NCBI GenBank assembly: GCA_039589995.1
Contig: JBDHGH010000002.1
Span: 1,014 to 65,013 of the forward strand
Reading direction: 5' to 3'
Length of the DNA: 64,000 nt
DNA from: Gemmatimonadota bacterium
Lineage (GTDB): Bacteria > Gemmatimonadota > Gemmatimonadetes > Palauibacterales > KS3-K002
Made by a program: the position numbers and the translations under genes. The notes beneath the pieces were generated by a model, which was not told where the DNA came from, did no database searches, and worked only from the letters and a program-made list of their open reading frames with translations. Positions 1 through 64,000 of the stretch are shown here, one piece after another; position 1 is the stretch's first letter, and the number at the start of each line of letters is the position of its first letter.

Positions 1-215
1 CCCTCCACGCGGAAGTGCTCGCCCCGGAAGGTTATCAGTTGTTCGTCGCGCGCCCCACGAAACGACCGGAATATCTCGAGGTAGTAGACAGCCTCTAGAA
101 AGTTGGTCTTGCCCTGACCGTTGTCGCCGACCAGTGCTGCACCACCCTCTGGAAGCTCTACGACCTCGTTGTCAAAATTCCGAAAATTCCTGAGACTCAA
201 CTTCTGGAGAAACAC
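1..215 (-). CDS. recF: DNA replication/repair protein RecF, N-terminal part (gene continues past the window start)
   Basis: Not in the ORF track. My minus-strand translation from GTG (215..213) gives VFLQKLSLRNFRNFDNEVVELPEGGAALVGDNGQGKTNFLEAVYYLEIFRSFRG. This is the typical RecF N-terminus with a Walker A motif (GxNGxGKTN) and the LEA(I/V)YYL motif. Confidence 0.8.
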   Translation of the reverse strand, partial: MFLQKLSLRNFRNFDNEVVELPEGGAALVGDNGQGKTNFLEAVYYLEIFRSFRGARDEQLITFRGEHFRVE

Positions 216-281
216 CTAGAAAATATAGAGAATATAGCGGTTTTTTCAAGATCGTCCGCCCTCCGTCGAGCGGTCAATTTC

Positions 282-800
282 CTAGTTTTTTGGGGGTTGC
301 CGGACACGAACGGACAAGCTGAAATCACCCCCTGGCAGGTCCCGGCAGTCGTCGGGAAACTGGTTGCAGTCGACGACCAGAACGACCACGGGCTCGGAGA
401 AGACCAGCTCTTCGTCCCGGTCCAGGGCAGCAGCGTAAAGCGATAGGTTGGCGCCGGTTTCCAGGTTCGGGAAACGTATGTCGAAACTGACTTCCGCTAC
501 ATCGAGGATGTTCCCCACGCTTCTCTGCTCTCGGAAGAATGTGTCCGGCGCCGTGGTTCTGATCAGGATTAGCTCCACAGCCGAAAGACGACCCCGAGCC
601 TCGACAGTGACGCGTCTGATCGAGTCTGCTGCCACCAGATCGCCGGTCCTTGGCGTTAGGATCGTGACGCTCTCGACCGTCGACACGTCCACGGGCCCGG
701 TCGGCCGGTCGCGAGGAGAGCCACAGCCGGCAAGGGTCGATCCTGCCATGACAAGCAGAAGGACCAGGACTACAGCAGGAGCGCGCCGAGGACGTGACAT
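282..800 (-). CDS. hypothetical lipoprotein
   Basis: ORF 282..851. The internal ATG at 800 gives MSRPRRAPAVVLVLLLVMAGSTLAGC, a signal peptide plus lipobox Cys. No recognisable domain. Confidence 0.55.
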   Translation of the reverse strand: MSRPRRAPAVVLVLLLVMAGSTLAGCGSPRDRPTGPVDVSTVESVTILTPRTGDLVAADSIRRVTVEARGRLSAVELILIRTTAPDTFFREQRSVGNILDVAEVSFDIRFPNLETGANLSLYAAALDRDEELVFSEPVVVLVVDCNQFPDDCRDLPGGDFSLSVRVRQPPKN

Positions 801-971
801 GATGAAAACTGGCCCCATACTCGATGAACAGCGAAGCCCGAGGGTCAACACCCCCGATCAAGCGGTCTTAGGACACTCAAATATAAGACACCGTAGGCAG
901 CCGAAAGAGCCGCCCTTCGTATCTCCTAACAACCTCAACCCGCCCACGGGTCCCTGCGCCGGAGTATAACG

Positions 972-1772
972 CTACTTCAGCAAGTCCCTCCACGCCGGCC
1001 TGGGCGGTTCCAGAGGCTCGTCGTGCTCGACCCGATCCAGCAGACCATCCAGGACCAGGCGCAACTTCCCGACCGCTTTCTGATATCCGGACCTAGCAAG
1101 CGCCATACTCGCGACGACAAAAGCAGGCGAAAGAGCAGTCAGCGCATTCGGTATGTCCAAGCTACCCGCGATGACCGCGGTGGTGCCGAAAGCCAACGGC
1201 ACACCGGCACCGATTCCAAGCCCCCAGAACCAGCCGGCGCGCTGGCTGCGGAAGTCCGTGGTCAGTGAAACGTGGCATGACTCCTCGCCAAGCGGCACGA
1301 CATCGAGCTCGATCGCCTGAGTCTTCTTCGCCAGTTGATATCCCCGACCAGAAAAGTCCAGGCCCCGCAGCAGGGATGAGACGAGTCCGCGGTCGGGTTC
1401 CCACAGAGATGTCCCGCGAGTCCTTCTGATCAGTCGCAGGCTCTCGTTCGACTGGAAGTGGTTCTCCAATTCCAGTCTGACCTCCTCGGCAGGACGGGGA
1501 ACCTCGCGAGTGGCCTTCACGAGACTTGAGCCGACGACCTTCGTCAGCCAGCCGTGATCCGCCAGCAGTTCTCCGCCACCGCCCCGATACTCCGCCAGAG
1601 CTCGCCGGATGCTTCCTTCCGACAAGCCTACGTCGCTGGCAATTCTGACGACATCGGTTTCGCTGAGCTCCGGGACTTTTCCGGTCTCGCTGTCGAGTTC
1701 GGACGCCCGTTGTATCAACGCCTCTAGATCCTGGCGCGTCAGGTAATGCCCTCCGCCCGCGTCATCCGCCAT
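972..1772 (-). CDS. hypothetical membrane protein with N-terminal HTH-like segment and C-terminal TM helices
   Basis: 266-aa ORF starting 4 nt after the SPFH gene stop. C-terminal hydrophobic stretch WFWGLGIGAGVPLAFGTTAVIAG...FVVASMALA. N-terminal LSETDVVRIASDVGLSEGSIRRALAEY resembles a helix-turn-helix. Confidence 0.6.
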   Translation of the reverse strand: MADDAGGGHYLTRQDLEALIQRASELDSETGKVPELSETDVVRIASDVGLSEGSIRRALAEYRGGGGELLADHGWLTKVVGSSLVKATREVPRPAEEVRLELENHFQSNESLRLIRRTRGTSLWEPDRGLVSSLLRGLDFSGRGYQLAKKTQAIELDVVPLGEESCHVSLTTDFRSQRAGWFWGLGIGAGVPLAFGTTAVIAGSLDIPNALTALSPAFVVASMALARSGYQKAVGKLRLVLDGLLDRVEHDEPLEPPRPAWRDLLK

Positions 1773-1775
1773 GCA

Positions 1776-2678
1776 TCAATCGCTCTTCTTCTTCTCCGCC
1801 GGTACGGGCTCGCCCGACGCGAGTCGACCCGGAATGCCCTCGGGCGCCGGAAGCTCCGGTGTCTCCTCTTCGATCGATTCGTCCTCTTCGATCAACTTCT
1901 CCTGTTCGTCGACCTCCTCGGGTGACAGTCCGCTCTTAGGTCGAAGCAGTGGACCAATAAGATCGATGGGTATCGGGAACAGCGTCGTCGAGTTGTTCTC
2001 GGCAGCGATCTCCGAAACCGTCTGCAGGAATCGCAGTTGGAGAGACGCGGGATCTCCGCTCATGATCTTGGCCGCCGAGACCAGTTTGCGAGAGGCCTGG
2101 TACTCGCCCAAAGCGTTGACGACCTTGGCCCGTCGTTCGCGCTCCGCTTCGGCCTGCCGGGCCATCGCGCGCTTCATCTCCTGTGGCAGGTCGATATCCT
2201 TGACCTCGACTGCGGTGACTTCGATGCCCCAGACATCGGTCTGCTCGTCGATGATCGTTCGAAGCATGTCGTTGTACTTCTCGCGCTCCGCCAGCAGATC
2301 ATCCAACTCCGCCTGCCCGATCACCGAGCGAAGCGTAGTTTGTGCCAGCTGAGATGTGGCAAACAAGTAATCTTCGACCTCGACGACCGCCTTCACGGGA
2401 ACGTTCACGCGGAAATAGAGAACCGCGTTGACCTTCACTGACACGTTGTCCCGGGTGATGACGTCCTGCGGCGGTATATCCATCGCGACGATCCGCAGGC
2501 TGACCCGTTGCATGCGCTCGACGCCGAAGGGCACAAGAAAGATCAGTCCCGGCCCCCGAGCCTTCCGCAAGCGGCCCAGCCGAAAGACCACCGCCCGTTC
2601 GTATTCCCACAGGACTCTAAGACTGGTGGCCAGGGCTGTGGCACCGGCCACGGCTATAGAAGCGAGTAGTATCTCCAA
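1776..2678 (-). CDS. SPFH/band 7 (stomatin-like) membrane protein
   Basis: N-terminal TM helix followed by VFRLGR...[10 protein letters not shown]...[16 protein letters not shown]...[14 protein letters not shown]...[15 protein letters not shown]...[16 protein letters not shown]. This is the canonical stomatin/prohibitin signature. Confidence 0.9.
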
Positions 2679-2923
2679 TTAAACCTCCCGGAAAATGTCG
2701 CCTGCCCACCGCCGGTGCATGCGCGACCGGTGCTGACAAAGTTAGCCGTCGCGATGAAGTCGCGCGACCATCGCCGCACTGACGCACGGCTGCGACGGAG
2801 GGGAGCCAAGGGCCGGGATGCAACGAGCCCCGGCAAGCGCTTCGGCCGACACGACAGGATTTTTCACCTGCTGTATCGACCAGCTCTCGCCGAGGCTCTC
2901 GGTCAAGCCGGCTGCGACTCGTA

Positions 2924-3400
2924 CTACTTGCCTAGAGTATAGACATAAGCGGCGACGGCCTTGACCTGATCGTCCGTGATGCTGGACCCACCCTTCGGGG
3001 GCATCACGATACCGGTCGTGGACTTCTCCGTGTCTACGCCGGACGTCACAACCTTGACAATGCTCTCGTACGTACCGTCGGCCTGGATCCACTCGTCGTC
3101 GGTCAGGTTCGCGCCCATACCTGGCATTCCCGTACCATCACCACCGTGACACACATAGCAGAGACCCACGCCCGCGTAAATCTCTTTGCCTTGAGCAACC
3201 ATCTCAGGCGTCACACCCTCCGGCAGCGCTTCGTCCTGCGTCGCTCCATGCCCATCGGCCATAGCTGTCGAACCCGACGCGGTCGCCGAAGTCTCGTCTT
3301 TCCCTGAGGCCGCCTGGCCCGCCTCGCTTCCACTGCATGCCACCATGGCAACAAGACCGAGCGCGAGTGCGACTGCTGTCAGATTACGAATCCGAAACAT
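2924..3400 (-). CDS. class I c-type cytochrome, lipoprotein
   Basis: Signal peptide plus lipobox (LVAMVACSG), a single CYVCH haem-binding motif, and a distal Met (GIVMPPKG). Confidence 0.85.
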   Translation of the reverse strand: MFRIRNLTAVALALGLVAMVACSGSEAGQAASGKDETSATASGSTAMADGHGATQDEALPEGVTPEMVAQGKEIYAGVGLCYVCHGGDGTGMPGMGANLTDDEWIQADGTYESIVKVVTSGVDTEKSTTGIVMPPKGGSSITDDQVKAVAAYVYTLGK

Positions 3401-3571
3401 CTCTTTCCTCCAGTGTGGTTACCAAGCAGCCTGCCGTAAGAGACGTACACCGACGGGGCTGACCGGTTCGCTTCCAAGTCAGACGGTCGGGGCGCTGTGA
3501 TCTAGCTGGATGCCTGATCAAATATGCTAGGTGGATACGGCGCCAGATTATACCCGGGACCCAAACCCGCG

Positions 3572-4375
3572 TCAAGCTGGGTCGGCGCTTCTCCCAGGTC
3601 TCGGAGCACCGCACGCGGCGCAAAAAAGCCAGGCTGACTCCAACTCGGCGCCGCAAGCCTCGCAGCTTTGGGGCGATAGCCGCGTTCCGCAGAACGGACA
3701 GAAAGCGGCCGCCACCGGTGAATCGGTGCCACAACTCGGGCACACCTCGGATTCCGCCCCTGGATCCGCCACCACCGACGGCTCTGGAACGCCTGCCTCT
3801 TCCTCGGTAAGCTCGGAGTCCTGCACCGGTTCTAGCGGCCCCGGGTCGAAGCCTGGCGTTTCATCTTCCAGAACGACGTCGTCTAGCTCGGCCTCCTCAA
3901 TGTATTCCTCCTCTTCGACCCGATCCTCGACTACAGACGCCTTTTCGGGTTGCGAATCGGGTAAGGCCGCGTCGGCTTCTACTGAAGGCGCAGACCACTC
4001 GACCCGCTCACGCATCTCGGGCGGCGCGTAGCGGGTGTGACCCGGTGGAGGAACCTCGTCGGGGTTGAGCCGGACACGGGCATCGGGAAACGCGCGGTAG
4101 CGTCGGATGTCGGGTAGCGTTTCCTCGAGACCTGCGCGCAGTTCATCCTGCATGTTTCCGTCGCTGAGAAGATAGCCACGTTCGCCGGCTAGCATCCGCG
4201 AGAGTGCAAGTTCGTAATCATCATTCGATCGCAAATCAGCAGGGTCGCGAACGCGCCGATACGGTATCAGTTCGTCGTGTAGCTCGAGGACGGTCAAAGG
4301 CTCGGCCATCGCCCCGCCTCGCTCACGGCGAGCGACCTCCACGAACTCGAAATACAGGCGATCGAGATCGTCCAT
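3572..4375 (-). CDS. double zinc-ribbon domain protein, acidic linker
   Basis: ORF 3572..4453. The ATG at 4375 (MDDLDRLYF) avoids overlap with the upstream gene, which ends at 4386. The C-terminus CPSCG...CPFCG...CEACG...CAACG gives two CxxC-pair zinc ribbons. Confidence 0.65.
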   Translation of the reverse strand: MDDLDRLYFEFVEVARRERGGAMAEPLTVLELHDELIPYRRVRDPADLRSNDDYELALSRMLAGERGYLLSDGNMQDELRAGLEETLPDIRRYRAFPDARVRLNPDEVPPPGHTRYAPPEMRERVEWSAPSVEADAALPDSQPEKASVVEDRVEEEEYIEEAELDDVVLEDETPGFDPGPLEPVQDSELTEEEAGVPEPSVVADPGAESEVCPSCGTDSPVAAAFCPFCGTRLSPQSCEACGAELESAWLFCAACGAPRPGRSADPA

Positions 4376-4385
4376 CTTGCCCCGC

Positions 4386-5483
4386 TTATTCTTTCCGTTC
4401 GAACAGATACGCGCTGTCCTGGCGCCGATTGCCTTCGGCGTCGAACACGGCATGTTGCCTGCCCGACCAGATCGCAGCCGCGCCGTGTTCGCCTACCTTG
4501 TTCACCGCATAGAAGTTCACATTGAAGTTGGGCCTGCCATCCTCGTCGAGAAGCCGCTCCTCGACCGTGAAATGCACGATTCGACGCAGCGCATCGAGAC
4601 AAGCATCTGTAGGCGACAGACCGCGCCGCATATGCTCGACGACCAACATCGAGCCGCATGACTTGATTACGGCTTCCCCGCGTCCCGTCGATCCCGCCGC
4701 ACCGACATCGTTGTCCACGTACAGGCCGGCCCCAACGATGGGGCTGTCCCCCACCCGACCCGGGACCTTGAAAGCCAACCCGGACGTCGTGGTGACGCCC
4801 GAGAGGTCTCCCACCGCATTCAGCGCACAACAGTTGATCGTACCGTGGTGGCGCTCGCCTTCCCAAGCATCGATCAGTCCGAAACCGCCATCACCCTTCT
4901 CGGTCTCTTTGGGGGGGAGGTAGTCATCGTCCGGACTCAAGTTCGCACGCCAACGCAGCCACGCTTCTCGAGCCCTGTCCGTTAGGAGGTCTTCCTTCTT
5001 GAAGCCCATCTCCCAAGCGAAACGGGCGGCGCCCTCGCCAACGAGGAGCACGTGATCGGTGGATTTCATTACCGCCCGCGCTACTTGCGCCGGGTGCATG
5101 AAACCCTCGAGGGCACCCACCGCCCCGGCGCCACGAGTAGGCCCGTGCATCACCGAGGAGTCCAGCTGTACCACCCCATCCGCGTTCGGCAGACCGCCAT
5201 AGCCGACGCTGGTGTCCTCGGGGTCGGCCTCGACAATCGCCACACCCTCCACCGCGGCGTCGAGCGTGTCCACGCCGGCCCGCAGCAATTCCATGGCTCG
5301 TTCGGTGGCTTCCAGCCCATTGGCACTAGAGATGACGACCGGTCCGCCGCGGCCCTGCCGCCGGCGCCCTGCGTCTGGCGTGGTCCCTGCCAGGGGTCGA
5401 GCGATGGCGAGATCGCCGCTCAATGCACCCAGCCCTACAACTGCCCCAGTCTTCAAGAAATCGCGGCGCGTTGGCCGGCCCAT
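4386..5483 (-). CDS. Ntn-hydrolase of the glycosylasparaginase / isoaspartyl peptidase family, Tat-exported
   Basis: Twin-arginine signal MGRPTRRDFLKTGAVVGLGA. The HGTINCCAL autoprocessing-site region and GRVGDSPIVGAGLYVDNDVGAAGSTGRGE are typical of asparaginase-2 family proteins. Confidence 0.85.
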   Translation of the reverse strand: MGRPTRRDFLKTGAVVGLGALSGDLAIARPLAGTTPDAGRRRQGRGGPVVISSANGLEATERAMELLRAGVDTLDAAVEGVAIVEADPEDTSVGYGGLPNADGVVQLDSSVMHGPTRGAGAVGALEGFMHPAQVARAVMKSTDHVLLVGEGAARFAWEMGFKKEDLLTDRAREAWLRWRANLSPDDDYLPPKETEKGDGGFGLIDAWEGERHHGTINCCALNAVGDLSGVTTTSGLAFKVPGRVGDSPIVGAGLYVDNDVGAAGSTGRGEAVIKSCGSMLVVEHMRRGLSPTDACLDALRRIVHFTVEERLLDEDGRPNFNVNFYAVNKVGEHGAAAIWSGRQHAVFDAEGNRRQDSAYLFERKE

Positions 5484-5503
5484 GGATCCTCCTCCTGATA
5501 GTC

Positions 5504-6487
5504 CTATGATCGAGAACTGCCTAGGCGAAACGCGGGCGGCACGGGGAACCCCTCCGATCGTGCCGACATGAAGGCCCGTACGACGGATTCATCAAACTGC
5601 GAGCCGCTGCCACGCTCGAGCTCGGTTACCGCTTCGGTCTCGCTCAGTGCGTCGCGGTAGGGTCGCACACCGAGCATGGATGCGAAAGCACCCGCAACAG
5701 CGACGATGCGGCCCTCGATGGATATTTCTTCGCCGCGCAAACCCGCTGGATAGCCCCCTCCGTCCGGCCGCTCGTGGTGATGCAGTATGCCTCTCAGTGC
5801 AGGCTCCAGGTACTCGACACCCGAAACGATCCTGGCACCTTCATCCGGATGTCGCCGTACAAGATCCCAATCCTCCGCAGAAAGAGAACTCGGTTTCTTC
5901 AACACGGTCTCCGGCACTTTGAGCATGCCAACATCGTGAAGAATCGAAGCGAGCCACACGACCCGCAGCGCGTCGTCCTCGAGATCGAGCCGGGTGCTCG
6001 CGGATAGAGCGTACTTCACTACGCTGCTCAGATGCGACTCGGCATGGCCATCGCGAGAGTCGGCCGCCGATGCCAACGCCGCCACCGCTTGTCGGCCCAG
6101 ACTCTCGGCGTCGTCGACTGGAATCGATCGCCGTTCCAATGAGCGGGCGACGCTGAGGCTGAGATCATGCAGGTTGAAGGGCTTGAGGAGGAAGTCGTCG
6201 GCGCGACTGCGGAGAGCCTCGATGGCGAAGTTAATGTCGGTATAGGCCGACATGACGATGACCGGAATACCGGGATCGTGGAATTTGACCTGCTTGAGTA
6301 ACTCGATCCCACTCATCCCCGGCATTCTCACATCTGTGATGACGAGGTCGAGATGCTCTCCACCCAAACGGCCCAACGCCTCCTCACCCGAGCTAGCGGT
6401 CAGGCACTCGTAACCATCACGCCGGAGTTTCTTGGCTAGCGCGATCGTGATCGCAGGCTCGTCATCGACGACAAGAATCATCGCCAC
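5504..6487 (-). CDS. response regulator with HD-GYP phosphodiesterase output domain
   Basis: REC domain (ILVVDDEP...DLVITDVRMPGMSG...VIVMSAY...LLKPF), then HDVGM...HHERPDGGGYP, the HD-GYP signature. Confidence 0.9.
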   Translation of the reverse strand: MAMILVVDDEPAITIALAKKLRRDGYECLTASSGEEALGRLGGEHLDLVITDVRMPGMSGIELLKQVKFHDPGIPVIVMSAYTDINFAIEALRSRADDFLLKPFNLHDLSLSVARSLERRSIPVDDAESLGRQAVAALASAADSRDGHAESHLSSVVKYALSASTRLDLEDDALRVVWLASILHDVGMLKVPETVLKKPSSLSAEDWDLVRRHPDEGARIVSGVEYLEPALRGILHHHERPDGGGYPAGLRGEEISIEGRIVAVAGAFASMLGVRPYRDALSETEAVTELERGSGSQFDESVVRAFMSARSEGFPVPPAFRLGSSRS

Positions 6488-6519
6488 AGTCGCTGCTCAC
6501 TCCATCATGATTGGGGTGG

Positions 6520-7128
6520 CTAGCTCATACCATCCGTGTCCAGTTCCCTCAATCGGACACACAGATCACGTATGCGACTGGCCATTTCGGCGATGGTCGC
6601 CAGACTTCTCTTCTGCTCCGTCGATAGCCGGTCACCATCCATGAGCAACAGATCGGTCTCGGCCATCACTGCCGTCAGCGGACTGTTGATCTCATGCCGG
6701 ACACTACGAACGACATCGAACACGTGATCGAGTCGCTTCACTCGTTCGCTGTCACGGGCGGTGCTCTCCTTAAGCCGCTGAACGTTCGCTAGCCGTTCCA
6801 CCGCCTCGACCAGTGCAGCATCATCCGTCGAGTACGGAATCTGAACGAGCGCGCCGTATACGAGCAACTCCGGCTGGACCTGTGAAACCCACAACACAGC
6901 TCGATCCAGGTCGCCCAGAGCGCCGATTAGTCCGGTCACGGCATCGTGCTCGAGTGCATAGTCGATCAGTGCCACCGTCGGGGGTCCGAGCGATATCTCG
7001 TCCAGCGCCGGACTGATTCCATCGGCTTGGAGCACCTTAGCCGTCTTCTCCAACGCAGTTGCTGCACGCGCTCGCCGTTCAGCGTCGGGGCTGACGACCA
7101 GAATGGTGAAACTCGATGGCACGTTCAC
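6520..7128 (-). CDS. receiver-like plus HisKA (DHp) domain protein lacking a kinase ATPase domain
   Basis: ORF 6520..7191. A GTG at 7128 starts 8 nt after the upstream stop, while the 7191 start would overlap it by 56 nt. H-box VRHEINSPLTAV followed by a second helix, then the protein ends. There is no N/G1/G2 ATP-lid sequence. Confidence 0.6.
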   Translation of the reverse strand: MNVPSSFTILVVSPDAERRARAATALEKTAKVLQADGISPALDEISLGPPTVALIDYALEHDAVTGLIGALGDLDRAVLWVSQVQPELLVYGALVQIPYSTDDAALVEAVERLANVQRLKESTARDSERVKRLDHVFDVVRSVRHEINSPLTAVMAETDLLLMDGDRLSTEQKRSLATIAEMASRIRDLCVRLRELDTDGMS

Positions 7129-7135
7129 CTTCGGG

Positions 7136-8491
7136 CTAACCCTCCTTCCCTTCCCCTCTATCATCCGCAGACGCCGGGCCGTCCGACGCAAGGTCCCTCT
7201 TCAGCACGCGAACCAGCCGAACACGACGCTCATCGACCCTCTCCACGATGAGTTCGGCGCCCGCCACCTGCACAGTGTCGCCCGGCTGTGGGACGTGCCC
7301 CAGTTCACCGAGTATGAAACCACCCAGCGTGTCGTAGTCATCCTGAGGCAGCTTCAGGTCTAACTGCTCATTCACTTCATCGAGAGGCACTCCGCCATCG
7401 ATTAGCGGCTCACCTCCCGGTGACCTTTGAAACAGAGGGCGCGCGACATCGTGCTCGTCATAGATCTCGCCTACGATCTCCTCGATCAGATCCTCGAGAG
7501 TGACCAATCCATCGGTCCCGCCGAACTCGTCCACAACGATCGCCATGTGGATCTTCTTGCGGCGAAACTCTGCGAGTAGATCGTCCACCGACTTGGTGTC
7601 CGGCACGAAGTACGGCTCGCGTATGATCTGTGACACTTCGAAATCGGCTACGTCGCCAGTCGCCGCGCGGGTCAGCAAGTCCTTTACGAGAATGATCCCA
7701 ACGACGTTGTCCAGGCTCTCCCTGTAAACCGGCAATCGCGAGTGCCCCGAGCGCCCCGTCGTTGCGATCAGATCGTCAAAACTCACGTCTTCGGGCACCG
7801 CCACGATGTCAGGCCTCGGTGTCATCACTTCCCGGGCAACCGTGCGCGTCAGCTCGAACACGCCCGATATCATCGCCTGCTCGTCGTGCTCCACCTTGCC
7901 CATCGCCCGACTGCGCCGCACCAGCATCATGATCTCTTGAGGGGTGTGGACACGCTCATCTTCACTGGGGAGCCGCACACCCAAGACCCGCAACAGACCG
8001 TTGGCAGACTCGTTGATCCCCCAGATAAGCGGACCGCCAAGGCGCGTGAAAATTCTGAGCGGGGTAACGAGCCAGCGCGCGACCTGCTCCGGATGGAATA
8101 TCGCCAGAGCCTTGGGCGCGACCTCTCCCAAGACCACGTGCAAAAACGTTATGATCGTAAACGCGATCACGACGGCGACGCTGTGGCGCGCCACCCAATC
8201 GATTGGACTGGGGAGACCATCGAAAACGGTGACGAGCGTCTGCGCGATCGCGGGCTCGCCGATCCATCCCAGGCCGAGTGATGCCAGGGTGATCCCTATC
8301 TGACAGGATGAGAGATTGAGATTGAGCTGCTTTTGGGCGGCAATGACGGCTCGTGACAACCGATCGCCACTTGCGGCGAGCCTCGTGCCGTCAGCGCTGA
8401 CGAGAGCGAACTCGGCAGCAACGAAGAAGCCGTTAGCGGCAACCAGAACTAGTACCGCTAACAGCCTCCCAGCGATTTCGACCATGGTCAT
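7136..8491 (-). CDS. hemolysin-family / CNNM (DUF21-CBS pair-CorC_HlyC) membrane protein
   Basis: N-terminal four-TM DUF21 (NGFFVAAEFALVS), a CBS pair (REVMTPRPDIV...SRLPVY...VGIILVKDLL), and a C-terminal CorC/HlyC transporter-associated domain. Confidence 0.9.
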   Translation of the reverse strand: MTMVEIAGRLLAVLVLVAANGFFVAAEFALVSADGTRLAASGDRLSRAVIAAQKQLNLNLSSCQIGITLASLGLGWIGEPAIAQTLVTVFDGLPSPIDWVARHSVAVVIAFTIITFLHVVLGEVAPKALAIFHPEQVARWLVTPLRIFTRLGGPLIWGINESANGLLRVLGVRLPSEDERVHTPQEIMMLVRRSRAMGKVEHDEQAMISGVFELTRTVAREVMTPRPDIVAVPEDVSFDDLIATTGRSGHSRLPVYRESLDNVVGIILVKDLLTRAATGDVADFEVSQIIREPYFVPDTKSVDDLLAEFRRKKIHMAIVVDEFGGTDGLVTLEDLIEEIVGEIYDEHDVARPLFQRSPGGEPLIDGGVPLDEVNEQLDLKLPQDDYDTLGGFILGELGHVPQPGDTVQVAGAELIVERVDERRVRLVRVLKRDLASDGPASADDRGEGKEG

Positions 8492-8558
8492 CTAGGAATG
8501 GAGTAGCAAGAAAAAAGGCCCCACCAAACTGACCAGGGCGATATAATGTCGCGTGCGC

Positions 8559-8834
8559 TCAGCTACTACCCTCGGCAAGCTGAGCACTCTGTACGCCATG
8601 GCTCCTGACCGGCTCGCAGAAGCGACGCCCCAGCTCGTTCAATTCCGACAACTGATCCTTCGTCACTCCAGGATACCGCTTCGCCATGTACTCCATTGTG
8701 TCTTTGAACCAAACGTCCTTCTGGTCCTCCGTGGCCTGCAATACACCACAATGCTTGATCTGACTGAACAACTCGTTACGTGCCCGATCGAACAAGGAAG
8801 GTGTCTGTTTGACCTCCTTCTTACGTTTGCCCAA
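8559..8834 (-). CDS. hypothetical small protein
   Basis: 91-aa ORF with protein-like composition (MGKRKKEVKQTPSLFDRARNELFSQIKHCG...), directly upstream of the CNNM gene on the same strand. No domain recognised. Confidence 0.45.
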   Translation of the reverse strand: MGKRKKEVKQTPSLFDRARNELFSQIKHCGVLQATEDQKDVWFKDTMEYMAKRYPGVTKDQLSELNELGRRFCEPVRSHGVQSAQLAEGSS

Positions 8835-8941
8835 CGTGGCCTCCTCTACCTACAATTACAGCGCCCAGGCGGGCCCTCCTGACGAAGCACGAGATCTTGC
8901 CGGTTGGACGACCGACATAATAATACTGGCCGGCCCACAAC

Positions 8942-10549
8942 ATGCAATCGCCCATGAACGATCAGACCATGCTCATCGACCCCATACGCCTCGAGGTGTA
9001 CCGTTCGCTTCTGCTAGCCATCGCCGATGAGATGGGCGCCGCGCTTCGACGCAGCGCCTACTCGCCCAACATCAAGGAGCGGCGTGACTATAGCTGTGCG
9101 ATCTGCGACTCTCGCGCTCAGCCCGTAGCCCTGGGCGACCACATGCCGGTCCACCTGGGCGCCATGCCCCAAAGCGTCGTAGCCGCCCTGGCGCACCGGA
9201 CACTCGCCGACGGTGACATAGTCGTCTTGAACGATCCGTTCCACGGCGGCACTCACCTTCCAGATATCACAACGGTACGCGGTGTTTGGGTAGCCGGCTC
9301 GGACGAGCCCATCGCCTACGTCGCGTCGCGTGCCCACCACGCCGACGTGGGCGGCGCCACACCGGGGTCGATGCCACTCTCCAAAGAGATCTTCCAGGAA
9401 GGAATTCGGATTCCACCGGTCTTTCTCGCTCGGAACGGCATAATTCAGCCCGATATCTGGGAGTTACTACTTGCCAACGTGCGTACGCCCACCGAGCGCG
9501 AAGGCGACATGCACGCCCAACTGGCCGCGCTCGATGTCGGAGTCCGAAGGCTGCAGGAATTGGCGAGTCGTAACGGCGTCGAATCGCTGCAAGCCGCGTT
9601 CACGGCCCTCTCATCCTATGCCGATCGACTGCTGCGAGCGGTCATCGAACAGATCCCTGACGGTGAGTACCGAGCGGAGGATTTCATGGATGATGATGGA
9701 GCCGGTTCGGGACCGATACGCATCCACGTAGCGATCGGGGTCAACGGTCAGACCATGAGCGTCGATTTCACTGGGACGGATCCCCAGTGCGCGGGGAATA
9801 TCAACGCGGTGTCTGCCATCACCGAATCGGCTGTGCGCTATGTCCTTCGCTGCGTTGCCGAAGCCGTGCTCGGCACCCCGCTACCGGCCGGCGGTGGCGG
9901 CCTCGAAGCGGTCACCATCGAGACGCCATCGGGAACCGTGATTAACGCCTGCCCGCCCGCCGCTGTAGCCGCTGGCAACGTCGAGACCTCCCAACGGATC
10001 GTGGACGTTGTTTTCCGGGCCATGGGTCAGGCCATGCCGACCCTTATCCCCGCGTGCTCCAGCGGTACGATGAACAACTTCACCGTGGGTGGGCTCGATC
10101 CAACGACAGCCCGGTCATTTGCATATTACGAGACCGTAGCCGGCGGGATGGGTGCCGGGCACAATCGCGACGGACTGTCCGGCGTGCACACCCACATGAC
10201 AAACTCGCTCAACACACCGATCGAGGCTCTCGAGCACGCAATACCGGTGCGAGTCCGACACTATTCGCTCCGCCCGCAATCTGGGGGCGGGGGAAAGCAT
10301 CGCGGGGGAAACGGGCTCCGACGAGACGTGCAGTTGTTGACCGCTGCCAGCGTTTGCGTCCTGTCCGACCGCCGCCGCAACCCACCTTGTGGTGCAGCCG
10401 GTGGATCTCCAGGTTCGCCCGGCGAGAACTGGCTGTGTAGAGGAAGTCAGTGGAGCGAGCTGCCTGGCAAGTTCGCGATCGACGCCGAGGCTGGCGACAC
10501 CATCAGCATCCGGACCCCGGGAGGCGGCGGTTGGGGAAACGAATCCTAA
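8942..10549 (+). CDS. hydantoinase B / oxoprolinase family protein
   Basis: 535 aa with DPIRLEVYRSLLLAIADEMGAALRRSAYSPNIKERRDYSCAI...NDPFHGGTHLPD...GNVETSQRIVDV...THMTNSLNTPIEALE...GGGG, which is diagnostic for HyuB/OplaH-B. Confidence 0.9.
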   Translation: MQSPMNDQTMLIDPIRLEVYRSLLLAIADEMGAALRRSAYSPNIKERRDYSCAICDSRAQPVALGDHMPVHLGAMPQSVVAALAHRTLADGDIVVLNDPFHGGTHLPDITTVRGVWVAGSDEPIAYVASRAHHADVGGATPGSMPLSKEIFQEGIRIPPVFLARNGIIQPDIWELLLANVRTPTEREGDMHAQLAALDVGVRRLQELASRNGVESLQAAFTALSSYADRLLRAVIEQIPDGEYRAEDFMDDDGAGSGPIRIHVAIGVNGQTMSVDFTGTDPQCAGNINAVSAITESAVRYVLRCVAEAVLGTPLPAGGGGLEAVTIETPSGTVINACPPAAVAAGNVETSQRIVDVVFRAMGQAMPTLIPACSSGTMNNFTVGGLDPTTARSFAYYETVAGGMGAGHNRDGLSGVHTHMTNSLNTPIEALEHAIPVRVRHYSLRPQSGGGGKHRGGNGLRRDVQLLTAASVCVLSDRRRNPPCGAAGGSPGSPGENWLCRGSQWSELPGKFAIDAEAGDTISIRTPGGGGWGNES

Positions 10550-10593
10550 AGGCCAAGGGTCCGCAGCAGGGGCTGCAGACCACACGTGTAGTC

Positions 10594-11337
10594 GTGACGC
10601 GCGACCTACAGTTAACCCATCAACGGGTGTCGTACTCCGAGGGTGGCGTTGGCGCCCCGATCATTCTCATACACGGCCTGGGCGGTTCCAGTCGCTGGTG
10701 GTTCCCACTCTTCCCCGAACTCACGTCAGCCCAACTAAGGATCATCGCACCAGATTTGCCGGGGTTTGGCCGGACCCCCGGCCCGACTCTCTCAATTAAA
10801 GATGCGGCAAGAGTCGTCGTGGAACTGGCGGATCACCACAAGTTGGGCCACTTCTTTCTCGCCGGCCACTCGATGGGGGGTGCCATCGCCGCCGAAATAG
10901 CCGCCGACTACGGTGGGCGCGTACGCCGCCTGATACTCGTCGACAGCGCCGGCATACCGCACCGTCTTTCGGGCCGTTGGGTCGGGCGAGTGATAAGGCC
11001 CTGGACCTGGTGTCCACTCGGCTTCTATAGAACGCTTCTGGGTGACGTCATTCGCTCCGGTCCGGGCAATATGCGCGCAGGCATCCGAATAGTCCGGCGC
11101 TATGACATCCGGCCGCTGCTCGGCCGCATCGACATCCCCACCCTCCTGCTCTGGGGCGAGAAAGACAGCCTGACCCCAGTCGAAAACGGACACACCATCG
11201 CGAAGGGACTGGCACACGGCCGCCTCGAGGTCATCGCCAAGGCTCGACATCTGCCGATGGTGAGTGACCCCAGCGCGACGTCACGATTGATTCTGGAGTT
11301 CTTGAAGGAAGAGCTCGAAGCGGTCAGTGGCGGCTAA
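10594..11337 (+). CDS. alpha/beta hydrolase
   Basis: ORF 10450..11337. The upstream part overlaps hyuB and is Arg-rich junk, and a GTG at 10594 gives VTRDLQLTHQRVSYSEGG. It has HGLGGSSRWW and the nucleophile elbow GHSMGG. Confidence 0.85.
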   Translation: MTRDLQLTHQRVSYSEGGVGAPIILIHGLGGSSRWWFPLFPELTSAQLRIIAPDLPGFGRTPGPTLSIKDAARVVVELADHHKLGHFFLAGHSMGGAIAAEIAADYGGRVRRLILVDSAGIPHRLSGRWVGRVIRPWTWCPLGFYRTLLGDVIRSGPGNMRAGIRIVRRYDIRPLLGRIDIPTLLLWGEKDSLTPVENGHTIAKGLAHGRLEVIAKARHLPMVSDPSATSRLILEFLKEELEAVSGG

Positions 11338-12128
11338 TCGGCACTTAACATCTCGGCGGTTAGCTGTGTGCCTGGCACGTACTCGGTAAGCTCAAGGATC
11401 ACCGATCCGACTTTCAGCTTGGTCACGATCTTTACCGGCATGCGCCTCTCATCATCCGTGAGGTAAATCTCCGCCTCCCCACTCTCGGAGAAAATTCCCT
11501 TCGCTTTGATGATGGGACGAACAACAATGGTCGAGAACTTACCGGCGGGCACCTTGATGTCCTCACGACGCAGGACTTTGATGATCACGGGGTTGCGATC
11601 CCAGCGGAAATAGTTGTTCCATTCGTACGTCTCGCCGACCTCCAAGCGCCTCGAGCGTACAAAGTAGACAAACGACGCATCATCGAGCGGGTTGGCCGGG
11701 ACCGAATCGCTCTCCCCATCGTTCCTCTTATAGGTGCCATTCTCGAGGTCGAATCGATAATCCCAGTATCGTTCGTAACTGCCTTGATGGGTATCCTGGA
11801 CGTAGCGACGACTGGACAAGACATACACGTCGAGCCACGACTCTTGTAGGTCCTCGAGCTTGTAGAATGGCGTGGATCCCTTGATCAGCGACTTAACGTG
11901 ATAGGTCGGATAGCCGGCGATTGTGTCGATCCCGGCAACTTGCATATAGGCCTGTCCGACTTTCAGCGGGCCAAACTTGACCTTGTAGTCGAGGCGTTCC
12001 CCCACTCCGAACGGAACGGAGGCCAACGCCGGCTGTTCCACCGCTTCGGTCGATGAGACCGCCTGACCGAACACGTAGGCAGGTGCGAAAGCGATGAACA
12101 GAAGCGTGGCCGCCAGAGTCTTCATCAT
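11334..12128 (-). CDS. DUF3108-like secreted protein
   Basis: Signal peptide MMKTLAATLLFIAFAPAYVFGQ. GERLDYKVKFGPLKVGQAYMQV... and the overall beta-rich pattern resemble DUF3108. Family recalled by eye only. Confidence 0.6.
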   Translation of the reverse strand: MMKTLAATLLFIAFAPAYVFGQAVSSTEAVEQPALASVPFGVGERLDYKVKFGPLKVGQAYMQVAGIDTIAGYPTYHVKSLIKGSTPFYKLEDLQESWLDVYVLSSRRYVQDTHQGSYERYWDYRFDLENGTYKRNDGESDSVPANPLDDASFVYFVRSRRLEVGETYEWNNYFRWDRNPVIIKVLRREDIKVPAGKFSTIVVRPIIKAKGIFSESGEAEIYLTDDERRMPVKIVTKLKVGSVILELTEYVPGTQLTAEMLSAD

Positions 12129-12844
12129 CCCCTCAGCAACCCGACATAGTCACGTGCTGCGCGCCAGACAGACTGTCGGCTGGGACGGACTCGTCGATCG
12201 TATCGAGCTTCGGCTTCCGTTTCTTCGACTCGCCGCGTGTGCGGTGCCACAGCCAGGAGTAGCTCCAGGCTCGCGGCCCAACCGTCGCGCCTGACGACCC
12301 GGGCTTCATCTTGATCTCTAAGCGCCTTTCTCAGCAGGCCTACCCGATAAGCGCGAAGTCCTGAGATCGGATCGCTGACGCCCTCGGGCAGTTCCAGCTT
12401 CCGCTCCAACCACGGCAACCCTCTGCGCACCCAACGGACGGCACGCGGTGCGGACCTTCCATTGGGCGGTTGAGCGGCAACGACGAGGTCGGCTCCGCCT
12501 TCGACCCGCCTCACCATCCCGGGAATCGCGTGCGGCTCCTCGGTGAAGTCGGCCTGTAGCGTTACCACGACGTCTCGACGTGGGTACGAAGCCCGGGAGA
12601 TCGCTTCCCGGAGAAGTCTCTCCAGAGCAGCGCCGTGGCCCTGGCGATGCTCGTTGCGCAAGATCTCCAAAGGAAGCACTTGCGTGTAAGGCGAGACAAC
12701 CTCCGCGGTGCGATCGGTTGACCCGTCGTCGAGGAAGAAGATTTGATAATCACGCCCAAACTCCGACATGACCTGTCGGATTTTCCAGAGAAGAACGCCC
12801 GCCGTATTCTCTTCGTTATGGGCCGGAATGCAGATATAGATCAC
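12125..12844 (-). CDS. family 2 glycosyltransferase
   Basis: MIYICIPAHNEE...IFFLDDGSTDRT, the GT2 N-terminal DxD-type signature. It overlaps the next gene by 4 nt. Confidence 0.85.
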   Translation of the reverse strand: MIYICIPAHNEENTAGVLLWKIRQVMSEFGRDYQIFFLDDGSTDRTAEVVSPYTQVLPLEILRNEHRQGHGAALERLLREAISRASYPRRDVVVTLQADFTEEPHAIPGMVRRVEGGADLVVAAQPPNGRSAPRAVRWVRRGLPWLERKLELPEGVSDPISGLRAYRVGLLRKALRDQDEARVVRRDGWAASLELLLAVAPHTRRVEETEAEARYDRRVRPSRQSVWRAARDYVGLLRG

Positions 12845-12913
12845 AGTTGAGACGACTCTTACGTGTATATGTTCTTCGGTGCTACACTGCCGCGCTCGGC
12901 AAGCAGGGCCCCG

Positions 12914-13672
12914 CTAATCCCCAGTAGTACTACCAACCGGGGCCAGGTCGGTTCCCGGCGGCGACGTTTTCCACCTCTTATGATGCCAGAAATACTGGTC
13001 CGGGTAAAGCCGTACACGCCTTTCCAGTTCCTCTACCCACTTCTTTGTAAGCTCGAGAACTCGTTCCTTGATGTCACCACCCTCCGGGTGTTCGAGCCTG
13101 ACAAGCCAGCCGTGGTACTCACGCGGACCCACACGTTGCACCCCACCAACGAGGACTGGCACGCCCGTACGCAGCGCCAGAAGAGCCGGCACCCGATGGG
13201 TTGAAGCGGGTCGTCCGAACCAGGGGACGAACACTCCTTCCTTTCTGGCATCCTGATCCGCGACGAACGCGACCAGTCTCCCGGCAGCCAAGCTTTCCTT
13301 GAAGCGGCCCCAGGGATTCGCTCGATCGATCAGACCCATCCCGAGATTTCGCCTGTACCGCTCCACCAGCGGGGTGATCAGCGGGTTTCGCATCCCTTGC
13401 ATGACAGCATCGACAGGATAGCCCAAGGCTGCCAACGCCGATCCGGCCAAATCCCAATTGCCGAAGTGTCCACTGACGATGACGGCGCCCCGACCTTCCG
13501 CATATGCAGCCTTCAGTGCGTCGCGCCCCTCGATCTCGATGACACGCCGGCGTACCTCTTCGAGCCCGCGACGCGAGACATAGGGCGTGCTCAGCCACTC
13601 CCTACCGGCGTGACGGAACGCGGACCTGGCGGCACTCGTCACCCATTCCTCGGATTTCCCTGGGAAGGCCAA
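12914..13672 (-). CDS. lysophospholipid / lipid A (LpxL/HtrB-family) acyltransferase
   Basis: HFGNWDLAG (HX4D-type acyltransferase motif), VAFVADQD, VPWFGRPASTHRVPALLALRTGVPV. The family-like sequence continues upstream of the TTG at 13672 (see finding). Confidence 0.85.
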   Translation of the reverse strand: MAFPGKSEEWVTSAARSAFRHAGREWLSTPYVSRRGLEEVRRRVIEIEGRDALKAAYAEGRGAVIVSGHFGNWDLAGSALAALGYPVDAVMQGMRNPLITPLVERYRRNLGMGLIDRANPWGRFKESLAAGRLVAFVADQDARKEGVFVPWFGRPASTHRVPALLALRTGVPVLVGGVQRVGPREYHGWLVRLEHPEGGDIKERVLELTKKWVEELERRVRLYPDQYFWHHKRWKTSPPGTDLAPVGSTTGD

Positions 13673-13830
13673 GGCGAGATGATCCTCGACAACCTGACTG
13701 CGCCAGCCGAGCCTGTAGGCTAAGCCGCCAAGCCCCTCGCCCAGCCGCTCGCCAACGGCTGGAGGTGTACGAGCCAGTACTCCGAGGACCGCGCGCGACG
13801 CTCCATACTCGAGGACGTAGCGAAGGCGAG

Positions 13831-15660
13831 TCAGCGGACCGTCACTCCTCCCTGGGGCGCTCCTTCTGGCATCGCAAACTGGAGGTCGTAGAGGCGCCGA
13901 TAAACACCGTTTCGCTCGAGGAGGTCCTGGTGCCGCCCCGACTCCACTATCCGTCCGTCCTCCAGCACGACGATATGGTGCGCTCCCTGGATCGTCGACA
14001 AGCGATGCGCCACGACTATGACAGTGCGGTTAGCCATCAGTCTGTCGATCGCCTGTTGGACCAAGCGCTCGGACTCGGTATCGAGCGACGAAGTGGCTTC
14101 ATCGAATATCAGCAACGGTGGATCTCGAAGTATTGCCCGCGCGATGGCGACCCGCTGACGCTGGCCGCCCGAAAGACGTACGCCGCGATCTCCGAGCACC
14201 GTCTCGTAGCCCTCGGGGAGCTGAGAGATGAACTGGTGAGCGTTCGCCGCTGTCGCCGCGGCCTCGATCTCGTCTTGCGTGTATCGGTCGGGTTCGCCGT
14301 AAGCGATGTTCGCGCGAACCGTGTCATGGAAGATCACTGTCTCCTGGGAAACGACACCGAGCAGATCTCGCAGTGAATCGAGTCGAACCTCGTCGATCTC
14401 TACACCGTCGATCATGATCCGCCCGCTGGACACTTTGTAGAACCGCGGCAGAAGATCGACGATGGTGCTTTTGCCCGCCCCGGAGGGACCTACCAGTGCT
14501 ACGACTTCACCGCACCGCACCTCGAAGTTCACCCCCGTGAGCACTTCCTCTTCGCCGTCGTAGGCAAAGTGCACGTCCTCGTAAGTGACCGCCTGCTCGA
14601 ATTGTTCGATCCTTCGACCACTCTCCTGATCATCCTCGACGTCGGTATCGAGTATTTCGACGAAACGGTCGGCTGCAGCCAGCGACGTCTGCGCGCGCGC
14701 CGGCAGTGTTGTCAGAGCCTTGATCGGCGATTGGACCCTTAGCGAGATCGTCAGGAAAGTGAGGAACGCCTCGGCCGTCATCTCACCGCTGAACACAAGC
14801 TGAGCGCCCAGCCAAACCAGGACCAAGGTCACGATGGTGCCCAGGACCTCGGAGATTGGCGAGCTCAGTAGCCGCAACCGCTCGGTACGAACGAAAGTCT
14901 TGAAGTACCTTTGGTTCGTACGCCTGAAGCGCTCGGACTCGTAGCCCTCTGCACCGTAGGCTTTGACGAGCCGCGTACCCGATGCCGACTCCTGCAGCAA
15001 GCTGGTCAACTCGCCCTGGGCATCGTACGCTCGGCGGAATCCATGCCGCAGGCGACCGAGCAACGGTTTGATGAATCCCAGAAACAAGGGAGCCGTGACC
15101 AGCACGATCAGCGTAAGCTTCCAAGAGATCAGCACCAACATTGCCACAAACGCGAACAACGACACCACATGCTTGAGCACGTCTGCGACCGTGTACGTGA
15201 TGATGTCTTTCGTTTGGTTGGTGTCGTTGAACACTCGCGCCAGCAGTTGGCCCGCTTTTTGGCGATCGAAGTATCCGAGGGGCAGTCTTTGCAGGTGGGT
15301 GTAAAGTTGGTTACGCATGTCTCGGACGATTCCCTCGCGCACCTTCACGCCCAAGGCTTCCGCTGTATAGAAGAATGCGTTCTTCAGAAGCAGGCCCACC
15401 ATTACCAGGATAACGACGTTGCGTAGGGCCGCACTGGGGCTCGACTGGTCGATGAAGGGTCCGACGGTGGCTTCCAAGAGCTGGTCGATCATCGCCCCAC
15501 CGCCGGGGATCGCCGTCGCCTCTCCGAACAGAGAGCGGAGGAACGGGATGAGCAGGACCATCGTGAAACCATCGAGGAGCGACCCGAGCGCCATCGCCAC
15601 AAGGCTGGCCAAGAACACCATCCGGTAAGGGCTGAGGTACTTGAGCAACCTAGCGTACAT
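13831..15660 (-). CDS. msbA: ABC transporter permease/ATPase, MsbA-like lipid exporter
   Basis: Six-TM exporter domain plus NBD with Walker A GPSGAGKST, signature LSGGQRQRVAIARA and Walker B LLIFDEATSSLD. It lies next to a lipid A acyltransferase homologue. Confidence 0.85.
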   Translation of the reverse strand: MYARLLKYLSPYRMVFLASLVAMALGSLLDGFTMVLLIPFLRSLFGEATAIPGGGAMIDQLLEATVGPFIDQSSPSAALRNVVILVMVGLLLKNAFFYTAEALGVKVREGIVRDMRNQLYTHLQRLPLGYFDRQKAGQLLARVFNDTNQTKDIITYTVADVLKHVVSLFAFVAMLVLISWKLTLIVLVTAPLFLGFIKPLLGRLRHGFRRAYDAQGELTSLLQESASGTRLVKAYGAEGYESERFRRTNQRYFKTFVRTERLRLLSSPISEVLGTIVTLVLVWLGAQLVFSGEMTAEAFLTFLTISLRVQSPIKALTTLPARAQTSLAAADRFVEILDTDVEDDQESGRRIEQFEQAVTYEDVHFAYDGEEEVLTGVNFEVRCGEVVALVGPSGAGKSTIVDLLPRFYKVSSGRIMIDGVEIDEVRLDSLRDLLGVVSQETVIFHDTVRANIAYGEPDRYTQDEIEAAATAANAHQFISQLPEGYETVLGDRGVRLSGGQRQRVAIARAILRDPPLLIFDEATSSLDTESERLVQQAIDRLMANRTVIVVAHRLSTIQGAHHIVVLEDGRIVESGRHQDLLERNGVYRRLYDLQFAMPEGAPQGGVTVR

Positions 15661-17247
15661 CTAGGAAGCCTCACCGCGGGGCTTGAGCAGGGCCACCGGC
15701 AGGATCATCTCGTCCGGGCTTATTCCACCGTGCAAGAAGCTGTCACGATACCGGGATTGGTACTCCCGCAACTTCGTGGGATACACGAAGAAGAAGTCCT
15801 CGCGGGCGACAAGGTAGTTGGTTTTCAGGCCGCCAGCGGGTAGTCGTATCGAGCCCCCGTCGGCGACCGAGAAGACGTTCGAGGGTGTCTCCGCTCGCAG
15901 GTCGTCTCCGTACTTGTAGCGCAGGCTTTGGGTCGCGTCTCGTTTCGCGAACACGGTCGTGGGTCGATGGCAGTGGACAGAGCCGTGGTCGGTGGTGAGC
16001 AGAACGCGTACGCCACGATCCCGCAGGATCTTCAGCGCCTTGCGCAGATCGGATCCTTCGTACCACGTGACGGTCAATCGACGCAGGGCTTCGGTATCGC
16101 GAGCCATATCGAACAGCAGTTGCGACTCACCACGTCCGTGGGTCAGGAGGTCCACAAAATTGAATACGATCCCGATGGCACGCCGCTCGTCCAACAGCGC
16201 AGGCAGTCGTCGGAGCATCGCGTCTCCATCGCTCGCCGTGTTCACCTTCTCGTAGTGCGACGGAACCGCACCATCGGTGAGGCGCCCAATCTGTTCGGCA
16301 AACAGTTCCCCCTCGAACGAGTTCAGGCCGGTCGTCTCGAAGGCCTCCGGCCACCCGGGCCGCGACCGGGCCAACTCGTCCGGAAAGACCCCACTGAATA
16401 TGGCGTTCCTCGAATACGGCGTCGCCGTCGGAAGGATCGAGATATAGAGATCCTCCTCCACTTCGAAGTCCTCGTCGATGATCGATTGAAGAGCTCGCCA
16501 CTGGTCCAATCGCAGGCAATCGATGACAATCAGAACCGAAGGCTCATCTCGGGCCAACAGCGGGAGAAAAAAGCTGGGGACGATGTCCACCGACAGCGAC
16601 GGACGCTCCGCCTGGCCCACCGCGACCCAACTGGCGTAGTTCTCTGCGACGAAATCGGAAAACTGCCGAAGCGCATCGCCCATCAGCGTGCGCAACGACT
16701 CCAGCAGTCCGACCTCGTCGGCTGCGCCGAGAGCCAGTTCCCAGTCTACGAGGTCGGAGTACACATCCGTCCAATCGCGCCACTCGCGAGCGTGATCGAT
16801 CCGCGACAACATATCGGTGTACGCTTGAACGAAGTCGCGAGCCATCTGTTCGTGGCGAAGACCCGGTCCTTCGAGAATGCGCGTCACCACCGAGGCCACT
16901 TGTCGAGGACTCGTCGGCTTGACGATGTAGTCGTCGACCCGCCGAGCGATCGCATCGGTGAGCGTCGTTTCCTCTTCGCTCTTCGTCACCATGACGACGG
17001 CGATCCGCGAATCGACACCCCGGATCTCCCTCAACATTTCGGTTCCGGTTCGGCCAGGCATTTCCTGGTCGAGAAGAACGAGGTCGTAGCTGCGGCGGCG
17101 AAGTTGGCTGAGCGCGTCGTCGCCGTTCGGTGTAGTATCGACTTCGTATCCGCGTTGTTGGAGAACGAGACGGTGCGGCAGGAGCAAGTCTACTTCGTCA
17201 TCGACCCAGAGTATCCGACCCTTCACCTGTCGCGTGACTGGCATCAC
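15661..17247 (-). CDS. PorX-like response regulator: REC domain fused to PglZ / alkaline-phosphatase-superfamily domain
   Basis: REC (ILWVDDEVDLL...DLVLLDQEMPGRTG...VVMVTKS...YIVKP), a helical linker, then a PglZ-like domain (VLIVIDCLRLDQW...PTATPYSRNAIFSG...LLTTDHGSV). The 528-aa length and architecture match T9SS PorX. Confidence 0.8.
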   Translation of the reverse strand: MMPVTRQVKGRILWVDDEVDLLLPHRLVLQQRGYEVDTTPNGDDALSQLRRRSYDLVLLDQEMPGRTGTEMLREIRGVDSRIAVVMVTKSEEETTLTDAIARRVDDYIVKPTSPRQVASVVTRILEGPGLRHEQMARDFVQAYTDMLSRIDHAREWRDWTDVYSDLVDWELALGAADEVGLLESLRTLMGDALRQFSDFVAENYASWVAVGQAERPSLSVDIVPSFFLPLLARDEPSVLIVIDCLRLDQWRALQSIIDEDFEVEEDLYISILPTATPYSRNAIFSGVFPDELARSRPGWPEAFETTGLNSFEGELFAEQIGRLTDGAVPSHYEKVNTASDGDAMLRRLPALLDERRAIGIVFNFVDLLTHGRGESQLLFDMARDTEALRRLTVTWYEGSDLRKALKILRDRGVRVLLTTDHGSVHCHRPTTVFAKRDATQSLRYKYGDDLRAETPSNVFSVADGGSIRLPAGGLKTNYLVAREDFFFVYPTKLREYQSRYRDSFLHGGISPDEMILPVALLKPRGEAS

Positions 17248-17924
17248 AGTTTCCAGGTATAGCTATACCAGGTAGCAACGGCCCGACCGGCACGCTCGGC
17301 CGGTTCGAACACCCAATCGCGGGCTTCTCTCATCAAATCAGAGTTGTACCTGGAATCGGGGGTAGGTGGATCCAGCCGCACGCTGTCCACTGCGCCCGCC
17401 TGGTTGATGAAGACCCAAACCGTCACCTCCTTACCCCGCACGTTGGATGGGCGGTTGAGCGGCGCCATGATCACACCTCGCGGCGTGGGAGGGATCAGTC
17501 GTCTGAGGCCGGACATCGCGTTGCCCTGATCGCCGCGGCCTTCGCCGCCCGGCAACCCCGCCCCGGTCTCCTCGCCCTCGCGGGTACCCTCGCCCGGATC
17601 GCGCAGCTCGATCTCGTTGAACGCCAATACGGGCTCCTCGAGTTGCTCTTCGACCTGCACCGGTTCGATCACAGGTGTCTCGGGCCGGGGTGGAATCTGG
17701 ATTTCGACGGGAGGACGCAACGCGATGGCTCTCATACCGCCACCTCCCGCCGCAGCAACAGGATCGCCGCTACCGGGGCCGGCTGCTGCATACGGAGTCA
17801 ACCGCTCCGCTTCCCTCTGAAAGAAGAAGAATAGTATCAGGTGGAATAGAACCGACAGGAGCAATCCGACGCGCCAGGTCTTACCTTCCCGACGAAGTCG
17901 CTGTTCAACTTGCTCCACAGCCAT
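17244..17924 (-). CDS. TonB-family energy transducer-like protein
   Basis: N-terminal TM anchor (WRVGLLLSVLFHLILFFFF), a Pro/Glu-rich spacer, and a C-terminal TonB-like domain (VTVWVFINQAGAVDSVRLDPPTP...REARDWVFEPAERAGRAV). Confidence 0.7.
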   Translation of the reverse strand: MAVEQVEQRLRREGKTWRVGLLLSVLFHLILFFFFQREAERLTPYAAAGPGSGDPVAAAGGGGMRAIALRPPVEIQIPPRPETPVIEPVQVEEQLEEPVLAFNEIELRDPGEGTREGEETGAGLPGGEGRGDQGNAMSGLRRLIPPTPRGVIMAPLNRPSNVRGKEVTVWVFINQAGAVDSVRLDPPTPDSRYNSDLMREARDWVFEPAERAGRAVATWYSYTWKL

Positions 17925-17945
17925 CGAACCACGTTTCCTTCCCGA

Positions 17946-19187
17946 TTATCGTCTGTCATCTGCATCGTCGGCTGCGTTCGTTACGCCAAAGTCGACGATC
18001 TGCACGAGCTGCCCGTCGCGGTCAAGGATCCATGCCTTGCCCACCCCTGACACCCGTACGTCGGTGGCGAACTCTGTGTGTCGGGCAACGCCGATCACAC
18101 GCGGCTGATCACCGCTAACATCGACCACCGCCACGCCCTCCGTACCCGCGGCGACGTACAGACGGTCGCCCTCGAGGTCGGCGGCGTAGGCGAACCTCAC
18201 CCCTGTATACTGTTGTACCACGCGGGGTGTAGCGGGGTCCGACGCGTCCAGCACGTAGACCCCGTTGGTTCCCGCGGCGATCGCCAACCGATTACCGTGA
18301 CCTCGCACGGTTCGCCCGGCCGCAGGCAGTACGATCTCGCCCACTTTCTCGAGATCCGCGCTATAGGCGGCCAGACGATCCTCGGTCAACACCCAACCGA
18401 CACGCCCGTAGCCGGGGAACGTAATGTCGGTGACGTAGTCCGGCTTCTCGAACCCAGCAACCGTTTCTACGTCATAGTCGTCGCCGTTCCTACGAATTCC
18501 GAGCAGCCGAAGCGAGTCGAGGCCGGCTACGGCCAACCGGGACTGAAAGGCCTCGATCACACCGCCGCCGCGCTCATCGATCACCTGCCCCTGCACTGAG
18601 TCGTCCTCGACCGAAAAGCTGATCAGGTTCGAGTACGTGCTCAAGACCAGAAGGTCGAGAGACGGAATGACGGCCACGTCTTCAATCCCTCGAACGCCGC
18701 TCCCGCGAGCGTGGATCGAGCCATCCTCTCTGATGATTCGCGCACCGCTCGAACCCACCACGGCGGCCCCGCCCGGGAAATAGGTCATGCGGTCGGGTAC
18801 CAAGTCTAACGGAATGTCGCGGAAAGTGTAGTCGAGAGACGGACCCGCGGCCATTCGCCTTGAATAGCTCTTGTCCATCTCCATCCCAACCAGGAACCCG
18901 ATCCCGGCGCCGAGAATTCCCGCCACGAGCCCCACGCAGCCCTGGCTGCTGCAGCCCGACTCGAGCGTATTGTTGTTAGATGTGAATACGTAGGCAGGGA
19001 TCCCTACAAGGAGAAAGCCCCCGACGGCGAGGTAGAATCGCTTGTAGCTCTTGGGCGAATCTTGAGCCGACCCAACGGTAGGCAGGGCAACGACTAAGGC
19101 GATGGCAAGAGCGATAGCTGTCGAGCGCCGCGATCGTGCCGTCCCAAACAGGCCGGCAGATCCGGCACTATTCTTCGTCATTGACAA
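17946..19187 (-). CDS. membrane-anchored beta-propeller protein with LVIVD-like repeats
   Basis: N-terminal signal and TM segments, then repeated motifs (LAVAGLDSLRLLGI, VYVLDASDPATPRVV, LYVAAGTEGVAVVDVS) typical of LVIVD repeats. Confidence 0.6.
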   Translation of the reverse strand: MSMTKNSAGSAGLFGTARSRRSTAIALAIALVVALPTVGSAQDSPKSYKRFYLAVGGFLLVGIPAYVFTSNNNTLESGCSSQGCVGLVAGILGAGIGFLVGMEMDKSYSRRMAAGPSLDYTFRDIPLDLVPDRMTYFPGGAAVVGSSGARIIREDGSIHARGSGVRGIEDVAVIPSLDLLVLSTYSNLISFSVEDDSVQGQVIDERGGGVIEAFQSRLAVAGLDSLRLLGIRRNGDDYDVETVAGFEKPDYVTDITFPGYGRVGWVLTEDRLAAYSADLEKVGEIVLPAAGRTVRGHGNRLAIAAGTNGVYVLDASDPATPRVVQQYTGVRFAYAADLEGDRLYVAAGTEGVAVVDVSGDQPRVIGVARHTEFATDVRVSGVGKAWILDRDGQLVQIVDFGVTNAADDADDRR

Positions 19188-21387
19188 CCTCGAATGTGCG
19201 CAGTTGTCTCCCCATGCGCTCGGCGAGGTTATCCCATATCCTCAGCCTGATTTCGTACTCGCCCGCAGGCACTTCTTGCGGATCCAGTGACAGGTACTCC
19301 GTCACCCGGTCACGTCCATCCATCTTGACCTCTCGGCTGAACTGCAGTTCCAGCCGATCATCGCCGACTATGCTGAATCCCCAGGCGTCGGCAAGATCAC
19401 CGATAATCGCACCGATTCCGCTTCGGGAGATGCTCTTGACCCTGACCTGGATAGAAACTTGGTAAGAGGCGAAGCCCTCCGAATCCTGATCCAAGCCATA
19501 GATCTCATAGTAGATATGTACAGGGTCACCGGAATTGTACTCCAATGCCGCATTAGGCCAGACCTCGTAGTCCGACCGCTTCACCGGCTCTTCCACCAGC
19601 GGCTTGATATAGTCGGCGACCAGTATGTCGCTGACCTTCATCGAATCTTCCGGGTAAGCCTCGACGTCGAAGCTTTCGCGCGTCGCCGCCGATCGCCAAG
19701 TCACTTCGTCGCGCGCCTCGACCGCTGCCACCAACTGTTGGCCCGGCGCGAGAATTAGCCGCCAGCTCCTGTACTCGTCGATGTCCGGCGACTCGTCGTA
19801 CTCCAATGTCTCCGTATTGGTGCGTTGCAACACCTTGTCCCCGGCCGCGTTGATCAAGAACAAGCCCGTCTCTATTTCACCCTCGTCCAGGTCGAGCCCA
19901 CGAGCGAATTCCTCCAGCGGCAACGCCGCGTGGACCTCGAGCGCGACCTCGTCCGGAGTCTCGCCGCGGAATCGTGCCAATTGGATCGGCATTTCCATCA
20001 ATTGTGGAATCGACGGAATATTCACGTACGTCACCGGCTGCAGGTAACGGTAGTTCTCGGCGACGAACTTGTAATCTCCCGCGAAGCGCGCATTCAAGTA
20101 GCCCGGCATCTGTTGGAAGATGAACACCGGACCGTCATAGCCATAGCTCCAAATAATAGACCGCCGCCCAACCGCATACGGATTTCCCGTGACATACGGA
20201 CTCGCCCCAAACGACGCGATCGACATGGGGTGGCCATAGCGAACGAAGATGATCCCCTGATCGGTTTGCCACCCACGCAACCCGGCCTCGGGAGCCGAGA
20301 AACGAAGGTCGGCATATGAGACCCGAGATAGGTGTTCCAATCGCCTCTCGTTCGCATCGGTGAGATACAGCGGGTCGGACAGCAACCAGTACGTCTCATT
20401 GAAATCCTCCCGGCCGTCCTCGTCAAGCCGCATGTACTCCCGGGCCTCATCGCGCCGCATCACCTCGGCCAAGCTCTCGACTTGCCGCCTTTCCTCATCC
20501 GTCAGTCGCTTCAGGCCGTCTTCGAATGCCTCCGATGCCGATTCCTCTCGACCGGCTGCGTGCAACCCAAGTCCCAGGTACAGAAACGGTAGGGGCCGAT
20601 CGGGGTGGGCGGATCGGAGCCGCCGCGCAATCGACAGGTACTCGCCCAGCCTCTGCTCGTCCAGCAGCTGTCCCATCAGCCGCACCGAAGCACCCACGTG
20701 CTCCGGATCGAAGCGCAGCGCCGCCCGATAGTGCTCGATCATCTCGTCCTTGGTCATCTGCCCCGAGCCCTTGATCGGCGTCGTCTGACTCATGTACTCG
20801 TTGCCGTAGCGTACCGGGCCCTGGGTGCCACCAAAGCCATACGTTCCCATCGGATCGAAATCGTCCTGGGGCGGCCCCATGTTCAATGGGTTGAAACGCC
20901 GGTACTCGATCGTCCTATACCACAGCTCCTTGAGATACCCCAGGTTGAAGTGTACTTCGGCCAAGATCGACGGGTCGGACTGCTTCTCGGCTGCCGCCAG
21001 CGCTCGGTCGAACAAGCGGCCCGCGTCCACCTTCATGTGCTGCTTCAAGCGAAGGCGCGCCAACTCCAATAGGTAGCGGGGTTCGCCGGGGCTGATCCGC
21101 AGCGCTTCTAAGAGGAGGTTCTCCGCCTTCCTACGATCTCGCCAATCGGTCTCGATCGCATTGGCACTTTCGGTGTAGATCCGCCCGAGGTAGTAGTAGG
21201 GATCGCTCATCTTGGGGGCGGCTTTGCGGGCCTTTTCAAACTCAGCGAGGGCGCGCGCGGTATCTCCAGATAGGGCGGCATCGAGGCCCACTTGGATGTA
21301 CTCCCGGGCTACATCTTCCTGTGCCGATGCGGTCTGAGCCGACACCAACACAAGAGCCGATAGCAGGACAGAGATGGCGTGCTTCAC
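19168..21387 (-). CDS. TPR plus GWxTD domain protein, secreted
   Basis: Signal peptide MKHAISVLLSALVLVSAQTASAQ, N-terminal TPR-like repeats, and the motif GLRGWQTDQGIIFVRYGHP, which is the GWxTD domain signature. Confidence 0.8.
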   Translation of the reverse strand: MKHAISVLLSALVLVSAQTASAQEDVAREYIQVGLDAALSGDTARALAEFEKARKAAPKMSDPYYYLGRIYTESANAIETDWRDRRKAENLLLEALRISPGEPRYLLELARLRLKQHMKVDAGRLFDRALAAAEKQSDPSILAEVHFNLGYLKELWYRTIEYRRFNPLNMGPPQDDFDPMGTYGFGGTQGPVRYGNEYMSQTTPIKGSGQMTKDEMIEHYRAALRFDPEHVGASVRLMGQLLDEQRLGEYLSIARRLRSAHPDRPLPFLYLGLGLHAAGREESASEAFEDGLKRLTDEERRQVESLAEVMRRDEAREYMRLDEDGREDFNETYWLLSDPLYLTDANERRLEHLSRVSYADLRFSAPEAGLRGWQTDQGIIFVRYGHPMSIASFGASPYVTGNPYAVGRRSIIWSYGYDGPVFIFQQMPGYLNARFAGDYKFVAENYRYLQPVTYVNIPSIPQLMEMPIQLARFRGETPDEVALEVHAALPLEEFARGLDLDEGEIETGLFLINAAGDKVLQRTNTETLEYDESPDIDEYRSWRLILAPGQQLVAAVEARDEVTWRSAATRESFDVEAYPEDSMKVSDILVADYIKPLVEEPVKRSDYEVWPNAALEYNSGDPVHIYYEIYGLDQDSEGFASYQVSIQVRVKSISRSGIGAIIGDLADAWGFSIVGDDRLELQFSREVKMDGRDRVTEYLSLDPQEVPAGEYEIRLRIWDNLAERMGRQLRTFEVVNDEE

Positions 21388-21645
21388 GGCTGAGTCCTTT
21401 GCTTAGAGCTGTCGAGAACCCGCGCATCTAAAACTTACGGGGGGAATCGAGAAAGGAAAAGGGCCGGCGGTCTCAGTGGCTTTTAAGTACATACAAGACA
21501 GGGTTTTGAGAGCTTAGAGCCAGCGAGCTACCGAGCAGTCCCTCCACGCCCCTTGCCGCTTCAGATGCCGCCAGCCAGTTTAGCCACCACTCAGCGAAAC
21601 ACGGACGATTCCTAGCGAGTCGCGACAAAAAGGGAGAGCCAGGCC

Positions 21646-21780
21646 ATGAACGGGCTTGAAGGCGCGATTCTCATTCCCATTCTCATACTGGGATGCACCG
21701 CGATTATCTACTATGGATTGATCTCCGTCCGGGCGCGTCAACTCGAGTCGCGCCGCGACGATGATCCCTCCAGCGACTAA
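21646..21780 (+). CDS. possible 44-aa single-TM micro-protein
   Basis: Not in the ORF track. The ATG at 21646 is preceded by AAAAAGGGAGAG. Translation is MNGLEGAILIPILILGCTAIIYYGLISVRARQLESRRDDDPSSD, one hydrophobic helix plus a charged tail, 30 nt upstream of kbl. Confidence 0.3.
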   Translation: MNGLEGAILIPILILGCTAIIYYGLISVRARQLESRRDDDPSSD

Positions 21781-21810
21781 TCCTCGAGCCCTTACCAGCC
21801 GGGAGGCTAA

Positions 21811-22998
21811 ATGAACGGGCTATTCGACCGCTTGCGGACCGAGCTCGACGAGATGCGGGAGCAGGGGGTGTACAAGGAGCTGATCCACCTAGATTCACCG
21901 CAGGATGCCGTTGTGAGTATCGATGAGCTCGGCCGTGAAGTAATCAACCTGTGCTCTAACAACTACCTGGGTCTCTGCAACACACCCGAGGTCGTCGCTG
22001 CGGGGTCGGCGGCATACGACGAGTTTGGGGCCGGTACATCGTCGGTTCGATTCATCTGCGGAACGTTTACACTGCACCGGCGGCTCGAAGACAGGATCGC
22101 CGAATTCCTCGGCCTCGAATCAGCACTGACTTACGTCTCCTGCTGGAACGCCAACACCGGTTTGACGCCGACGTTCCTGGGCGAGGAGGACGCGCTCATT
22201 TCCGACGAATTGAACCACGCGTCGATCATCGACGGCGTGAGGGCAACGCGAGCGCAGCGCAAGATTTACAAGCACTCGGACATGGACGACCTGGAGCAGG
22301 CACTGAAGGATACCGCCAGCGCAAGAAGCCGGTTCATCATTACCGACGGTGTCTTCTCCATGGAAGGCGACATCTGCAAGCTTCCGGAAATCCTGGATCT
22401 GGCGGAAGAGTACGATGCCACGGTCACCGTTGATGATTCCCACGCGACGGGCGTTCTCGGTGACACCGGACGCGGCACGCCAGAGCACTACGGACTCCAC
22501 GGCAAGGTGCCGGTTATCACCAGCACACTAGGCAAGGCCCTGGGCGGCGCCGCCGGTGGCTTCACCGCGGGCCCCTCCGAACTGACCGACTATCTGACGC
22601 AACGGTCGCGGCCAATGCTCTTCTCCAATGCGCTACCGCCGGCTACCACGGCGCACTCCCTCGCCGCGATCGACTACCTCGACAGTCATCCTGAATTGAT
22701 ACAGAAGCTTCGAAGTAATACGGAGTACTTTCGCGAAAGACTGCTCGAGGCGGGATTCAACCCCATAGAGGGTGCGACACCGATCGTACCCATCATCATC
22801 GGCGAGACCGCTGAAGCCATTAAGATGAGCCGCATGCTGCTCGATGAAGGGGTCTTCGTGATCGGCTTCGGCTTCCCCGTTGTTCCGCACGGCACGGCGC
22901 GCATCCGCTGCCAGGTCTCGGCTGCCCACGAGATCCAGCACCTGGACGCCGTGCTCGACGCCATGAAGAAGGTGGGCACTCAGCTAGGAATAATCTGA
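21811..22998 (+). CDS. kbl: glycine C-acetyltransferase (2-amino-3-ketobutyrate CoA ligase)
   Basis: MNGLFDRLRTELDEMREQGVYKE...NLCSNNYLGL...SVRFICGT...DELNHASIIDG...DDSHATGVLG...STLGKALGG, the class II aminotransferase / Kbl pattern. Confidence 0.9.
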   Translation: MNGLFDRLRTELDEMREQGVYKELIHLDSPQDAVVSIDELGREVINLCSNNYLGLCNTPEVVAAGSAAYDEFGAGTSSVRFICGTFTLHRRLEDRIAEFLGLESALTYVSCWNANTGLTPTFLGEEDALISDELNHASIIDGVRATRAQRKIYKHSDMDDLEQALKDTASARSRFIITDGVFSMEGDICKLPEILDLAEEYDATVTVDDSHATGVLGDTGRGTPEHYGLHGKVPVITSTLGKALGGAAGGFTAGPSELTDYLTQRSRPMLFSNALPPATTAHSLAAIDYLDSHPELIQKLRSNTEYFRERLLEAGFNPIEGATPIVPIIIGETAEAIKMSRMLLDEGVFVIGFGFPVVPHGTARIRCQVSAAHEIQHLDAVLDAMKKVGTQLGII

Positions 22999-23008
22999 GG
23001 CCGAAACG

Positions 23009-23674
23009 ATGGCACTAATAGCTCCGAGCATTCTCAGCGCGGATTTCACGCGCCTCGGTGACCAGATCGCCGAAGCTGAGGCCGGTGGCGCCGACTGGGT
23101 CCACGTCGACGTGATGGACGGCCATTTCGTCCCAAACATCACGATTGGACCCATGATCGTAGAAGCGGCCCGCCGGGCAACCGACATCCCGCTGGATGTT
23201 CACCTGATGATCGAGAACCCCGACCGCTACCTGGAAGATTTCGTGGGTGCCGGAGCGAACTTCCTCACCGTCCACCAGGAGACGTGTCCGCATCTCCACC
23301 GGACCGTGCAGAGGATCCGAGAGCTCGGCGCTCGTCCCGGGGTGTCGATCAATCCATCCACACCGGTGGAGACGCTGGTCGATGCCCTCCCCTTCGTCGA
23401 CCTCGTGCTCATCATGACGGTCAACCCCGGCTTCGGTGGCCAGAAGTTCATCCCGGAGTGCCTACCCAAGATCGCCCGACTGGCACAACGGCTCGAAGCG
23501 ATGGGACGCCAGGACATCGAGATCGAAGTCGATGGCGGAATCGATCTGACGACGGCACCCGCGACAGTGGGAGCCGGAGCGACCGTGTTGGTCGCCGGCT
23601 CGGCCGTGTTTTCCCGTGGCTCGATCGCAGACAACATCCAGGCCCTGCGCCGCAGCCTGGCCGTCGAGGTCTGA
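23009..23674 (+). CDS. rpe: ribulose-phosphate 3-epimerase
   Basis: IAPSILSADF...DWVHVDVMDGHFVPNITIGP...DVHLMI...VHQE...MTVNPGFGGQKF...EVDGGI, the canonical Rpe sequence. Confidence 0.95.
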   Translation: MALIAPSILSADFTRLGDQIAEAEAGGADWVHVDVMDGHFVPNITIGPMIVEAARRATDIPLDVHLMIENPDRYLEDFVGAGANFLTVHQETCPHLHRTVQRIRELGARPGVSINPSTPVETLVDALPFVDLVLIMTVNPGFGGQKFIPECLPKIARLAQRLEAMGRQDIEIEVDGGIDLTTAPATVGAGATVLVAGSAVFSRGSIADNIQALRRSLAVEV

Positions 23675-23880
23675 TCACAGGGAACCGTCCCCGCTCGCTT
23701 GACGTTTTCGTGGTGAAAAGCTCTGAGTTTGCTCCTGGTTCAATCGAGTGAGTGGAAGGGTGAATCCGAACGCTTGCACCTGTGCCAGCTGTACATACCG
23801 ACCGGCCGAGGCCGCGCGGATGCACCGGTACGCGTGAAGCAGGGGGCAAAGGAGATCGAGTCCCACCCAAGCAAGCACCA

Positions 23881-23914
23881 GCCGCCCGCGCCCTTGGACG
23901 CGGGCGGCTTTTTT
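23881..23914 (+). terminator. rho-independent terminator or attenuator hairpin immediately upstream of cysM
   Basis: Perfect 10-bp GC stem GCCGCCCGCG (23881..23890) / CGCGGGCGGC (23899..23908), an 8-nt loop, then TTTTTT (23909..23914). The cysM ATG lies 16 nt downstream. Confidence 0.8.
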
Positions 23915-23929
23915 GTCAGGCGATGGACG

Positions 23930-24886
23930 ATGATAGAAGCAGCAAGAAACTTCGAATTCGGCGGTCCGGTTGAACAGCACCCCTGCAGGGTCACCGCAGC
24001 GGGGCGAGGTCTATTTGACCTCGTCGGCAGCACGCCGCTCGTTCCCATCGCGCTGCCCGGCGTCGCTCCCGGGGTACAGATCCTGGCGAAGGCCGAGTGG
24101 CTCAACCCGGGGGGCTCGGTGAAGGACCGCGCGGCTCGAGCGATCGTGCTGGAGGCCGAGCGGACGGGCGAGCTTGCGAACAAGCGCCTGCTGGACGCCA
24201 GCTCGGGCAACACCGCCATCGCCTACGCCATGCTGGGGGCCGTTCGCGGGTTCGCGGTGACGATCTGCCTGCCCCAAAACGCCAGCGCGGAACGGAAGGC
24301 GACCCTCGCGGCGTACGGCGCCGAGGTGATCGAGACAGACCCACTCGAGGGCACGGACGGAGCGATCCGCCATGCCCGTCGGTTGGCCGCGGAGAAGGCC
24401 GACGATTACTACTATGCCGACCAGTACAACAACCCGGCAAACGTCCGAGCCCACTACGAGACCACGGGTCCGGAGATTTGGCGGCAGACCCTTGGGGGGA
24501 TCACACATCTGGTCGCCGGCCTGGGCACGACCGGGACTCTAGTGGGAACGGGTCGCTACTTGCGAGAGTGCGACGCCGATGTGCATCTCGTTGCTGTCGA
24601 GCCGGACGACGGCTTCCACGGGATCGAAGGGTTGAAGCACATACCCACGTCGATAGTCCCGGGTATCTACGACCGACGGCTGCCGACTCGAACAATTCGT
24701 GTGCATACGGAACAGGCCTACGATATGACCCGGACATTGGCTCGCGAGTTCGGATTGCTTGTGGGGCCATCGTCAGGCGCCGCGGCCGTTGCGGCAGAAG
24801 AAATCGCCTCAGAACTCATCGCGGGCTGCGTTGTCGCCATCTTTCCCGATAGCGCGGCCCGCTACATCAGTCTTGGGCTTTGGTGA
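23930..24886 (+). CDS. cysM: CysM-type cysteine synthase (PLP-dependent, thiocarboxylate/O-phosphoserine type inferred from context)
   Basis: ORF 23729..24886, but its first 67 codons run through the terminator hairpin, so I use the ATG at 23930. It has LVGSTPLVPI, the PLP-Lys motif GGSVKDRAA, SSGNTAIAYA, and GLGTTGTLVGTGRYLRE, closely recalling M. tuberculosis CysM. Confidence 0.85.
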   Translation: MIEAARNFEFGGPVEQHPCRVTAAGRGLFDLVGSTPLVPIALPGVAPGVQILAKAEWLNPGGSVKDRAARAIVLEAERTGELANKRLLDASSGNTAIAYAMLGAVRGFAVTICLPQNASAERKATLAAYGAEVIETDPLEGTDGAIRHARRLAAEKADDYYYADQYNNPANVRAHYETTGPEIWRQTLGGITHLVAGLGTTGTLVGTGRYLRECDADVHLVAVEPDDGFHGIEGLKHIPTSIVPGIYDRRLPTRTIRVHTEQAYDMTRTLAREFGLLVGPSSGAAAVAAEEIASELIAGCVVAIFPDSAARYISLGLW

Positions 24887-24892
24887 CACACC

Positions 24893-25363
24893 ATGATGAG
24901 TGAGGAACGACGTCAGACATCATCGGAGGAGGCCGCACGCCTCGTTCTCGGAGCGGAGAGCCTTGCGAAGATTCGCGAACACCTTCAGCTCTCGTACCCC
25001 GAAGAAGCGTGCGGCGGTCTGCTCGGTCGTATCGCGTATGACAACGTCGTCGTCGTCGAAGAAACCGTATCGCTGGCAAACGCCCGCGTGGCGGAGCGCC
25101 GCCGGCGGTATCTCATCGGTCCGACCGATGTCCTCGAACTGGAACGTCGAGCCGAGGCATCCGGTCTCCAGGTCGTCGGGTATTACCACTCTCACCCGGA
25201 CGCGCCGCCCGTACCTTCGGAATTCGATCGAAAACACGCTTGGCCCTGGTACGCCTACCTAATCGCCAGCGTGGAGAGCGGGAATCTGACGCGATCGCAA
25301 GCCTGGCGACTGTCCGACGACCGCGAGCGCTTTTTGCCGCTGCAGCTGAGCGAAGAGGAGTAA
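24893..25363 (+). CDS. JAMM/MPN+ (Mov34) metalloprotease, Mec-like
   Basis: Catalytic Glu context YPEEACGGLLG and the JAMM motif HSHPDAPPVPSEFD (HxHx7Sx2D). Confidence 0.85.
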   Translation: MMSEERRQTSSEEAARLVLGAESLAKIREHLQLSYPEEACGGLLGRIAYDNVVVVEETVSLANARVAERRRRYLIGPTDVLELERRAEASGLQVVGYYHSHPDAPPVPSEFDRKHAWPWYAYLIASVESGNLTRSQAWRLSDDRERFLPLQLSEEE

Positions 25364-25389
25364 GCCCCAACCCCAAAGGCACCGAGACC

Positions 25390-26847
25390 ATGAGAAGAAT
25401 CTCCATTATTGTACCTACACCCTTGACGCAGTACACCGAGGGCCTGGACACCGTCGAGGTGGACGCTGACACCGTGGACCAGGCGCTCGATGCACTGACG
25501 AACCGTCACTCGGCGCTTAGGCGGCACTTGTACTCAGAAGACGGACACTTGCGGAGTTTCGTCAACATCTACCTAAATGAAGAGGATATCCGCTACCTTG
25601 AAGGTGGAGAGCGCGCCGGCTTGGAAAGCGGGGACGAGATCCGGATCGTCCCTTCCATCGCCGGTGGCAGAGTAGCGACCTTGGAAAAGGACCCAATGGA
25701 GCTCAGCCAGAACGAAGTCCGGCGTTATGCCCGCCATATCATCATGCCCGAGGTGGGGCTCGAAGGCCAGAAAAAGCTCAAGCAGGCCAGAGTTCTGCTG
25801 ATCGGGGCCGGCGGACTGGGCTCGCCATCGTCCCTCTACCTGGCCGCCGCCGGCGTTGGCACTATCGGCCTGGTCGATTTCGATGTGGTGGACGCCAGTA
25901 ATCTGCAGCGCCAGATCATTCACGGCACGCGCGACGTCGGTCGTGCCAAGTTGGACTCTGCCCGCGAGCGTTTGCTCGATGTGAATCCGGAGATAGCAGT
26001 GGAAACCCACGAGGTCCGCCTGCAATCGGACAACGCGCTCGATATACTCGAAGGCTATGACATCGTCGTCGACGGGACGGACAACTTTCCGACGCGTTAC
26101 TTGGTCAACGACGCCTGCGTTCTGCTGGGGAAGCCTAACGTCTACGGATCTATCTTCCGATTCGAAGGACAGGCATCGGTGTTCTACGCCAAGGAAGGCC
26201 CGTGCTATCGCTGCCTCTTCCGCGAACCACCACCTCCCGGGCTCGTACCGTCCTGCGCCGAAGGCGGAGTGCTCGGCGTCCTGCCCGGAATAGTCGGCGC
26301 CCTTCAGGCCAACGAGACCATCAAACTCATTATCGGCGAAGGCGAGCCGCTGATCGGACGGCTGCTCCTCTTCGACGCCCTAGGGATGAGATTTCGGGAG
26401 CTGCGGCTTCGAAAAGACCCGGAGTGCCCGATCTGCGGCGAGAACCCCACCGTCAGTCAGCTAATCGACTACGACGAGTTTTGCGGCGTCACTCAAGCTC
26501 AGCAGGAGCGTCAGGCGGCCCTGAGCCAGGTGCCAGCCATCACGGCCACCGAGTTGAAGGCGCGGCTCGACGCCGGTGCTGCGGTCCGAGTCATCGACGT
26601 ACGAGAGCCGCACGAGTGGAACATCTGCAACCTCGAAGTAGCCGAACTGGTACCGATCGGCTCGTTTCCGGGTCAGTTGAACAGCCTGGGCAACGCGGAG
26701 GAGGTTGTGGTGATCTGCCGGACCGGCCGTCGAAGCGCACACGCGGTTCGGCTGCTGCAGGAGATCGGTTTTCGCAAGGTCTACAATTTGACCGGCGGGC
26801 TTCATGCCTGGTCCGACGAAGTAGATCCTTCTATGCCCAAGTACTGA
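25390..26847 (+). CDS. tri-domain fusion: CysO/ThiS/MoaD-like sulfur carrier (ends ..AGG) plus MoeZ/ThiF-type adenylyltransferase plus rhodanese
   Basis: The ATG at 25390 lies after the JAMM gene stop. Residues 1-93 end IVPSIAGG. Next come RYARHIIMPEVGLEGQKKLKQARVLLIGAGGLGSP...NLQRQIIHG...CYRC...SCAEGGVLG...CPICG (E1-like), then a rhodanese domain with active-site ICRTGRRS. Confidence 0.85.
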   Translation: MRRISIIVPTPLTQYTEGLDTVEVDADTVDQALDALTNRHSALRRHLYSEDGHLRSFVNIYLNEEDIRYLEGGERAGLESGDEIRIVPSIAGGRVATLEKDPMELSQNEVRRYARHIIMPEVGLEGQKKLKQARVLLIGAGGLGSPSSLYLAAAGVGTIGLVDFDVVDASNLQRQIIHGTRDVGRAKLDSARERLLDVNPEIAVETHEVRLQSDNALDILEGYDIVVDGTDNFPTRYLVNDACVLLGKPNVYGSIFRFEGQASVFYAKEGPCYRCLFREPPPPGLVPSCAEGGVLGVLPGIVGALQANETIKLIIGEGEPLIGRLLLFDALGMRFRELRLRKDPECPICGENPTVSQLIDYDEFCGVTQAQQERQAALSQVPAITATELKARLDAGAAVRVIDVREPHEWNICNLEVAELVPIGSFPGQLNSLGNAEEVVVICRTGRRSAHAVRLLQEIGFRKVYNLTGGLHAWSDEVDPSMPKY

Positions 26848-26874
26848 TGCTGTTCTACCCACTCACACAACAGC

Positions 26875-27666
26875 ATGACGCACCCCTATTTCAACCCTGA
26901 GCCGATGGTCTTGGCACACAGGGGTGCCTCCGCCTACGCGCCCGACCACACGCTCGACGCCATGCGCGTCGCCGTCGAACAGGGCGCCGACGCGATCGAG
27001 GCCGATGTGCATCTGACGCGTGACGGCCACGTCGTGTTCCACCACGGTGGTGATCTGTCCGAGAACACCGACGGGCGCGGGCCGTTGAAGCAGTTCACCC
27101 TGGACGAAGTCCGCAACTTCGATGCGGGATTCCAGTGGTCGGCCGACGACGGCGCCACTTTCCCGTTTCGGGGGCAAGGGCAGCGAGTCACCACGCTTCG
27201 AGAAGCGCTCGAGACCTTTCCGGACGTTCGCTTCAACCTCGACATCAAGGAGCGACGTGCCGCCCGTGCTACGCGCCGTTTGATCGACGAGTACGATGCC
27301 AGCGATCGCGTGCTTCTCGCCGCCTTCCACTCGTGGCAGCGAGCCCCCGCGCTACGGGACTACTCAGGCCCCCGCAGTATTACGACCGAGCAGATGGCTG
27401 CCTTCCTGCTCCTTCACTGGTTGAGACTGGACGGCCTGTGGGGGGTGGAGATCGATGCTCTGCAGCTCCCCGAAAGCTACTGGGGCCTTAGGGTGCTGAC
27501 ACCTCGATTGGTCGAACGAGCACATGCGCAGGGTATGCGCGTGCATGTCTGGACCGTGGATAGCGAGGCGGACATGGACCGGTTGCTCGATTGGGGTGTC
27601 GACGGCATCATCACCAAGAAGCCCGACCTGGCCGTGAAGGCCAGGACCCGACACCTTGGTGACTAG
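26875..27666 (+). CDS. glycerophosphodiester phosphodiesterase family protein
   Basis: VLAHRGASAYAPDHTLDAM...GADAIEADVHLTRDGHVVFHH...VHVWTVD, the GDPD signature. Confidence 0.9.
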   Translation: MTHPYFNPEPMVLAHRGASAYAPDHTLDAMRVAVEQGADAIEADVHLTRDGHVVFHHGGDLSENTDGRGPLKQFTLDEVRNFDAGFQWSADDGATFPFRGQGQRVTTLREALETFPDVRFNLDIKERRAARATRRLIDEYDASDRVLLAAFHSWQRAPALRDYSGPRSITTEQMAAFLLLHWLRLDGLWGVEIDALQLPESYWGLRVLTPRLVERAHAQGMRVHVWTVDSEADMDRLLDWGVDGIITKKPDLAVKARTRHLGD

Positions 27667-27702
27667 TCGAAGCCGAGCGCTTGCTCCGAAAACCCTGACT
27701 CG

Positions 27703-28905
27703 ATGAGAACCGTCTCGAAAACGGTGCACAAAAGCACTGCACGTCTCATGCAAGCGGCCGCCATACCCATCCTGGTGACCCTCATGGCTACAGATTCGAT
27801 GGCCCAGAACGAACGGCCGCGCGCTCGAGATATCGGCGTGGCACCCGGGATCTTCCGGCCCGGGACTCACAACGCAATCACAGATGTCGCGGGTGTCCGA
27901 GTCGGCCACACCACGGTCTGGGAGGGCGACTCCATTCGAACCGGCGTCACCGTCATTCTGCCGCACGCCGGCAACCTGTATAGAGAGCGCGTGCCCGGGG
28001 CCGTCTACATCGGCAACGCCTTTGGCAAGTTGATTGGCTCGACGCAGATACAAGAGCTGGGCGAACTGGAAACGCCGATCGCCTTGACCTGCACGCTCTG
28101 CGTCTGGCAAGTCGCCGATGCCATGGTGGATTACCTGCTCGGTCAGCCCGGAATGGAGAACGTCCGCTCGATCAATCCGGTGGTCGGCGAAACCAACGAC
28201 GGATCGCTGAACGACATCCGCGCCCGGCCCATCCGCCCGGAGCACGTCATCAAGGCTCTACAGTCCGCCGAGTCGGGGCCGGTAACAGAAGGCGCGGTCG
28301 GCGCAGGAACGGGAACGCGCGCGTTCGGCTGGAAGGGCGGCATCGGAACGAGCTCTCGTGTCTTGTCGAAGGAGCTGGGCGGCTGGTCGGTGGGGGTGCT
28401 GGTCCAATCCAATTTCGGCGGCACGCTGCAGGTTCTGGGAGCGCCGGTTGGCATCGAGCTTGGCCGGTACATTTATCGCGACATCGTGGACCCCGGCGGG
28501 TCCGGTGAAGCCGAAGATTCTGGTGACGGGTCGATCATGATCGTGGTCGCTACGGACGCGCCCCTTTCCCATCGCAACCTCGAGCGGTTGGCTGCCCGTG
28601 CCATCCTGGGGCTGTCTCGCACCGGTTCTCCCGGGACCAATGGGAGCGGCGACTTCGTGATAGCCTTCTCCACCGCCGAGTCGGTCCGCCGCTTCGCAGG
28701 TTCGAGAGAACCACACACGGTGGACGATCTGCCGAACGAAGGCATGTCGCCACTGTTCCAAGCTGCCGTGGAAGCAACCGAGGAAGCGATCCTCAACTCC
28801 CTGTTCAAGGCGGTCACCGTAAGCGGTCACCGCGGCACGGCGGAGGCGTTGCCTATCGAGGAAACGCTCGAGATTCTAGCCAAGTACGGAGTGGTGAGGA
28901 GGTGA
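27703..28905 (+). CDS. DmpA/S58 (P1) family aminopeptidase, secreted
   Basis: Signal-like N-terminus, then NAITDVAGVRVGHTT...TGVTVILP...VVGETNDGSLND...GAVGAGTGTRAFGWKGGIGTSS. Confidence 0.85.
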   Translation: MRTVSKTVHKSTARLMQAAAIPILVTLMATDSMAQNERPRARDIGVAPGIFRPGTHNAITDVAGVRVGHTTVWEGDSIRTGVTVILPHAGNLYRERVPGAVYIGNAFGKLIGSTQIQELGELETPIALTCTLCVWQVADAMVDYLLGQPGMENVRSINPVVGETNDGSLNDIRARPIRPEHVIKALQSAESGPVTEGAVGAGTGTRAFGWKGGIGTSSRVLSKELGGWSVGVLVQSNFGGTLQVLGAPVGIELGRYIYRDIVDPGGSGEAEDSGDGSIMIVVATDAPLSHRNLERLAARAILGLSRTGSPGTNGSGDFVIAFSTAESVRRFAGSREPHTVDDLPNEGMSPLFQAAVEATEEAILNSLFKAVTVSGHRGTAEALPIEETLEILAKYGVVRR

Positions 28906-29177
28906 ACATGCCCGAGACACCCGGAGATGTGCCGGCAGCCGGCGATCGCCGACGCAACCACGAGCTGAGAGAGCGGCTGGACGAGATCGTCCTGCTATCT
29001 AGGAAGCTCAGCAAGGACGGTTCCTCGATGGTGCGCGACGAGCTCGACGCGACTCGTTCGCGTATCGAGTGGCTCGCGGAAGAAATTTGGTCAGCGGCGG
29101 TCTATGGACCGCTGGAGGAACGCACTCGCGACGACGCTCCCGAGCCCGGCGAGTACGCTACCGAAGAGGAAGACTAG
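28902..29177 (+). CDS. hypothetical acidic small protein
   Basis: 91-aa ORF. GAGGAGG lies just upstream of the ATG at 28908, and a GTG at 28902 overlaps the preceding stop. Predicted helical and charged. No domain recognised. Confidence 0.5.
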   Translation: MNMPETPGDVPAAGDRRRNHELRERLDEIVLLSRKLSKDGSSMVRDELDATRSRIEWLAEEIWSAAVYGPLEERTRDDAPEPGEYATEEED

Positions 29178-29187
29178 AAAGGTCGAA

Positions 29188-30147
29188 TTAGACACCGACC
29201 GCAGGGCGCGAAGCGCTCGTGACCAAAGCGTCGCGCACGGCCTTGCAGATCTCTATTCCCGAGAGCGTTTGAGCCTCATGCGTGGCCGCTCCCAGGTGAG
29301 CGATCGCGATCACGTTGTCGAGGCGCAGCAGCGTGTTGTCGGCCGCGATCGGCTCCTCTTGGAACACATCGAGCGCCGCACCCGCCAACTTCCCACTCCG
29401 CAGACTCTCTTCCAAAGCTGCCTCGTCAACGATGCCGCCGCGAGCCGCGTTGATCAGGTAGGCTGTGGGCTTCATCATCGCTAGCTCGTCGGACCCGACC
29501 AGCCCGCGCGTTTCTGCGGTCATAGGAGCGTGAATCGACACCAGGTCGGCAGCCCGAAAAAGCTCATCCAGCGGAACCAGCTCGGCCCCGATGTCGCGAG
29601 CGCGTTGTTCAGACAGATACGGATCGTGAATGATCACCCGCATCCCGAACGCCAATCCTCTCTTGGCGACCTCGGCGCCGATCCGACCCGCGCCGATCAG
29701 GCCCAGCGTCTTCCCGTTGAGCTCGATGCCCTTGAAACGGTCTCGCTCCCACTCCCCGCGCTTGAGGGACGCTGCAGCTTGAGGAACGTGTCGCACCAAC
29801 GACAGCATGAGCGCCATCGTCAGTTCCGCTGCGGAAACGACGTTGCCACCGGGAGCGTTGAGCACCGTAATGCCACGCTTCTCCGCCGCAACAACATCGA
29901 TGTTGTCGACCCCGACACCTGCGCGTCCTACGACTCTCAGGCGTTGACCAGCCTCGAGGATGCGCGCCGTGACCCGAGTCCGGCTGCGCACGATCAGCGC
30001 ATCGTACTCGCCGACGACCGCTTCGAGTTCGCCGGCATCGATCCCCGCCCTGTCGTCGACCTGTATCCCCGCCGCATCCTCCAACACCCGGACACCCTCG
30101 GGCGCGATCTGATCCGCCAGCAGAACACGAAAGCTGTGATCTGTCAC
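29188..30147 (-). CDS. serA: D-3-phosphoglycerate dehydrogenase-like 2-hydroxyacid dehydrogenase (short form, no ACT domain)
   Basis: RVVGRAGVGVDNIDV, NAD motif GLIGAGRIGAEVA, INAARGGIVDE, and a C-terminal His region. Confidence 0.8.
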   Translation of the reverse strand: MTDHSFRVLLADQIAPEGVRVLEDAAGIQVDDRAGIDAGELEAVVGEYDALIVRSRTRVTARILEAGQRLRVVGRAGVGVDNIDVVAAEKRGITVLNAPGGNVVSAAELTMALMLSLVRHVPQAAASLKRGEWERDRFKGIELNGKTLGLIGAGRIGAEVAKRGLAFGMRVIIHDPYLSEQRARDIGAELVPLDELFRAADLVSIHAPMTAETRGLVGSDELAMMKPTAYLINAARGGIVDEAALEESLRSGKLAGAALDVFQEEPIAADNTLLRLDNVIAIAHLGAATHEAQTLSGIEICKAVRDALVTSASRPAVGV

Positions 30148-31259
30148 GACTGACTGACCTCCTGTGCGCTGACTAACACCGAAGCTAAAACCTCGAGAAG
30201 AGCCTCGAGTTCCCCCATAGTATGATCACCCATGTGGCCGATGCGGAAGGTCCGCTCCTTGAGCTTCCCGTATCCGGAAGCGATGGTATAACCGTGCTCT
30301 TTCATGCCGCGCGCTACTTCGACACCGTTCAACCCGTCTGGCAAGACAACGCATGTGACCGACGCCGATCGCCGCCCCGCTTCCGCAAGGACTTCGACCT
30401 CGATGCCGTGCCGTGCTCGCATTTCGTCGACCCAGCGCCAGGTGCGTTCCGCCATGCTCTGATGTCGAGCCCACCGAGCGTCTAGACCCTCGATCTCGAT
30501 CTCCTGAAGTTGCACGTCCAGTGCATACAGGAGCGAGACGGCCGGCGTGTTCGACGTTTGGCTCCCCGCGACAGCCGCCTCGAACGCCTCGAAGTCGAAG
30601 TAGAGTCCCCGACCCTTCGTCCTCAACGCGCGGTCGTATGCGCGCTGCGACGCCACTCCGAACGCCAGGCCCGGCGGCAGCGCCAACCCCTTCTGCGAGC
30701 CAGCCAGGGCAAAGTCGAGCCCCCACTCGTCGACCTCGACCGGTACGGCCGCAAGAGAAGTCACACAGTCCACCAGCACTTGCGTGCCAGGAGAGGCCTC
30801 ACGGACGGCCGCGACGATCTGTTCTACGGGGTTCACGACCCCGGTCGAAGTCTCGGAATGAACCACCGTAACCGCATCATAGCTGTGCGTCGCGACTGCA
30901 TCCGCCACCTCGTCCGGCTCGTTGGATTTCCCGAGCTCGACATCGAGGCGGTCGGCTTCCTTTCCACAGGACACCGCGATCTTGTGGAATCGCTCGCTGA
31001 AGGCGCCGCATACGAGCGATAGCACTCGGTCCGGAACACAGTTACGGACGGCGGCTTCCATCAGCCCGGTGGCCGACGAAGTCGATACGTAGACCGGACG
31101 CTGTGTGCGAAAAAGCCAGCGGAGTCGCGGCGCGATCCGCTGCATGAGCTCTTCCATCTCCTCGCCGCGATGCGCGATGACCGGACGCACCATCGCGTCG
31201 AGGACCTCGGGCCTGACTTCTGTCGGGCCCGGGAGAAAGTACTTGCCGAAATCGACCAA
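30144..31259 (-). CDS. class V aminotransferase (serine-glyoxylate / phosphoserine aminotransferase type)
   Basis: FLPGPTEVRPEVL...HRGEE...VVHSETSTGV...GSQKGLALPPGL...FRIGHMG. It overlaps serA-like by 4 nt. Confidence 0.85.
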   Translation of the reverse strand: MVDFGKYFLPGPTEVRPEVLDAMVRPVIAHRGEEMEELMQRIAPRLRWLFRTQRPVYVSTSSATGLMEAAVRNCVPDRVLSLVCGAFSERFHKIAVSCGKEADRLDVELGKSNEPDEVADAVATHSYDAVTVVHSETSTGVVNPVEQIVAAVREASPGTQVLVDCVTSLAAVPVEVDEWGLDFALAGSQKGLALPPGLAFGVASQRAYDRALRTKGRGLYFDFEAFEAAVAGSQTSNTPAVSLLYALDVQLQEIEIEGLDARWARHQSMAERTWRWVDEMRARHGIEVEVLAEAGRRSASVTCVVLPDGLNGVEVARGMKEHGYTIASGYGKLKERTFRIGHMGDHTMGELEALLEVLASVLVSAQEVSQS

Positions 31260-31381
31260 GGGTGTGGTGTGAATATCCTAGAGTATTGGGGTGAAACGCC
31301 TGAATTCGCCCTTCCCCGCCAACAGGGCTACGGGTAGATTATCGCGCGTTCCTCTAACAACGCAACTCCGGCGCTGTAGGC

Positions 31382-32143
31382 GTGACTACAATGAACAAGA
31401 AACAGGCAAAGAAACCAGCCACCAAGCCGATCCCCTGCCCCAGCTGCGGAGCGCCGAGCCAGGCCGACGACCGCTTCTGCAGTAAGTGCGGAACGGCACT
31501 GTCCCCCGATGCCAAAGCAAACGGCGGGTTGCGTGGGCTGATAGGGCTACGCGCCCTCGGCTTGGCGATCATCGTCCTCGCGGTTTCCTACGCCGCTCTG
31601 AACTACGGCAAAGGCGGGGATTCGAGCTCCAATTCGGTCCCGACACAGAGGATCGGCTTTGGAGACATAGGGTCTGGAACTGCGCCAGCGGCCGCAACTG
31701 AGAGCATGACGCCGCGGCAGGCCGCAGACGCGCTCTTCGACCGGGCTATGTACGCTCACGAGACCGGCGACGCGGCTACTGCCTTACAGTTCGTTCCCAT
31801 GGCGATCCAAGCGTACGAAGGTTTGCCGATCCTCGACCCCGATGCCCGCTACCATCTGGCGCTCCTGCAATTGGCAGGCAATCAACCGGAAGCCGCGTTG
31901 GAGGAAACCGAGATCCTGTTGACCGATGTTCCCAATCACCTTCTCGGCTTGAGTGCAACGGCCCGCGCCTACGAGCAAATGGGCCGTGAAGACATGGCGG
32001 TGGAATACTACCAGCGGTTCCTCGACAATCACACACCTGACGTAGCGACGTCCAGGCAGGAGTACATTGCGCACGCCAATGCTCTGGCAGCCCGACTGAC
32101 CGCGGCGCGCGCGTACCTGGCTGAGCACGGCGGTGCCCGGTAG
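31382..32143 (+). CDS. zinc-ribbon / single-TM / TPR-like protein
   Basis: N-terminal CPSCG...CSKCG zinc ribbon, a TM helix LGLAIIVLAVSYAAL, and a helical repeat C-terminus. Confidence 0.6.
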   Translation: MTTMNKKQAKKPATKPIPCPSCGAPSQADDRFCSKCGTALSPDAKANGGLRGLIGLRALGLAIIVLAVSYAALNYGKGGDSSSNSVPTQRIGFGDIGSGTAPAAATESMTPRQAADALFDRAMYAHETGDAATALQFVPMAIQAYEGLPILDPDARYHLALLQLAGNQPEAALEETEILLTDVPNHLLGLSATARAYEQMGREDMAVEYYQRFLDNHTPDVATSRQEYIAHANALAARLTAARAYLAEHGGAR

Positions 32144-32188
32144 ACTCTGGACGGAATGAAGCCAAAGCAGAAGACACGCGAGGATAAA

Positions 32189-32623
32189 ATGAACTCTCAT
32201 ACGGCGTACAAGAGTTTCCAGACCCAGAAGCCTCAAGAGATCATTCACATCACTGCCTGGGTACAGGACGAACTGAAGGAGAGCGGAATCAGAGAAGGCT
32301 TCTGTCTTGTCAGCGCCATGCACATTACAGCATCCGTGTTTGTCAACGACAACGAACCCGGCCTGCATCAGGACATCCTGGATTGGCTGGAAGGCGACCT
32401 TGCTCCCTGGAAGAGCCATCCGGGACGCGGTGACGACTATCTGCACAACAGGACCGGCGAAGATAACGGCGCCGCGCACCTTCGTAACTTGACCATGGGC
32501 CACGAAGTCATCATTCCGGTGACCGCCGGCGACCTTGACCTCGGCCCTTGGCAGAGAGTGTTCTACGGAGAGTGGGACGGACGACGTCCCAAACGCGTGG
32601 TCGTGAAGATCATCGGCGAGTAG
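32189..32623 (+). CDS. YjbQ/UPF0047 family (secondary thiamine-phosphate synthase) protein
   Basis: The ATG at 32189 has GAGGA upstream. [16 protein letters not shown]...[22 protein letters not shown] is typical YjbQ. Confidence 0.9.
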
Positions 32624-32696
32624 TCCACATCAAATCGCGTGATTCGGGCTGTACGGCCTGTCGCATTAGCCGTACCCGCCCTACATTCACGACAAC

Positions 32697-32939
32697 ATGA
32701 TTAGAGATCGCATCAACGTGAGTGCCGTCATGCTGCGCGACTGGCTTTACCCCGAGCGAATCGCTCCGGGCCATCGCGTTCGATGCCAGCTTCCAGGCTG
32801 CCACGCCGTCCTGGGTCGCAGCGGCCACCACCTGCGGTTTCGTTCACTCCGCAGAAACGACGCCGCGTTGCCGCCCGAATGGGTCGGCTGGCATTGTAAC
32901 CGCTGCGGTCATCTGAACGTCTACTGTCCGGCCAGCTAG
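32697..32939 (+). CDS. possible small Cys-pair (CX4C...CX2C) protein
   Basis: 80-aa ORF in an otherwise gene-free 470-nt gap. Cys pairs are CQLPGC and CNRCGH. The composition is Arg-rich and there is no obvious RBS, so support is weak. Confidence 0.25.
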   Translation: MIRDRINVSAVMLRDWLYPERIAPGHRVRCQLPGCHAVLGRSGHHLRFRSLRRNDAALPPEWVGWHCNRCGHLNVYCPAS

Positions 32940-33100
32940 CCGAGGCCGGCACGACTCGAACCCCCTGCAGCGATGTCGGGCGAGCGAACCCGATCACTCG
33001 GTTCCTCGGTGCAGTTCGCCACTTAGCATTCGTGCACAGCGATAGACAGCCGAGCCATAGCATGCGTGTACCATCCAATCTTCAGGCCTCGACGCAGCCA

Positions 33101-35245
33101 ATGCGCTGCTTCGCCCTCCTCGCTCTCGCATTCGCAGGATTGTTGGCAGCCAATACCGATGCACTCGCCCAAGCCCTGCGTCCGATCCAGGCGAACGATC
33201 TTTACAGGATCCGAACCGCGAGTAGCGTAGCTCTTTCTCCGGACGGACAACGTCTGGCTTACGTGGTCACACAGATCGACTCTACCGACAACGCCTACTA
33301 CAGCCATATCTGGTTGGCCGATTTGGGTGTCGGGACCACGCGTCAGCAAACTCGAGGCAAAGTCCGCGACAGAAATCCTGTTTGGTCGCCCGACGGTTCG
33401 ATGATAGCCTTCGTTTCGAATCGCGGAGGCCAAGGCCCGCAGATATACATCTTGCCTGTGAACGGCGGTGAGGCTTGGGCGCTCACCGATATGGAGAACG
33501 GCGCCTACGGACCCGTCTGGTCGCCCGACGGCGACGGACTGCTCTTCGGCTCCGAGTTGACGACCCGAGAGTTACTGGAGGAGAATCAGATCGCCGGCAC
33601 CGAGGCGGGCCCACCTGCGGATACCGCGATGTGGGGATCGATGGCGGCGATTAGGAACTGGCTCGATAGAAACGCCGAGAAGGAAGAGCCTGCGGTCATC
33701 ACGCGACTGAACTTCCAGGCCGAACGAGAGCTAGCCCCCATACAGAGCTGGTCGCACATATACGTCATCGGCCTCGCGGATAAGACTCCGCGTCGTCTTA
33801 CCGACGGGCCCTTCGATCACTTCGACCCCAGCTACGCGCCCGACGGGCAGAGTATCGCCTTCGTCGCAAACATCCCCATGGGCGTTCCGCCCGACTTCTC
33901 AGTAAAGAACGACCTCTATGTCATGGGGCTGGACGGTGGAACGCCTCAAAAACTCGAGATTCCCAGACGATCCATCGTCGAACCCTCCTGGTCGCCCGAC
34001 GGCAGCAGTATCGCTTTCGCGGCGCGCGACACGGCGGACCGATCAGCGGCGCACACGGAAATCGGAGTCATCGAGTTCCCGAGCACCGAGGGATCCATCG
34101 AAGTATCCTGGCTGACCCGAGGCTTGGACCGCAGTGCGCGCGACTATTCCTGGTCACCCGATGGGGCCGCGATCTACTTCACCGCGGGAGTGCACGGCAC
34201 GGTCCCGATCTACCGAGTCCGACTGAGCGACGGCGAGATCAGGCAAATGGTATCGGGCGAGCGTGGCATTCTCGATTTCGATCTCGGGAGCGAAAGCCTG
34301 GCCTATGTGGTGACGGAGCCGGCCAACCCATCGGAGATCTACACCGCCGATCCCGCCGGCATCGACGAGCGACGCATCACCGAACTGAACTCCGGTTGGC
34401 TGGCGGGCGTGCATGTGCAGCCGCACCGTGGTTTTTACTACCGGAGTTTTGACGGCCGCCGCGTTCAGGGGTGGCTTATCGATCCGATAGACTTCGATAC
34501 GACTAGCCAACATCCCCTGGTCCTGGAAATACACGGCGGCCCGCACGCCATGTGGGGGCCCGGCGAGCGCTCCATGTGGCACGAATTCCAACTGTTGGCG
34601 GCCAACGGCTACCTCGTGCTGTATACGAACCCCCGCGGCAGCGGTGGTTACGGCCTGGATTTCAAGTTGGCCATCCAGCGCGCCTGGGGTGACGGCCCGA
34701 TGAGGGATGTCCTGACCGCCGTGGATACAGTGGTTCAGCGCCACCTGGTGGATGTGGATCGGATGGTCGTAACCGGCGGCAGCTATGCCGGGTACCTCAC
34801 CGCCTATCTCGTCGGCCACGACCATCGCTTCAAGGCCGCCGTAGCTCAGCGTGGCGTCTACGATCTGGCCACGTTCTTTGGTGAGGGTAACGCCTGGCGT
34901 CTCGTCCCCTGGGAGTTCGATGCCTATCCCTGGGAGGACAACGAGATACTGCGAGCCGAGTCGCCGATCACCTACGCGCATCGGGTCCAGACGCCGCTAC
35001 TGATCATGCACTCCAGCCGGGACCTTCGCACTGGAGTATCGCAGTCCGAGATGCTGTACCGCACGCTGAAAGTTCTTCAGAAACCCGTCGAGTATGTGCG
35101 TTACCCGCGCGAAGGCCACGACCTGTCGCGGGGCGGCGAGCCACTCTTGCGGATTGATCGATTGCTGCGGATTCTCGAGTTCTTCGACCGGTACCTGTCC
35201 TCGGCGCAGGTGCAGCAGGCCAGGGGCGGGAATATCGAGCAATAG
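33101..35245 (+). CDS. S9 family serine peptidase (TolB-like propeller plus prolyl-oligopeptidase catalytic domain), secreted
   Basis: The ATG at 33101 gives the signal MRCFALLALAFAGLLAANTDALAQ. Repeated SPDG propeller motifs, catalytic GGSYAGYL, and a late His in REGHDL. Confidence 0.9.
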   Translation: MRCFALLALAFAGLLAANTDALAQALRPIQANDLYRIRTASSVALSPDGQRLAYVVTQIDSTDNAYYSHIWLADLGVGTTRQQTRGKVRDRNPVWSPDGSMIAFVSNRGGQGPQIYILPVNGGEAWALTDMENGAYGPVWSPDGDGLLFGSELTTRELLEENQIAGTEAGPPADTAMWGSMAAIRNWLDRNAEKEEPAVITRLNFQAERELAPIQSWSHIYVIGLADKTPRRLTDGPFDHFDPSYAPDGQSIAFVANIPMGVPPDFSVKNDLYVMGLDGGTPQKLEIPRRSIVEPSWSPDGSSIAFAARDTADRSAAHTEIGVIEFPSTEGSIEVSWLTRGLDRSARDYSWSPDGAAIYFTAGVHGTVPIYRVRLSDGEIRQMVSGERGILDFDLGSESLAYVVTEPANPSEIYTADPAGIDERRITELNSGWLAGVHVQPHRGFYYRSFDGRRVQGWLIDPIDFDTTSQHPLVLEIHGGPHAMWGPGERSMWHEFQLLAANGYLVLYTNPRGSGGYGLDFKLAIQRAWGDGPMRDVLTAVDTVVQRHLVDVDRMVVTGGSYAGYLTAYLVGHDHRFKAAVAQRGVYDLATFFGEGNAWRLVPWEFDAYPWEDNEILRAESPITYAHRVQTPLLIMHSSRDLRTGVSQSEMLYRTLKVLQKPVEYVRYPREGHDLSRGGEPLLRIDRLLRILEFFDRYLSSAQVQQARGGNIEQ

Positions 35246-35268
35246 AGCATTAGAACATTAGAGCATTC

Positions 35269-35304
35269 GAAGTTGAAGTGAGCACTCCTCAAAACTTCAA
35301 CTTC
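35269..35304. terminator. hairpin between convergent genes (possible bidirectional terminator)
   Basis: Perfect 11-bp stem GAAGTTGAAGT (35269..35279) / ACTTCAACTTC (35294..35304) with a 14-nt loop, in an unusually AT-rich 85-nt spacer. There is no clean U-tract. Confidence 0.45.
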
Positions 35305-35330
35305 AGATGTTCTATTCCTCTATGTTTCAA

Positions 35331-36083
35331 TTAGTCTGGGTTCCCAACTTCGAGACCGTGCTCCGCCAGGTACGCCTTGATTCCCCCGACGGTAGCGCCC
35401 CCTGAATGAAGCAGCTCCCCCACAACAACTCCGTCTGCGTTCCCGATCATCAAAGCATCGAACAGGTCCTCAACGCGATCGGCAGCACCGCAAGCGATGA
35501 CGGGGATCGCCACACCCGACTTCACGGATGCCAGCAAATCGAGATCGAAGGGCGACGGGGTCTCGCGCTGTGAAACGGATTCCACGAAAAGGCTGCCGGC
35601 ACCCTGAGTCTCGATGACCCGCGCCCACGTAACCGCGTGCCATTCCGTCTCCGCGCCTTCTGTCGCTTCGAGAACGCGCCAGCCATTCGTCGCGCTCGAG
35701 GCCAGCACTTTCACCGCAATGCGTTCGGAGCCAAAGCCACCCGCCAGAGCCGCTATGAAGTCCGGGTCCCGCAGTGCCGCAACGCGGATGACTATGCGGG
35801 ATGCACCGGCATCGAGAAGGGCGCCGACTCGATCAGGATCCGTCGTGTCCACCTCCACGCTATGGGGAACGCCTAAAGAGGAGGAGGCCCGTCTGGATAG
35901 TGTGGTCAGCATTTCAACCGAGGGGGCGATTCCGCGGAACAGAATCTCGTCGGCCCCTTCATCCGCATAGGCCGAGGCGGCATCGGCGGGACCCGCGGCG
36001 TGTGCTACCGAGGTGATGCTAACCTTCTCAAGTAGATTGCCGTCCCCTCCAACGGACAGCCCGGCAATGATCTGCCTCTTCAC
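35331..36083 (-). CDS. HisA/HisF-family (beta/alpha)8 barrel protein, divergent
   Basis: MKRQIIAGLSV..., GADEILF, DAGASRIVI, FGSERIAV, GAGSLFVESV, and IPVIACGAA align by eye with HisF strands. The catalytic Asp positions appear substituted (see finding). Confidence 0.7.
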   Translation of the reverse strand: MKRQIIAGLSVGGDGNLLEKVSITSVAHAAGPADAASAYADEGADEILFRGIAPSVEMLTTLSRRASSSLGVPHSVEVDTTDPDRVGALLDAGASRIVIRVAALRDPDFIAALAGGFGSERIAVKVLASSATNGWRVLEATEGAETEWHAVTWARVIETQGAGSLFVESVSQRETPSPFDLDLLASVKSGVAIPVIACGAADRVEDLFDALMIGNADGVVVGELLHSGGATVGGIKAYLAEHGLEVGNPD

Positions 36084-36091
36084 TGCCCTCG

Positions 36092-36943
36092 CTACTCCCC
36101 GTCCGTCGACTCTTCCTCGATCGGGACGTTCTTGCGAATGCGGTGGCTGAACAATGTGATCTCGGAGAAGCCGGCGCGACGCAACAGCAGATCGCCAACC
36201 TCCCAGCCCTGCTCGAAGCTGGTCGGTACGTGGCTATCGGTGCCGATGGTCACGGTCGCAACATGAGCCTCTTTCGCCCATTTCAGGATATTCAGACCCG
36301 GATACGGTTCCGCCGGCGCCTGGACCACCCCCGAAGTGTTGACCTCGAGGCCCAGCCCCGCAGCCACCATCTTGTCGAGGATGCCGCGAACCTGCGACTC
36401 GAACGGAGCGGCATCGAATGGCCCGTAGTACTTGGCCCCGAACCGCTTCACCAGGTCGAGATGGCCCACGACGTCGAAGCCGCCCCAGTCCAGCATCTCT
36501 TCCACCATCTCGAAGTAGCGGCCGTACGTGTCAGAAATGTCCCGGTCCTTGAAGTAGCCTCCGACAGAACCGCCCGATACCTGGTGACCGTCCACCACGT
36601 GGACCGAACCGATGACCATGTCGAAGTCCACGGAATCGGTCAACGCGTCCAGCGTTTCGACCCACTCCGGCCGGTACTCGTACTCGGCCCCCAACAGCAT
36701 ACGCAGCTCGGGGTACTCGGGCTGCAGTCGCTCGATCTCGTGCTGCTGGTGCTCGAACCTGTCCCGAGCCTCGACCAGATCGACAGTCCATTCGCCCGAC
36801 TGAAGGTCGAGCACTTCCACGTGGTTCGTGAAACAGATCTCGTCGAACCCTAGACCGATGGCGGAGTGGATCGTCTCTTCGGTGCTGCCGCGTCCGTCCG
36901 CGGAATACTGGTTGTGTAGATGGTAGTTGATGCGCAAAGCCAC
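36092..36943 (-). CDS. PHP-domain histidinol-phosphatase family (HisJ/HisK-like) phosphoesterase
   Basis: NYHLHNQYSADG (HxH), FTNHVE, GAEYEY, GSVHVV, GHLDL and GTDSH are the PHP metal-ligand motifs, in order. Confidence 0.85.
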   Translation of the reverse strand: MALRINYHLHNQYSADGRGSTEETIHSAIGLGFDEICFTNHVEVLDLQSGEWTVDLVEARDRFEHQQHEIERLQPEYPELRMLLGAEYEYRPEWVETLDALTDSVDFDMVIGSVHVVDGHQVSGGSVGGYFKDRDISDTYGRYFEMVEEMLDWGGFDVVGHLDLVKRFGAKYYGPFDAAPFESQVRGILDKMVAAGLGLEVNTSGVVQAPAEPYPGLNILKWAKEAHVATVTIGTDSHVPTSFEQGWEVGDLLLRRAGFSEITLFSHRIRKNVPIEEESTDGE

Positions 36944-36946
36944 GCC

Positions 36947-37591
36947 TCAGTTCATGAGTGCAATCGCCACACCGTCTCGAGAGGGGACGACAATCGAAGT
37001 AAACCTCGGGTCGTTGGCAAGCCGACGATTGAATTCCTGGATACCCCGTACGCCTGCGTCCGAAGCACTGCTATCCAGCACGGCTCCGCTCTTGAAGGCG
37101 TTGTCGCCGATCACCAAGCCACCGGACCGAACGTTAGACGCGCACCAATCCAGGTAGGCAGGATAGTTCTCCTTGTCGGCATCGATGAACACGGCGTCGT
37201 ACGGTCCGTCCCCAGCGAGAGCCTCAAGCAACTCCAGGGCCACACCCACACGGACCTCCACGCGATCCTCAAGACCGGCGCGTTCGAGGAAACGCCGCGC
37301 CAGATCGGCACGCTCCGACTCCAACTCCAAAGTGATCAGTCGACCGTCAGACGGGAGGGCGCGAGCCATCCAAATCGCGCTGTACCCACCCAGGGTGCCA
37401 AGCTCGATGACCTTTCGGGCTCGGATGGCGCCCAGCAGGACCTGCAGTAACCGGCCCTCTGCCGCGTCGATATGGATCAGGGGAAGGCCCGCCTGCACGA
37501 TCTCTTCGCGAAGGTCGGTGAGAACCTCATCTTCCGTGGCGAACAACTCCGTCACGTAGCGGGCGCAGGCTTCCCTAAGTTTCTCGTCCAC
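36947..37591 (-). CDS. class I SAM-dependent O-methyltransferase (family 3, caffeoyl-CoA OMT-like)
   Basis: ORF 36947..37729. A GTG at 37591 begins 4 nt after the upstream stop (37596). It has VIELGTLGGYSAIWMA, ITLE, AVFIDADKENY and GGLVIGDN. Confidence 0.85.
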   Translation of the reverse strand: MDEKLREACARYVTELFATEDEVLTDLREEIVQAGLPLIHIDAAEGRLLQVLLGAIRARKVIELGTLGGYSAIWMARALPSDGRLITLELESERADLARRFLERAGLEDRVEVRVGVALELLEALAGDGPYDAVFIDADKENYPAYLDWCASNVRSGGLVIGDNAFKSGAVLDSSASDAGVRGIQEFNRRLANDPRFTSIVVPSRDGVAIALMN

Positions 37592-37595
37592 AGCG

Positions 37596-38942
37596 CTACT
37601 CGGCTGTCGCCCGGCGGGCCGCGCCGACCCATACCCGGATCTTCGGAGGCGTGGCGGCTCGCGGTCTTGGGGTGCGCCCGCGGAGATCAGCACCCAACGC
37701 GTCGGGCTCGGCTGCCGCGAGGTCTGCAAGCGACTGGATGCCTGCTTCCCACAGCAGCCGGGCGTTCACCGTGCCTATGCCGCGCAACGTGGAGAGCTGC
37801 GAAGCCGAGACCCACTCCTCTGCCGAGGACGAAGACGTCCCCGCGGCTTCGGCGACCTCGCCAGGTTCCGCATCCGCCAGGACGAACAGGTCGCGATAAG
37901 GAGTCGGCTCCAGACGTTGTTGTTGGGCCGGACTTATTAACCACAAGCCTGGCAGAGTAGGTCTCAACGAGTCTGTGTTCCAGCGATCCATCCCGAATAG
38001 CACGGCCAACGAGAAGGCCGCCGCCGCCACCGCGGCCACGGCCGTGCGTCCCGGTCTCAATTTCACATCGGTCGCTCGAATGGTCTCCGGCACCGCCACA
38101 CCGGCCAGCAACAGCGACTGGTAGACCACGAAACAATCGAGAGCGAACACGGGGAATCCAAAGAAGCCCAGCAGCGGCATCTCGAACAGCTTAAAGTTCT
38201 CCAGCCCGGGGACCGTGTAGATCCACTTGCTGAGCGATTCGATGTTGTACATCTCCCAAAGGAAACCGATGGCCATCCCGCCGACGAGGAATCGCAGCAG
38301 TCGGCCCGGGCGCCCGGAAGAAAGATCACCCAGCAGCGAGCGTTTCGGATCGCGGCTGTAGTTCCACGGCTCGAGCAGCAACGTGAGCGCGCCCCAGATC
38401 ATCGGGAAGAAGTACTTAGGCCACGCCAAGCTGAGCGCCGAGAAGGCAACCCCGATAAGGACGAGGGTGACCAGCGTGCGGCTCTTCACGCTGAACGTCG
38501 GCCAACGAACTCCATCGAACGCTCCTCGACCGGCAAGCCAACGCTCGGCCAGGAAGATGGCAGGGAAAACCGTCGCGAACGATATCGTGGTCCCCAGCCA
38601 ACGAAACGAACGGTCGGGCGGTAGGAATACGTAGTACCAGTTAGAGACCCGAAAGTTGACCAACTCGAAGAAGAACCAAAGCACAGCGGACCAACCCAGC
38701 AGCGAAATCGCGAAGCCGGGGCGAGTTAGCACGTAGTACTTGCCGCTGCGCCACGCCTGAGCTGCATCCAGAATCAGAATCGTGGGATACCAGGCCGACA
38801 TGTAGTAGTAGTACATGAACGGCTCGGTTCGCCGGAGCATCAGCACTGTCGCGACGGCAAGGAAAGCGAAAGCGGGCAGCGCTACGGCCCACGGCGGCGG
38901 CCGTAGAGCCGCACCCGATCTCGCTGTCGGGGCCTCACTCAT
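37596..38942 (-). CDS. polytopic membrane protein with C-terminal helix-hairpin-helix region
   Basis: At least 8 hydrophobic segments by eye. The C-terminal LSTLRGIGTVNARLLWEAGIQSLADLA is HhH-like. Its start overlaps the upstream stop (ATGA). Confidence 0.65.
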   Translation of the reverse strand: MSEAPTARSGAALRPPPWAVALPAFAFLAVATVLMLRRTEPFMYYYYMSAWYPTILILDAAQAWRSGKYYVLTRPGFAISLLGWSAVLWFFFELVNFRVSNWYYVFLPPDRSFRWLGTTISFATVFPAIFLAERWLAGRGAFDGVRWPTFSVKSRTLVTLVLIGVAFSALSLAWPKYFFPMIWGALTLLLEPWNYSRDPKRSLLGDLSSGRPGRLLRFLVGGMAIGFLWEMYNIESLSKWIYTVPGLENFKLFEMPLLGFFGFPVFALDCFVVYQSLLLAGVAVPETIRATDVKLRPGRTAVAAVAAAAFSLAVLFGMDRWNTDSLRPTLPGLWLISPAQQQRLEPTPYRDLFVLADAEPGEVAEAAGTSSSSAEEWVSASQLSTLRGIGTVNARLLWEAGIQSLADLAAAEPDALGADLRGRTPRPRAATPPKIRVWVGAARRATAE

Positions 38943-40783
38943 CTGACCGCCGTCAACTGGATCTGCTCCTGGTACCCTGCCAATTCGGGCGATGCATAGA
39001 CCATGCGCCCCCCTACGATCGTCGCGAGCACTCTTACGTCCTTGATCTCGCTGGGATCGATGGCCAGTAAATCGCGGTCAAGCACGGTGAAGTCCGCCAG
39101 CTTGCCCACCTTGATACTCCCTTTCAGATCTTCTTCGCGGGCGGCGAATGCGTTGTTGATCGTGTAGGCACGGATCGCGGTCTCCACGTCCACTCGCTCC
39201 TCTGGGAACCAGCCCTCCGGTGGCTCGCCGTCCAGCGTCTGGCGCGTCACCGCCGCGTAAATGCCGAGGAGAGGCTTGGCGGGATACCATGCCGCGTTGG
39301 TACCCGGCCAATCGGAGCCGAAGGAAAGGACCGCCCCACCCTCCAAGAGCGACTTGAAGGCGTACGCGCCTTTGCAGCGCTCGTGCCCAATCCGCTCTTC
39401 CATCCAGCGCATGTCGTCGATGGCGTGGTACGGCTGGACTTCAGCGATCACGCCAAGCTCGCCGAAACGCGCGAAGTCATCCTCCTCGACGACCTGCGCG
39501 TGGATCATTCGGAAGCGATGGTCGCCGGGCCCGTTCCTCTCTATCGCCGCCTCGAACCAATCGAGCAACGTGTCCACCGCCAGGTCGCCGATCGCGTGGA
39601 CTTGCGGGATAAGCCCCACCGAGTCAGCTCCACGGATCAATTCCGCCATGCCCGGAGGCTCTCGCACCATCGTGCGCCAGCTACCGCTATTGTCGGGCTG
39701 GTGGTCGTAGGGCTGACGAAACATCGCGCTGGAGTTCCCCATGATGCCATCGACGAAACCCTTCAGCCCGCCAACCTTAAGGTACTCGTCACCGAAGCCC
39801 GAGTGGATTCCCACCGCCGAGAGGTGCGGCCACATATCCAGCGTCGGGCGTGCGTAAACGCGAACCGTCAGCTCGTCTCTATCACGAAGGTTCTCGAACA
39901 CGCGCATCTGATGCGCGCGAGTGATGTCGTGAATACCGGTCACCCCGTTCTCGGCCAGACGCTTCAAACCGACGCGTGCCTCGAGTAGCCGCTGCTCGAA
40001 CGGTTTTGCGGGTATGACGCGTTGTACCATTTCCACGGCTGTGCCCGTGAGGATGCCCGAAGGCTCGCCGGTACCCGAATCCCGCTCGATCGTCCCACGC
40101 GCCGGGTCGCGCGTCGAACGACTGATCCCGGCCAGCTCGAGCGCCACTCCATTTGCCAAGTACTCGCTACGATCCCAGCGGCTCAGCAACACCGGCGTCT
40201 CGCGCGTCAGATCGTCGATCATGCTACGGTGGGGCCTGAATCGTTCGTCAGCTGCTTCTCCCTCGCGTCCCGTCGACCCCATCGCCCACTCTTCGTAGGC
40301 GCCCCAGTCTCCGCCGGTTATCCAGGCGCCATCGGGCAAACGCTCGCGCGCACCTTCCACCCGCTCAGCCAGAGCTTCAGCGTCTGCGACGTCGAGCAGA
40401 TTGATTCCGAGGAGAAGTTGCGCGGCGTAGTCGAAGTGTGTGTGATTGTCGATGAAGCCCGGCACCACGAAGGCACCATCCAGGTCTACTACCACGGTGT
40501 TCGGACCTCGATAACTCGACACCTCGCTCTCACGACCCACCGCCACGATCCGACCATCGCGGACCGCGACACCTTCGGCCCGAGGTTGATCCGCCTCGAC
40601 CGTGTAGATCTCGCCACCCAGGAGTATCATGTCGGCGGCGGCCTGGTTCGGGCCCGACCTCATCGTCCACACCGCGACCACCACCGCAGCAGCAGCCACG
40701 GCCATCAACAACAGAGAGCTACGCATGGGTCGTATCCTGTGAAGGGTTGTAGGCGCGTGAACTGGCAGGTAATGTAGGGCCAA
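38939..40783 (-). CDS. amidohydrolase family (Amidohydro_3-like) metal-dependent hydrolase, exported
   Basis: N-terminal signal or anchor, then VVPGFIDNHTHF (HxH metal motif). Also HAIGD and FGSDWP. Confidence 0.85.
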   Translation of the reverse strand: MALHYLPVHAPTTLHRIRPMRSSLLLMAVAAAAVVVAVWTMRSGPNQAAADMILLGGEIYTVEADQPRAEGVAVRDGRIVAVGRESEVSSYRGPNTVVVDLDGAFVVPGFIDNHTHFDYAAQLLLGINLLDVADAEALAERVEGARERLPDGAWITGGDWGAYEEWAMGSTGREGEAADERFRPHRSMIDDLTRETPVLLSRWDRSEYLANGVALELAGISRSTRDPARGTIERDSGTGEPSGILTGTAVEMVQRVIPAKPFEQRLLEARVGLKRLAENGVTGIHDITRAHQMRVFENLRDRDELTVRVYARPTLDMWPHLSAVGIHSGFGDEYLKVGGLKGFVDGIMGNSSAMFRQPYDHQPDNSGSWRTMVREPPGMAELIRGADSVGLIPQVHAIGDLAVDTLLDWFEAAIERNGPGDHRFRMIHAQVVEEDDFARFGELGVIAEVQPYHAIDDMRWMEERIGHERCKGAYAFKSLLEGGAVLSFGSDWPGTNAAWYPAKPLLGIYAAVTRQTLDGEPPEGWFPEERVDVETAIRAYTINNAFAAREEDLKGSIKVGKLADFTVLDRDLLAIDPSEIKDVRVLATIVGGRMVYASPELAGYQEQIQLTAVR

Positions 40784-40808
40784 ATCCGACTCTCAAAAGG
40801 GCGGCAAG

Positions 40809-42023
40809 ATGAGACGACGCGACTTCCTCAAATACGCAGGCGCGGCCGGCGCGACCTCGGTAATCCCAGGTTTCCAGCGCGAGACGCTGGCCGACTCGCT
40901 GTTTGGACCCTCGGCCGACCAGGGGATCGACCCGCTGCCGGAATCCGTCTACCGGGACAGGCTCGACCGAGCGCTGGAACTCATGCAGCAGTACGGATTC
41001 GCCGCGTTGTTCAGTGAGCCTGCGACCAACTTCGCCTATCTCCAGAGCGCAGACTTCTGGCGCAGTGAACGACTGATAGCGCTGGTCCTTCCCGACAGCG
41101 GTCAACCGCTGATCGTCGCACCGGCCTTCGAGGTCGAGCGCGTCGAGCGGGCGGTTGGATCGCTGGCCGATGTTCGGGGCTGGGAGGAGGACGAGGACCC
41201 CTACGTCATCGTGTACAATGCGCTTTGGAGCCTGGGATCGGGACGAATCGGGATCGAGCCGAGCACGCGCTACGGCACCGTGGTACAGCTTCAGAAGATT
41301 CTGAAGGACTGGCGATTCGACGATGCCGGAGACCTGTTCACCTCCCTGCGCATCATCAAGTCCGAGGAAGAGATCTCACTGATCCGCCGGGCCATCTCGA
41401 TCACCGAGACGTCGATCGCGGCCACGTTCGCCAGCCTGGAAGCGGGCGTGAGCGAGCACGAGGTTGCCTCCCATCTCAGCGGAGAGATGAAGCAACGTGG
41501 GGCCAGCGGAGGTGGTTTGGTACAGTTCGGACCCGACAGTTCCCTTCCCCACGGTGGACCGACTGGAATGACCCTCGAGCGAGGCATGCCGGTCCTCATC
41601 GATGGCGGCTGCCGGGTCCACGGCTACACCTCCGACATTACGAGGATGCACTTCTTCGGCGACGATCCTTCGCCACAGTATCGGGAGGTGTTCAATACGG
41701 TCCTGGCGGCCCAGTCCGCCGCGTACGAAGCGGGCCAACCCGGCATGGAATGCCAGCAACTGGATCACATCGCCAGGACCGTGATCACACAGGCCGGCTA
41801 CGGTGAGTACTTCACCCATCGCTTGGGGCACGGGATGGGGATGGATGGCCACGAACACCCTTACCTGGTGAACGGGAACACTCGGCAGCTCGAGCCCGGG
41901 ATGGTCTTCACTATCGAGCCGGGCATCTACTTGCCGGATCAGTGGGGTGTGAGAATCGAGGATGACTTCGTCGTCCGAGAGGACGGACTGGAGGTTCTGA
42001 GCAGTCGGGTGTCACAGATCTGA
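40809..42023 (+). CDS. M24 family Xaa-Pro peptidase, Tat signal
   Basis: MRRRDFLKYAGAAGA twin-arginine signal. M24B metal ligands are in order: DGGCRVHGYTSDITR, HRLGHGMG, FTIEPGIY, GVRIED. Confidence 0.9.
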   Translation: MRRRDFLKYAGAAGATSVIPGFQRETLADSLFGPSADQGIDPLPESVYRDRLDRALELMQQYGFAALFSEPATNFAYLQSADFWRSERLIALVLPDSGQPLIVAPAFEVERVERAVGSLADVRGWEEDEDPYVIVYNALWSLGSGRIGIEPSTRYGTVVQLQKILKDWRFDDAGDLFTSLRIIKSEEEISLIRRAISITETSIAATFASLEAGVSEHEVASHLSGEMKQRGASGGGLVQFGPDSSLPHGGPTGMTLERGMPVLIDGGCRVHGYTSDITRMHFFGDDPSPQYREVFNTVLAAQSAAYEAGQPGMECQQLDHIARTVITQAGYGEYFTHRLGHGMGMDGHEHPYLVNGNTRQLEPGMVFTIEPGIYLPDQWGVRIEDDFVVREDGLEVLSSRVSQI

Positions 42024-42108
42024 GTCGCCAACGTTCTTGACGTTTTCACCTTCGATCGAGATATTCGCCCGCGTCCCCTGAAAACCAGAAACGAGGTTTG
42101 AGACAGCG

Positions 42109-42369
42109 ATGAAGTTCGAGCTTGCCACTCATCTATCACCGGAAGAAGTGATTCAGAGGGCCGAGGATTACTACCGCGAGAACACAGGGCTGGAGATACA
42201 GGGCCGGGGCGACAACCGCCTCGAATACTCCGGAGCTATCGGTATCGCGGTGATCTCCGCCTACCGGGATCACGGCCACACCGCCGTTCACGTCGAGACC
42301 GACCGCGGCGTCGGGTTCGACGTCACCGACGTGACGCTCAGGTTCATGTACACGATTCCACACGTATGA
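42109..42369 (+). CDS. hypothetical small protein
   Basis: 86-aa ORF with balanced composition. Its stop overlaps the next gene's start (ATGA). Confidence 0.5.
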   Translation: MKFELATHLSPEEVIQRAEDYYRENTGLEIQGRGDNRLEYSGAIGIAVISAYRDHGHTAVHVETDRGVGFDVTDVTLRFMYTIPHV

Positions 42370-42677
42370 CGCACGACACGAACGAGAATAGGACGATGGC
42401 TGGAGATATGTTGAAAATCCGTGTGACCGTCCCCGACCTGTGGCGCGAGAGCAAGATGGAGTTCGCGCCGGGCACGAGCGTTGGAGCGATCAAGGAACAG
42501 GCGCTGCCCCAGCTGTTGGCGACGAGCGAGGTCGACCCGTCGTCGTATTACGTGGAGTACTTCGAAAAAGAAGTGCTGGACGAATCACGCACCCTTGCAG
42601 ACCTCGAGGTGCCCGAGAACGGTGTGATCTCGCTGCGTCCCTACGACATCGGTCACCCACCACCGTTCAAGGGCTAG
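42366..42677 (+). CDS. small protein with ubiquitin-like (beta-grasp) sequence pattern
   Basis: LKIRVTVPD...KMEFAPGTSVGAIKEQAL...YVEYFEKEVLDESRTLADLEVPENGVISLRP parallels by eye the ubiquitin pattern ...[26 protein letters not shown]. It ends PPPFKG, with no GG. Confidence 0.5.
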   Translation: MTHDTNENRTMAGDMLKIRVTVPDLWRESKMEFAPGTSVGAIKEQALPQLLATSEVDPSSYYVEYFEKEVLDESRTLADLEVPENGVISLRPYDIGHPPPFKG

Positions 42678-42693
42678 AAGCCACGCAGTCGAC

Positions 42694-43416
42694 TTAGGCA
42701 CGTCGCCCCTGCACCCAAGAGGCGGCGCGGTACGGTAGTAGCTTCATCACCCACCCCATCAACCGCCAACGCTTTGTGACGTACACATGTCGTTTCCGTT
42801 TGCGTATCGCATCGTAGATCTGCTGTGCGGCTTTTTCCGCCGGAGCGACCCAAAACATGTTCGAGCGGCCCTCGGTCATCGGGGTGTCAACAAATCCTGG
42901 CTTCACATCCGTCACCCGCACGTCTACGCCCAAACGGTCCGCTTGGAACTGCAGGCCCTCCAGGTATGTCGAGTCGAAGGCTTTCGTGCTGCTGTAGGCC
43001 GTCGCCACGCCACGCAGGGCCGAGATCGATGAGATCCCCACGATGTGCCCGCTGCCGCGCTCCGCGAAGTATTCCAGGGCCAACCTCGCCATGGCCGCGA
43101 AACCCGTGACGTTCACCGCAAGCATCTGGACCTCTTCGTCCCAAGTGGGCTCGTGACCTCCAACCCCTGAGTTGATGACGATCAGATCCACGCCACCCAT
43201 CTCGTCGATCAGCTCCCGCAGTCCACTCCGGGATTCCTCTACCTGCGCGAGATCCATCGCCTTCACGTGCGTTCCAGTCGGAATTTCGCGACGCAGCTCT
43301 TCCATCAACTCGACCTTGCGGCCGGTGAGTCCCACCTCGTACCCGTTCTCCCCGAGCACCTTGGACAATGCTCGCCCAATCCCCGTGCTCGAACCAATTA
43401 CGATTGCCTTTTTCAT
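42694..43416 (-). CDS. SDR family oxidoreductase
   Basis: MKKAIVIGSSTGIGRAL (TGxxxGxG), INSGVG (NNAG-like), and the YSSTK catalytic YxxxK. Confidence 0.9.
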   Translation of the reverse strand: MKKAIVIGSSTGIGRALSKVLGENGYEVGLTGRKVELMEELRREIPTGTHVKAMDLAQVEESRSGLRELIDEMGGVDLIVINSGVGGHEPTWDEEVQMLAVNVTGFAAMARLALEYFAERGSGHIVGISSISALRGVATAYSSTKAFDSTYLEGLQFQADRLGVDVRVTDVKPGFVDTPMTEGRSNMFWVAPAEKAAQQIYDAIRKRKRHVYVTKRWRLMGWVMKLLPYRAASWVQGRRA

Positions 43417-43550
43417 ACGGCGATCTTAGAGGGTCGCGAACTACCCAGTCAACTCCGCCGCACTTCGCACGTGTCCCGACTTCGATTGAACTGCAGACTC
43501 TGAAACGTTCTAATGTTCAATTGCTCGCAATTCCCATTACATTACCTGCC

Positions 43551-44990
43551 ATGAACACATTCCAAGACTTGAAGCTGGACACCGGCTTGATCCAGTTCCT
43601 GAGCCAGCACGGCTACGTCCGCCCAACGGCCCTTCAGCGCGAGGCCGTCCCCGTAATCGCCCGTGGAACCACAGCCGTCGGTATGGCATCCTCCGGGAGC
43701 GGCAAAACCCTGGCCTATGGCCTGGGCCTCGCGTCGCGCCTGGAAACGGCGACTCCTGGTCTCCAGGCGTTCATCCTTCGCCCCACCGACGACCGGGCTG
43801 CCGCCACGGCCGACGCCCTTCTGGGCCCGATGAAGGCCCGGGGTCTAACCGTTGCCCTGGCCCAATCGCGCCCTGCGACGACCGCTAACCTGGTGGTCGC
43901 CAGCCCAAGCAGCGCCATGGCGGCCCTCGAGCATTCGGCGATCAAGCTGGATACGCTGAAAGCCCTGGTCGTGGACGGTGCGTCCCTCATGGCTGACCTG
44001 GGTACATCAGAATTACTGGAGACCCTCGTCGCACAAACGCCCAAGGACGCACAACGCGTATTCCTGACCTCCCAGATGACTCAGGAGATCGAGGACTGGT
44101 TCGAGCGGCACGCCCGACGCGCTCGCCAGCTGACGTGGATCCCAGCTGAAGCGCAGCGACTGGACAACGTGACGGTGGAATACTGGACGGCGCCCAAAGA
44201 GCTTTGGCTGCCCGTCTTGACTCGCCTCCTGGAATCTCTGACGCAGAAAAGCGGCAGCCGCGTCACGGTGCGCTGTCGACTGGAACGTCAGGCTGCAACT
44301 TTGGCGGATCAGCTGATCGTCCGCGGCCTCGACGCTGGCGACGATCAAGCCTGCATCCAGATAACCGCTGGTCACGAGACCGAGAACGGAGAGGGGGCGT
44401 CATCTGTATCCTGGGGCAGCCCGCCGGATCTGGACGGCTTCCGAACGCTCGCCGAGAAGGCGAGCCGCTGCGTTGTATTCTTGTCACCGAGCGAGCTAGG
44501 CCATCTTCAGCAGTTGGCCGCCTCGCTCCAAGTGCGACTCAAGACCCTGAAGACGACACCTGAGGGGGATGCTCTCCGCTCGGTGCAGGGGACGCGAGAG
44601 CAGCTGAGCGAGGCCGCCGCCGGTCGCGACCTCGAGCCCTACATGCTGCTGCTGGAACCACTCTTCGATGAGTACACGCCGGTCCAACTGGCCGCGGCCG
44701 CCACCGCGCTGTTCAGAGAGAGTTCGCCGGTGCAAACAGACCAGCCACTACCGGCCTGGACGCGCCTCTACTTCGGTGTGGGACGCCGCGACGGGATTCG
44801 GCCTTCGGACCTCGTCGGCGCCATAACCGGCGAAGCACCGATCGGCGGCGACCGCATCGGCCGTATAGAAATCAGAGACACTTTTACATCTGTGGAGGTC
44901 GCCGCCTCGGTCGCCGATAAAGTGATCAAGAGTCTGGCGACTGCGACGATAAGGGGGCGGCCCGCCAACGTGCGGGTCTTTAGAGAGTAG
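43551..44990 (+). CDS. DEAD-box-helicase-like protein with DbpA-type C-terminal RNA-binding domain; catalytic motifs degenerate
   Basis: ATG at 43551 (MNTFQDLKL). Q-motif region and motif I SSGSGKT are present. DEAD is replaced by VVDGAS, SAT by TSQ, and no HRxGRxGR is seen. The C-terminal RLYFGVGRRDGIRPSDLVGAI...IGRIEI...VEV... is DbpA-like. Confidence 0.75.
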   Translation: MNTFQDLKLDTGLIQFLSQHGYVRPTALQREAVPVIARGTTAVGMASSGSGKTLAYGLGLASRLETATPGLQAFILRPTDDRAAATADALLGPMKARGLTVALAQSRPATTANLVVASPSSAMAALEHSAIKLDTLKALVVDGASLMADLGTSELLETLVAQTPKDAQRVFLTSQMTQEIEDWFERHARRARQLTWIPAEAQRLDNVTVEYWTAPKELWLPVLTRLLESLTQKSGSRVTVRCRLERQAATLADQLIVRGLDAGDDQACIQITAGHETENGEGASSVSWGSPPDLDGFRTLAEKASRCVVFLSPSELGHLQQLAASLQVRLKTLKTTPEGDALRSVQGTREQLSEAAAGRDLEPYMLLLEPLFDEYTPVQLAAAATALFRESSPVQTDQPLPAWTRLYFGVGRRDGIRPSDLVGAITGEAPIGGDRIGRIEIRDTFTSVEVAASVADKVIKSLATATIRGRPANVRVFRE

Positions 44991-44995
44991 GATCA

Positions 44996-45030
44996 GGGGG
45001 GTGGAAGCCCGGTCGGGCCTCCCTCCCCCC
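44996..45030. terminator. GC-rich hairpin between convergent helicase-like and HU genes
   Basis: GGGGGGTGGAAGCCC-GGTC-GGGCCTCCCTCCCCC folds by eye into about 13 pairs with 2 mismatches. It fills most of the 50-nt spacer. There is no U-tract. Confidence 0.4.
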
Positions 45031-45040
45031 AAGTCCAAGT

Positions 45041-45328
45041 TTACGGCTTCACGCCGTCCTTCAATCCCTTTCCAGCGCGGAACGCCGGCGAGACCGACGC
45101 CGGAATCTGAATCCGGTCGCCAGTTCGGGGGTTACGGCCCATGCGCGCACCCCGCTGCCGGGTCTCAAACGTCCCGAACCCGGTGATCTGGACCTTGCTG
45201 CCGCCCTTGAGCGCGCCAGCGATGATGCCCTTGTTCACGTCGAACAGGGCGTCCACGGCTCGGCCCGCATCCGCCTTGCTGAGGCTTGTCGCACCGGCAA
45301 GCTGGTCGATGAGGTCAGTCTTGTTCAC
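45041..45328 (-). CDS. hup: HU family DNA-binding protein
   Basis: MNKTDLIDQLA....SKADAGRAVDALF....GFGTFETRQRGARMGRNPRTGDRIQIPASVSPAFRAGK, the canonical HU sequence. Confidence 0.95.
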   Translation of the reverse strand: MNKTDLIDQLAGATSLSKADAGRAVDALFDVNKGIIAGALKGGSKVQITGFGTFETRQRGARMGRNPRTGDRIQIPASVSPAFRAGKGLKDGVKP

Positions 45329-45651
45329 CCAGGACTCCTTTCGGAAGGTGGTTGGAACCTATCTGGGAAAGGGCGAAGTCGGGTCTACTGTATAGTGGGT
45401 ACCATCGAATCGTCAAGGAGAAAAGCTAGGTAGGAAGCGGGTTCTGACGGTTTTCGGCTTTCCGCGGCCGCTCTTCTTGCCGGGCCGGCAGTTGTGCTCG
45501 CAGAACTCTAACCGGTTACTACATTGGATGTTACGACGTTTTAATGTGATCACGCTAGAAGTTCAGATGTAATATGCAATACCCCAACACCCCGAAAGGG
45601 CGCTATCTAGCTTACTTTGCCGATTTCCGGCGTTCAGCGGCGCTGGCCGGT

Positions 45652-46803
45652 CTACGGCACCCTCAGGGTTCCCGAGGCCGGGGCGAGCGTTGAGGTGCCC
45701 CCAAGCGGATTCGACAGAATGATCGCTTCGGCGAGCAGAGTGTAGTCGGCCGGCGTCGCGGCCGCGCTCAGGGTGATCCAGAGTGTCAGAATCGCGCTCT
45801 TGCCGGGCACCAGAACGTCGCCGTTCGAATCGAAAAGAACGGCCCTGACTCGCCCTGGACTCGTCTGGTTGAAGTCGATTCCATCGAACGCAGACGCCCG
45901 ATCCCTGACGGTCACCGAGTCCACCGAGGAGATCGTCGCCGAAGCGAAAACAAAGTCGAACTGAACTCCGGCGACCGAGTCGCCGTTGGATAGCCCGATA
46001 ATCACCGGGACGCCGGTGGCGCCGGCGCCTCCCTCGGAATCGCCCACGATAAGTCGGTCCGGATCGGCGGTTACGTTGAATGCAACCACGCCCGGAGAGG
46101 ATTCGTTGCCCACGCGATCGCTGATACTCGCCAACATCTGGTTTGGGCCCGCAGTAAAAGCGGCGCTATCGGGCACGGTCCAGCTGCCGCCGCTTTCTGT
46201 CACAGCATCAAACAGCGGTGTGAGGTCCGAACCGGCGGGGTAGAGGGTCGATGTCGTACCATCCTGCAGGAGCACGCCGCCAACAGGCTGACTGTTTGTG
46301 ATCTCGAAAGTCTCGGAATCGACCCCGCTGAAATACTCGAGGCCTGTCGTCTCCTCGGAAAAACCCAACTCGATCGTGAATCCCGACTGCCCGAGTGTCG
46401 AGCTACCACCCGCCGGCGACACAAAACCGGCGGTCGGGGCCTCGCTGTCCTGTTCTATATCGAGGGTATCGGCAGCCTGATTTCCGGCCTGGTCAACAGC
46501 CAGAACGGAAAACTCACTGATCGCATTCGCCAGCAAAGAGACCGTAAACGAGAACGCGCCATCCGTATCGGCGTCTTGCGACAACGTGTCCTGTGGCCCT
46601 TCCAGAGAGACGGTCGCGCCCGGATCCGTCGTCCCCGTGATGAGCGATGTCAATTCGTTCGTCGGGCTGGCCACCGAATCCACCGCCAACTCGATCGTCG
46701 TATCGCTGGGACCCGAGGAATCGGAACAGCCGGCCAAGGCCACTACCCCCAGGATCACCAATGAAGATCTTCTCACCACGAGCATCTCGTATGGCCTTTC
46801 CAC
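45652..46803 (-). CDS. surface lipoprotein with Ig-like domains and a C-terminal cohesin-like domain
   Basis: Lipobox VVALAGCSD. An Ig-like segment (GTTDPGATVSLEG...DTDGAFSFTVSL...VLAVDQAGN). The C-terminus GVPVIIGLSNGDSVAGVQFDFVF...RVRAVLFDSNGDVLVPGKSAILTLWITL resembles cohesin modules. Confidence 0.7.
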   Translation of the reverse strand: MERPYEMLVVRRSSLVILGVVALAGCSDSSGPSDTTIELAVDSVASPTNELTSLITGTTDPGATVSLEGPQDTLSQDADTDGAFSFTVSLLANAISEFSVLAVDQAGNQAADTLDIEQDSEAPTAGFVSPAGGSSTLGQSGFTIELGFSEETTGLEYFSGVDSETFEITNSQPVGGVLLQDGTTSTLYPAGSDLTPLFDAVTESGGSWTVPDSAAFTAGPNQMLASISDRVGNESSPGVVAFNVTADPDRLIVGDSEGGAGATGVPVIIGLSNGDSVAGVQFDFVFASATISSVDSVTVRDRASAFDGIDFNQTSPGRVRAVLFDSNGDVLVPGKSAILTLWITLSAAATPADYTLLAEAIILSNPLGGTSTLAPASGTLRVP

Positions 46804-46881
46804 TTCAATCCCATCGTGCCCAGACGGTCCCGACGACGTCGACGTCGCGTCCGCGTCCTCGCCCGCGCCCCGCGCCCGCGA

Positions 46882-47865
46882 CTAGAACATCGCACTGAGC
46901 GAAAGATGCGTCTCGTCACCCAGCTGATTCACCCCCAACTCCCTCGCCAAATCAAACCGAAACGCCCCCAAACCAACCCCCAACCCCACCGTCGTTCCCG
47001 TATTTGTCTCTATCAACGTTTCCGCGATGAAACCGCCACGCAGAAACAGAATCTCCCGGACCCCCAACTCCACCCCGAAATACTGGCTCCCCGTCTCAAG
47101 ATTCCGGATTGCGTGCTCGAGATCCAACGCCAACAACAACTGGATTCCCTTACCCGGCAACAGATGACTCAGAGCGTCGTAGGCGACTCCGAATCGGGCG
47201 CGCGCGGGCAACGGCTGAGCCTCGGCACCCGGCCGGTCGTCGAAACGGAGATCGGGGCCCAAATTCAGAGCACTCACACCCAGCTGAAGCGGAACGTTCG
47301 CCAGTGGCAGCCAATGCAACCCGGCATCGAAGCCGAAGGTGCTCCCCTTCAGCTGGCCCACCAGCTCGCTGCGGATCAGCTTCGCCGCCACGCCGAAAGA
47401 GAGCCTTTGGACGAGTCGGCGGCCGAAACCGAGGCTGACAACCAGGTTGTTCGGCGAGAGCTGGCCAATCGGTGTGTCGGGTGAATCCAGACCTGTCAAC
47501 GGAATGTCGCCGAAGCTTTGAACCTCGGCCGAGAGCGCCAGCACACCGAAATCAGAAATAGGCACCGCGGCTGCAAACTCGGTGACCACGAAATCGAGCG
47601 GCCCGTCATAGCTCGACACTAGCGGGTTAACAGCGTCGAGCGCGCCCAGAGAGGCTGGGTTCCACCGAACGTTCTGCAAGTCGCCGGCGATCGCCGTCGC
47701 CGCGCGTCCCATCCCCACGGGTCGAGCACCCGTCGGAATCAACAGGAACGCCGATTCGCGGTCGAAATCCTGCGCTTCCGCAACGTTCGACCCCGACATG
47801 GCGAGAGCCGCCAACGCGAACAGAATCCGCGGCTCGAGAAACAACGGGCGCTGTCGCCGAGTCAC
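46882..47865 (-). CDS. PorV/PorQ-family outer-membrane beta-barrel (T9SS-associated)
   Basis: Signal peptide, then FLLIPTGARPVGMGRAATAIAGDLQNVRWNPASLGAL and a C-terminal ...LSLSAMF beta-barrel terminus, typical of PorV/LptO-like proteins. Confidence 0.75.
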   Translation of the reverse strand: MTRRQRPLFLEPRILFALAALAMSGSNVAEAQDFDRESAFLLIPTGARPVGMGRAATAIAGDLQNVRWNPASLGALDAVNPLVSSYDGPLDFVVTEFAAAVPISDFGVLALSAEVQSFGDIPLTGLDSPDTPIGQLSPNNLVVSLGFGRRLVQRLSFGVAAKLIRSELVGQLKGSTFGFDAGLHWLPLANVPLQLGVSALNLGPDLRFDDRPGAEAQPLPARARFGVAYDALSHLLPGKGIQLLLALDLEHAIRNLETGSQYFGVELGVREILFLRGGFIAETLIETNTGTTVGLGVGLGAFRFDLARELGVNQLGDETHLSLSAMF

Positions 47866-47874
47866 GTTAGGTAC

Positions 47875-49269
47875 CTACCTTCCGGGTACGATCAGCTTCC
47901 GCGTCGCGCCAAACGACCCCGCCTGCAAGCGGAGCACGTACAGTCCCGTTCCGACTGACTCGCCTCGATCGTTCCGTCCGTCCCATTCGAGAGTGTGACT
48001 TCCGGGCATGAGATAGATGTCCATCAGGCGCCGTATCCTCTGACCCCGGACGTTGTACACGTCCGCGACAACCCTCACAGCGCCGCTCGCCTGACGACTA
48101 CTCCCCCCAGACAGTTCGGGCCCGAGTGCCTCCGGTATCTCGAGATCCAACTTCGTTCCCCTGCCCGTGACCAGGGGGTTGGGGTACGCGTTGCTCAGCC
48201 GGAACTCCAGCGGAAGCGTGGTGAGGTTGCTGCGGACCAACTTGGCCGGCACAACCGCGCCGCCTTTGAACGCGAACAGCACCTCTCGAAGTTCTAGCCC
48301 GAGGTCCTCATCTTGACGAAACGAACCGACGAGACGAACCGGTAGCTTCACAATCGCTCCGTCGCCGCCAGCCAGCGCCTGACCCGAAGCATCGTAGACC
48401 AGCAGCACCAACTCGTCCCCATCGTCCCGGTAGACGAGGTTGAAGCCCGTTGCCCGCGGCCCCAGCTCGGGCGTCCCCAGGCGGACACGCCCCGGATCGT
48501 AGGCGAGCCGCGCCTGCACACCTGCGACTCCAGACCCGACTTCGGCCTCGAGGAGAACGGTGCGCTCTTCGGGAGCCGAGCCGGAGCTTTCGAGGCCCAA
48601 CCTGGCCGCGCCGACGCGTTGGCCTGCCGCCGGCGTCAGCGAAGCGACGAGCGTGGACGAGCTGCCACCGAGAATCACATCGACCTGGCAAACGACGTCT
48701 CCGATGTCCAGCGCGTTATCTCTGTTGCAGTCTGATATCGCGGCGGTCACAGGATCTGGAGTCACTCGCTCCAGGATGATGTCGACGAGCGCCACGACAT
48801 CACCCACGTTCACGTCTCCGTCGTCGTTCACATCACCTTGGTCCCGGGCGATTATCTCGCCGAACCATGTGCCCCAAGTATTCGCCGGGGACGATGCGTA
48901 CTCGGAGTACATCCACGTCCGGGTCGGGTTGGCAGGGTCGATGGCCACTCCGCTGTAGTCACCCCACCGGTTCCGGCCGCTGTCGAAGTCCTTCACGTAG
49001 TTGGCTTCGCCGGCCTTCAGTGTAGCGCTGGGACGCAGTTCGCTGTCGCTGGGTCTGCGACCCGTGTAGCGGATGTCTATGTAGGAGTCCAGGCAAGACT
49101 GGTTGTAGACCATCGACATGTTGCCGTTGGCGTCAGCGGTGATGGCCGGATAGTAAAGCCAGGTCGATTCGCACGTAGCGCGCCCTGGCGTACTGCCCGG
49201 TTGCGTCTGCGACGCTGTGCGCCGTCCACACTGAGCCGTTCCGGTACACCAGGTTTCTGACCCTCGCAC
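47875..49269 (-). CDS. C-terminal fragment of a frameshift-split secreted protein: dockerin-like repeats, cohesin-like domain, T9SS/FlgD-Ig-type C-terminal sorting domain
   Basis: DVNDDGDVNVGDVVALVDIIL and DCNRDNALDIGDVVCQVDVIL are dockerin-type Ca-loop pairs. VAGVQARLAYDPGRV...LVLLVYDASGQALAGGDGAIVKLPV is cohesin-like. The tail is SNAYPNPL...VADVYNVRGQRIRRL...GSHTLEWDGRNDRGESVGTGLYVLRL. The first ~35 codons of this ORF look non-coding. Confidence 0.7.
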   Translation of the reverse strand: MRGSETWCTGTAQCGRRTASQTQPGSTPGRATCESTWLYYPAITADANGNMSMVYNQSCLDSYIDIRYTGRRPSDSELRPSATLKAGEANYVKDFDSGRNRWGDYSGVAIDPANPTRTWMYSEYASSPANTWGTWFGEIIARDQGDVNDDGDVNVGDVVALVDIILERVTPDPVTAAISDCNRDNALDIGDVVCQVDVILGGSSSTLVASLTPAAGQRVGAARLGLESSGSAPEERTVLLEAEVGSGVAGVQARLAYDPGRVRLGTPELGPRATGFNLVYRDDGDELVLLVYDASGQALAGGDGAIVKLPVRLVGSFRQDEDLGLELREVLFAFKGGAVVPAKLVRSNLTTLPLEFRLSNAYPNPLVTGRGTKLDLEIPEALGPELSGGSSRQASGAVRVVADVYNVRGQRIRRLMDIYLMPGSHTLEWDGRNDRGESVGTGLYVLRLQAGSFGATRKLIVPGR

Positions 49270-50404
49270 CGCCGACCTCGATGAGGATCGACGATCCGCC
49301 CAGCTGGTTCGCGTTCGGTGGCGATAACCGCGTCGTGACCGGTACGTTGGCCGCTGTCAGCGTGGGAGTCGGGCTCAACGGATTCGTCAACGACCACAGC
49401 GTCATGGTCGTGCCAGTGGTGAAACGCGAGTCGTTGATCAGGTACTCGACGCCCGGCGTCCCGAACGTGACCGCGGGTCTGACTGTGAGAACCGGGACGC
49501 CCGGGTTGTCGGGGTCGCGCAGATCCCAGAAGTCGGTGTAAGTAACGGCAGGACACGTTTGATCGTACAGGTCCGCCTTCGGAAGTATGCGCACTTTGAC
49601 GTGGACGGATCCGCTTTGATACGGAAACTGGTTTGGCACGACGTAGACAGCGTCCTCATCGAACCCAAGCCCCTGATAGTCCGACCAGAACCCCGTCGGC
49701 GTGGATCCATTCAGGTCGCCGCGCGTGGCGAAATTGCACCACGTGCCATTCGGGTCGGAGTCGTCCGACACTGAGACCAGGATGTGAGACGTCGGGTTGA
49801 GCGTGTCTCGATCCACCGCCAGCCAGACCATCACCCAGCGGTCGTCGAAATGATCGTAAATCACTTTCGGATCGAAGGCGTTGTTGCCCGGCGCGACGTT
49901 GTTGAACCACATCGGACCGTTGATCTGCTGAAGGTTCGAACCGTCCTTGGTGAAGATGGCGAAGAAGCGATTCACCAACGCCATCAGGTGATTGGGACCC
50001 GCTGCCAAGATGGGGTCCGGCGGAATGTTGGTCGTCTGAAGGATCCCCTCGAAACTCCTCAGAAGGCCCGGAGGTGCTGCCACGCGGGCCGGCCCGAAGA
50101 ATCGGCTCGGATCATCCTGCTCGTTGGAACCCACCGGCGCCAGCGGCGGCCGCAGCCCAAACGGATCCGGCAGCAGAGAGACCGCATGCTCTGCCGGAAA
50201 CTCGAATCTGTCCAGTCCTGCCGGCGGGAAGGGCGGGAAAGCAGGCGTCGACACCGACTGGCCGGGCGCCGTTGTGCCCTGCGCCGGTCCCTGGTACAGC
50301 TGGGCGACCAGAGGCGACGTCAGCCCAAGGGTGAGCGCCGAGACGACGAGGCCCACGATCAGCACCTGCGCTCTCTTCCCCATCTGAATCTCCAGGAGTG
50401 TCAT
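49133..50404 (-). CDS. N-terminal fragment of the same frameshift-split secreted protein
   Basis: Signal peptide (MGKRAQVLIVGLVVSALTLGLTSPLVAQ), then a beta-rich domain of unknown family. Protein-like sequence switches frame near 49155..49170 into ORF 47875..49269. Confidence 0.7.
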   Translation of the reverse strand: MTLLEIQMGKRAQVLIVGLVVSALTLGLTSPLVAQLYQGPAQGTTAPGQSVSTPAFPPFPPAGLDRFEFPAEHAVSLLPDPFGLRPPLAPVGSNEQDDPSRFFGPARVAAPPGLLRSFEGILQTTNIPPDPILAAGPNHLMALVNRFFAIFTKDGSNLQQINGPMWFNNVAPGNNAFDPKVIYDHFDDRWVMVWLAVDRDTLNPTSHILVSVSDDSDPNGTWCNFATRGDLNGSTPTGFWSDYQGLGFDEDAVYVVPNQFPYQSGSVHVKVRILPKADLYDQTCPAVTYTDFWDLRDPDNPGVPVLTVRPAVTFGTPGVEYLINDSRFTTGTTMTLWSLTNPLSPTPTLTAANVPVTTRLSPPNANQLGGSSILIEVGGARVRNLVYRNGSVWTAHSVADATGQYARARYVRIDLALLSGHHR

Positions 50405-50407
50405 TTC

Positions 50408-50920
50408 TCAACGGATGCCTGAATCGAAACGCAGCGTCACCTCGGTGTATCGACCCGCCTCGACATCGATCGTCATCTTCTCGGCCCGCGGCTCGTCAAC
50501 CAGCAACGGCTCGCCAGGATCGAGGACATAGCGGCCCGGCGGAAGCTCCACGCGGAACCGGCCATCCACCGCACTGGTGAATGTTGCGACCACCCGACCC
50601 GAATTCTCATCCAGCACGGCTATCTCGGCCTGGTACGGGCGATCGGGACATGGCACGCCCTCTTCCAGCACCGGACATTGCGGCCCGATAGTGACCCGGC
50701 CCTCTAAGCCCGAACGCTCTGCCATGGAGGGTTCTCCGCTCTCCGATTCCACCATCTCGCGCGGCTCGCCGCCACCGACCGCCAGCGTGTCTTCGGAAAC
50801 CGATGCCGCCGGCTGTTGTTCTGTGGATGGTCGGCGGTTGCGCTCTCCGCTGTCGCCGCAGCCTCCAGCGAAGATCGAAAAAGCAGTCAGAAGAACGTAG
50901 CCGAGTCGAGGTTCGGGCAT
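50408..50920 (-). CDS. hypothetical lipoprotein with carboxypeptidase-regulatory-like beta-sandwich
   Basis: The ATG at 50920 gives MPEPRLGYVLLTAFSIFAGGCGD (lipobox). The C-terminus GRVVATFTSAVDGRFRVELPPGRYVL resembles CarboxypepD_reg-type domains. Confidence 0.55.
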   Translation of the reverse strand: MPEPRLGYVLLTAFSIFAGGCGDSGERNRRPSTEQQPAASVSEDTLAVGGGEPREMVESESGEPSMAERSGLEGRVTIGPQCPVLEEGVPCPDRPYQAEIAVLDENSGRVVATFTSAVDGRFRVELPPGRYVLDPGEPLLVDEPRAEKMTIDVEAGRYTEVTLRFDSGIR

Positions 50921-51237
50921 TCGAATCACGCTGGGTGGAGGGGCCAAGTGAATGCCGAAATATAGGGCGACGGCGAGCGGAACGGCCACCGGAGCCTATC
51001 AATCTGCAGCTAAAGAACTTGACTCCGGGCAACCGGGACTGTTTATTGATTTCGATGTTTCCCCGGTTTCCGCCGTATCATCAAGTAGAAACAGACTGAT
51101 CCGGCTCTCTTTCCCGTTACCAACGTCGAGCTGCTGTAGCGCGGCACCGGCTTCTATATAGCATCACGTCTGCTAACCGGCAGACTCTACGACTGACCGT
51201 CATGCTCCAACACAAACGCCGATTTGAGGAGGCGGTT

Positions 51238-53679
51238 ATGAGAGCGTTAGCCCCACTCACGTTGTTCGCAGGCTTGATCGTGGCCACGGCAGCACCTCCA
51301 GACCTTGTGGCACAAGACGTGGAGGAGCTTGGTCGCAAGCACGGGGTCAGACCACCGCCGGGCTATTACGAGGTCCTGGCTGCCGATCCCACGGCTTACC
51401 AGTTCAACGAAGTCTGGAGGGAGATCGCCCGCCAAGTGAGCGAGCAACGACGTGCTCTCGCCCGCGCGGGCGACTGGGCCGGGCTGAACGCGCACCTCGC
51501 TGACGGGCCGTCGAGGGCCGCGGCTACCGCGGCTGGAATCGCAGTTACTGGAACGTTCCGTTTCCCAGTGATCACCGGCATGTTCTCGGACAGCACGCAT
51601 GCCCTCCTTCCGGACACCGCCGGCTTGAATGCCAAACTCTTTACTACAGGAGCTGCACCGCCCTACTCGATCACGAAGTACTACGACGAGGTGTCCAACA
51701 CATTGCTGACCGTTACCGGTGACGTCGTCGGTTGGTTCACGGTGGACAGTGCCGCAGCGTGGTACGCGGGTACCAACAATGGGTTGAACCCCGGAACCGA
51801 CCGCCTCGGTGACTACATTCAAGAGCTGCTGAACCAAGCCGACCCGTTGATCGACTTCAGCCAATACGACAACGACAATAACGGCACCGTCGATCTGATC
51901 GCGATACTGCATCCTCTGGTGGGCGGAGAGTGCGGTACATCGAACATCTGGGCACACCGCTGGGTCTACAGGGTTTGGAAGGGTGCGCCTTACACAACCG
52001 CCGATGGCGTGACGGTGGACGACTATGTCGTCCAGGCGGCGGTCGGTGGCACCGGCGGGTGCACGGCCTCCGATACCATGGAAATCGGCACGATGACCCA
52101 CGAACTGGGTCACGGCATACTCAATATCCCCGACCTGTACGACACGGGCGGCAACTCGGAAGGCATCGGCGAATGGGGACTCATGGGCTCCGGGAATTGG
52201 AATGTCCAGAACAGTCCTGCCCATCTCGGGGCGTGGTCCAAGGATGAGGTTGGTTGGATCGCGATCGACACGGTAGACGCGTCACAGGGCACCGGCTCCC
52301 AGACGCTTAGCTCCGTCGTGCCGAATGACACCGCGATGAGGGTCGATATCAGCGGTACCAACGAGTACTTCCTTCTCGAGAACCGTCAGGGTAACGGCTC
52401 GGAAACGGGAAATCTGAACGGTCCGGGCCTGCTCATCTGGCACATCGACCCCGATCGGATCGCCGCGCGACGGAACGCGAACCAGGTGAACGCCATCGTA
52501 CCACACGGAGTCGACCTCGAGCAGGCCGATGGATCGGATCACCTCGGCAACAACGTCAATCGCGGTGATACGGGCGACCCCTGGCCAGGCTCAAGCAACA
52601 ATACAGTCTTCGGACCGTCGACGACGCCGAACTCCGAGCTGAACGACAACTCGAACTCGGCGCTTCGGGTCGACAGCATCACCCAGAACGGCGACGGTAG
52701 CGTCGGCTTCCGGGTGAACTTCAACGTCGTGAACGAGCGGGTCACCACCAGCATAGGTGTAGGGACCGAGGTGATCGTCGACGGGTCGAACGAAAACGCG
52801 CCCCACGACGTCGTCTGGGCGTTCCCGAGCAATCACAGCATCTCCGTCGATTCGATACAGGGCGACACGCTGATGCGCTACGTCTTTCAATCGTGGAGCG
52901 ACGGCGGTGCACGTTCGCACAACGTCGCAGCCGACGCCACGCCCGATACCTTCATCGCCAACCTGGATACCGAGCACCGGTTGAAGGCGACGACGGATAT
53001 TCAGGGCAACATCACTAGCTCGGAGACGCTCGACGCAAGCGGAGTCGCCTGGGTGGCGCCGACACAAAACGTCAGCCTGAAGGCGACACCTGCGACCTCG
53101 GGTTTCTTTTTCGTCGAGTGGACCGGCGACGTGTCCTCGACCAACGACTCCATCGAGGTGAACATGGCGCAGCCCCAGCAGGTGCACGCCGAGTTCGGCA
53201 CGGCCGTAGCCATCTCCACCACCGCACTGACCGCCGGCGTTATTGGCGCCGCTTACGTTGACACACTGATGGCGACGGGCGGCTCGGGCAACTTCACCTG
53301 GACTCAGGTGGGAGGCGACGCGCTGCCGGCCGGACTCAACATGAACGCCCAAGGTGTAATCACAGGCGCACCCGAGGAAGACGGCTCGTTCGCGATGGTC
53401 TTCCAAGCCGTATCGGGCGCGTTGTCCAGCACACAGGACACGGTGACGATGTCCGTGACCACGCCGACCCTGGCTCTGAGCAACGTGGTCAATCATCTGC
53501 TGGGCCCGATTCCAGTGCTGTCGGACGATGAAGAGAACTACCTCGACATCATCGGCAATAACAACGGACGCTTCGATGTCGGTGACTTCCGGGCCTACCT
53601 ACAGGATACCGGCGTCGTCACCGACGTTGTACCCGCGACGACGAAGGACCAGCCGGCGCATAAGGAGGAAGGACGATGA
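51238..53679 (+). CDS. M6-family (immune inhibitor A-like) zinc metalloprotease with Ig-like domains and a C-terminal dockerin-like loop
   Basis: The ATG at 51238 is preceded by GAGGAGG. Signal MRALAPLTLFAGLIVATAAPPDLVAQ. Zinc site MTHELGHGILNIPDLYD. A putative-Ig segment (TGGSGNFTWTQVGGDALPAGLNMNAQGVITGAP). Tail LDIIGNNNGRFDVGDFRAYL. Confidence 0.85.
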   Translation: MRALAPLTLFAGLIVATAAPPDLVAQDVEELGRKHGVRPPPGYYEVLAADPTAYQFNEVWREIARQVSEQRRALARAGDWAGLNAHLADGPSRAAATAAGIAVTGTFRFPVITGMFSDSTHALLPDTAGLNAKLFTTGAAPPYSITKYYDEVSNTLLTVTGDVVGWFTVDSAAAWYAGTNNGLNPGTDRLGDYIQELLNQADPLIDFSQYDNDNNGTVDLIAILHPLVGGECGTSNIWAHRWVYRVWKGAPYTTADGVTVDDYVVQAAVGGTGGCTASDTMEIGTMTHELGHGILNIPDLYDTGGNSEGIGEWGLMGSGNWNVQNSPAHLGAWSKDEVGWIAIDTVDASQGTGSQTLSSVVPNDTAMRVDISGTNEYFLLENRQGNGSETGNLNGPGLLIWHIDPDRIAARRNANQVNAIVPHGVDLEQADGSDHLGNNVNRGDTGDPWPGSSNNTVFGPSTTPNSELNDNSNSALRVDSITQNGDGSVGFRVNFNVVNERVTTSIGVGTEVIVDGSNENAPHDVVWAFPSNHSISVDSIQGDTLMRYVFQSWSDGGARSHNVAADATPDTFIANLDTEHRLKATTDIQGNITSSETLDASGVAWVAPTQNVSLKATPATSGFFFVEWTGDVSSTNDSIEVNMAQPQQVHAEFGTAVAISTTALTAGVIGAAYVDTLMATGGSGNFTWTQVGGDALPAGLNMNAQGVITGAPEEDGSFAMVFQAVSGALSSTQDTVTMSVTTPTLALSNVVNHLLGPIPVLSDDEENYLDIIGNNNGRFDVGDFRAYLQDTGVVTDVVPATTKDQPAHKEEGR

Positions 53680-54086
53680 ATAACAAGCGGAATTTCTTCG
53701 GATGGGCGCTTTCCATCGTCTGCGCCACTTTCCTGATCGGTTCCTGCGGCGGCGACGACAGCAGCGGGCCACCGCCACCCGAACCGGGTCAGTTGACCGT
53801 CAGCGTGTCGTCGAGCGCCACGGGTGCGGCCTTCAACCTGAGGATCACCGGCGAGGACATCGCCAACCCGGTGCAAGCGGTGGGAAGTCACGAGATCTAT
53901 ACCTTCGCCTCCGGTGACACGTTGAACACGGCGGTCATCGGCCAGGTTTCGTCCGGAGATTTGCTGAGGTTCAGCGTCCCCGATGTGAACCAGGCGGCAA
54001 GCTACCGGGTGACGTTGGTGGAAGTAGCGGGCACCGACAACGCCCTGCTTTCCAACAGCAGCTTCACCGTCAGCATAAGTCAGTAG
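53676..54086 (+). CDS. hypothetical lipoprotein
   Basis: MNNKRNFFGWALSIVCATFLIGSCGGDD (lipobox). Its start overlaps the protease stop (ATGA). Confidence 0.6.
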   Translation: MNNKRNFFGWALSIVCATFLIGSCGGDDSSGPPPPEPGQLTVSVSSSATGAAFNLRITGEDIANPVQAVGSHEIYTFASGDTLNTAVIGQVSSGDLLRFSVPDVNQAASYRVTLVEVAGTDNALLSNSSFTVSISQ

Positions 54087-54152
54087 TCCCGGGTATCCCG
54101 GGCCGCCTCGATCGACGCTGTAGATGCGCGATCGGGGTGGCCCGGACCCCTG

Positions 54153-54515
54153 CTAGCGCATCATGGCGTCGATTCTCGCCACGCGCGGATCGGTACCGAT
54201 AACCTCACCGCCTTCGGGAATCTCCAGCCAGCCCCGCAACGAGGTCTCGCCGAACACCGTGTCGACATGGAAGCCGTTTTCTTTCAGCCACTCGAGGTCC
54301 GTTTCTTGAATTGGCTCGACGAACTCGATGAGCATGAAGTTCTTCGGCTGTTCGGCCTCCGCTGTGCCGGCGTCACTCGAAGCGTCCCCGACGGTCTCGT
54401 TCATCGTGGCGTCCTCCGCATCTGCCGAGCTGTCGGCTTCTTCCCCTGGACGGCATGCCACGAGGCCCAGGACGACGACTACGATCGCGGCCTGCCATAG
54501 TTGTGTCGCTCTCAT
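54153..54515 (-). CDS. hypothetical lipoprotein
   Basis: MRATQLWQAAIVVVVLGLVACRPGEE, then an acidic linker and a small C-terminal domain. Confidence 0.55.
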   Translation of the reverse strand: MRATQLWQAAIVVVVLGLVACRPGEEADSSADAEDATMNETVGDASSDAGTAEAEQPKNFMLIEFVEPIQETDLEWLKENGFHVDTVFGETSLRGWLEIPEGGEVIGTDPRVARIDAMMR

Positions 54516-54546
54516 CGTGTTCCTCCCTGAAGAATCGGCCGTGCGA

Positions 54547-55146
54547 CTAGAACCAGGTGTCGACGGTACCTGTCAACCTATCATACTGCCGGAACTCTCC
54601 GGATTCGATCGTCAGTCGACCCAAGAAATCATGACCGAAGCGGGTTCGGATAAACCGCTCGATCGGCTCGCCAACGTACGCGGCCACCAGACCGGCGATC
54701 ACACCGGCGTGAGTGACCAGCAGGACAGAATCACCCGCGTGCCCGTCTTCTAGACCCAAGACGAAATCGACAGCCCGGGCTTGCACTTCCTGCCACGATT
54801 CGCCGCCGGGGTAGCGAAAATGACCCAGGACGGCATCGCTCGGGAGTCTCTGGTAGACCTGCTGGAAACTCAGCCCCGTGAACTCGCCCGCATCGATTTC
54901 GGCCAGCGCCTCCACAGTCTCCACGGGAATCGGACGGTCCAGGGTCTCGAGCACCAGGTCGGCCGTCCTTTGTGCGCGCGCCATTGGGCTCACGTACAGG
55001 CGATTCAGCTCGCTGCCATCAAGATGCCGGGCCACTTCCACAGGGTGTAGCCAACCCGCCTCCGTGAAAGGCGAGTCCTGCCGACCGAGAAGAACGCTCT
55101 CGACGTTCGCCTCCGTTTCGCCGTGCCGCATTATGTATGCTCGCAA
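54547..55146 (-). CDS. histidine phosphatase (phosphoglycerate mutase-like) family protein
   Basis: IMRHGETEAN (RHG catalytic motif) and a late VTHAGVI (His). Confidence 0.85.
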   Translation of the reverse strand: MRAYIMRHGETEANVESVLLGRQDSPFTEAGWLHPVEVARHLDGSELNRLYVSPMARAQRTADLVLETLDRPIPVETVEALAEIDAGEFTGLSFQQVYQRLPSDAVLGHFRYPGGESWQEVQARAVDFVLGLEDGHAGDSVLLVTHAGVIAGLVAAYVGEPIERFIRTRFGHDFLGRLTIESGEFRQYDRLTGTVDTWF

Positions 55147-55261
55147 ACCATCCTCCCTCCGCCCCTATATAGGCTACACGCACGCTCCTTGCCACCGTTC
55201 TGCCCGACGACTACGTTGGCGCCGCCTTTGGCCCCCCATGACAGAGCTCGGGAGGAACTCT

Positions 55262-56758
55262 ATGAACCTGCTCGTCGCGGTCGTATTCGCCTATCCAATC
55301 GCCCTCATCGCCGTGAGCCTCTGGCGATCTCGTGGTGTGAAGAGCCACGAAGACTTCATGGTCGCCGGACGCAGCGTGCCGGTCCTCCTGCTGGTAGGGA
55401 CGTTAGTCTGCACCTGGATCGGCTCCGGTTCGCTTTTCGGTGGTGCGGGGCTAGCCTACCGGACGGGGATCGCCGAGCTGTGGTTCTCGTTTGGCGCCTG
55501 GATGGGGCTCGTGGTCGCGTATTTCATCGCCGGCCGCGTTCGCCACATCGCGGAATACACCGTGCCAGACTTGCTGGAGAAGCGATACAACGCGGCGGCA
55601 CGCCTGCTGGGCACGCTCGCAATTGTTTTGGCGTACGTGACGATCGCCGCGTACCAGTTCCGCGGAGGTGGCTGGATCCTGAGCATCGTCACCGACGGTG
55701 CGATCTCGCCCGAGATGGGGATGTACATCACCTGCGCGGCGATCGTGTTGTTCACTGCGCTTGCCGGGATGATGTCGATCGTTACCGTCGATATCTTCAA
55801 CGGGACGATCATCACCCTCGGTATTCTCTTCGCTCTTCCCTACATGGTCTTCGAGATGGGAGGTGTCGGCGAAGTGGTCCGCAACCTTCCCGACAACCAC
55901 CTGAAGATCTTCGGCGGCCACAATCTTCTCTGGGTCATCGGCGTGTCGCTCCCGACGTTCCTGCTGCTTCTGGGTGAGAGCGGCATGTACCAGAAATTCT
56001 TCTCCGCCAAAGATGCGAATGCCGCCCGCAGGGCTGTCATCGGTATGGTCCTGGGCGTGGTCGTCCTCGAGACGGCTCTGGCGCTGCTGGCCATCGTTGG
56101 GCGTGCGAAGTATCCCGACCTGATGTCGGAAGTCTCGATCGTCGGGCGTGCCGCTTCCGAGACGATCATTCTCTTCATCGCTCGTTACGGTCTACCGATG
56201 TTGGGAGGCGCGATCCTGCTGGCGGCGAGCGTCGCCATCGTGCTGTCGACAGGGAACACGTTCCTTCTGGTACCTTCGACGAACGTCAGCCGTGACATCT
56301 ACGAGCGCTTCATCAATCCCGCGGCCCAGGAGAAGAAGAAACTTACGGTCCAGCGCGTCTCGGTTGTGGCATTCGGACTGATAGGATTGCTCTTGCTGAC
56401 TCAGTTCGAGACCGTGCTCTCGATGGCGCTGTACGCCTATTCGCTGGTGGGAGCCAGCCTCACACCCGCTCTGCTTGCATGTTTCTTGTGGAAACGCGTC
56501 ACCGCGCAGGGAGGCGTAGCATGCATCGCGGGTGGTATGGGCACGATCGTGGCCATCGGGATACTGAGTCGGCTTGGCGTCGGTTTCAGCATGATGATCG
56601 GTGCCACGGAGTTCGACTTCGCCAGTAGCGAGTACATCGTCATACCTGGCGTTCTAGTGTCGATTGGGCTGTTGATCGTGGTGAGTCTGCTCACGCCACC
56701 GTCTGACGAAAGCGTTTGGAAGCCGTTCTTCGCCGACGAAAGCGAACTGGGGGCCTGA
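55262..56758 (+). CDS. sodium:solute symporter family transporter
   Basis: ORF 54878..56758, but its 5' part overlaps the phosphatase gene and is Arg/Ser-rich. The ATG at 55262 gives MNLLVAVVFAYPIALIAVSLWRSRGVKSHEDFMVAGRS, a typical SSS N-terminus followed by about 13 TM segments. Confidence 0.9.
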   Translation: MNLLVAVVFAYPIALIAVSLWRSRGVKSHEDFMVAGRSVPVLLLVGTLVCTWIGSGSLFGGAGLAYRTGIAELWFSFGAWMGLVVAYFIAGRVRHIAEYTVPDLLEKRYNAAARLLGTLAIVLAYVTIAAYQFRGGGWILSIVTDGAISPEMGMYITCAAIVLFTALAGMMSIVTVDIFNGTIITLGILFALPYMVFEMGGVGEVVRNLPDNHLKIFGGHNLLWVIGVSLPTFLLLLGESGMYQKFFSAKDANAARRAVIGMVLGVVVLETALALLAIVGRAKYPDLMSEVSIVGRAASETIILFIARYGLPMLGGAILLAASVAIVLSTGNTFLLVPSTNVSRDIYERFINPAAQEKKKLTVQRVSVVAFGLIGLLLLTQFETVLSMALYAYSLVGASLTPALLACFLWKRVTAQGGVACIAGGMGTIVAIGILSRLGVGFSMMIGATEFDFASSEYIVIPGVLVSIGLLIVVSLLTPPSDESVWKPFFADESELGA

Positions 56759-57451
56759 CTAGCCGTCCTCTTCCATTTGTCGCTTCAACGCGGCCAACTT
56801 GGAGTCGATCTCGTCGGCCTCTTTCGCCGCCTCGAGTTTTCGTAGTTCGACATCGGCTTCGAGTTCGCGGACCGACGGCGCATCGCCCAGCGCAGCATCG
56901 ACCTCCCGCGACGCTGCGGCGAGGTCTTCGGCCTCCTCGATGTCCTCTTCGGCTCGCTCGAAACGCGCCAATCCGCTCTCGGGACCGCGAAGCATATCGT
57001 CAAGCTTTTGCCCGGTAGTCACCCGACGCGAACGCGCGACCAGAGCGCTGCGGTTCCGCTCGGCGTCCTTGAACTGCTCCATCTTGTCCCGGTACTCGAT
57101 GTTCAGGCGCTCGACCTCCCCGCGCATCTCCACCGCCTGCTCCTGCAGATGCTCGGCGTCGTGAAGCGCCTGCCGGGCAGCATCCATCGCGTTCTGCGCT
57201 TCGTCGTTGCGGCCCGCGGCAGTCGCCTCCTGCGCCTTGTTGTGGGCGAGCTCGGCTAACTGGACCTGCTTCTTCCCCCGCGCCGAGAGCCGCTCGGTTT
57301 CCTTCTCCAGCCTCGGGATACGGGAACGCAGGTCGATGAGCTCGGCTCGCATGCCCCGGAGGATGTCGTCGACCTCGTCGCGGGTCAGCGGGCGCTCGGC
57401 TTCCTTGCGCTCGAGGGCGCGTTCGATCTTCTCGCGAAATCGTTTGAACAT
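56759..57451 (-). CDS. PspA/IM30 family protein
   Basis: An all-helical coiled coil. MFKRFREKIERAL..., ...ARFERAEEDIEEAE... parallels E. coli PspA ARFESFERRIDQMEAEAE. Confidence 0.8.
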   Translation of the reverse strand: MFKRFREKIERALERKEAERPLTRDEVDDILRGMRAELIDLRSRIPRLEKETERLSARGKKQVQLAELAHNKAQEATAAGRNDEAQNAMDAARQALHDAEHLQEQAVEMRGEVERLNIEYRDKMEQFKDAERNRSALVARSRRVTTGQKLDDMLRGPESGLARFERAEEDIEEAEDLAAASREVDAALGDAPSVRELEADVELRKLEAAKEADEIDSKLAALKRQMEEDG

Positions 57452-57539
57452 GCAGCGAAACTAGGTCGTGAAGTGGCGGTAGTCAAAGAGCGGGTCGGGC
57501 TTGCGCGAGCGAGCCAAGCGGGGTACGTTGCATGAACAT

Positions 57540-57944
57540 ATGAGCGATTCTTCATACGTTTCCACCCGCGATCGCACTCCCCGGAACACCGCGCACGGGG
57601 AAGACGACCACATCGTCGACCCGAAGGCCGTCGAGGCAGCTCGGGCCAAGCTCTGCAGCGAGGATGAGCTGACGCTCATCGCCGACACCTTCCAGATCCT
57701 CGCAAACCCCACGCGCCTGCAAATCGTCAGGTCTCTGGCCCGACGCGAGCTCTGTGTGGGTGACCTGGCAGCGGTGGTCGGTGCCAGCCCCTCTGCGGTT
57801 TCCCACCATCTCCGCCAGCTGCGCCAGATGCGCCTGGTACGCCACCGCCGCGACGGCAAGCTGACCTACTACACCCTCGATGACGACCACGTCGCCAAAC
57901 TGTTCGAACTGGGACTGGTGCACGTGAGGGAGGAGCTGGAGTGA
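57540..57944 (+). CDS. ArsR/SmtB family metal-sensing repressor (alpha5-site type)
   Basis: FQILANPTRLQIVRSL...ELCVGDLA...SAVSHHLRQLR...GKLTYYTL wHTH. C-terminal DDHVAKLFELGLVHVRE gives D/H...H..E alpha5 ligands. A TTG at 57501 is an alternative start. Confidence 0.85.
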   Translation: MSDSSYVSTRDRTPRNTAHGEDDHIVDPKAVEAARAKLCSEDELTLIADTFQILANPTRLQIVRSLARRELCVGDLAAVVGASPSAVSHHLRQLRQMRLVRHRRDGKLTYYTLDDDHVAKLFELGLVHVREELE

Positions 57945-60079
57945 GTAAGGTAGCCAGCGATCCGACCTTGGAACGCGATTCCGCGAGTCTGGTGCTGGAG
58001 GTGCCCGACATGGACTGCGCCTCCTGCGCCCAGCGGATATCCGAGCGGCTCGAAAAGCTGGAGGGTGTCGAAAACGTAGATGCGAGAGTCGTCGCGAAGG
58101 ATGTCCGTATCGCCTTCGACCCGGACCTGCTCGATGAGGGTGCCATCGAAGCCGCCGTCCGCTCCCTCGGCTATACCGTGGAGCGCGACGGAATGCAAAG
58201 CCGCCGGGAAGCGCCCCGGCGAAAAAGCGTTTGGCGGAGCCGTGACGCTTCACGATCGTACGCATCGGGAATCGCATTGGCGACCGGCCTGGCGCTGAGA
58301 TTCTCCGGGCTCGACGCTGCAATCTGGACACTGGTAGGCGGACTCAACTTTTTCCCGAAGGGCCTGCGCGCGGCACGAGATCTGCGACTCGACATGAACT
58401 TCCTGATGACCATCGCCATCTTCGGCGCCCTGGGCATCGGCGAGTTTTTCGAAGCCGGCACCATCGCTTTCCTCTTCGGCATCGCGGAGCTTCTCGAGCG
58501 CTATGCCGTCGACCGGGCTCGCGGTTCCATCGAGAAGCTGCTGGACCTGGCGCCAGCTACGGCCCGCGTTCACCGGGACGGCGACGTGGTGACGATACCG
58601 GTCGAGGACGTCGTACTCGGCGAGATCGTTCAGATCCGACCCGGCGAGAAGGTCCCGGTCGACGGCTGGGTGCGAGACGGGGTATCGGCGGTGGACCAGA
58701 GCCCCATCACCGGCGAATCGATGCCGGTGACCAAGCAGCCTTCGGACTACGTCTACGCTGGCTCGATGAACCAGGAGGGCTACCTCGAGGTCGAGGCAGC
58801 CAAACGGGCGGGCGACACCACGCTGGCCCATATCATCCACCTGGTTGAGGAGGCGGAGGCCTCGCGCTCGCCCAGCGAGCGATTCGTGGAGAAGTTCGCC
58901 CGCTACTATACGCCGGCCGTCACCGTTCTGGCGGTGACCATCGCGGTCGTTCCACCACTGGTGATGGGGGCTTCCTTCAGCGTCTGGTTCGTTCGCGGAT
59001 TGACTCTCCTGGTCATCTCCTGTCCTTGCGCCATGGTCATCTCGACACCGGTCGCCGTCGTCAGCGGCATCACCAGCGCGGCCCGCAACGGTGTCCTCAT
59101 CAAGGGAGGCGTACACCTCGAAGCGCTCGCCCGCGTTTCCGCCATCGCCTTCGACAAGACCGGTACGCTCACCGTCGGTGAACCGAGTGTCGTCGAGGTT
59201 AACGTTGCGCCGAGTTCCGGACTGGACCGACAGGATCTTCTCACAATCGCTGCCGCACTCGAGGCGCGTTCCGAGCACCCCATCGGTGCGGCGATTCGAA
59301 GAGCTGCGACCGAAGCCGGCATCGAGGACTCCAACAGCATTAGCGAATTCGAGGCTCTTCCCGGACGGGGAGCTCGGGCACGGGTCGACGGAATAGTGTA
59401 TCAGATCGGCCGTCCGGAGCTGTTCTCCAAAGGGACCGATGCGTGCAAGCCCGAGCTCGAACGGTTGGCTAACCTGGGGTACACTCCGATCTGCGTCGGC
59501 GAGGACTCGCGGGTGCTGGGTGTGCTCGCTCTGGCGGATCGAGAGCGCGACGGCGCCCGGGAGGTGATCGACGCTTTGCGCCACCAGGGTATCACCAGGA
59601 TCGTGATGCTCACTGGGGACCATGAGGCCACTGCTCTTACGATGGCAGAACGCCTCGGAGTCGACGAGGTCTATGCGGGCTTGTTGCCCAACGAGAAAGT
59701 GGACAGGGTTCGCGAACTCATGAGCGAGTCCGGTAGCGTCGCCATGGTCGGCGACGGCGTCAACGACGCCCCCGCCCTGGCTACGGCCACCGTCGGTATC
59801 GCCATGGGCGCGGCTGCAAGTGACGTAGCCCTGGAGACGGCGGATGTTGCACTCATGGCCGACGACCTCACCAGCCTTCCTTATCTGTTCTGGCTGTCGC
59901 GCCGAAGCGCTTCGGTCATCCGCCAGAACATCGCCGCCTCAATCGCGATAAAGCTATCCCTCGCGGCAGGGGTCCCTCTGGGCCTGGTCAGTCTGATTAC
60001 GGCCGTCTTGGTGGGAGATATGGGGGCAAGTCTCGCCGTGACCTCTAACGCTCTGCGGCTGGCTCGGCCGCGGCGCTAG
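57941..60079 (+). CDS. heavy-metal (Zn/Cd/Co-type) P1B-type ATPase
   Basis: HMA domain with DMDCASCAQRI, TGES, the CPC motif (SCPCAMVISTP), DKTGTLT, and GDGVNDAPAL. Its start overlaps the arsR-like stop. Confidence 0.95.
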   Translation: MSKVASDPTLERDSASLVLEVPDMDCASCAQRISERLEKLEGVENVDARVVAKDVRIAFDPDLLDEGAIEAAVRSLGYTVERDGMQSRREAPRRKSVWRSRDASRSYASGIALATGLALRFSGLDAAIWTLVGGLNFFPKGLRAARDLRLDMNFLMTIAIFGALGIGEFFEAGTIAFLFGIAELLERYAVDRARGSIEKLLDLAPATARVHRDGDVVTIPVEDVVLGEIVQIRPGEKVPVDGWVRDGVSAVDQSPITGESMPVTKQPSDYVYAGSMNQEGYLEVEAAKRAGDTTLAHIIHLVEEAEASRSPSERFVEKFARYYTPAVTVLAVTIAVVPPLVMGASFSVWFVRGLTLLVISCPCAMVISTPVAVVSGITSAARNGVLIKGGVHLEALARVSAIAFDKTGTLTVGEPSVVEVNVAPSSGLDRQDLLTIAAALEARSEHPIGAAIRRAATEAGIEDSNSISEFEALPGRGARARVDGIVYQIGRPELFSKGTDACKPELERLANLGYTPICVGEDSRVLGVLALADRERDGAREVIDALRHQGITRIVMLTGDHEATALTMAERLGVDEVYAGLLPNEKVDRVRELMSESGSVAMVGDGVNDAPALATATVGIAMGAAASDVALETADVALMADDLTSLPYLFWLSRRSASVIRQNIAASIAIKLSLAAGVPLGLVSLITAVLVGDMGASLAVTSNALRLARPRR

Positions 60080-60477
60080 CCCAAAAAGAAAAGTCCGGGT
60101 TGCCACCGGTCTCTCGCGCAAATGGCCCCAACCAGCCTCCGGCGGCAAACCCGGACCCGTCTCAAAATGTCCCACCATCCGCTAGCGCCCGGGGTCTACC
60201 CCGACGCACGTCCTGGGTCCGACGCTCTCCTTGAAGGCACAGCGCGTACCAATGCTGAGTGTGGCGCCAAGTCATTATTATTATTAGAGTTAGGTCAGTA
60301 CACGTCCTCACGATCGCGGCCGGACGCGGGCGGATTGTCTCGCGGGGGGACAGGCGGATGGCCACCTTTGGTGTGCGAGCCCGCTTACCGATACAGGGCA
60401 CATGAATTGCACTTTAGCGCGCCGCTTCAGGATAAACCCGCAGCCCACCGTGGGGTGGAAGGGGATCACGAGGGAGG

Positions 60478-63336
60478 ATGCAGAAGCAACTGGGGCAGTC
60501 CCGGTCGGGGGTTAGAACCTCGAGCGCGGGATCCCCGATCGCGCACGCGTCTTTGGCGAGCGCGATCGCGGCAACGGTCCTAGCTCTCGCGGCTTCACTG
60601 GTACCTGCTACCGCCCGCGCCCAGGGGAACGACACGTGCCTGATGTGCCACGAGCAGGAAGCCCTGTTCTCCGGCCAACAGGATCCGTCGAGATACGTAG
60701 TCACGCGCCAGCAACACGACGCCTCGCTGCATGGCCGGGCCGGTGTCCTTTGCACCCAGTGCCACGCTGGGTTGTCTTTCCCACACGGTGACGTAAGACC
60801 GGCTGCGGACTGTACCGCGTGCCACGATGACCAGTCGATCCAGCACGCGGCTTCCCTCCATGGCCAGGCGGCGGCTAATAACGATCCACTCGCCCCCAGC
60901 TGTGCCACGTGCCATGGCATCCATGATATCAAAGCCCACACTGATCCGACATCGCCGACCTATGTCTTCAATATCCCGCTGCTCTGCGGTGAATGTCACC
61001 ACGAGGGGACGCCCGTCTCACGCACGCGCAACATTCCACAGGATCAAATACTAGAGAACTACTCGCTATCGATTCATGGGGCAGGATTGTTCGAGCAGGG
61101 CTTGGCGGTGACGGCGGTCTGCACGTCGTGCCACACCTCTCATTTCATCCTTCCGCACACCGACGAGCGCTCCAGTATCTACAAGGACAACGTCCCGGGT
61201 ACGTGCACCCAGTGCCACGCGTTGATCGAGGAAGTGCATCGACAGGTCATTGAGGGAAGGCTGTGGGAAGAAGAGCCGCACAAGATACCCGTGTGCGTGG
61301 ATTGCCATTCGCCGCACAAGATCCGTCGTGTTTTCTACGATGCGGGTGCGGCGAATGCGGACTGCATGCGCTGTCACTCGGATCCGACCCTGACGATGGA
61401 ACGAGACGGGGAATCGATCTCGCTGTACGTAGATGAAGGGGAGTACGCCACATCGATGCACGGCGGAACCGGATGTGCCCAGTGTCACACCGATGTCACT
61501 CCTTCGCTACTGGAACGACCCTGCGTGACCACCGTGGCCACAAACGTGGACTGCGCGATATGTCACCCCGTGCCGGTAGACGATTACACATCCGGCACGC
61601 ATGGCAGGCTTTCCGCCCAAGGCGTTGCAGACGCTCCTACGTGTAGAGACTGCCACGACTCCCACGCCACGCAAGGACGCCTTACGCCGACGTCCCCGAC
61701 CTTCGCGAGAAACGTCCCCGACCTCTGTTCCCGCTGCCACCGCGACGGTGAGGTGGCGGCGCAGCGGATTCACCACGAAGGCCCGGATATCGTCAACAGC
61801 TACGAGATGTCGATTCACGGCACGGGGCTCATCGAGAGCGGACTCGTAGTAACCGCGGTTTGCTCTAGTTGCCACACGCCCCACAAGGAGCTCCCGCCGG
61901 ACGATCCCGAGTCTTCGATCAACGCGGACAACATCGCCGATACTTGCGGTAGCTGTCACCACGGAATCCAAGTAGCCTACGCGGCCAGCGTGCACGGGCA
62001 GCGCCAGGACGAGGCTCCCGAGGGCAAGGAGTTCCCGACCTGCGAGGAGTGTCACACGTCGCATTCGATCAGTCGCGTCGACCAGGGCGACTTCCGGATG
62101 ACGATGATGAATCAGTGCGGACGTTGCCACGAAGAGGAGTCGGAGAGCTTCTTCGACACGTTCCACGGAAAGGTCTCGCGGCTGGGCGACGCGGGAACGG
62201 CCAAGTGCTACGACTGTCACGGAACGCACAACATCCAGCCGATCACCGACCCCGAGTCAACTCTGAGCCGCAGAAACATCGTCGAGACGTGCGCGCAGTG
62301 CCACCCCGGAGCCAACCGGAAGTTCACGGGCTACCTGACCCACGCTACGCACCACGACGCGGAAAGGTACCCCTGGCTGTTTTGGACTTTCTGGGGCATG
62401 ACAGCGCTGCTGGTAAGCGTGCTCAGCTTCGCCACGATCCACACCCTGGCATGGCTGTTCAGACTGTGGCGCTCGCCAGGTGAGTGGACGCGCCACAAGG
62501 AAGTCGAAGGCGAGGCGCTCTATCGGCGCTTCACGACGTTCGAGCGAACGCTGCACCTCGCGATGCTGATCAGCTTCTTCGTGCTGGCCATAACCGGCAT
62601 GATACTGAAGTTCTCGTACATGGGTTGGGCCCAAGTTGCAGCCAGCCTGGCGGGTGGCTTCGCAACCACCGGCGTGCTGCACAGGCTGGGCGCTGTTGCG
62701 CTCATCACGGTCTTCGCGATCCACCTGTTCGATGTATTTCAGCGCAAACAGATGTCGAAGAAGAGCTGGCGCGCGTTCATCTTCTCCGATAGCTCCTTGA
62801 TGTTCAACCTGACCGACCTGCGCGAGTTCGCCGGGTCGATCAAGTGGTTCATCGGGAGAGGGCCGCGGCCGAAGTACGGACGCTTTACCTACTGGGAGAA
62901 GTTCGACTACTTCGCGGTCTTCTGGGGAATGTTCATCATCGGCTCGACCGGGCTCTTGCTCTGGTTCCCCGAGTTCTTCACGAACCTTCTGCCGGGATGG
63001 ACCGTGAACGTGGCCACGATACTCCACAGCGACGAGGCGTTGCTCGCCGTGGCCTTCATCTTCACGATTCACTTCTTCAACACGCACTTCCGGCCAGACA
63101 AGTTCCCGATGGACCCGGTGATTTTCACCGGACGCGTGCCGCTTGAAGAGCTGAAGCAAGACAAGCCCCGGGAGTACCAGCAGATCGTCGACGGGGGCAA
63201 GCTCGACGAGTACCTGGTACACCCCTATCCGAAGAAGCTACAGAGGCTGTTCAGAGCGTTCGGGTTCGCAGCGTTATTCGTGGGACTGACGTTGATCTTC
63301 CTGATACTCTGGACAATGCTGACTTCGTACTTGTAG
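60478..63336 (+). CDS. multihaem c-type cytochrome (19 CXXCH) fused to a C-terminal multi-His polytopic membrane domain (cytochrome b-like)
   Basis: Signal peptide, then 19 CXXCH motifs counted in the supplied translation. From about nt 62365 there are 5-6 hydrophobic helices with conserved His (TIHTL, TLHLAM, LHRLG, AIHLF, ILHSDEA, TIHFFNTH). Confidence 0.9.
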   Translation: MQKQLGQSRSGVRTSSAGSPIAHASLASAIAATVLALAASLVPATARAQGNDTCLMCHEQEALFSGQQDPSRYVVTRQQHDASLHGRAGVLCTQCHAGLSFPHGDVRPAADCTACHDDQSIQHAASLHGQAAANNDPLAPSCATCHGIHDIKAHTDPTSPTYVFNIPLLCGECHHEGTPVSRTRNIPQDQILENYSLSIHGAGLFEQGLAVTAVCTSCHTSHFILPHTDERSSIYKDNVPGTCTQCHALIEEVHRQVIEGRLWEEEPHKIPVCVDCHSPHKIRRVFYDAGAANADCMRCHSDPTLTMERDGESISLYVDEGEYATSMHGGTGCAQCHTDVTPSLLERPCVTTVATNVDCAICHPVPVDDYTSGTHGRLSAQGVADAPTCRDCHDSHATQGRLTPTSPTFARNVPDLCSRCHRDGEVAAQRIHHEGPDIVNSYEMSIHGTGLIESGLVVTAVCSSCHTPHKELPPDDPESSINADNIADTCGSCHHGIQVAYAASVHGQRQDEAPEGKEFPTCEECHTSHSISRVDQGDFRMTMMNQCGRCHEEESESFFDTFHGKVSRLGDAGTAKCYDCHGTHNIQPITDPESTLSRRNIVETCAQCHPGANRKFTGYLTHATHHDAERYPWLFWTFWGMTALLVSVLSFATIHTLAWLFRLWRSPGEWTRHKEVEGEALYRRFTTFERTLHLAMLISFFVLAITGMILKFSYMGWAQVAASLAGGFATTGVLHRLGAVALITVFAIHLFDVFQRKQMSKKSWRAFIFSDSSLMFNLTDLREFAGSIKWFIGRGPRPKYGRFTYWEKFDYFAVFWGMFIIGSTGLLLWFPEFFTNLLPGWTVNVATILHSDEALLAVAFIFTIHFFNTHFRPDKFPMDPVIFTGRVPLEELKQDKPREYQQIVDGGKLDEYLVHPYPKKLQRLFRAFGFAALFVGLTLIFLILWTMLTSYL

Positions 63337-63371
63337 AAGGCCGACCTAGCCATTCGGTGGGGACCCTCGAA

Positions 63372-64000
63372 CTACTCCGAGGTGAGGGCGTGGGCGACCA
63401 CCGCCTGGCCTAGCGACAGCCCACCATCATCAGGTGGAACCTGACGGTGCGTGAACACCTCGAACTCCACTGCCTTCAACCCGTCCACGAGACGCTGCGT
63501 GAGAAGAGCACTCTTGAAGCAGCCTCCGCTGAGAACCACACGATTCAGTCCGCGAACGTCGCGGATCTGCTCGCAGGTGGTCCGCGTAAATGCCGCCACG
63601 CTGTTATGGAAGGCAGCTGCGATGTACCGCACGGGTCGGCCAGCACGATATTCGCACCAGAGAGCGCGGAGTAGCGCTGCCGGATCGATGATCCAACCGT
63701 CCCCACGTCGGATGACATCGTAAGGATAGACCTCCCCGACTCGCGGATCGGCGATCGCCTCCAACTCCACTGCGGGTTGGCCTTCATATAGCGCCTCTCT
63801 GCACACACCGAGCATGGCCGCCGCCGCGTCGAAAAGTCGGCTGCAAGAAGATGTCAAAGGCGTTTTGTCTCCACCTTCGAGTTGACGCCGAAGCATGATG
63901 CGTTCGCCGATCGGCACCGTCGCCAGGTACGACTCGAATTCGGATTCGCTGGCTGCACACACCGACCAGACATAGGCGGCCGCCATTCGATACGGATGCA
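63372..64000 (-). CDS. hypF: [NiFe]-hydrogenase maturation carbamoyltransferase HypF, C-terminal part (gene continues past the window end)
   Basis: SSCSRLFDAAAAMLG, EGQPAVELE, AAAFHNSVA, VVLSGGCFKSALL, and HRQVPPDDGGLSLGQAVVA are canonical for the HypF Kae1-like C-terminal domain. The frame stays open upstream of the listed ATG to nt 64000. Confidence 0.9.
   Translation of the reverse strand, partial: HPYRMAAAYVWSVCAASESEFESYLATVPIGERIMLRRQLEGGDKTPLTSSCSRLFDAAAAMLGVCREALYEGQPAVELEAIADPRVGEVYPYDVIRRGDGWIIDPAALLRALWCEYRAGRPVRYIAAAFHNSVAAFTRTTCEQIRDVRGLNRVVLSGGCFKSALLTQRLVDGLKAVEFEVFTHRQVPPDDGGLSLGQAVVAHALTSE

Follow-up and report, generated by a model that had tools for sequence, protein, structure and literature searches.

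Why is the gene for a secretion-system regulator found among genes that appear to acylate and export lipid A? The question is raised by eight genes, here called A to H, in a stretch of 64,000 nt from a Gemmatimonadota bacterium (GCA_039589995.1 JBDHGH010000002.1:1014-65013). This whole stretch is referred to as the window, and all positions are window coordinates. The genes occupy 11334-21387 on the minus strand, are all co-directional, and encode in order a GWxTD/TPR protein, a putative propeller, a TonB-like protein, PorX, an MsbA-like exporter, an LpxL-family acyltransferase, a GT2 glycosyltransferase and a DUF3108 protein. With modest confidence we favour the explanation that they are a conserved Gemmatimonadota envelope operon, with a core devoted to late membrane-associated LPS assembly and with PorX encoded in the same message.

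Arrangement and transcription of the array

All eight open reading frames of the initial annotation are present in the order that it gave, and the overlaps and gaps that it described agree with those re-read from the sequence. Genes A and B overlap by 20 nt, or by 14 nt if B uses the ATG at 19181, and 21 nt lie between B and C (both read from the sequence). C and D have GTGA in common, a 4-nt overlap; D and E abut, TAG being followed by ATG; CTGA is common to the stop of the msbA-like gene and the start of gene F; F and G are separated by 69 nt; and G and H share ATGA, again a 4-nt overlap. The array is bordered by a divergent aminotransferase gene (21811+) and by a convergent alpha/beta hydrolase gene with its end at 11337.

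The start codon of gene F is probably the CTG that overlaps the TGA of the msbA-like gene, as no ATG, GTG or TTG is found before 13672. This stop/start junction, together with an upstream SD, is kept in 12 of 12 orthologs from the family, and in another lineage it reads GTGA.

Upstream of gene A, at a distance of ~45-70 nt, is a promoter-like element, TTTTCC-N19-TAAGTTTT (21430..21460, minus strand); after it come a conserved leader, GCGCGGGTTCTCGACAG, and the SD AAAGGA. In an alignment of 11 orthologous upstream regions the element is kept as CCTTTTCC...TAnnTTT[G/A], and a scan of minus-strand positions 11000-21900 for the composite motif matched only this copy upstream of gene A. The element resembles the Bacteroidota -33/-7 promoter consensus and may serve as a promoter. 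Consensus scans for internal promoters and terminators in the array gave no excess over shuffled sequence; the 69-nt F-G and 21-nt B-C gaps could hold internal promoters of types outside the scan models. Spacing, overlaps, conserved order, the CTGA junction with its SD, the single promoter-like element and the lack of a terminator excess fit one transcription unit, and we infer a single transcript with translational coupling.

The envelope genes A, B and C

Gene A (19168..21387, minus strand) encodes a secreted protein of 739 aa with TPR, GWxTD and double beta-sandwich parts, and matches several TPR families. It is assigned to the GWxTD family by both the TIGR04514 domain score (61.3 bits, cut-off 28) and its motif, here GWQTD; with the Pfam GWxTD model PF20094 it scores 23.3 bits, under the cut-off of 26.9. 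Across 26 orthologs the motif residues G372, W373 and D376 do not vary, while at least 90% keep T375. The N-terminus resembles a signal peptide. In the AlphaFold model (mean pLDDT 80.8) helical repeats extend to about residue 335, followed by an alpha/beta GWxTD region (340-430) and two beta-sandwich domains (463-735); Foldseek matches to this model are TPR proteins and, at low TM-score, transglutaminases. Four full-length paralogs of gene A are located elsewhere in the genome.

Gene B (17946..19187, minus strand; 413 aa) encodes a membrane-anchored LVIVD-like repeat protein, a putative beta-propeller. PF08309 gives 23.1 bits against a cut-off of 20.2, with no individual repeat passing alone, the translation has N-terminal hydrophobic segments, and a sequence search of the PDB returned no match. 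Gene C (17244..17924, minus strand; 226 aa) encodes a TonB-like protein, in which an N-terminal anchor in the membrane is followed by a linker rich in Pro, Glu and Gly and by a TonB-C-like domain. Its score with the TonB C-terminal domain model TIGR01352 is 24.2 bits, under the cut-off of 27.1, and a profile of 16 orthologs searched against the PDB found TonB chains only (best E 3.6e-4). Genes B and C are each single copy in the genome.

The three genes are placed before porX in this and two other lineages. The secreted TPR-GWxTD scaffold, the membrane-anchored putative propeller and the TonB-like anchor would probably form an accessory complex spanning the periplasm. The accessory trio of the Tol-Pal system consists of TolA, TolB and CpoB, and the likeness is one of architecture only: a membrane-anchored protein with a C-terminal domain resembling those of TonB/TolA (C), a putative beta-propeller (B) and a TPR protein of the periplasm (A). 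However, the cluster is without TolQR, ExbBD or Pal, the sequence relationship is confined to the TonB-C-like domain, B is itself membrane-anchored, and A has GWxTD and beta-sandwich domains in addition. The trio resembles the Tol-Pal proteins and does not belong to them.

Conservation of the gene order

Conservation was evaluated at loci within the phylum and outside it. The order A to H is kept in at least 22 other Gemmatimonadota loci, the complete collinear arrangement being found in 10 loci of the same family and in 12 Longimicrobiales-type loci. Gene A of the latter is only 36-38% identical, and the genes flanking the array differ between the two groups. Recurrence of one order in two deeply diverged lineages is far more than expected by chance, and the synteny on which the initial annotation had staked its proposal does extend beyond this genome.

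The most stable part is porX-msbA. Of 32 loci from nine families (f1-f9) of the class, 31 have the two genes side by side, as do at least 24 of the 31 metagenome loci of Gemmatimonadota type; nearly throughout the class the pair abuts or overlaps. Most families have this pair only, and in f3, f4 and f7-f9 it stands alone. Gene C adjoins porX in f1, f5 and f6, including loci without A-B, while B adjoins the A orthologs even at loci where the two are far from porX; in f3, A-B is situated 60 kb from porX beside TonB-dependent receptor and DsbA-like genes. Since other families have A-B away from porX, the array is modular, its eight genes forming a mosaic of units that can be separated.

The neighbours of porX vary in identity. 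In three lineages the genes for a Kdo/WaaP LPS kinase and a GT9 heptosyltransferase are inserted between C and porX, in other families porX is flanked by GT9, GT4, GT2 and LptF/G genes, and in families f10-f12 it is beside GT9 genes with msbA absent from that position. Outside the phylum, among the non-Gemmatimonadota FCB loci sampled, porX is followed by tsaE in 26 of 29 and by msbA in none. In Flavobacteriia lipid A genes recur beside porX, as divergent HD-lpxD-lpxC/fabZ-lpxA.

Within one phylum a gene order can stay conserved even if the genes are not functionally coupled. The array might consist of independent units, two or three in number (A-B-C, porX-msbA-lpxL and GT2-DUF3108), that happen to be placed head to tail, with PorX serving the T9SS only, as in Bacteroidota, and its LPS neighbours a historical accident. 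The separate occurrence of the modules, the C-porX boundary that accepts inserted genes and the strong co-occurrence of PorX with SprA (see below) are in favour of this. So are the tsaE loci: tsaE is an unrelated housekeeping gene, and porX evidently retains neighbours easily even where a functional connection is not obvious. We nevertheless hold such an uncoupled order to be unlikely, though with a real chance of being right. Every Gemmatimonadota family sampled has LPS genes next to porX, and neighbours that vary (MsbA, GT9, GT4, LptF/G, Kdo kinase) yet always belong to LPS are hard to explain by inertia alone. In addition, different lineages have retained the overlaps of stop and start codons at C/D, D/E and E/F, and the flanks of the block differ between the two lineages carrying it. 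A phylum-wide link in Gemmatimonadota between PorX and lipid A/LPS genes is supported by these comparisons. Neither such a link nor the layout of the array was found described in the literature searched; the initial annotation, too, knew of no described pathway combining these functions.

PorX and the T9SS

Cargo of the Bacteroidota T9SS becomes anchored to LPS, and PorX, in its phosphorylated form, binds to PorL, the motor protein. Gene D (15661..17247, minus strand; 528 aa) encodes a response regulator with REC and PglZ domains (PF00072 + PF08665). It scores 520.6 bits with the PorX equivalog model NF052313 (cut-off 300) and matches the PorX structures 8TED and 7PV7 over the full length (E ~1e-106). 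PorX of P. gingivalis has D58 as phospho-acceptor and T272, D239, D361, H365, D415 and H416 as catalytic/zinc residues of the PglZ domain (PMC9757075). The equivalents of these and of D14, D15, T86 and K108, 11 in all, are kept in gene D, and the residues D60, T276, D243, D366, H370, D420 and H421 of gene D are likewise kept in all 41 Gemmatimonadota PorX checked. Judged by its sequence, gene D, the sole PorX in the genome, is a true PorX ortholog with every functional residue kept, and the T9SS-type regulator of the initial annotation is borne out.

SprA, the translocon of the T9SS, is encoded in the genome as well. As full-length orthologs in SprA-bearing cells, gene D and the Bacteroidota proteins are alike. 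They differ in context: Bacteroidota PorX has been described as an orphan regulator (PMC9757075), whereas gene D is embedded in an LPS locus, with the TonB-like gene on one side and msbA on the other, and in some Gemmatimonadota relatives PorX persists without SprA. Across the genomes of the phylum both proteins are found in 120, neither in 11, PorX only in 19 and SprA only in 1 (Fisher p = 3.6e-8). The 19 of 139 PorX-positive genomes without SprA mean that a T9SS rationale cannot be the whole story, with the proviso that absence of SprA from a MAG can reflect an assembly gap. Three of these 19 are assemblies of 1-3 contigs, all from one genus, and both of those with loci fetched keep porX-msbA-lpxL-GT2-DUF3108. 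All phospho-acceptor and catalytic residues are kept in the PorX of SprA-less genomes. The GldM model had no match in any genome and is hence uninformative on other T9SS parts.

These genomes, together with the near class-wide abutting or overlapping of porX and msbA, would suit a PorX that in Gemmatimonadota mainly regulates or partners the LPS pathway independently of the T9SS, for example with the receiver domain gating MsbA or the flux of LPS, or with the phosphodiesterase domain doing so by way of a nucleotide signal on which it acts; the role in the T9SS would then be secondary or derived. We regard this as improbable, since SprA is also missing from 11 of the 12 PorX-less genomes, gene D is a full-length ortholog of the T9SS protein, a PorX-MsbA contact is hypothetical, and the count of SprA-less genomes is subject to the assembly artefacts mentioned.

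The lipid genes E to H

Gene E (13831..15660, minus strand; 609 aa) abuts the porX stop codon and encodes an MsbA-like ABC exporter, in which a six-helix exporter domain (PF00664, ABC_membrane, residues 64-309) is fused to one nucleotide-binding domain (PF00005, ABC_tran, 374-524). With the MsbA model TIGR02203 it scores 540.7 bits, under the equivalog cut-off of 602. It is the top scorer among five ABC exporters in the genome (next 502) and so appears to be the best candidate for MsbA, the lipid A flippase.

Gene F (12914..13834, minus strand; ~306 aa) encodes an LpxL-family (lysophospholipid/lipid A late) acyltransferase. PF03279 (Lip_A_acyltrans) gives 145.1 bits against a gathering threshold of 22.3, the match beginning at residue 12 of the protein read from the CTG, and together with the HX4D acyltransferase motif (HFGNWD) this places the protein in the family. 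It misses every LpxL equivalog cut-off; TIGR02207 gives 104.5 bits against 297.8, which does not allow assignment as a Kdo2-lipid IVA acyltransferase, and the PIM acyltransferase model (105 bits) and the LpxL models (104-108) all score under their cut-offs. The gene is the sole LpxL-family member of a genome in which LpxC is present.

In Proteobacteria msbA is co-transcribed with the gene for a lipid A enzyme, as in the E. coli msbA-lpxK operon. Both there and, presumably, here, translation of a lipid A flippase gene is coupled to that of a gene for lipid A biosynthesis. In contrast to E. coli, the partner in the array is an LpxL-family late acyltransferase and not the kinase LpxK, a response regulator, a GT2 and a protein of lipid-carrier fold are added, and E and F score under the equivalog cut-offs.

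Gene G (12125..12844, minus strand; 239 aa; single copy) encodes a short GT2 glycosyltransferase of the polyprenyl-phosphate sugar synthase type (PF00535, 75 bits), with dolichol-P-mannose synthase 5MLZ and ArnC as closest solved relatives. ArnC/FlmF-type undecaprenyl-phosphate sugar synthases serve lipid A decoration. Gene G shares the GT2 domain with these and with archaeal/mycobacterial polyprenyl-phosphate mannose synthases, and it is situated in a lipid A context. Unlike ArnC and DPMS it is without C-terminal membrane helices, judged by length only, and unlike in ArnC-type systems no ArnT-like transferase or flippase is found in the cluster.

Gene H (11334..12128, minus strand; 264 aa; single copy) encodes a secreted DUF3108 protein with a predicted open beta-barrel lipid-carrier fold. 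PF11306 gives 112.4 bits (cut-off 26), and Foldseek matches to the AlphaFold model (mean pLDDT 83.6) are DUF1849 (6NTR, TM 0.54-0.58), YmcC-like 3FZX, LprG, LolA and VioE. Family score and YmcC/LolA-like fold, the latter taken from the model, are thus in agreement. DUF3108 has been called a YmcC-fold outer-membrane beta-barrel (PMC4364669). Of the two families of unknown function in the initial annotation, DUF3108 is thus not wholly obscure, as it would have a LolA/LprG/YmcC-like lipid-carrier fold. Gene H shares with LolA/LprG/YmcC-like carriers, for example in the mycobacterial LprG-P55 operon, this predicted fold and co-location with a membrane exporter, but as a DUF3108 member it has undetectable sequence similarity to them. 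Compared with LprG-P55, its signal peptide is plain, without a lipobox Cys, and the exporter is an ABC protein where the P55 system is MFS.

That E-F-G-H make and export another acylated glycolipid, with PatA (the mycobacterial PIM acyltransferase), Ppm1 and LprG-transporter logic as the parallel and with the MsbA and LpxL labels misleading, would agree with the near-equal PIM and LpxL scores of F, the likeness of G to polyprenyl-phosphate mannose/hexose synthases, the match of H to the PIM/LAM-binding carrier LprG and the sub-cut-off score of E, but is very improbable given that F is the only LpxL-family gene of an LpxC-bearing genome, E is the top MsbA scorer, and the genes that relatives have within or beside the array are those of the classical LPS core (GT9, Kdo/WaaP kinase, LptF/G).

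Discussion

The lipid half of the array looks like housekeeping LPS assembly without accessory remodelling. Of the lipid or glycolipid remodelling and export suggested initially, export is retained; core late LPS assembly is more in keeping with a single-copy LpxL, the best MsbA candidate and the presence of LpxC.

In the envelope operon that we favour, the steps for F, E, G and H are deduced from family membership and fold. The LpxL-family enzyme (F) would add secondary acyl chains to lipid A at the cytoplasmic face, and the MsbA-type exporter (E) would flip lipid A-core. The short GT2 (G) may make a polyprenyl-phosphate sugar donor for periplasmic decoration, and the secreted DUF3108 barrel (H) may bind the acylated lipid or pass it on in the periplasm. 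PorX would be encoded in the same message immediately before msbA, and its level would thereby be tied to LPS export. PorX and the LPS machinery may also be connected, either by physical contact or through regulation.

A further step, which we consider doubtful, is that Gemmatimonadota PorX is a phosphorylation-gated partner of lipid A export as well, acting on MsbA/LPS flux directly or by its oligonucleotide phosphodiesterase domain, in a role that survives T9SS loss. If this were true, the lipid A genes beside porX in Flavobacteriia would hint that coupling of LPS supply to secretion was the ancestral task of PorX in the FCB group, and the A-B-C trio would act as a sensor or effector of TonB type that spans the envelope and feeds into the coupling between PorX and lipid A export.

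The array is a conserved new arrangement of known parts. It puts the secretion-system regulator PorX together with what appear to be the only late lipid A acyltransferase of the genome and its best flippase candidate.

Gene content and junctions

On balance, we read the stretch at 11334-21387 as a Gemmatimonadota operon for late assembly and export of LPS that carries porX and is preceded, in some lineages, by an upstream TonB-type envelope module. The eight co-directional open reading frames claimed there by the initial annotation were all found on the minus strand, and their families were assigned by Pfam and NCBIfam scans; they are designated A to H. Gene A (19168-21387) encodes a TPR protein of 739 aa with a GWxTD domain (TIGR04514, 61.3 bits, cut-off 28), B (17946-19187) a protein of 413 aa with weak LVIVD repeats (23.1 bits, cut-off 20.2), C (17244-17924) a protein of 226 aa with a TonB C-terminal-like domain (24.2 bits, slightly below cut-off) and D (15661-17247) PorX, of 528 aa (NF052313, 520.6 bits, cut-off 300). 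They are followed by E (13831-15660), an MsbA-like ABC exporter of 609 aa whose score of 540.7 bits to TIGR02203 is below the cut-off of 602, F (12914 to ~13834), an LpxL-family acyltransferase (PF03279, 145 bits), G (12125-12844), a GT2 protein of 239 aa assigned by the same scans, and H (11334-12128), a DUF3108 protein of 264 aa (112 bits).

The junctions were re-read from the sequence and agree exactly with those given before. A and B overlap by 20 nt, and a gap of 21 nt separates B from C. C and D have GTGA in common, the TAG of D is followed directly by the ATG of E with zero spacer, E and F share CTGA, F and G are 69 nt apart, and G and H share ATGA. The array is flanked by a divergent aminotransferase gene at one end and a convergent hydrolase gene at the other. 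The source genome is a MAG of 4.37 Mb in 323 contigs, 89.5% complete.

Conservation of gene order

Two samples of loci were used. The first was centred on PorX, is unbiased as to neighbour genes, and holds 40 loci from 12 Gemmatimonadota families (f1 to f9 in the class of the window, f10 to f12 in another class or classes). The second was centred on A orthologs, and loci with enough sequence were counted. In high-GC loci, genes were called from the GC content at each codon position, and every synteny claim rests on tblastn and HMM matches.

In the PorX-centred sample, the nine families of the window's class contribute 32 loci, and in 31 of these the gene directly after porX is msbA-like; in the three families outside that class porX is not adjacent to msbA. 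The block D-E-F-G-H was found in f1, f2, f5 and f6, the pair C-D in f1, f5 and f6, and the full array in f1, f5 and part of f6. A single-contig f4 genome of 4,636,964 bp (L022, G067:C1) also has porX followed by msbA, together with a very strong match (1251 bits) to SprA, the translocon of the type of secretion system (T9SS) that PorX regulates in Bacteroidota.

The order and orientation of A to H are identical in every sufficiently long locus of the A-centred sample. Synteny confined to this genome had been named as the outcome that would speak against the array; the array was found in 10 complete copies within the window's family (A identity 58-76%) and in 12 from Longimicrobiales-type genomes (36-38%). 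This conservation far exceeds chance. Flanking genes are common only within the window's family, and the block has therefore been retained while its surroundings changed. That the order was simply inherited, without coupling between the genes, is the foremost alternative, and an unlikely one in our judgement.

Outside the phylum, a protein-database search with the window PorX as query returned close Gemmatimonadota relatives alone, and the PorX of F. johnsoniae (query sequence taken from a PDB alignment) and a metagenome scan were therefore used across phyla. This independent metagenome sample gave 80 PorX loci that split cleanly into two types. Where PorX is of the Gemmatimonadota type (at least 47% identity), the gene after it is msbA in at least 24 of the 31 loci with downstream sequence, and tsaE in none of the 31. 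Where PorX is of the other FCB type (35-42% identity), 26 of 29 loci (L142-L182, L102) have tsaE, which encodes the tRNA t6A ATPase, after porX, and msbA follows it in none of the 29. On the other side of porX, opposite tsaE, Flavobacterium-type contigs have a divergent HD-lpxD-lpxC/fabZ-lpxA cluster, which may or may not be meaningful as a second, different link to lipid A.

Expression signals

In the window's family, 12 of 12 orthologs have the stop of msbA and the first codon of F merged into CTGA (13831-13834, minus strand, in the window). This junction is preceded at about 10 nt by a GGAGG-like sequence, canonical starts are absent over a further 29-53 nt, and the F protein read from CTG is matched by its Pfam family from residue 12 onward. 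The corresponding position reads GTGA in one other lineage; in most Longimicrobiales loci an ATG follows the msbA stop at a distance of 17-18 nt. From these alignments (L049-L061, L083, L066), F looks like a gene with a conserved CTG start that ribosomes would use by reinitiation, coupled to the end of msbA translation.

The intergenic regions ahead of A, aligned from 11 orthologous loci, share a composite element: CCTTTTCC, some 19 nt of spacer, TAnnTTT[G/A], GCGCGGGTTCTCGACAG and the Shine-Dalgarno sequence AAAGGA. The copy in the window (21430-21460) is the sole match on the minus strand of 11000-21900. It resembles the Bacteroidota -33/-7 promoter consensus. In consensus scans, promoter-like and terminator-like sites within the array showed no excess over shuffled sequence; the sigma-70 consensus gave zero minus-strand promoters, which says nothing either way on internal promoters in this phylum. 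No conserved element was found in the F-G spacer across orthologs. The CTGA junction and the element upstream of A are signs of co-expression, putatively as a single transcript.

The divergent intergenic region (21388-21810) also holds a block kept in 11 orthologous loci with codon-like spacing, which corresponds to a 44-aa micro-ORF ahead of the aminotransferase gene. At about 200-250 nt ahead of A are two further conserved motifs, GGCTAAnTTGGC and GGCAAGGG.

PorX and its relation to T9SS

Over its whole length, PorX of the window aligns with the PorX proteins of known structure from F. johnsoniae and P. gingivalis (E ~1e-106). The residues that matter in P. gingivalis (D14, D15, D58, T86, K108, D239, T272, D361, H365, D415 and H416; PMC9757075) correspond, in order, to D16, D17, D60, T88, K110, D243, T276, D366, H370, D420 and H421, and these 11 are kept in all 41 aligned Gemmatimonadota PorX sequences with one Thr-to-Ser change.

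The window's genome has one PorX and a SprA/Sov translocon. Among 151 Gemmatimonadota genomes, 120 have both PorX and SprA, 11 neither, 1 SprA only and 19 PorX only (Fisher p = 3.6e-8), so that PorX is tied to T9SS in this phylum too, though not strictly. The exceptions, 19 of 139 PorX-positive genomes, include three assemblies of 1-3 contigs from one f2 genus (G058, G082, G100), in which PorX is intact and SprA was not detected; the two SprA-less f2 loci fetched (L010, L012) retain porX-msbA-lpxL-GT2-DUF3108. An LPS role of PorX that is independent of T9SS would fit such genomes; set against the co-occurrence of PorX and SprA, we consider it improbable. The GldM model (TIGR03517) gave zero matches in 31 genomes, SprA-positive ones included, and is therefore uninformative on the absence of T9SS from SprA-less genomes.

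A search for the T9SS C-terminal sorting domain (TIGR04183) gave a single sub-threshold match genome-wide, which offers no basis for calling A or B cargo. An M6-family metalloprotease of 825 aa (51202-53679), about 30 kb from porX, has a weak, partial 'T9SS-dependent M6-like' match (61 bits, cut-off 600) and is a possible candidate for T9SS cargo.

LPS genes around porX

Where C and porX are interrupted (L044, L063, L065), the inserted genes that could be identified encode an LPS kinase of the Kdo/WaaP family and a GT9 heptosyltransferase. Transferases of the GT9, GT4 and GT2 families flank porX in other families, and a divergent LptF/LptG gene flanks it on the upstream side in f2. Throughout the phylum, in the families sampled, the neighbours of porX are LPS genes.

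In four genomes of f10 (G014, G022, G024, G032) a single contig carries both porX and sprA, at a distance of 17-20 kb, and in the two f10 loci with gene calls to either side of porX, GT9 heptosyltransferase genes flank it. This layout suggests a larger LPS/T9SS neighbourhood in that other class.

Genes E to H

According to tblastn and ortholog-built profiles, F, G and H, as well as B and C, are single-copy in the window's genome. E has the highest score of the five MsbA-like exporters of the genome, and LpxC was also found. The HX4D acyltransferase motif is present in F as HFGNWD. Among solved structures, G comes nearest to dolichol-phosphate mannose synthase and to ArnC, a likeness that suggests a polyprenyl-phosphate sugar synthase. 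The model of H (mean pLDDT 83.6) matches DUF1849 (6NTR), the YmcC-like 3FZX, LprG, LolA and VioE, and its predicted fold is an open beta-barrel of the kind that accommodates acyl chains; DUF3108 has already been placed in the YmcC fold (PMC4364669).

On the strength of the single copies, the top MsbA score, LpxC, the HX4D motif and the likenesses of G and H, we read E-F-G-H as housekeeping LPS genes for late lipid A/LPS steps. F would carry out late acylation of lipid A, E would flip it, G would provide a lipid-linked sugar step and H would act as a periplasmic lipid carrier. Set against this evidence, it is very improbable that the four genes build another acylated glycolipid, as might be argued from E and F both scoring below the curated equivalog cut-offs and from F scoring equally on the PIM acyltransferase model.

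Genes A to C and modularity

Protein A begins with a putative signal peptide and continues with about eight TPR-like helical pairs, an alpha/beta GWxTD region and two beta-sandwich domains; G372, W373 and D376 of the motif are invariant in 26 orthologs. Foldseek returned TPR proteins and, weakly, transglutaminases. TM-scores of the transglutaminase matches are about 0.13 and the same 26 orthologs have zero conserved Cys or His in residues 330-460; without a conserved catalytic Cys or His, A is not read as an enzyme. The transglutaminase match probably reflects the modelled beta-sandwich domains. Four further full-length paralogs with the TPR-GWxTD-beta-sandwich layout (29-47% identity) are found in the genome in unrelated contexts (C115:4273-6438, C33:830-2995, C164:8063-10168, C8:9889-12033). 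These contexts and the single copies of B and C exclude B- or C-like partners of their own. On contig C72, a 492-aa protein with weak GWxTD-like matches adjoins the genome's only, sub-threshold match resembling a T9SS sorting domain.

B has hydrophobic segments at its N-terminus followed by the LVIVD-like repeats. In C, a Pro/Glu/Gly-rich linker joins a membrane anchor to a C-terminal domain whose profile, built from orthologs, matches TonB alone in the PDB.

In two f3 genomes the best A ortholog is followed by the B ortholog, and the pair is located about 60 kb from porX (L099 7539-12009; L100 4637-12449). A-B is therefore a separate module. On one side of the pair is a divergent gene for a CarboxypepD_reg/TonB-dependent receptor (~1050 aa), on the other a gene for a DsbA-like thioredoxin; the latter identity rules out the third gene as a TonB-like analog. 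Both contexts of A-B would involve the TonB system. Family f4 has an A-like paralog at 7-10 kb from porX. Further modules are C-porX as a second, porX-msbA as a third and lpxL-GT2-DUF3108 as a fourth, and the eight-gene array is all four joined.

Discussion

In the literature searched, we found no mention of GWxTD; the sole paper on PorX together with Gemmatimonadetes concerns cargo domains, and papers on PorX together with MsbA describe no genomic link. The view of the initial annotation that no described pathway combines these functions thus stands for this literature, in which the array is a new, undescribed arrangement of known parts. PorX has been said to be confined to the FCB group, always alongside T9SS (PMC9757075). 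In P. gingivalis, A-LPS is the anchor of T9SS cargo, and a working T9SS is required for the 1-phosphatase activity on lipid A (PMC8545088, PMC12704123); on biological grounds, it would thus make sense to regulate LPS supply together with secretion.

The stop of porX abuts the start of a candidate lipid A flippase gene with LPS-core genes around it, and in some genomes PorX has outlasted the secretion translocon. From these two observations arises a concrete, testable hypothesis, in which PorX would connect LPS export to secretion. The porX-msbA core is open to testing in cultivated Gemmatimonas.

The array also gives a first, putative functional context for three poorly understood families, GWxTD, DUF3108 and the LVIVD-like putative membrane propeller. 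For GWxTD this is the envelope, with a TonB-dependent receptor adjoining the A-B pair in other families, and for DUF3108 it is a predicted lipid-carrier fold within a putative LPS operon. Gemmatimonadota are abundant in soil and sediment, and to our knowledge their envelope biology is almost unexplored. If the array were merely inherited gene order, it would still be a useful annotation rule for the phylum.

Follow-up and report, generated by a model that had tools for sequence, protein, structure and literature searches.

The closest described systems are those in which a JAMM peptidase acts on a ubiquitin-fold sulfur carrier. Mec+ hydrolyses CysO-Cys (PMC3227635), QbsE is trimmed by QbsD and a similar trimming of CxnE by CxnF has been proposed (PMC5925218), and DR0402 cleaves MoaD-MoaE, exposing the glycine (PMC8832034). 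The release of fused ThiS/MoaD domains by JAB proteins was already proposed by Iyer et al. in 2006 (PMC1779556). Given that proposal and the JAMM cleavage of precursors documented in PMC8832034 and PMC5925218, the novelty implied for the present locus by an earlier note on this DNA was overstated. In the classification by Iyer, Burroughs, and Aravind (2006), operons of type 4c combine ThiS/MoaD, an E1-rhodanese, a JAB protein, and a cysteine synthase, and one was already listed for the acidobacterium Solibacter usitatus.

The window, which is the whole 64-kb stretch of DNA analyzed here, contains a locus with the same four protein types as the CysO/CysM/Mec+/MoeZ(R) system (type 4c) of M. tuberculosis (Table 1). 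These are a carrier of approximately 90 amino acids with Gly-Gly, an E1 that has catalytic cysteines and, at its C terminus, a rhodanese domain, a JAMM protein with an intact motif, and a CysM-type pyridoxal phosphate (PLP) enzyme. In M. tuberculosis, the carrier domain is not part of moeZ, which is a gene of its own, whereas here the carrier is fused to the N terminus of the E1 via a 9-residue linker. Because the carrier Gly-Gly is not the free C terminus of the translated protein, we regard the locus as a variant of type 4c. As in QbsE/QbsD, CxnE/CxnF, MoaD-MoaE/DR0402, and MoaX, residues are encoded past the Gly-Gly, and hydrolysis is needed to expose Gly-COOH; as for QbsE and CxnE, the JAMM protein is encoded in the carrier's own cluster (PMC5925218, PMC8832034). 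The leaving group is different, however: in place of a tail of 2 to 10 residues or of MoaE, the downstream synthase subunit, it would here be a 392-residue E1-rhodanese, the activating enzyme of the carrier itself. We found no biochemical study of a carrier-E1-rhodanese arrangement in the literature searched. The locus represents a widespread, uncharacterized variant of such carrier precursors, with the E1 as the putative leaving group.

Table 1. Features of the carrier-E1-rhodanese locus (positions in the window)
Feature	Coordinates	Strand	Description
Terminator-like hairpin	23880..23909	+	11-bp stem, 10 GC, followed by TTTTTTG; approximately 20 nt upstream of cysM
CysM-type PLP cysteine synthase, first operon gene	23930..24886	+	Pfam PALP 4.7e-66; NCBIfam cysM 1.8e-95, below the model cut-off
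JAMM/MPN+ metalloprotease, Mec+-like	24893..25363	+	Pfam Prok-JAB 5.9e-25; best PDB match 2KCQ, motif aligned
Single fusion ORF	25390..26847	+	485 aa; CysO-like carrier, linker, ThiF/MoeB adenylation domain, rhodanese domain (Pfam, translation)
CysO-like beta-grasp sulfur-carrier domain	25390..25668	+	Residues 1-93, ending IVPSIAGG; Pfam ThiS 2.7e-09
Predicted scissile site, Gly92-Gly93 / Arg94 (GGT GGC / AGA)	25663..25671	+	GG 25663..25668, AGA 25669..25671; inferred from junction conservation
Linker RVATLEKDP, residues 94-102	25669..25695	+	9 residues; includes GGAAAAGGA at 25683..25691
E1-like adenylation domain, residues 103-347	25696..26430	+	Pfam ThiF 6.3e-84
Rhodanese domain, residues 385-476	26542..26817	+	Pfam Rhodanese 3.8e-17; active-site Cys443 (26716..26718), motif CRTGRRS

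The fusion ORF begins with ATG at 25390 and ends with a stop codon at 26845..26847, with zero stops within 25390..26844, and Pfam places ThiS at residues 12-93, ThiF at 113-347, and Rhodanese at 385-476. Carrier residues 4-93 align end to end with residues 3-93 of M. tuberculosis CysO (3DWG_C; 1.3e-12), a 93-aa chain that ends in AGG, and the domain also aligns end to end with 4N6E_B (1.5e-14). The carrier residues P88, S89, A91, G92, and G93 are invariant among 47 aligned sequences, as are the rhodanese residues C443, G446, R448, and S449 and, in the adenylation domain, the GAGGLG nucleotide loop, the zinc-site cysteines C272/C275/C346/C349, and the loop cysteine C289 (26254..26256). For the adenylation domain, the model superimposes on MoeB (1JW9_B) with a TM score of 0.95 and an rmsd of 1.8 A, and the MoeZ model matches the fusion protein at 2.2e-156, which is under the equivalog cut-off. 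An AlphaFold model of the fusion protein has a pTM of 0.67, and AlphaFold2 pLDDT falls below 50 at residues 89-101, i.e., the junction is predicted to be disordered. An in-frame ATG (Met103) follows the linker immediately, at 25696; this and the other positions given in the earlier note for the start codon, the Gly-Gly, the AGA codon, and GGAAAAGGA were all right. The claim that this ATG lies where stand-alone enzymes begin holds to within a few residues for MoeB but not for actinobacterial MoeZ. Homology to E1 begins at residue 103-104, where the alignments start with residue 3 of E. coli MoeB (1JW9_B), residue 5 of Uba4 (6YUB_A), and position 13 of the MoeZ model PRK07878, and the N terminus of actinobacterial MoeZ lies approximately 12 residues before this point.

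The three genes are closely spaced, with 6 nt between cysM and the JAMM gene and 26 nt between the JAMM gene and the fusion ORF. The translated JAMM motif is intact (E37/E38 ... H99-S-H101-x7-S109-x2-D112, with H99 to D112 at 25187..25228). Judging from PDB scores, the CysM-type enzyme is nearer to enterobacterial CysM (2JC3 and 2V03, its best PDB relatives) than to the O-phosphoserine-specific CysM of M. tuberculosis (3DKI, 3e-47). Of 82 sources (the window and 81 related loci), 67 share the gene order cysM-jab-ubl-E1, and a JAMM gene lies less than 400 nt upstream in 57 of the 61 fused loci. The hairpin that precedes cysM could be either the rpe terminator or an operon leader/attenuator; a comparable hairpin precedes cysM in locus L001 and several others. 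It has no Rfam match, and no riboswitch or other known RNA was found in 21000-28000. Membership in a defense system (CBASS Cap2/Cap3, Bil, or 6A-MBL) was rejected on the basis of the metabolic neighbors and the lack of an E2; PADLOC matches were limited to the Rossmann part of E1-E2 profiles and to generic JAB profiles. From these sequence comparisons, it seems likely that cysM, jamm, and cysO::moeZ make up a single operon that serves cysteine synthesis from a protein thiocarboxylate, as in the CysO/CysM/Mec+/MoeZ pathway of M. tuberculosis, with a carrier that would be released by the JAMM protein.

Since the carrier Gly-Gly is internal, with 392 residues following in frame, a free carboxylate requires proteolysis, and in this respect the earlier note, which held that the C-terminal glycine is buried and must be released, was correct. 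Linkers in homologues range from 3 to 43 aa and contain many A, V, T, P, and E residues and no Cys, and the Gly-Gly is retained in 198 of 200 fused sequences; locus L076 has AG in place of GG and a 3-residue linker. When counted over related sequences, which overstates the number of independent observations, proline is found at P1' in 0 of 183 linkers versus 18.9 expected and in 0 of 117 tails. Proline nevertheless accounts for 10.4% of the residues in linkers and ranks second in frequency at P2', while A, S, V, or T occupies P1' in 81% of linkers. The size of these four residues is close to that of cysteine, the natural leaving group. Stand-alone relatives mostly have tails past the Gly-Gly, and only 6 of 134 end there. 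Such tails were exposed when the carrier domain was searched against a representative library, in which 50% identity clusters and many partial metagenomic genes blur lengths and make counts of fused and free forms unreliable.

Proline is classically avoided at P1' in ubiquitin fusions. The present arrangement resembles these in the avoidance of proline at P1', in its N-terminal ubiquitin-fold domain, and in the proposed release after Gly-Gly by a dedicated peptidase. Unlike ubiquitin-like conjugation systems, it has a carrier of the ThiS/MoaD family, a thiocarboxylate as its product in place of a protein conjugate, neither an E2 nor an E3, and an E1 as the fusion partner. The conserved Gly-Gly, the disordered and variable linker, the absence of proline at P1', the lack of possible internal starts in 43% of fused loci, and synteny with the JAMM gene together suggest cleavage after Gly93. 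We infer that the JAMM protein is the responsible protease, for which the earlier note had named it the obvious candidate, and its place beside fused genes with an invariant Gly-Gly, a variable linker, and no P1' proline agrees with that choice; the CysM substrate of the pathway is likewise putative. Should cleavage be borne out, this would be the first characterized ubiquitin-fold carrier released from its own activating enzyme, and JAMM precursor processing would extend beyond short tails and MoaD-MoaE fusions.

In the mechanism that we propose, translation would yield a precursor with the carrier at the N terminus and, behind it, the enzyme that activates this carrier. The JAMM protein would cut Gly93-Arg94 in the exposed, disordered linker, yielding free CysO with Gly-Gly-COOH and MoeZ with a short N-terminal remnant. 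Gly93 would then be adenylated by MoeZ, and a persulfide on the rhodanese Cys443 would turn the adenylate into a thiocarboxylate, which CysM may add to aminoacrylate from O-phosphoserine or O-acetylserine to form CysO-Cys. The protease would have to cut the peptide bond after Gly-Gly in every catalytic cycle, and therefore anything encoded past the Gly-Gly would be removed at no extra cost. Such cost-free removal would explain why tails of any length are tolerated, including the E1 fusion, and why fused and split forms could interconvert by single stop-codon changes. A more speculative extension, which we think rather unlikely, is that the uncleaved fusion is an auto-inhibited zymogen in which carrier and E1 are held at a strict 1:1 ratio and remain inert until the JAMM protein cuts the linker. 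In that case, one metalloprotease would be responsible for licensing the whole cysteine pathway as well as for its turnover, and the repeated fused/split interconversions, like the Cys-rich tails seen in split forms, would represent alternative evolutionary solutions for regulating this licensing. Were this so, a bacterial pathway would mature a ubiquitin-type precursor from the E1 that activates it, and the relatives would provide a natural series bearing on the origin of ubiquitin-precursor processing.

Several other explanations of the arrangement have to be weighed. That a sequencing error, an assembly error, or the recoding of a stop codon at 25669 joined two separate genes, of which the earlier note had raised the first and third, has next to no probability, even though the orthologues L073 and L058 carry TGA at the corresponding codon. 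All three Pfam domains are shared by 119 of the best 120 database homologues (62 to 92% identity), and one uninterrupted ORF is present in 60 of 81 related loci, the fused loci spanning Gemmatimonadota, many Acidobacteriota classes, and Eisenbacteria. The nearest homologues (92, 85, and 80% identity) are all fused and have different sense codons at the equivalent of 25669, and more than 100 others from independent assemblies agree. The existence of approximately 120 fused homologues, along with 60 orthologous loci whose ORF is uninterrupted, excludes sequencing error and recoding, and the in-frame carrier-E1 fusion first noted from this DNA is real. A different reading accepts the ORF but has free E1 made by initiation at Met103 through the SD-like GGAAAAGGA, with the fused form a minor or nonfunctional by-product and a separate carrier doing the work. 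An ATG with a weak SD-like motif does exist, the split relative L040 begins its E1 at the equivalent position, and in Terriglobia split forms an SD-like motif precedes the E1 start, which is a conserved Met-Ala (mostly MAT). However, a start-like codon stands at the Met103-equivalent position in just 7 of 61 fused loci, and in 26 of the 61 (43%) the linker has no in-frame ATG, GTG, or TTG, so that there the E1 could be produced only as a fusion. By predicted anti-SD pairing (-5.5 kcal/mol), ATG 25696 comes 10th among the 25 start-like codons inside the gene, in a comparison with internal controls and true starts whose power is limited, as true starts in the window are often weak (-3.4, -3.6, and +2.9 kcal/mol). 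Moreover, neither the 81 loci nor the 64-kb window yielded a second CysO-like domain, there being one per locus, and the fused domain keeps the invariant PSIAGG; we therefore hold internal initiation to be very unlikely. The junction had also been described as a fossil stop codon followed by an SD motif and ATG. For this gene, the description did not survive comparison with background, given that 131 of the 485 codons of the ORF (27%) are likewise one substitution from a stop, that the residue after Gly-Gly varies across homologues (A, S, V, R, T, and others), and that an SD-like tetramer lies upstream of 6 of 27 scanned in-frame ATG/GTG/TTG codons in the ORF. AGA 25669 was rejected as evidence of a fossil stop, and a conserved internal SD/ATG was rejected with nothing above background in the anti-SD energies of the window gene.

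If the precursor is indeed translated whole, it could still be cut after Gly-Gly by another protease or by autoprocessing, with the adjacent JAMM protein hydrolysing only CysO-Cys. Three fused loci (L051, L057, and L071) have no JAMM gene within 5 kb. Precedent for such processing could be sought in MoaX, whose cleaving protease was reportedly not identified. For M. tuberculosis MoaX, cleavage is needed for activity (Narrandes et al. 2015, as summarized in PMC8832034). On the other side, a JAMM gene adjoins nearly all fused genes, and hydrolysis of CysO-Cys and cleavage of GG-X entail identical bond chemistry with one carrier as the substrate. Autoproteolysis by an N-O or N-S acyl shift is not favored, as it would call for Ser, Thr, or Cys at P1', whereas this position is mostly Ala, Val, or Arg (58, 29, and 16 of 183 linkers) in addition to Ser and Thr. 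We consider a protease other than the JAMM protein, or autoprocessing, unlikely overall. It is highly improbable that the fusion works uncleaved, with its ubiquitin-fold domain serving as a regulatory or docking module, a role put forward for epsilonproteobacterial Ubl-ThiF fusions, instead of a thiocarboxylate carrier. Iyer et al. (2006) described Ubl-ThiF fusions in delta- and epsilonproteobacteria and Firmicutes in which a ubiquitin fold is likewise N-terminal to a ThiF-type adenylation domain; these belong to thiamine operons, the fused domain is distinct from ThiS, and co-occurrence with a separate ThiS led to the inference of a different role. Here, in contrast, the fused domain is the sole carrier in the locus and a full-length CysO orthologue whose conserved Gly-Gly aligns with the CysO C terminus. 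The Gly-Gly and P1' pattern is conserved, the neighbors are cysM and the JAMM gene rather than thiG/thiC, with metabolic genes around them, and without a released carrier, CysM and the JAMM protein would be left without a substrate.

Public records label the fused proteins just "MoeB" or "adenylyltransferase/sulfurtransferase," and a CysO-dependent cysteine route is therefore easily missed in Gemmatimonadota and Acidobacteriota, both abundant soil phyla. The practical value of recognizing the arrangement lies in annotation.

Relatives split by in-frame stops also occur. The comparison of fused and separated orthologues put forward in the earlier note did recover forms separated by TGA, TAA, or TAG, including the two with TGA exactly at the 25669-equivalent codon, but all near relatives of the window gene are fused. 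In the E1 tree, split forms turn up here and there within clades of fused ones, and of the 19 split forms that are adjacent, 15 are in frame. For these reasons, the common direction of change in this clade looks to be from fused to split by nonsense mutation and not the reverse. The relatives form a natural series of GG-stop, GG-Cys, GG with Cys-rich tails, in-frame stop-separated pairs, and full fusions, which could serve the study of gene fusion and fission and of the substrate rules of Mec+-type proteases.

We consider it probable that this operon encodes a cysteine pathway of the CysO/CysM/Mec+/MoeZ type (PMC3227635 and works cited there) in which the carrier precursor is fused to its E1 and freed by the operon's own JAMM protease. 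The fusion ORF contains Pfam ThiS (residues 12-93), ThiF (113-347), and Rhodanese (385-476) domains. M. tuberculosis CysO (3DWG_C, 93 aa, ending AGG) aligns end to end with residues 4-93, which the Amycolatopsis carrier 4N6E_B also matches, so that the carrier GG falls at the C-terminus of a free-standing carrier. Homology to E1 enzymes sets in at residue 103-104, with matches starting at residue 3 of MoeB 1JW9_B and residue 5 of Uba4, and the E1 domain of the AlphaFold2 model superposes on MoeB with a TM of 0.95. The earlier note located the start ATG, GG, AGA, GGAAAAGGA, Met103, and stop codon correctly. Its equation of the internal ATG with the start of stand-alone enzymes agrees to within a few residues with the MoeB match but not with the MoeZ model PRK07878, which begins approximately 12 positions before the onset of homology.

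Coordinates of the fusion ORF, its junction, and the upstream operon genes
Feature	Position	Strand	Remark
CysM-type PLP enzyme	23930..24886	+	upstream, same strand as fusion ORF
Prok-JAB protein	24893..25363	+	intact E...H99-S-H101-x7-S109-x2-D112 motif
Fusion ORF start ATG	25390	+	sequence
Carrier Gly92-Gly93	25663..25668	+	sequence
Codon AGA directly after GG	25669..25671	+	sequence
SD-like GGAAAAGGA	25683..25691	+	4 nt ahead of in-frame ATG
In-frame internal ATG (Met103)	25696	+	sequence
Fusion ORF stop codon	26845..26847	+	reading frame free of stops before it

The carrier-E1-rhodanese fusion is widespread. The same three Pfam domains are present in 119 of the 120 best database homologues (62-92% identity, approximately 100% coverage, mostly 476-517 aa), and the named ones among these are Gemmatimonadota and Acidobacteria MAGs. 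We scored the fused or split state of 81 related loci, 80 from a scan of species-representative genomes and one from a complete Gemmatimonadota chromosome, by ORF and HMM analysis. Carrier and E1 share one uninterrupted ORF in 60 of them, and the loci belong to Gemmatimonadota, many Acidobacteriota classes, and Eisenbacteria; a few MAGs with other taxon labels may be binning errors. The cysM-jab-carrier/E1 gene order recurs in 67/82 sources, counting the window. The fusion reported in the earlier note is thus real, and a sequencing error or recoding at 25669 is excluded for practical purposes by the fused homologues, the fused loci, and the shared gene order, leaving an artefact only a negligible chance.

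Carrier and E1 lie in adjacent but separate ORFs in 19 of the 81 loci, and in two more they are separated by a gap of approximately 1.1-1.2 kb. Whereas 4 of the 19 adjacent pairs are out of frame, 15 are parted only by in-frame stops (TAA, TAG, or TGA) located 0 to 27 codons past the GG, far above the one-third expected (L010, L014, L016, L018, L020, L027, L029, L038, L040, L044, L046, L073, L077, L078, and L081). The frame is kept even across spacers of 81-216 nt holding several stops. Comparison of orthologues, as the earlier note had proposed, places a TGA exactly at the codon equivalent to 25669 in L073 and L058, both Gemmatimonadota. In a neighbor-joining tree of E1 domains, split forms occur at at least eight separate places among fused relatives and in one Terriglobia clade, and the near relatives of the window are all fused. 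The simplest reading of these sequences is that, within this clade, the fusion is old and split genes have arisen repeatedly through nonsense mutation. Fission of this kind would preserve the reading frame automatically and would explain the phylogenetically scattered split cases, 6/8 of which are in frame (binomial P ~0.02), but it leaves the retained frame of the older Terriglobia clade partly unexplained. The wider family presumably had a split root state, as in Actinobacteria. In the compact split loci L073, L020, and L081, the Gly-Gly codons GGA GGN supply a GGAGG Shine-Dalgarno sequence a few bases before the E1 start (GCGGGAGGCTGAGCCATG in L073 and GCAGGAGGTTGCTGAAAGATG in L081).

The earlier note was right about the fusion and about a need for JAMM processing, but its account of the junction as a fossil stop followed by a relic Shine-Dalgarno sequence and start did not survive. 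Codons one substitution away from a stop make up 27% of the fusion ORF, and SD-like tetramers precede 6 of the 27 internal start-like codons scanned in it; given these background frequencies, neither AGA nor GGAAAAGGA-ATG carries weight as a relic. Initiation at the internal ATG, with the fused form unimportant, would draw on a predicted anti-SD pairing of -5.5 kcal/mol, which falls within the range of true starts in the window (+2.9 to -10.3); among the 25 in-frame start-like codons within the gene it ranks 10th. At the position of Met103, only 7/61 fused loci have ATG, GTG, or TTG, and in 26/61 the linker has no start-like codon in frame at all, so that E1 there can be made only as a fusion. 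We regard this alternative as very unlikely, although some initiation at Met103 may occur in the window's own organism.

Conservation at the junction centers on the GG. P88, S89, A91, G92, and G93 are invariant in an alignment of 47 sequences, in which G93 is followed by R, S, A, V, L, G, K, I, D, T, or M, the linker varies in both length and sequence, and the Met103 position is mostly Val and in other sequences Leu, Ala, Ile, Pro, or Thr. The GG is present in 198/200 fused sequences, the exceptions being one partial sequence and L076. Distinct linkers (n = 183) span 3 to 43 residues and lack Cys altogether, with Ala, Val, Thr, Pro, and Glu abundant. In the AlphaFold2 model (mean pLDDT, 84.9), values below 50 are confined to residues 89-101, and the GG tail and linker are therefore predicted to be disordered and accessible. 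Pro accounts for 10.4% of linker residues and, at 32/183, ranks second in frequency two positions past the GG, but directly after the GG it is found in 0/183 linkers versus 18.9 expected, and in 0/117 tails of nonfused relatives; as the sequences are related, a naive probability would exaggerate the significance of this absence, although the positional contrast is still strong. This is strikingly the pattern that a scissile bond would produce. The first position is Ala, Ser, Val, or Thr in 81%, all of them similar in size to cysteine, which a Mec+-type hydrolase naturally releases. Among full-length fused orthologues, only L076 (Gemmatimonadaceae; junction LVPSIAAGSDALSHEE) has Ala-Gly in place of Gly-Gly; its linker is the shortest (3 residues), a JAMM gene still adjoins the ORF, and the protein may be cleaved poorly or processed in another way.

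Stand-alone carriers also extend past the GG, and the wider family would require trimming even where carrier and E1 are not fused. Among the 134 representatives closest in carrier domain with a scorable C-terminal end, only 6 terminate at the GG, a tail of 1-30 residues follows it in 65, and 20 continue into an E1. Cys accounts for 9.1% of tail residues versus 0.06% of carrier bodies; 15/81 short tails have at least two Cys (e.g., CCCCCCL, CCPPAACCCR, and CCPCGCCCCPR; proteins P0121, P0146, P0151, P0161, P0184, P0208, P0234, P0245, P0248, and P0256), and the single-Cys tail of three carriers amounts to a genetically encoded CysO-Cys adduct. Cys-rich tails just past the GG also occur in L016, L029, L046, and L067. 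One idea is that they sense cysteine by pausing translation shortly before the E1 start.

From the architecture, motifs, conservation, and statistics of the locus, we infer both cleavage after the GG and the identity of the protease. The JAMM would hydrolyze the bond after the GG in each cycle, releasing cysteine from CysO-Cys, and any encoded residues beyond the GG would be removed without a new activity. Such cutting would explain why tails can have any length, why carriers can be fused to E1, why fused and split forms interchange readily, and why the position after the GG follows a small-residue, no-Pro rule. Trimming of carrier precursors by JAMM proteins is documented or proposed in similar systems: QbsE/QbsD (removal of a 2-residue tail; PMC5925218), CxnE/CxnF (proposed removal of a decapeptide; PMC5925218), and MoaD-MoaE, cleaved by Deinococcus DR0402, with M. 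tuberculosis MoaX as a related case (PMC8832034). Iyer, Burroughs, and Aravind (2006) suggested that fused ThiS or MoaD could have its C-terminus exposed through cutting by JAB peptidases, and they catalogued operon type 4c (ThiS/MoaD, E1-rhodanese, JAB, and cysteine synthase), an acidobacterium included (PMC1779556). Our literature search found no paper describing or testing a carrier-E1-rhodanese fusion. That a different protease, or autoprocessing, does the cutting is unlikely; a JAMM gene lies <400 nt upstream in 57/61 fused loci. An uncleaved fusion with a regulatory Ubl domain, which would leave the missing Pro to be explained, is slightly less probable even than internal initiation.

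JGI product names for the fusion proteins give all three functions, and NCBI names them simply MoeB; recognizing the fusion is of value for correcting how cysteine synthesis is annotated in two major soil phyla. The natural series of post-GG extensions should also be useful for work on Mec+-type proteases and on gene fusion and fission.

Only 6 nt separate the cysM and jab genes, and 26 nt separate jab from the fusion ORF. Three fused loci (L051, L057, and L071) have no JAMM gene inside 5 kb on either side. Of the three split loci without a JAMM gene, two (L073 and L058) have carriers that stop exactly at the GG, with no tail to trim. PADLOC returned only partial E1 and JAB matches and no E2, ruling out membership in a conjugation or defense system. 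The substrate of CysM is also inferred: the window's enzyme gives better scores with enterobacterial CysM than with the mycobacterial enzyme, which is specific for O-phosphoserine. Overlapping genes for a short phosphoglycerate-dehydrogenase-like protein (29188..30147, minus strand) and a class V aminotransferase weakly similar to serC (30144..31259, minus strand) lie 2.3 kb downstream and recur in Gemmatimonadota chromosome CP070815 (L001 12538..14579). Judged by hits all under the models' cut-offs, the pair may be phosphoserine forming, which would be relevant if CysM uses O-phosphoserine. No Rfam match was found in window positions 21000..28000. A strong terminator-like hairpin (23880..23909, plus strand; 11-bp stem with 10 GC, followed by TTTTTTG) sits in the 255-nt gap following rpe, approximately 20 nt before the cysM start, and may serve either to terminate rpe or to attenuate the cysteine operon. 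Similar hairpins precede cysM in L001 (approximately 25 nt before), L004, L062, L079, and L066.

What the first reader, a model, noticed from the sequence alone, without database searches (positions are those of the whole stretch)
45652..54086. T9SS-linked surface-protein island carrying cohesin-like and dockerin-like modules
This 8.4-kb stretch holds six genes. (1) A lipoprotein with Ig-like domains and a cohesin-like C-terminal module. (2) A PorV/PorQ-like barrel. (3) A large secreted protein with two dockerin-type Ca-binding loops, its own cohesin-like module and a T9SS/FlgD-Ig-type C-terminal sorting domain. (4) A small lipoprotein. (5) An M6 metalloprotease whose tail carries one dockerin-like loop (LDIIGNNNGRFDVGDFRAYL, 53542..53601). 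(6) Another lipoprotein, overlapping the protease stop. Cohesin-dockerin pairing is best known from clostridial cellulosomes. Combined with T9SS export and a lipoprotein anchor, it suggests a modular protease-bearing complex tethered to the cell surface, in a lineage where none has been characterised to my knowledge.
Basis: partly seen in the sequence, partly recalled or inferred. Interest (0 to 1): 0.7.

Follow-up and report, generated by a model that had tools for sequence, protein, structure and literature searches.

The report
Two Gemmatimonadota surface-tethering gene modules
This stretch of a Gemmatimonadota genome holds a conserved operon with real cohesin and dockerin modules next to a PorV-like barrel, and a separate protease-plus-lipoprotein pair. 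The protease tail is probably not a true dockerin and seems to belong with its own small lipoprotein.

Summary
The six genes exist at the stated coordinates, but gene 3 is split by a 50-nt frameshifting deletion that intact 852-aa relatives lack. Cohesin is supported. An AF2 model of the gene-3 module matches solved cohesins (TM up to 0.73). The gene-1 C-terminus is homologous to that module (hhalign 92%), and 15 of 25 relatives hit Pfam Cohesin. Gene 3 has a canonical two-loop dockerin (family profile against solved dockerins, E=1e-7) and a FlgD-Ig/T9SS-type C-terminal domain. Gene 2 is a PorV/PorQ-family barrel. Gene 5 is an active-site-intact M6 protease.

The single protease-bearing complex is not supported. 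At the same chromosomal spot, relatives carry the four-gene operon alone, the protease pair alone, or both. The protease tail is a 57-aa three-helix module that is only weakly dockerin-like. It occurs in 858 protein clusters, and every named member I checked is from Gemmatimonadota. It sits on at least five cargo types, and a gene-6-type lipoprotein lay adjacent in 8 of 9 evaluable loci.

Best reading: two independent surface-tethering modules. The locus is a conserved syntenic region, not an acquired island. All binding steps are inferred.

The parts
45652..46803 (-). g1: outer-membrane lipoprotein. The likely start is M7 at 46785. Lipobox LAGC at 46726-46737. An Ig-like stalk (Big_6/Big_13, residues ~48-119) is followed by a C-terminal cohesin module at 45655-46065.
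   Evidence: Pfam Big_6 36 bits and Big_13 34 bits. The window protein itself has no Cohesin hit at E<=0.1, but 15 of 25 family members hit PF00963 (best 2.5e-7). In the family-profile search of solved structures, six of the seven hits (E 0.02-0.3) were cohesins; none is significant. hhalign to the g3 cohesin module gives 92% probability, E=7e-7.
46882..47865 (-). g2: PorV/PorQ-family outer-membrane beta-barrel with a signal peptide.
   Evidence: NF033709 PorV_fam 129 bits (cut-off 90). Pfam PorV 31.7 bits (cut-off 27). It falls below the equivalog cut-offs for PorV, PorQ and PorV2.
47875..50404 (-). g3: secreted cargo protein. It has a signal peptide, a ~500-aa uncharacterised N-domain, a dockerin, a cohesin and a C-terminal sorting domain. 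In this window a 50-nt deletion at ~49162 splits it into two frames (49133-50404 and 47875-49269).
   Evidence: Full-length ~852-aa homologues, and protein and DNA alignments showing a clean 50-nt gap. The N-domain has no Pfam, NCBIfam or PDB sequence match, yet more than 755 homologues exist.
48664..48837 (-). g3 dockerin: two 22-residue loop-helix repeats (GDVNDDGDVNVGDVVALVDIIL and SDCNRDNALDIGDVVCQVDVIL). The second repeat has two invariant cysteines.
   Evidence: Dockerin_1 scores 19.9-20.4 bits, below the gathering score of 22.9. 24 of 27 family members hit it (best 2.6e-7). The family profile against solved dockerins gives E=1e-7 (4fl4_A), with many others below 1e-3. The AF2 model shows three helices at pLDDT ~90.
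48217..48606 (-). g3 cohesin module (beta-sandwich).
   Evidence: AF2 model with mean pLDDT 81 and 87-95 across most of this module. Foldseek PDB hits are almost all cohesins: 2vn5_A TM 0.73, 5nrm_A 0.71, 1ohz_A 0.67, E 1e-6 to 4e-11. No Pfam Cohesin hit in any of 27 members.
47878..48216 (-). g3 C-terminal Ig-like sorting domain (FlgD_ig / T9SS type-A-like).
   Evidence: FlgD_ig 35-37 bits (cut-off 27). TIGR04183 20.3-21.9 bits (cut-off 23). 27 of 27 members hit FlgD_ig and 26 of 27 hit TIGR04183. It also matches the C-terminal domain of the PorU model NF033707.
50408..50989 (-). g4: small lipoprotein and first gene of the operon. The likely start is M24 at 50920. Lipobox AGGC. It carries a C-terminal transthyretin-like beta-sandwich.
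   Evidence: CarboxypepD_reg gives a weak hit (21 bits, below cut-off). The gene is conserved as the first gene of the operon in L001, L003, L005, L007 and L009.
51202..53679 (+). g5: secreted M6 metalloprotease. The likely start is M13 at 51238. Catalytic domain ~51649-52443, with HELGH at 52099-52113. This is followed by InlB-B-repeat and He_PIG Ig-like domains and a C-terminal tail.
   Evidence: TIGR03296 173 bits. Peptidase_M6 63.5 bits. Flg_new_2 24.4 bits. Homologues carry He_PIG.
53455..53628 (+). g5 tail: a 57-aa three-helix C-terminal module.
   Evidence: The motif is conserved in homologues. AF2 predicts three helices with core pLDDT 82-85. The profile finds 858 clusters at E<=1e-3. 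There is no Pfam or NCBIfam family. The link to dockerin is weak.
53676..54086 (+). g6: a 136-aa lipoprotein (lipobox IGSC) whose start overlaps the M6 stop by 4 nt. It is the proposed partner of the tail module.
   Evidence: Homologous 132-139-aa lipoproteins lie next to tail-bearing proteins of five architectures. There is no detectable homology to cohesin (hhalign <1%) and no PDB, Pfam or NCBIfam match.

Best explanation
The stretch holds two independent, divergently transcribed surface-tethering modules of a Gemmatimonadota chromosome.

Module A is the operon g4-g3-g2-g1.
- g3, when intact, is a Sec-exported cargo. Its C-terminal Ig-like domain is handled by a T9SS-type route.
- That domain is held by the dedicated PorV/PorQ-family barrel g2, in the way PorV holds PorU and PorQ holds PorZ in Porphyromonas gingivalis.
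- The lipoprotein g1 presents a cohesin on an Ig-like stalk. This cohesin captures the g3 dockerin.
- g3's own cohesin offers a further docking site, for example for the dockerin of a second g3.
- In this window a 50-nt deletion breaks g3, so module A is either inactive here or mis-assembled.

Module B is g5-g6.
- The secreted M6 metalloprotease carries a lineage-specific 57-aa three-helix tail.
- This tail is bound by the co-translated lipoprotein g6, tethering the protease to the membrane. The logic resembles dockerin-cohesin, but the partner is not a cohesin.

Shown: domain identities, folds, synteny, modularity and co-occurrence. Inferred: every binding step, surface localisation and use of a T9SS.
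For: Cohesin:
- Foldseek of the AF2 model of the g3 C-terminus returns solved cohesins (TM 0.55-0.73).
- The g1 C-terminus is homologous to that module.
- 15 of 25 g1 relatives hit Pfam Cohesin.

Dockerin:
- Two canonical loops are present.
- 24 of 27 g3 relatives hit Dockerin_1.
- The family profile hits solved dockerins at E=1e-7.

Barrel and C-terminal domain:
- NF033709 129 bits; FlgD_ig above cut-off; 26 of 27 relatives hit TIGR04183.

Operon conservation:
- g4-g3-g2-g1 is present in L001, L002, L003, L005, L007 and L009.

Independence of the two modules:
- L003 and L009 have the operon but no M6/g6.
- L012 (CP070722.1) has M6/g6 at the same spot between the HU and His_Phos_1 genes, with no operon there.

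Modularity of the tail:
- 858 clusters.
- All named members are Gemmatimonadota.
- It sits on M6, reprolysin-like, PPC+NHL-propeller, BACON and Sortilin/BNR proteins and on unknown N-domains.

g6 partnership:
- A g6-family lipoprotein was adjacent in 8 of 9 evaluable loci, with a 4-nt overlap in five of them.
Against: - No interaction was tested or modelled.
- The window's own g1 does not reach Pfam Cohesin. Its own g3 dockerin and TIGR04183 scores are just below the curated cut-offs.
- No T9SS core gene lies in the 64 kb. The literature treats a T9SS in Gemmatimonadota only as possible (PMC11285876).
- g3 is frameshifted here.
- One tail-bearing protein (L014, Sortilin/BNR type) has no g6 homologue beside it.
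- The g6 fold is unknown.
- g6 could instead be an inhibitor or chaperone.
- L012 might carry the operon elsewhere in its genome.
Confidence: 0.5

Rival explanations
1. There is one integrated, cellulosome-like, protease-bearing complex. The M6 protease docks through its dockerin-like tail onto the cohesin of g1 or g3. The assembly is tethered by the lipoprotein and the T9SS C-terminal domain.
For: - Two cohesins but only one canonical dockerin are encoded, which leaves one cohesin free.
- The tail is colinear with the g3 dockerin in hhalign (pairwise E=1.4e-3).
- Its only two near-matches in the PDB by fold are dockerins (4fl4_A and 4fl4_D, TM ~0.5).
- M6/g6 sits next to the operon in the window, L001, L002, L005 and L007.
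Against: - hhalign probability is only 17%. Foldseek E is 4.8. There is no Dockerin_1 hit. A profile search of solved-structure sequences finds no dockerin.
- Loop position 1 is hydrophobic, and the first repeat has no loop.
- Operon-only and M6-only loci both exist.
- The tail occurs in 858 clusters. The g1 family has about 26 clusters and was found in 6 species genomes.
- The tail travels with g6.
Confidence: 0.12
2. The cohesin-like and dockerin-like modules are structural or ligand-binding domains that do not pair with each other. g1 and g3 are then independent surface proteins, for example adhesins or glycan binders, that merely share an operon with a PorV-like barrel.
For: - Non-cellulosomal cohesin and dockerin modules of unknown partnership are widespread (Peer et al. 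2009, as cited in PMC8542988).
- Many g3-N-domain homologues carry only a cohesin or only a dockerin.
- No binding was tested.
Against: - g1 (cohesin) and g3 (dockerin) co-occur strictly in one operon in every locus with enough flank.
- Both Ca-loop repeats of the g3 dockerin are conserved across 27 homologues.
Confidence: 0.2
3. g6 is not an anchor. It is a dedicated inhibitor, chaperone or export escort for tail-bearing secreted proteins. The tail is then a sorting signal for an unknown lineage-specific export or attachment pathway.
For: - The tail is always near the C-terminus, like a sorting domain, and sits on many cargo types.
- The g6 start overlaps the stop of the cargo gene by 4 nt in the window, L012, L013, L015/L016 and L017.
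- No curated family covers either the tail or g6.
Against: - The tail has no hydrophobic helix and no known sorting motif.
- An inhibitor role fits poorly with the non-protease cargos, namely BACON and propeller proteins.
- Otherwise this reading cannot be told apart from the anchor model with present data.
Confidence: 0.2

Closest known systems
Clostridial cellulosome type I cohesin-dockerin pairs (for example 1OHZ, 2CCL, 2VN5)
   Same: - The g3 module has the cohesin beta-sandwich fold.
- The g3 dockerin has two Ca-loop/helix repeats that match solved dockerins.
   Different: - There is no multi-cohesin scaffoldin, no CAZymes and no S-layer-homology anchoring.
- The host is a diderm.
- Dockerin and cohesin lie in the same polypeptide, together with a T9SS-type C-terminal domain.
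- The second cohesin is on a lipoprotein.
- Binding is untested.
P. gingivalis attachment sub-complexes PorU:PorV and PorZ:PorQ (PMC5562754)
   Same: A PorV/PorQ-family barrel is encoded beside a protein with an Ig-like C-terminal domain. That domain also matches the PorU C-terminal-domain region of NF033707.
   Different: - g2 fails the PorV, PorQ and PorV2 equivalog cut-offs.
- g3 is unrelated to PorU and PorZ outside the C-terminal domain.
- The phylum is Gemmatimonadota, where a working T9SS has not been shown.
Predicted cohesin/dockerin plus T9SS-CTD complex of Ca. Stygibacter (Cloacimonadota) (PMC8542988)
   Same: This is an FCB-group lineage. Cohesin and dockerin modules are combined with a C-terminal sorting domain and peptidases, and the complex is proposed from MAGs only.
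   Different: That system has a 3,755-aa multi-cohesin scaffoldin and several dockerin-bearing enzymes. Here there are single cohesins, one dockerin protein, a dedicated PorV-like barrel and a lipoprotein cohesin.
Immune inhibitor A (InhA) / M6 peptidases
   Same: The catalytic domain passes TIGR03296 and Peptidase_M6, and HExxH is intact.
   Different: The C-terminal cassette of He_PIG plus a 57-aa tail, and the coupled lipoprotein gene, are specific to Gemmatimonadota.

Membership tests
Cohesin (PF00963) | Match to the family HMM | tested here: inconclusive
   g1 of the window: no hit at E<=0.1. 15 of 25 g1 relatives hit at E<=0.01, best 2.5e-7. g3 family: 0 of 27 hit.
Cohesin (PF00963) | Nine-stranded jelly-roll beta-sandwich fold | tested here: met
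   The AF2 model of the g3 module matches about 40 solved cohesins, TM 0.55-0.73. g1 was not modelled; it is linked to the g3 module by hhalign at 92%.
Cohesin (PF00963) | Binds a dockerin | not testable with these tools
   No multimer modelling or binding assay was available.
Dockerin type I (PF00404): g3 | Two tandem ~22-residue repeats, each an EF-hand-like Ca loop (D-x-N-x-D-G...D) followed by a helix | tested here: met
   DVNDDGDVNVGD and DCNRDNALDIGD, each followed by a helix. The repeats are conserved in 27 homologues.
Dockerin type I (PF00404): g3 | Match to the family HMM above the gathering score | tested here: inconclusive
   Window copy: 19.9-20.4 bits against 22.9. 24 of 27 relatives hit at E<=0.01. 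The family profile against solved dockerins gives E=1e-7.
Dockerin type I (PF00404): M6 tail | Two Ca-loop repeats and an HMM match | tested here: not met
   There is only one loop, with I/L at loop position 1, and the first repeat has no loop. There is no Dockerin_1 hit, and a profile search of solved-structure sequences finds no dockerin. hhalign gives 17%. Foldseek gives E=4.8.
T9SS type A cargo (TIGR04183 / FlgD_ig CTD) | C-terminal Ig-like sorting domain | tested here: met
   FlgD_ig 35-37 bits (cut-off 27). TIGR04183 20.3-21.9 bits, just below 23. 26 of 27 relatives hit TIGR04183.
T9SS type A cargo (TIGR04183 / FlgD_ig CTD) | The genome encodes the T9SS core (Sov/SprA, PorK-N, PorU) | not tested
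   None is present in the 64-kb window. The whole genome was not available. The literature says only that a T9SS 'may be present' in Gemmatimonadetes (PMC11285876).
PorV/PorQ family (NF033709) | HMM score above the curated cut-off | tested here: met
   129 bits against 90. It is not an equivalog of PorV (60 against 250), PorQ (58 against 220) or PorV2 (39 against 325).
Peptidase M6 | Catalytic-domain HMM match and an HExxH zinc site | tested here: met
   TIGR03296 173 bits against 110.8. HELGH at residues 300-304.
Cellulosome | A scaffoldin with several cohesins and several dockerin-bearing glycoside hydrolases | tested here: not met
   There are single cohesins only. The only canonical dockerin in the 64 kb is on g3. 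No CAZyme domain was found.

The most novel reading that the evidence does not exclude
The 57-aa tail plus the g6-type lipoprotein is an undescribed, Gemmatimonadota-wide two-gene cassette for tethering or sorting secreted proteins. A modular C-terminal three-helix domain, possibly a remote one-loop dockerin derivative, would be recognised by a cognate ~135-aa lipoprotein encoded immediately beside each cargo. The cassette is reused on proteases, propellers and BACON proteins. It would work like cohesin-dockerin, but with a partner that is not a cohesin.
Probability: 0.35. Interest if true: 0.7.

Novelty: new variant of a known kind. Interest (0 to 1): 0.5.

Why it matters
Gemmatimonadota are abundant in soils and sediments, but almost nothing is known about how they display proteins on their surface.

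A conserved operon that joins a lipoprotein cohesin, a dedicated PorV-like barrel and a dockerin/cohesin/CTD cargo would be a compact, testable case of cohesin-dockerin assembly on a diderm outer membrane, outside cellulose degradation.

The tail-lipoprotein cassette, if real, would be a new modular anchoring pair. It would be useful for annotating hundreds of unexplained C-termini, and possibly for surface display.

This is not a new principle. Non-cellulosomal cohesin/dockerin modules and T9SS-linked versions have already been predicted elsewhere.

Tried and rejected
- Exact look-ups of the window's PorV-like protein and of the truncated g3 product found nothing on record.
- Two metagenome scans for sequence beside the deletion junction found nothing. 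Whether the 50-nt deletion is real or an assembly error therefore stays open.
- Rfam found no RNA family in the window.
- The promoter and terminator scan gave chance-level counts.
- The first M6 homologue search timed out and was redone with the C-terminal 259 aa.
- g6 as a hidden cohesin is rejected: hhalign <1% against both cohesin alignments, with no PDB, Pfam or NCBIfam match.
- Tail profile against solved-structure sequences: no dockerin. The best hit, which is not significant, is the LRR C-terminal cap of TLR8.
- The g3 N-domain has no Pfam, NCBIfam or PDB sequence match.
- Acquired island is rejected: composition is flat and the flanks are syntenic.
- Peer et al. 2009 (PMC3035643) is not held. 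It is cited only through PMC8542988.
- No paper links Gemmatimonadota with dockerin.

Full report
**Observation**

The window has 62% G+C with no compositional break at the locus.

- g1, 45652-46803(-): a lipoprotein (LAGC) with Big_6 and Big_13 domains.
- g2, 46882-47865(-): passes the PorV/PorQ family model NF033709 (129 bits, cut-off 90). It does not pass the PorV, PorQ or PorV2 equivalog models.
- g4, 50408-50989(-) and g6, 53676-54086(+): small lipoproteins.
- g5, 51202-53679(+): passes the M6 domain model (173 bits) and keeps HELGH.

The quoted peptide lies exactly at 53542-53601. g6 overlaps the M6 stop codon by 4 nt.

One correction is needed. Gene 3 is not a single frame here. It is split into 49133-50404(-) and 47875-49269(-). 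Homologues are single proteins of about 852 aa; the closest is P0027 at 87% identity. Protein and DNA alignments show that the window lacks exactly 50 nt, or 17 codons, between RID and WLYY at about 49162. I found no second assembly of this organism. A real pseudogene and an assembly error therefore remain equally open.

**Cohesin and dockerin**

- I modelled the last 330 residues of g3 with 26 homologues (mean pLDDT 81). The model has three helices, then a beta-sandwich, then a second Ig-like domain.
- Foldseek against the PDB returns solved cohesins almost exclusively. Examples are 2vn5_A (TM 0.73), 5nrm_A (0.71), 1ohz_A (0.67) and the archaeal non-cellulosomal cohesin 2xdh (0.66).
- The C-terminal 140 residues of g1 are homologous to this module (hhalign 92%, E=7e-7).
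- 15 of 25 g1 relatives hit Pfam Cohesin, although the window copy does not. In a g1 family-profile search of solved structures, six of the seven hits were cohesins, all weak.
- The g3 dockerin has two canonical loop-helix repeats.
- The window copy scores just below the Pfam gathering score. However, 24 of 27 relatives hit Dockerin_1, and the family profile hits solved dockerins at E=1e-7.
- The C-terminal domain passes FlgD_ig. It is just under the TIGR04183 cut-off, and 26 of 27 relatives hit that model.

The cohesin, dockerin and sorting-domain assignments for g1 and g3 therefore hold.

**Context**

Named homologues are all Gemmatimonadota. A scan of one genome per species found the g1 family in only six Gemmatimonadota MAGs, plus one distant Hydrogenedentota locus.

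The order g4-g3-g2-g1 is conserved in every related locus with enough flank: L001, L002, L003, L005, L007 and L009. The same housekeeping neighbours appear in each case. On one side are HU, a DEAD/DbpA helicase, an SDR, an M24 peptidase and an amidohydrolase. On the other are His_Phos_1, SSF and a P-type ATPase. This is a conserved chromosomal locus, not an acquired island.

No T9SS core gene lies in the window. The literature says only that a T9SS may exist in Gemmatimonadetes (PMC11285876).

**The protease is a separate module**

Three arrangements occur at the same chromosomal spot:
- operon plus M6/g6: the window, L001, L002, L007, and L005 (partial);
- operon only: L003 and L009;
- M6/g6 only: L012, the 4.09-Mb record CP070722.1.

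The M6 tail is conserved in homologues as LDxxGNxNGxFDvGDFxAy, preceded by two helices. AF2 predicts three helices with core pLDDT 82-85.

Its relation to dockerins is weak:
- hhalign against the g3 dockerin is colinear, but at 17% probability.
- The only near-matches by fold are two dockerin chains, at E=4.8.
- No Dockerin, Pfam or NCBIfam model matches.
- A profile search of solved-structure sequences finds no dockerin.
- Loop position 1 is hydrophobic, and the first repeat has no loop.

A tail profile searched against 1.84 billion representative proteins finds 858 clusters, 208 of them at E<=1e-10. The match is always near the C-terminus. All ten proteins I looked up that carry a source name are from Gemmatimonadota.

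The tail sits on several cargo types, usually after a He_PIG domain:
- M6 proteases
- a reprolysin-like protein
- PPC+NHL propellers
- a BACON protein
- a Sortilin/BNR protein
- proteins with unknown N-domains

**The g6 partnership**

I looked at the gene next to tail-bearing proteins of different architecture. A homologue of g6 is immediately adjacent in each of the following. These are 132-139-aa lipoproteins, 30-50% identical, with pairwise E from 1e-11 to 1e-46 in a small database, or 95 bits to a family HMM.

- M6: the window, L001/L007 and L012
- PPC-propeller: L013 and L015/L016
- BACON: L017
- reprolysin-like: L018 (upstream)
- unknown N-domain plus Flg_new_2: L019

The g6 start overlaps the cargo stop by 4 nt in the window, L012, L013, L015/L016 and L017. 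The exception is L014, where an unrelated IPT-like ORF lies beside the Sortilin/BNR protein. L020 is cut after a lipoprotein signal peptide.

g6 shows no homology to cohesin and matches no curated family or solved structure.

**Mechanism proposed**

Module A:
- g3 is exported and held at the outer membrane through its C-terminal domain by the dedicated barrel g2. [quoted passage not shown]
- The g1 cohesin, carried on an Ig-like stalk, captures the g3 dockerin.
- The g3 cohesin is free for a second dockerin.
- The roughly 500-aa N-domain of g3 is the unknown effector. It has more than 755 homologues, often fused to T9SS C-terminal domains, cohesins or dockerins in other FCB-group phyla.

Module B:
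- The M6 protease is tethered or escorted by its cognate lipoprotein g6 through the tail.

All interactions are inferences from domain identity, operon structure and co-occurrence.

**Comparison and novelty**

Non-cellulosomal cohesins and dockerins are known (Peer et al. 2009, as cited in PMC8542988). A cohesin/dockerin/CTD complex with peptidases has been predicted for Cloacimonadota. No paper links Gemmatimonadota with dockerins.

The operon is a new variant of a known kind. The tail-g6 cassette is the most novel element, but it rests on nine loci and no structural or binding evidence.

**Verdict**

The modules are real, but the protease-bearing complex is not supported, and gene 3 is broken in this copy. 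Interest is moderate.

Noticed in passing
window 54153-54515 (-); L001 2119-2544; L012 12892-13368: A small lipoprotein (120-158 aa) has a conserved ~60-aa C-terminal domain (NFMLIEF...RGWLE...DPRVARI). It always sits just beyond g6 on the opposite strand in the three loci compared. It has no Pfam hit. From memory the pattern resembles a protease propeptide/inhibitor (I9-like) fold; this was not tested.
   Followed up: partly
L002 2986-5449: The M6 homologue in this MAG is also split into two frames (residues 9-187 and 188-824 in separate HSPs; the called gene is only 596 aa). This shows that frameshifts in these MAG assemblies are not rare.
   Followed up: no
window 48694-48732 (-) and alignment A2: The second dockerin repeat of the g3 family has two invariant cysteines (DCN...GDVVC). 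They may form a disulfide clamping the Ca loop to its helix, which is unusual for dockerins.
   Followed up: no
L011 2868-10321 (Hydrogenedentota MAG): The distant g1-like cohesin locus holds two cohesin-like cores. Nearby is a gene with six tandem 'DxNGNGVIDCxD' EF-hand/dockerin-like loops separated by proline-rich linkers.
   Followed up: no
window 49133-50404 (-) and homologues P0053-P0146: The ~500-aa N-domain of g3 has no Pfam, NCBIfam or PDB sequence match. It nevertheless has more than 755 homologues in Calditrichota, Bacteroidota and other lineages, fused to PKD, CarboxypepD_reg, cohesin, dockerin and T9SS C-terminal domains. This is a large uncharacterised secreted-domain family.
   Followed up: partly
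window 60478-63336 (+); L012 19178-21790: A 952-aa multihaem cytochrome c (Cytochrome_C7, Paired_CXXCH, c3) appears to be fused to a cytochrome b561-like membrane domain. It is syntenic in the related genome.
   Followed up: no
window 15661-17247 (-): A response-regulator receiver domain is fused to a PglZ domain (528 aa), next to an ABC exporter.
   Followed up: no
window 53542-53601 (+): The best match of the tail profile among solved-structure sequences, though not significant, is the LRR C-terminal cap of TLR8 ([21 protein letters not shown]). The motif resemblance is curious and probably due to chance.
   Followed up: no
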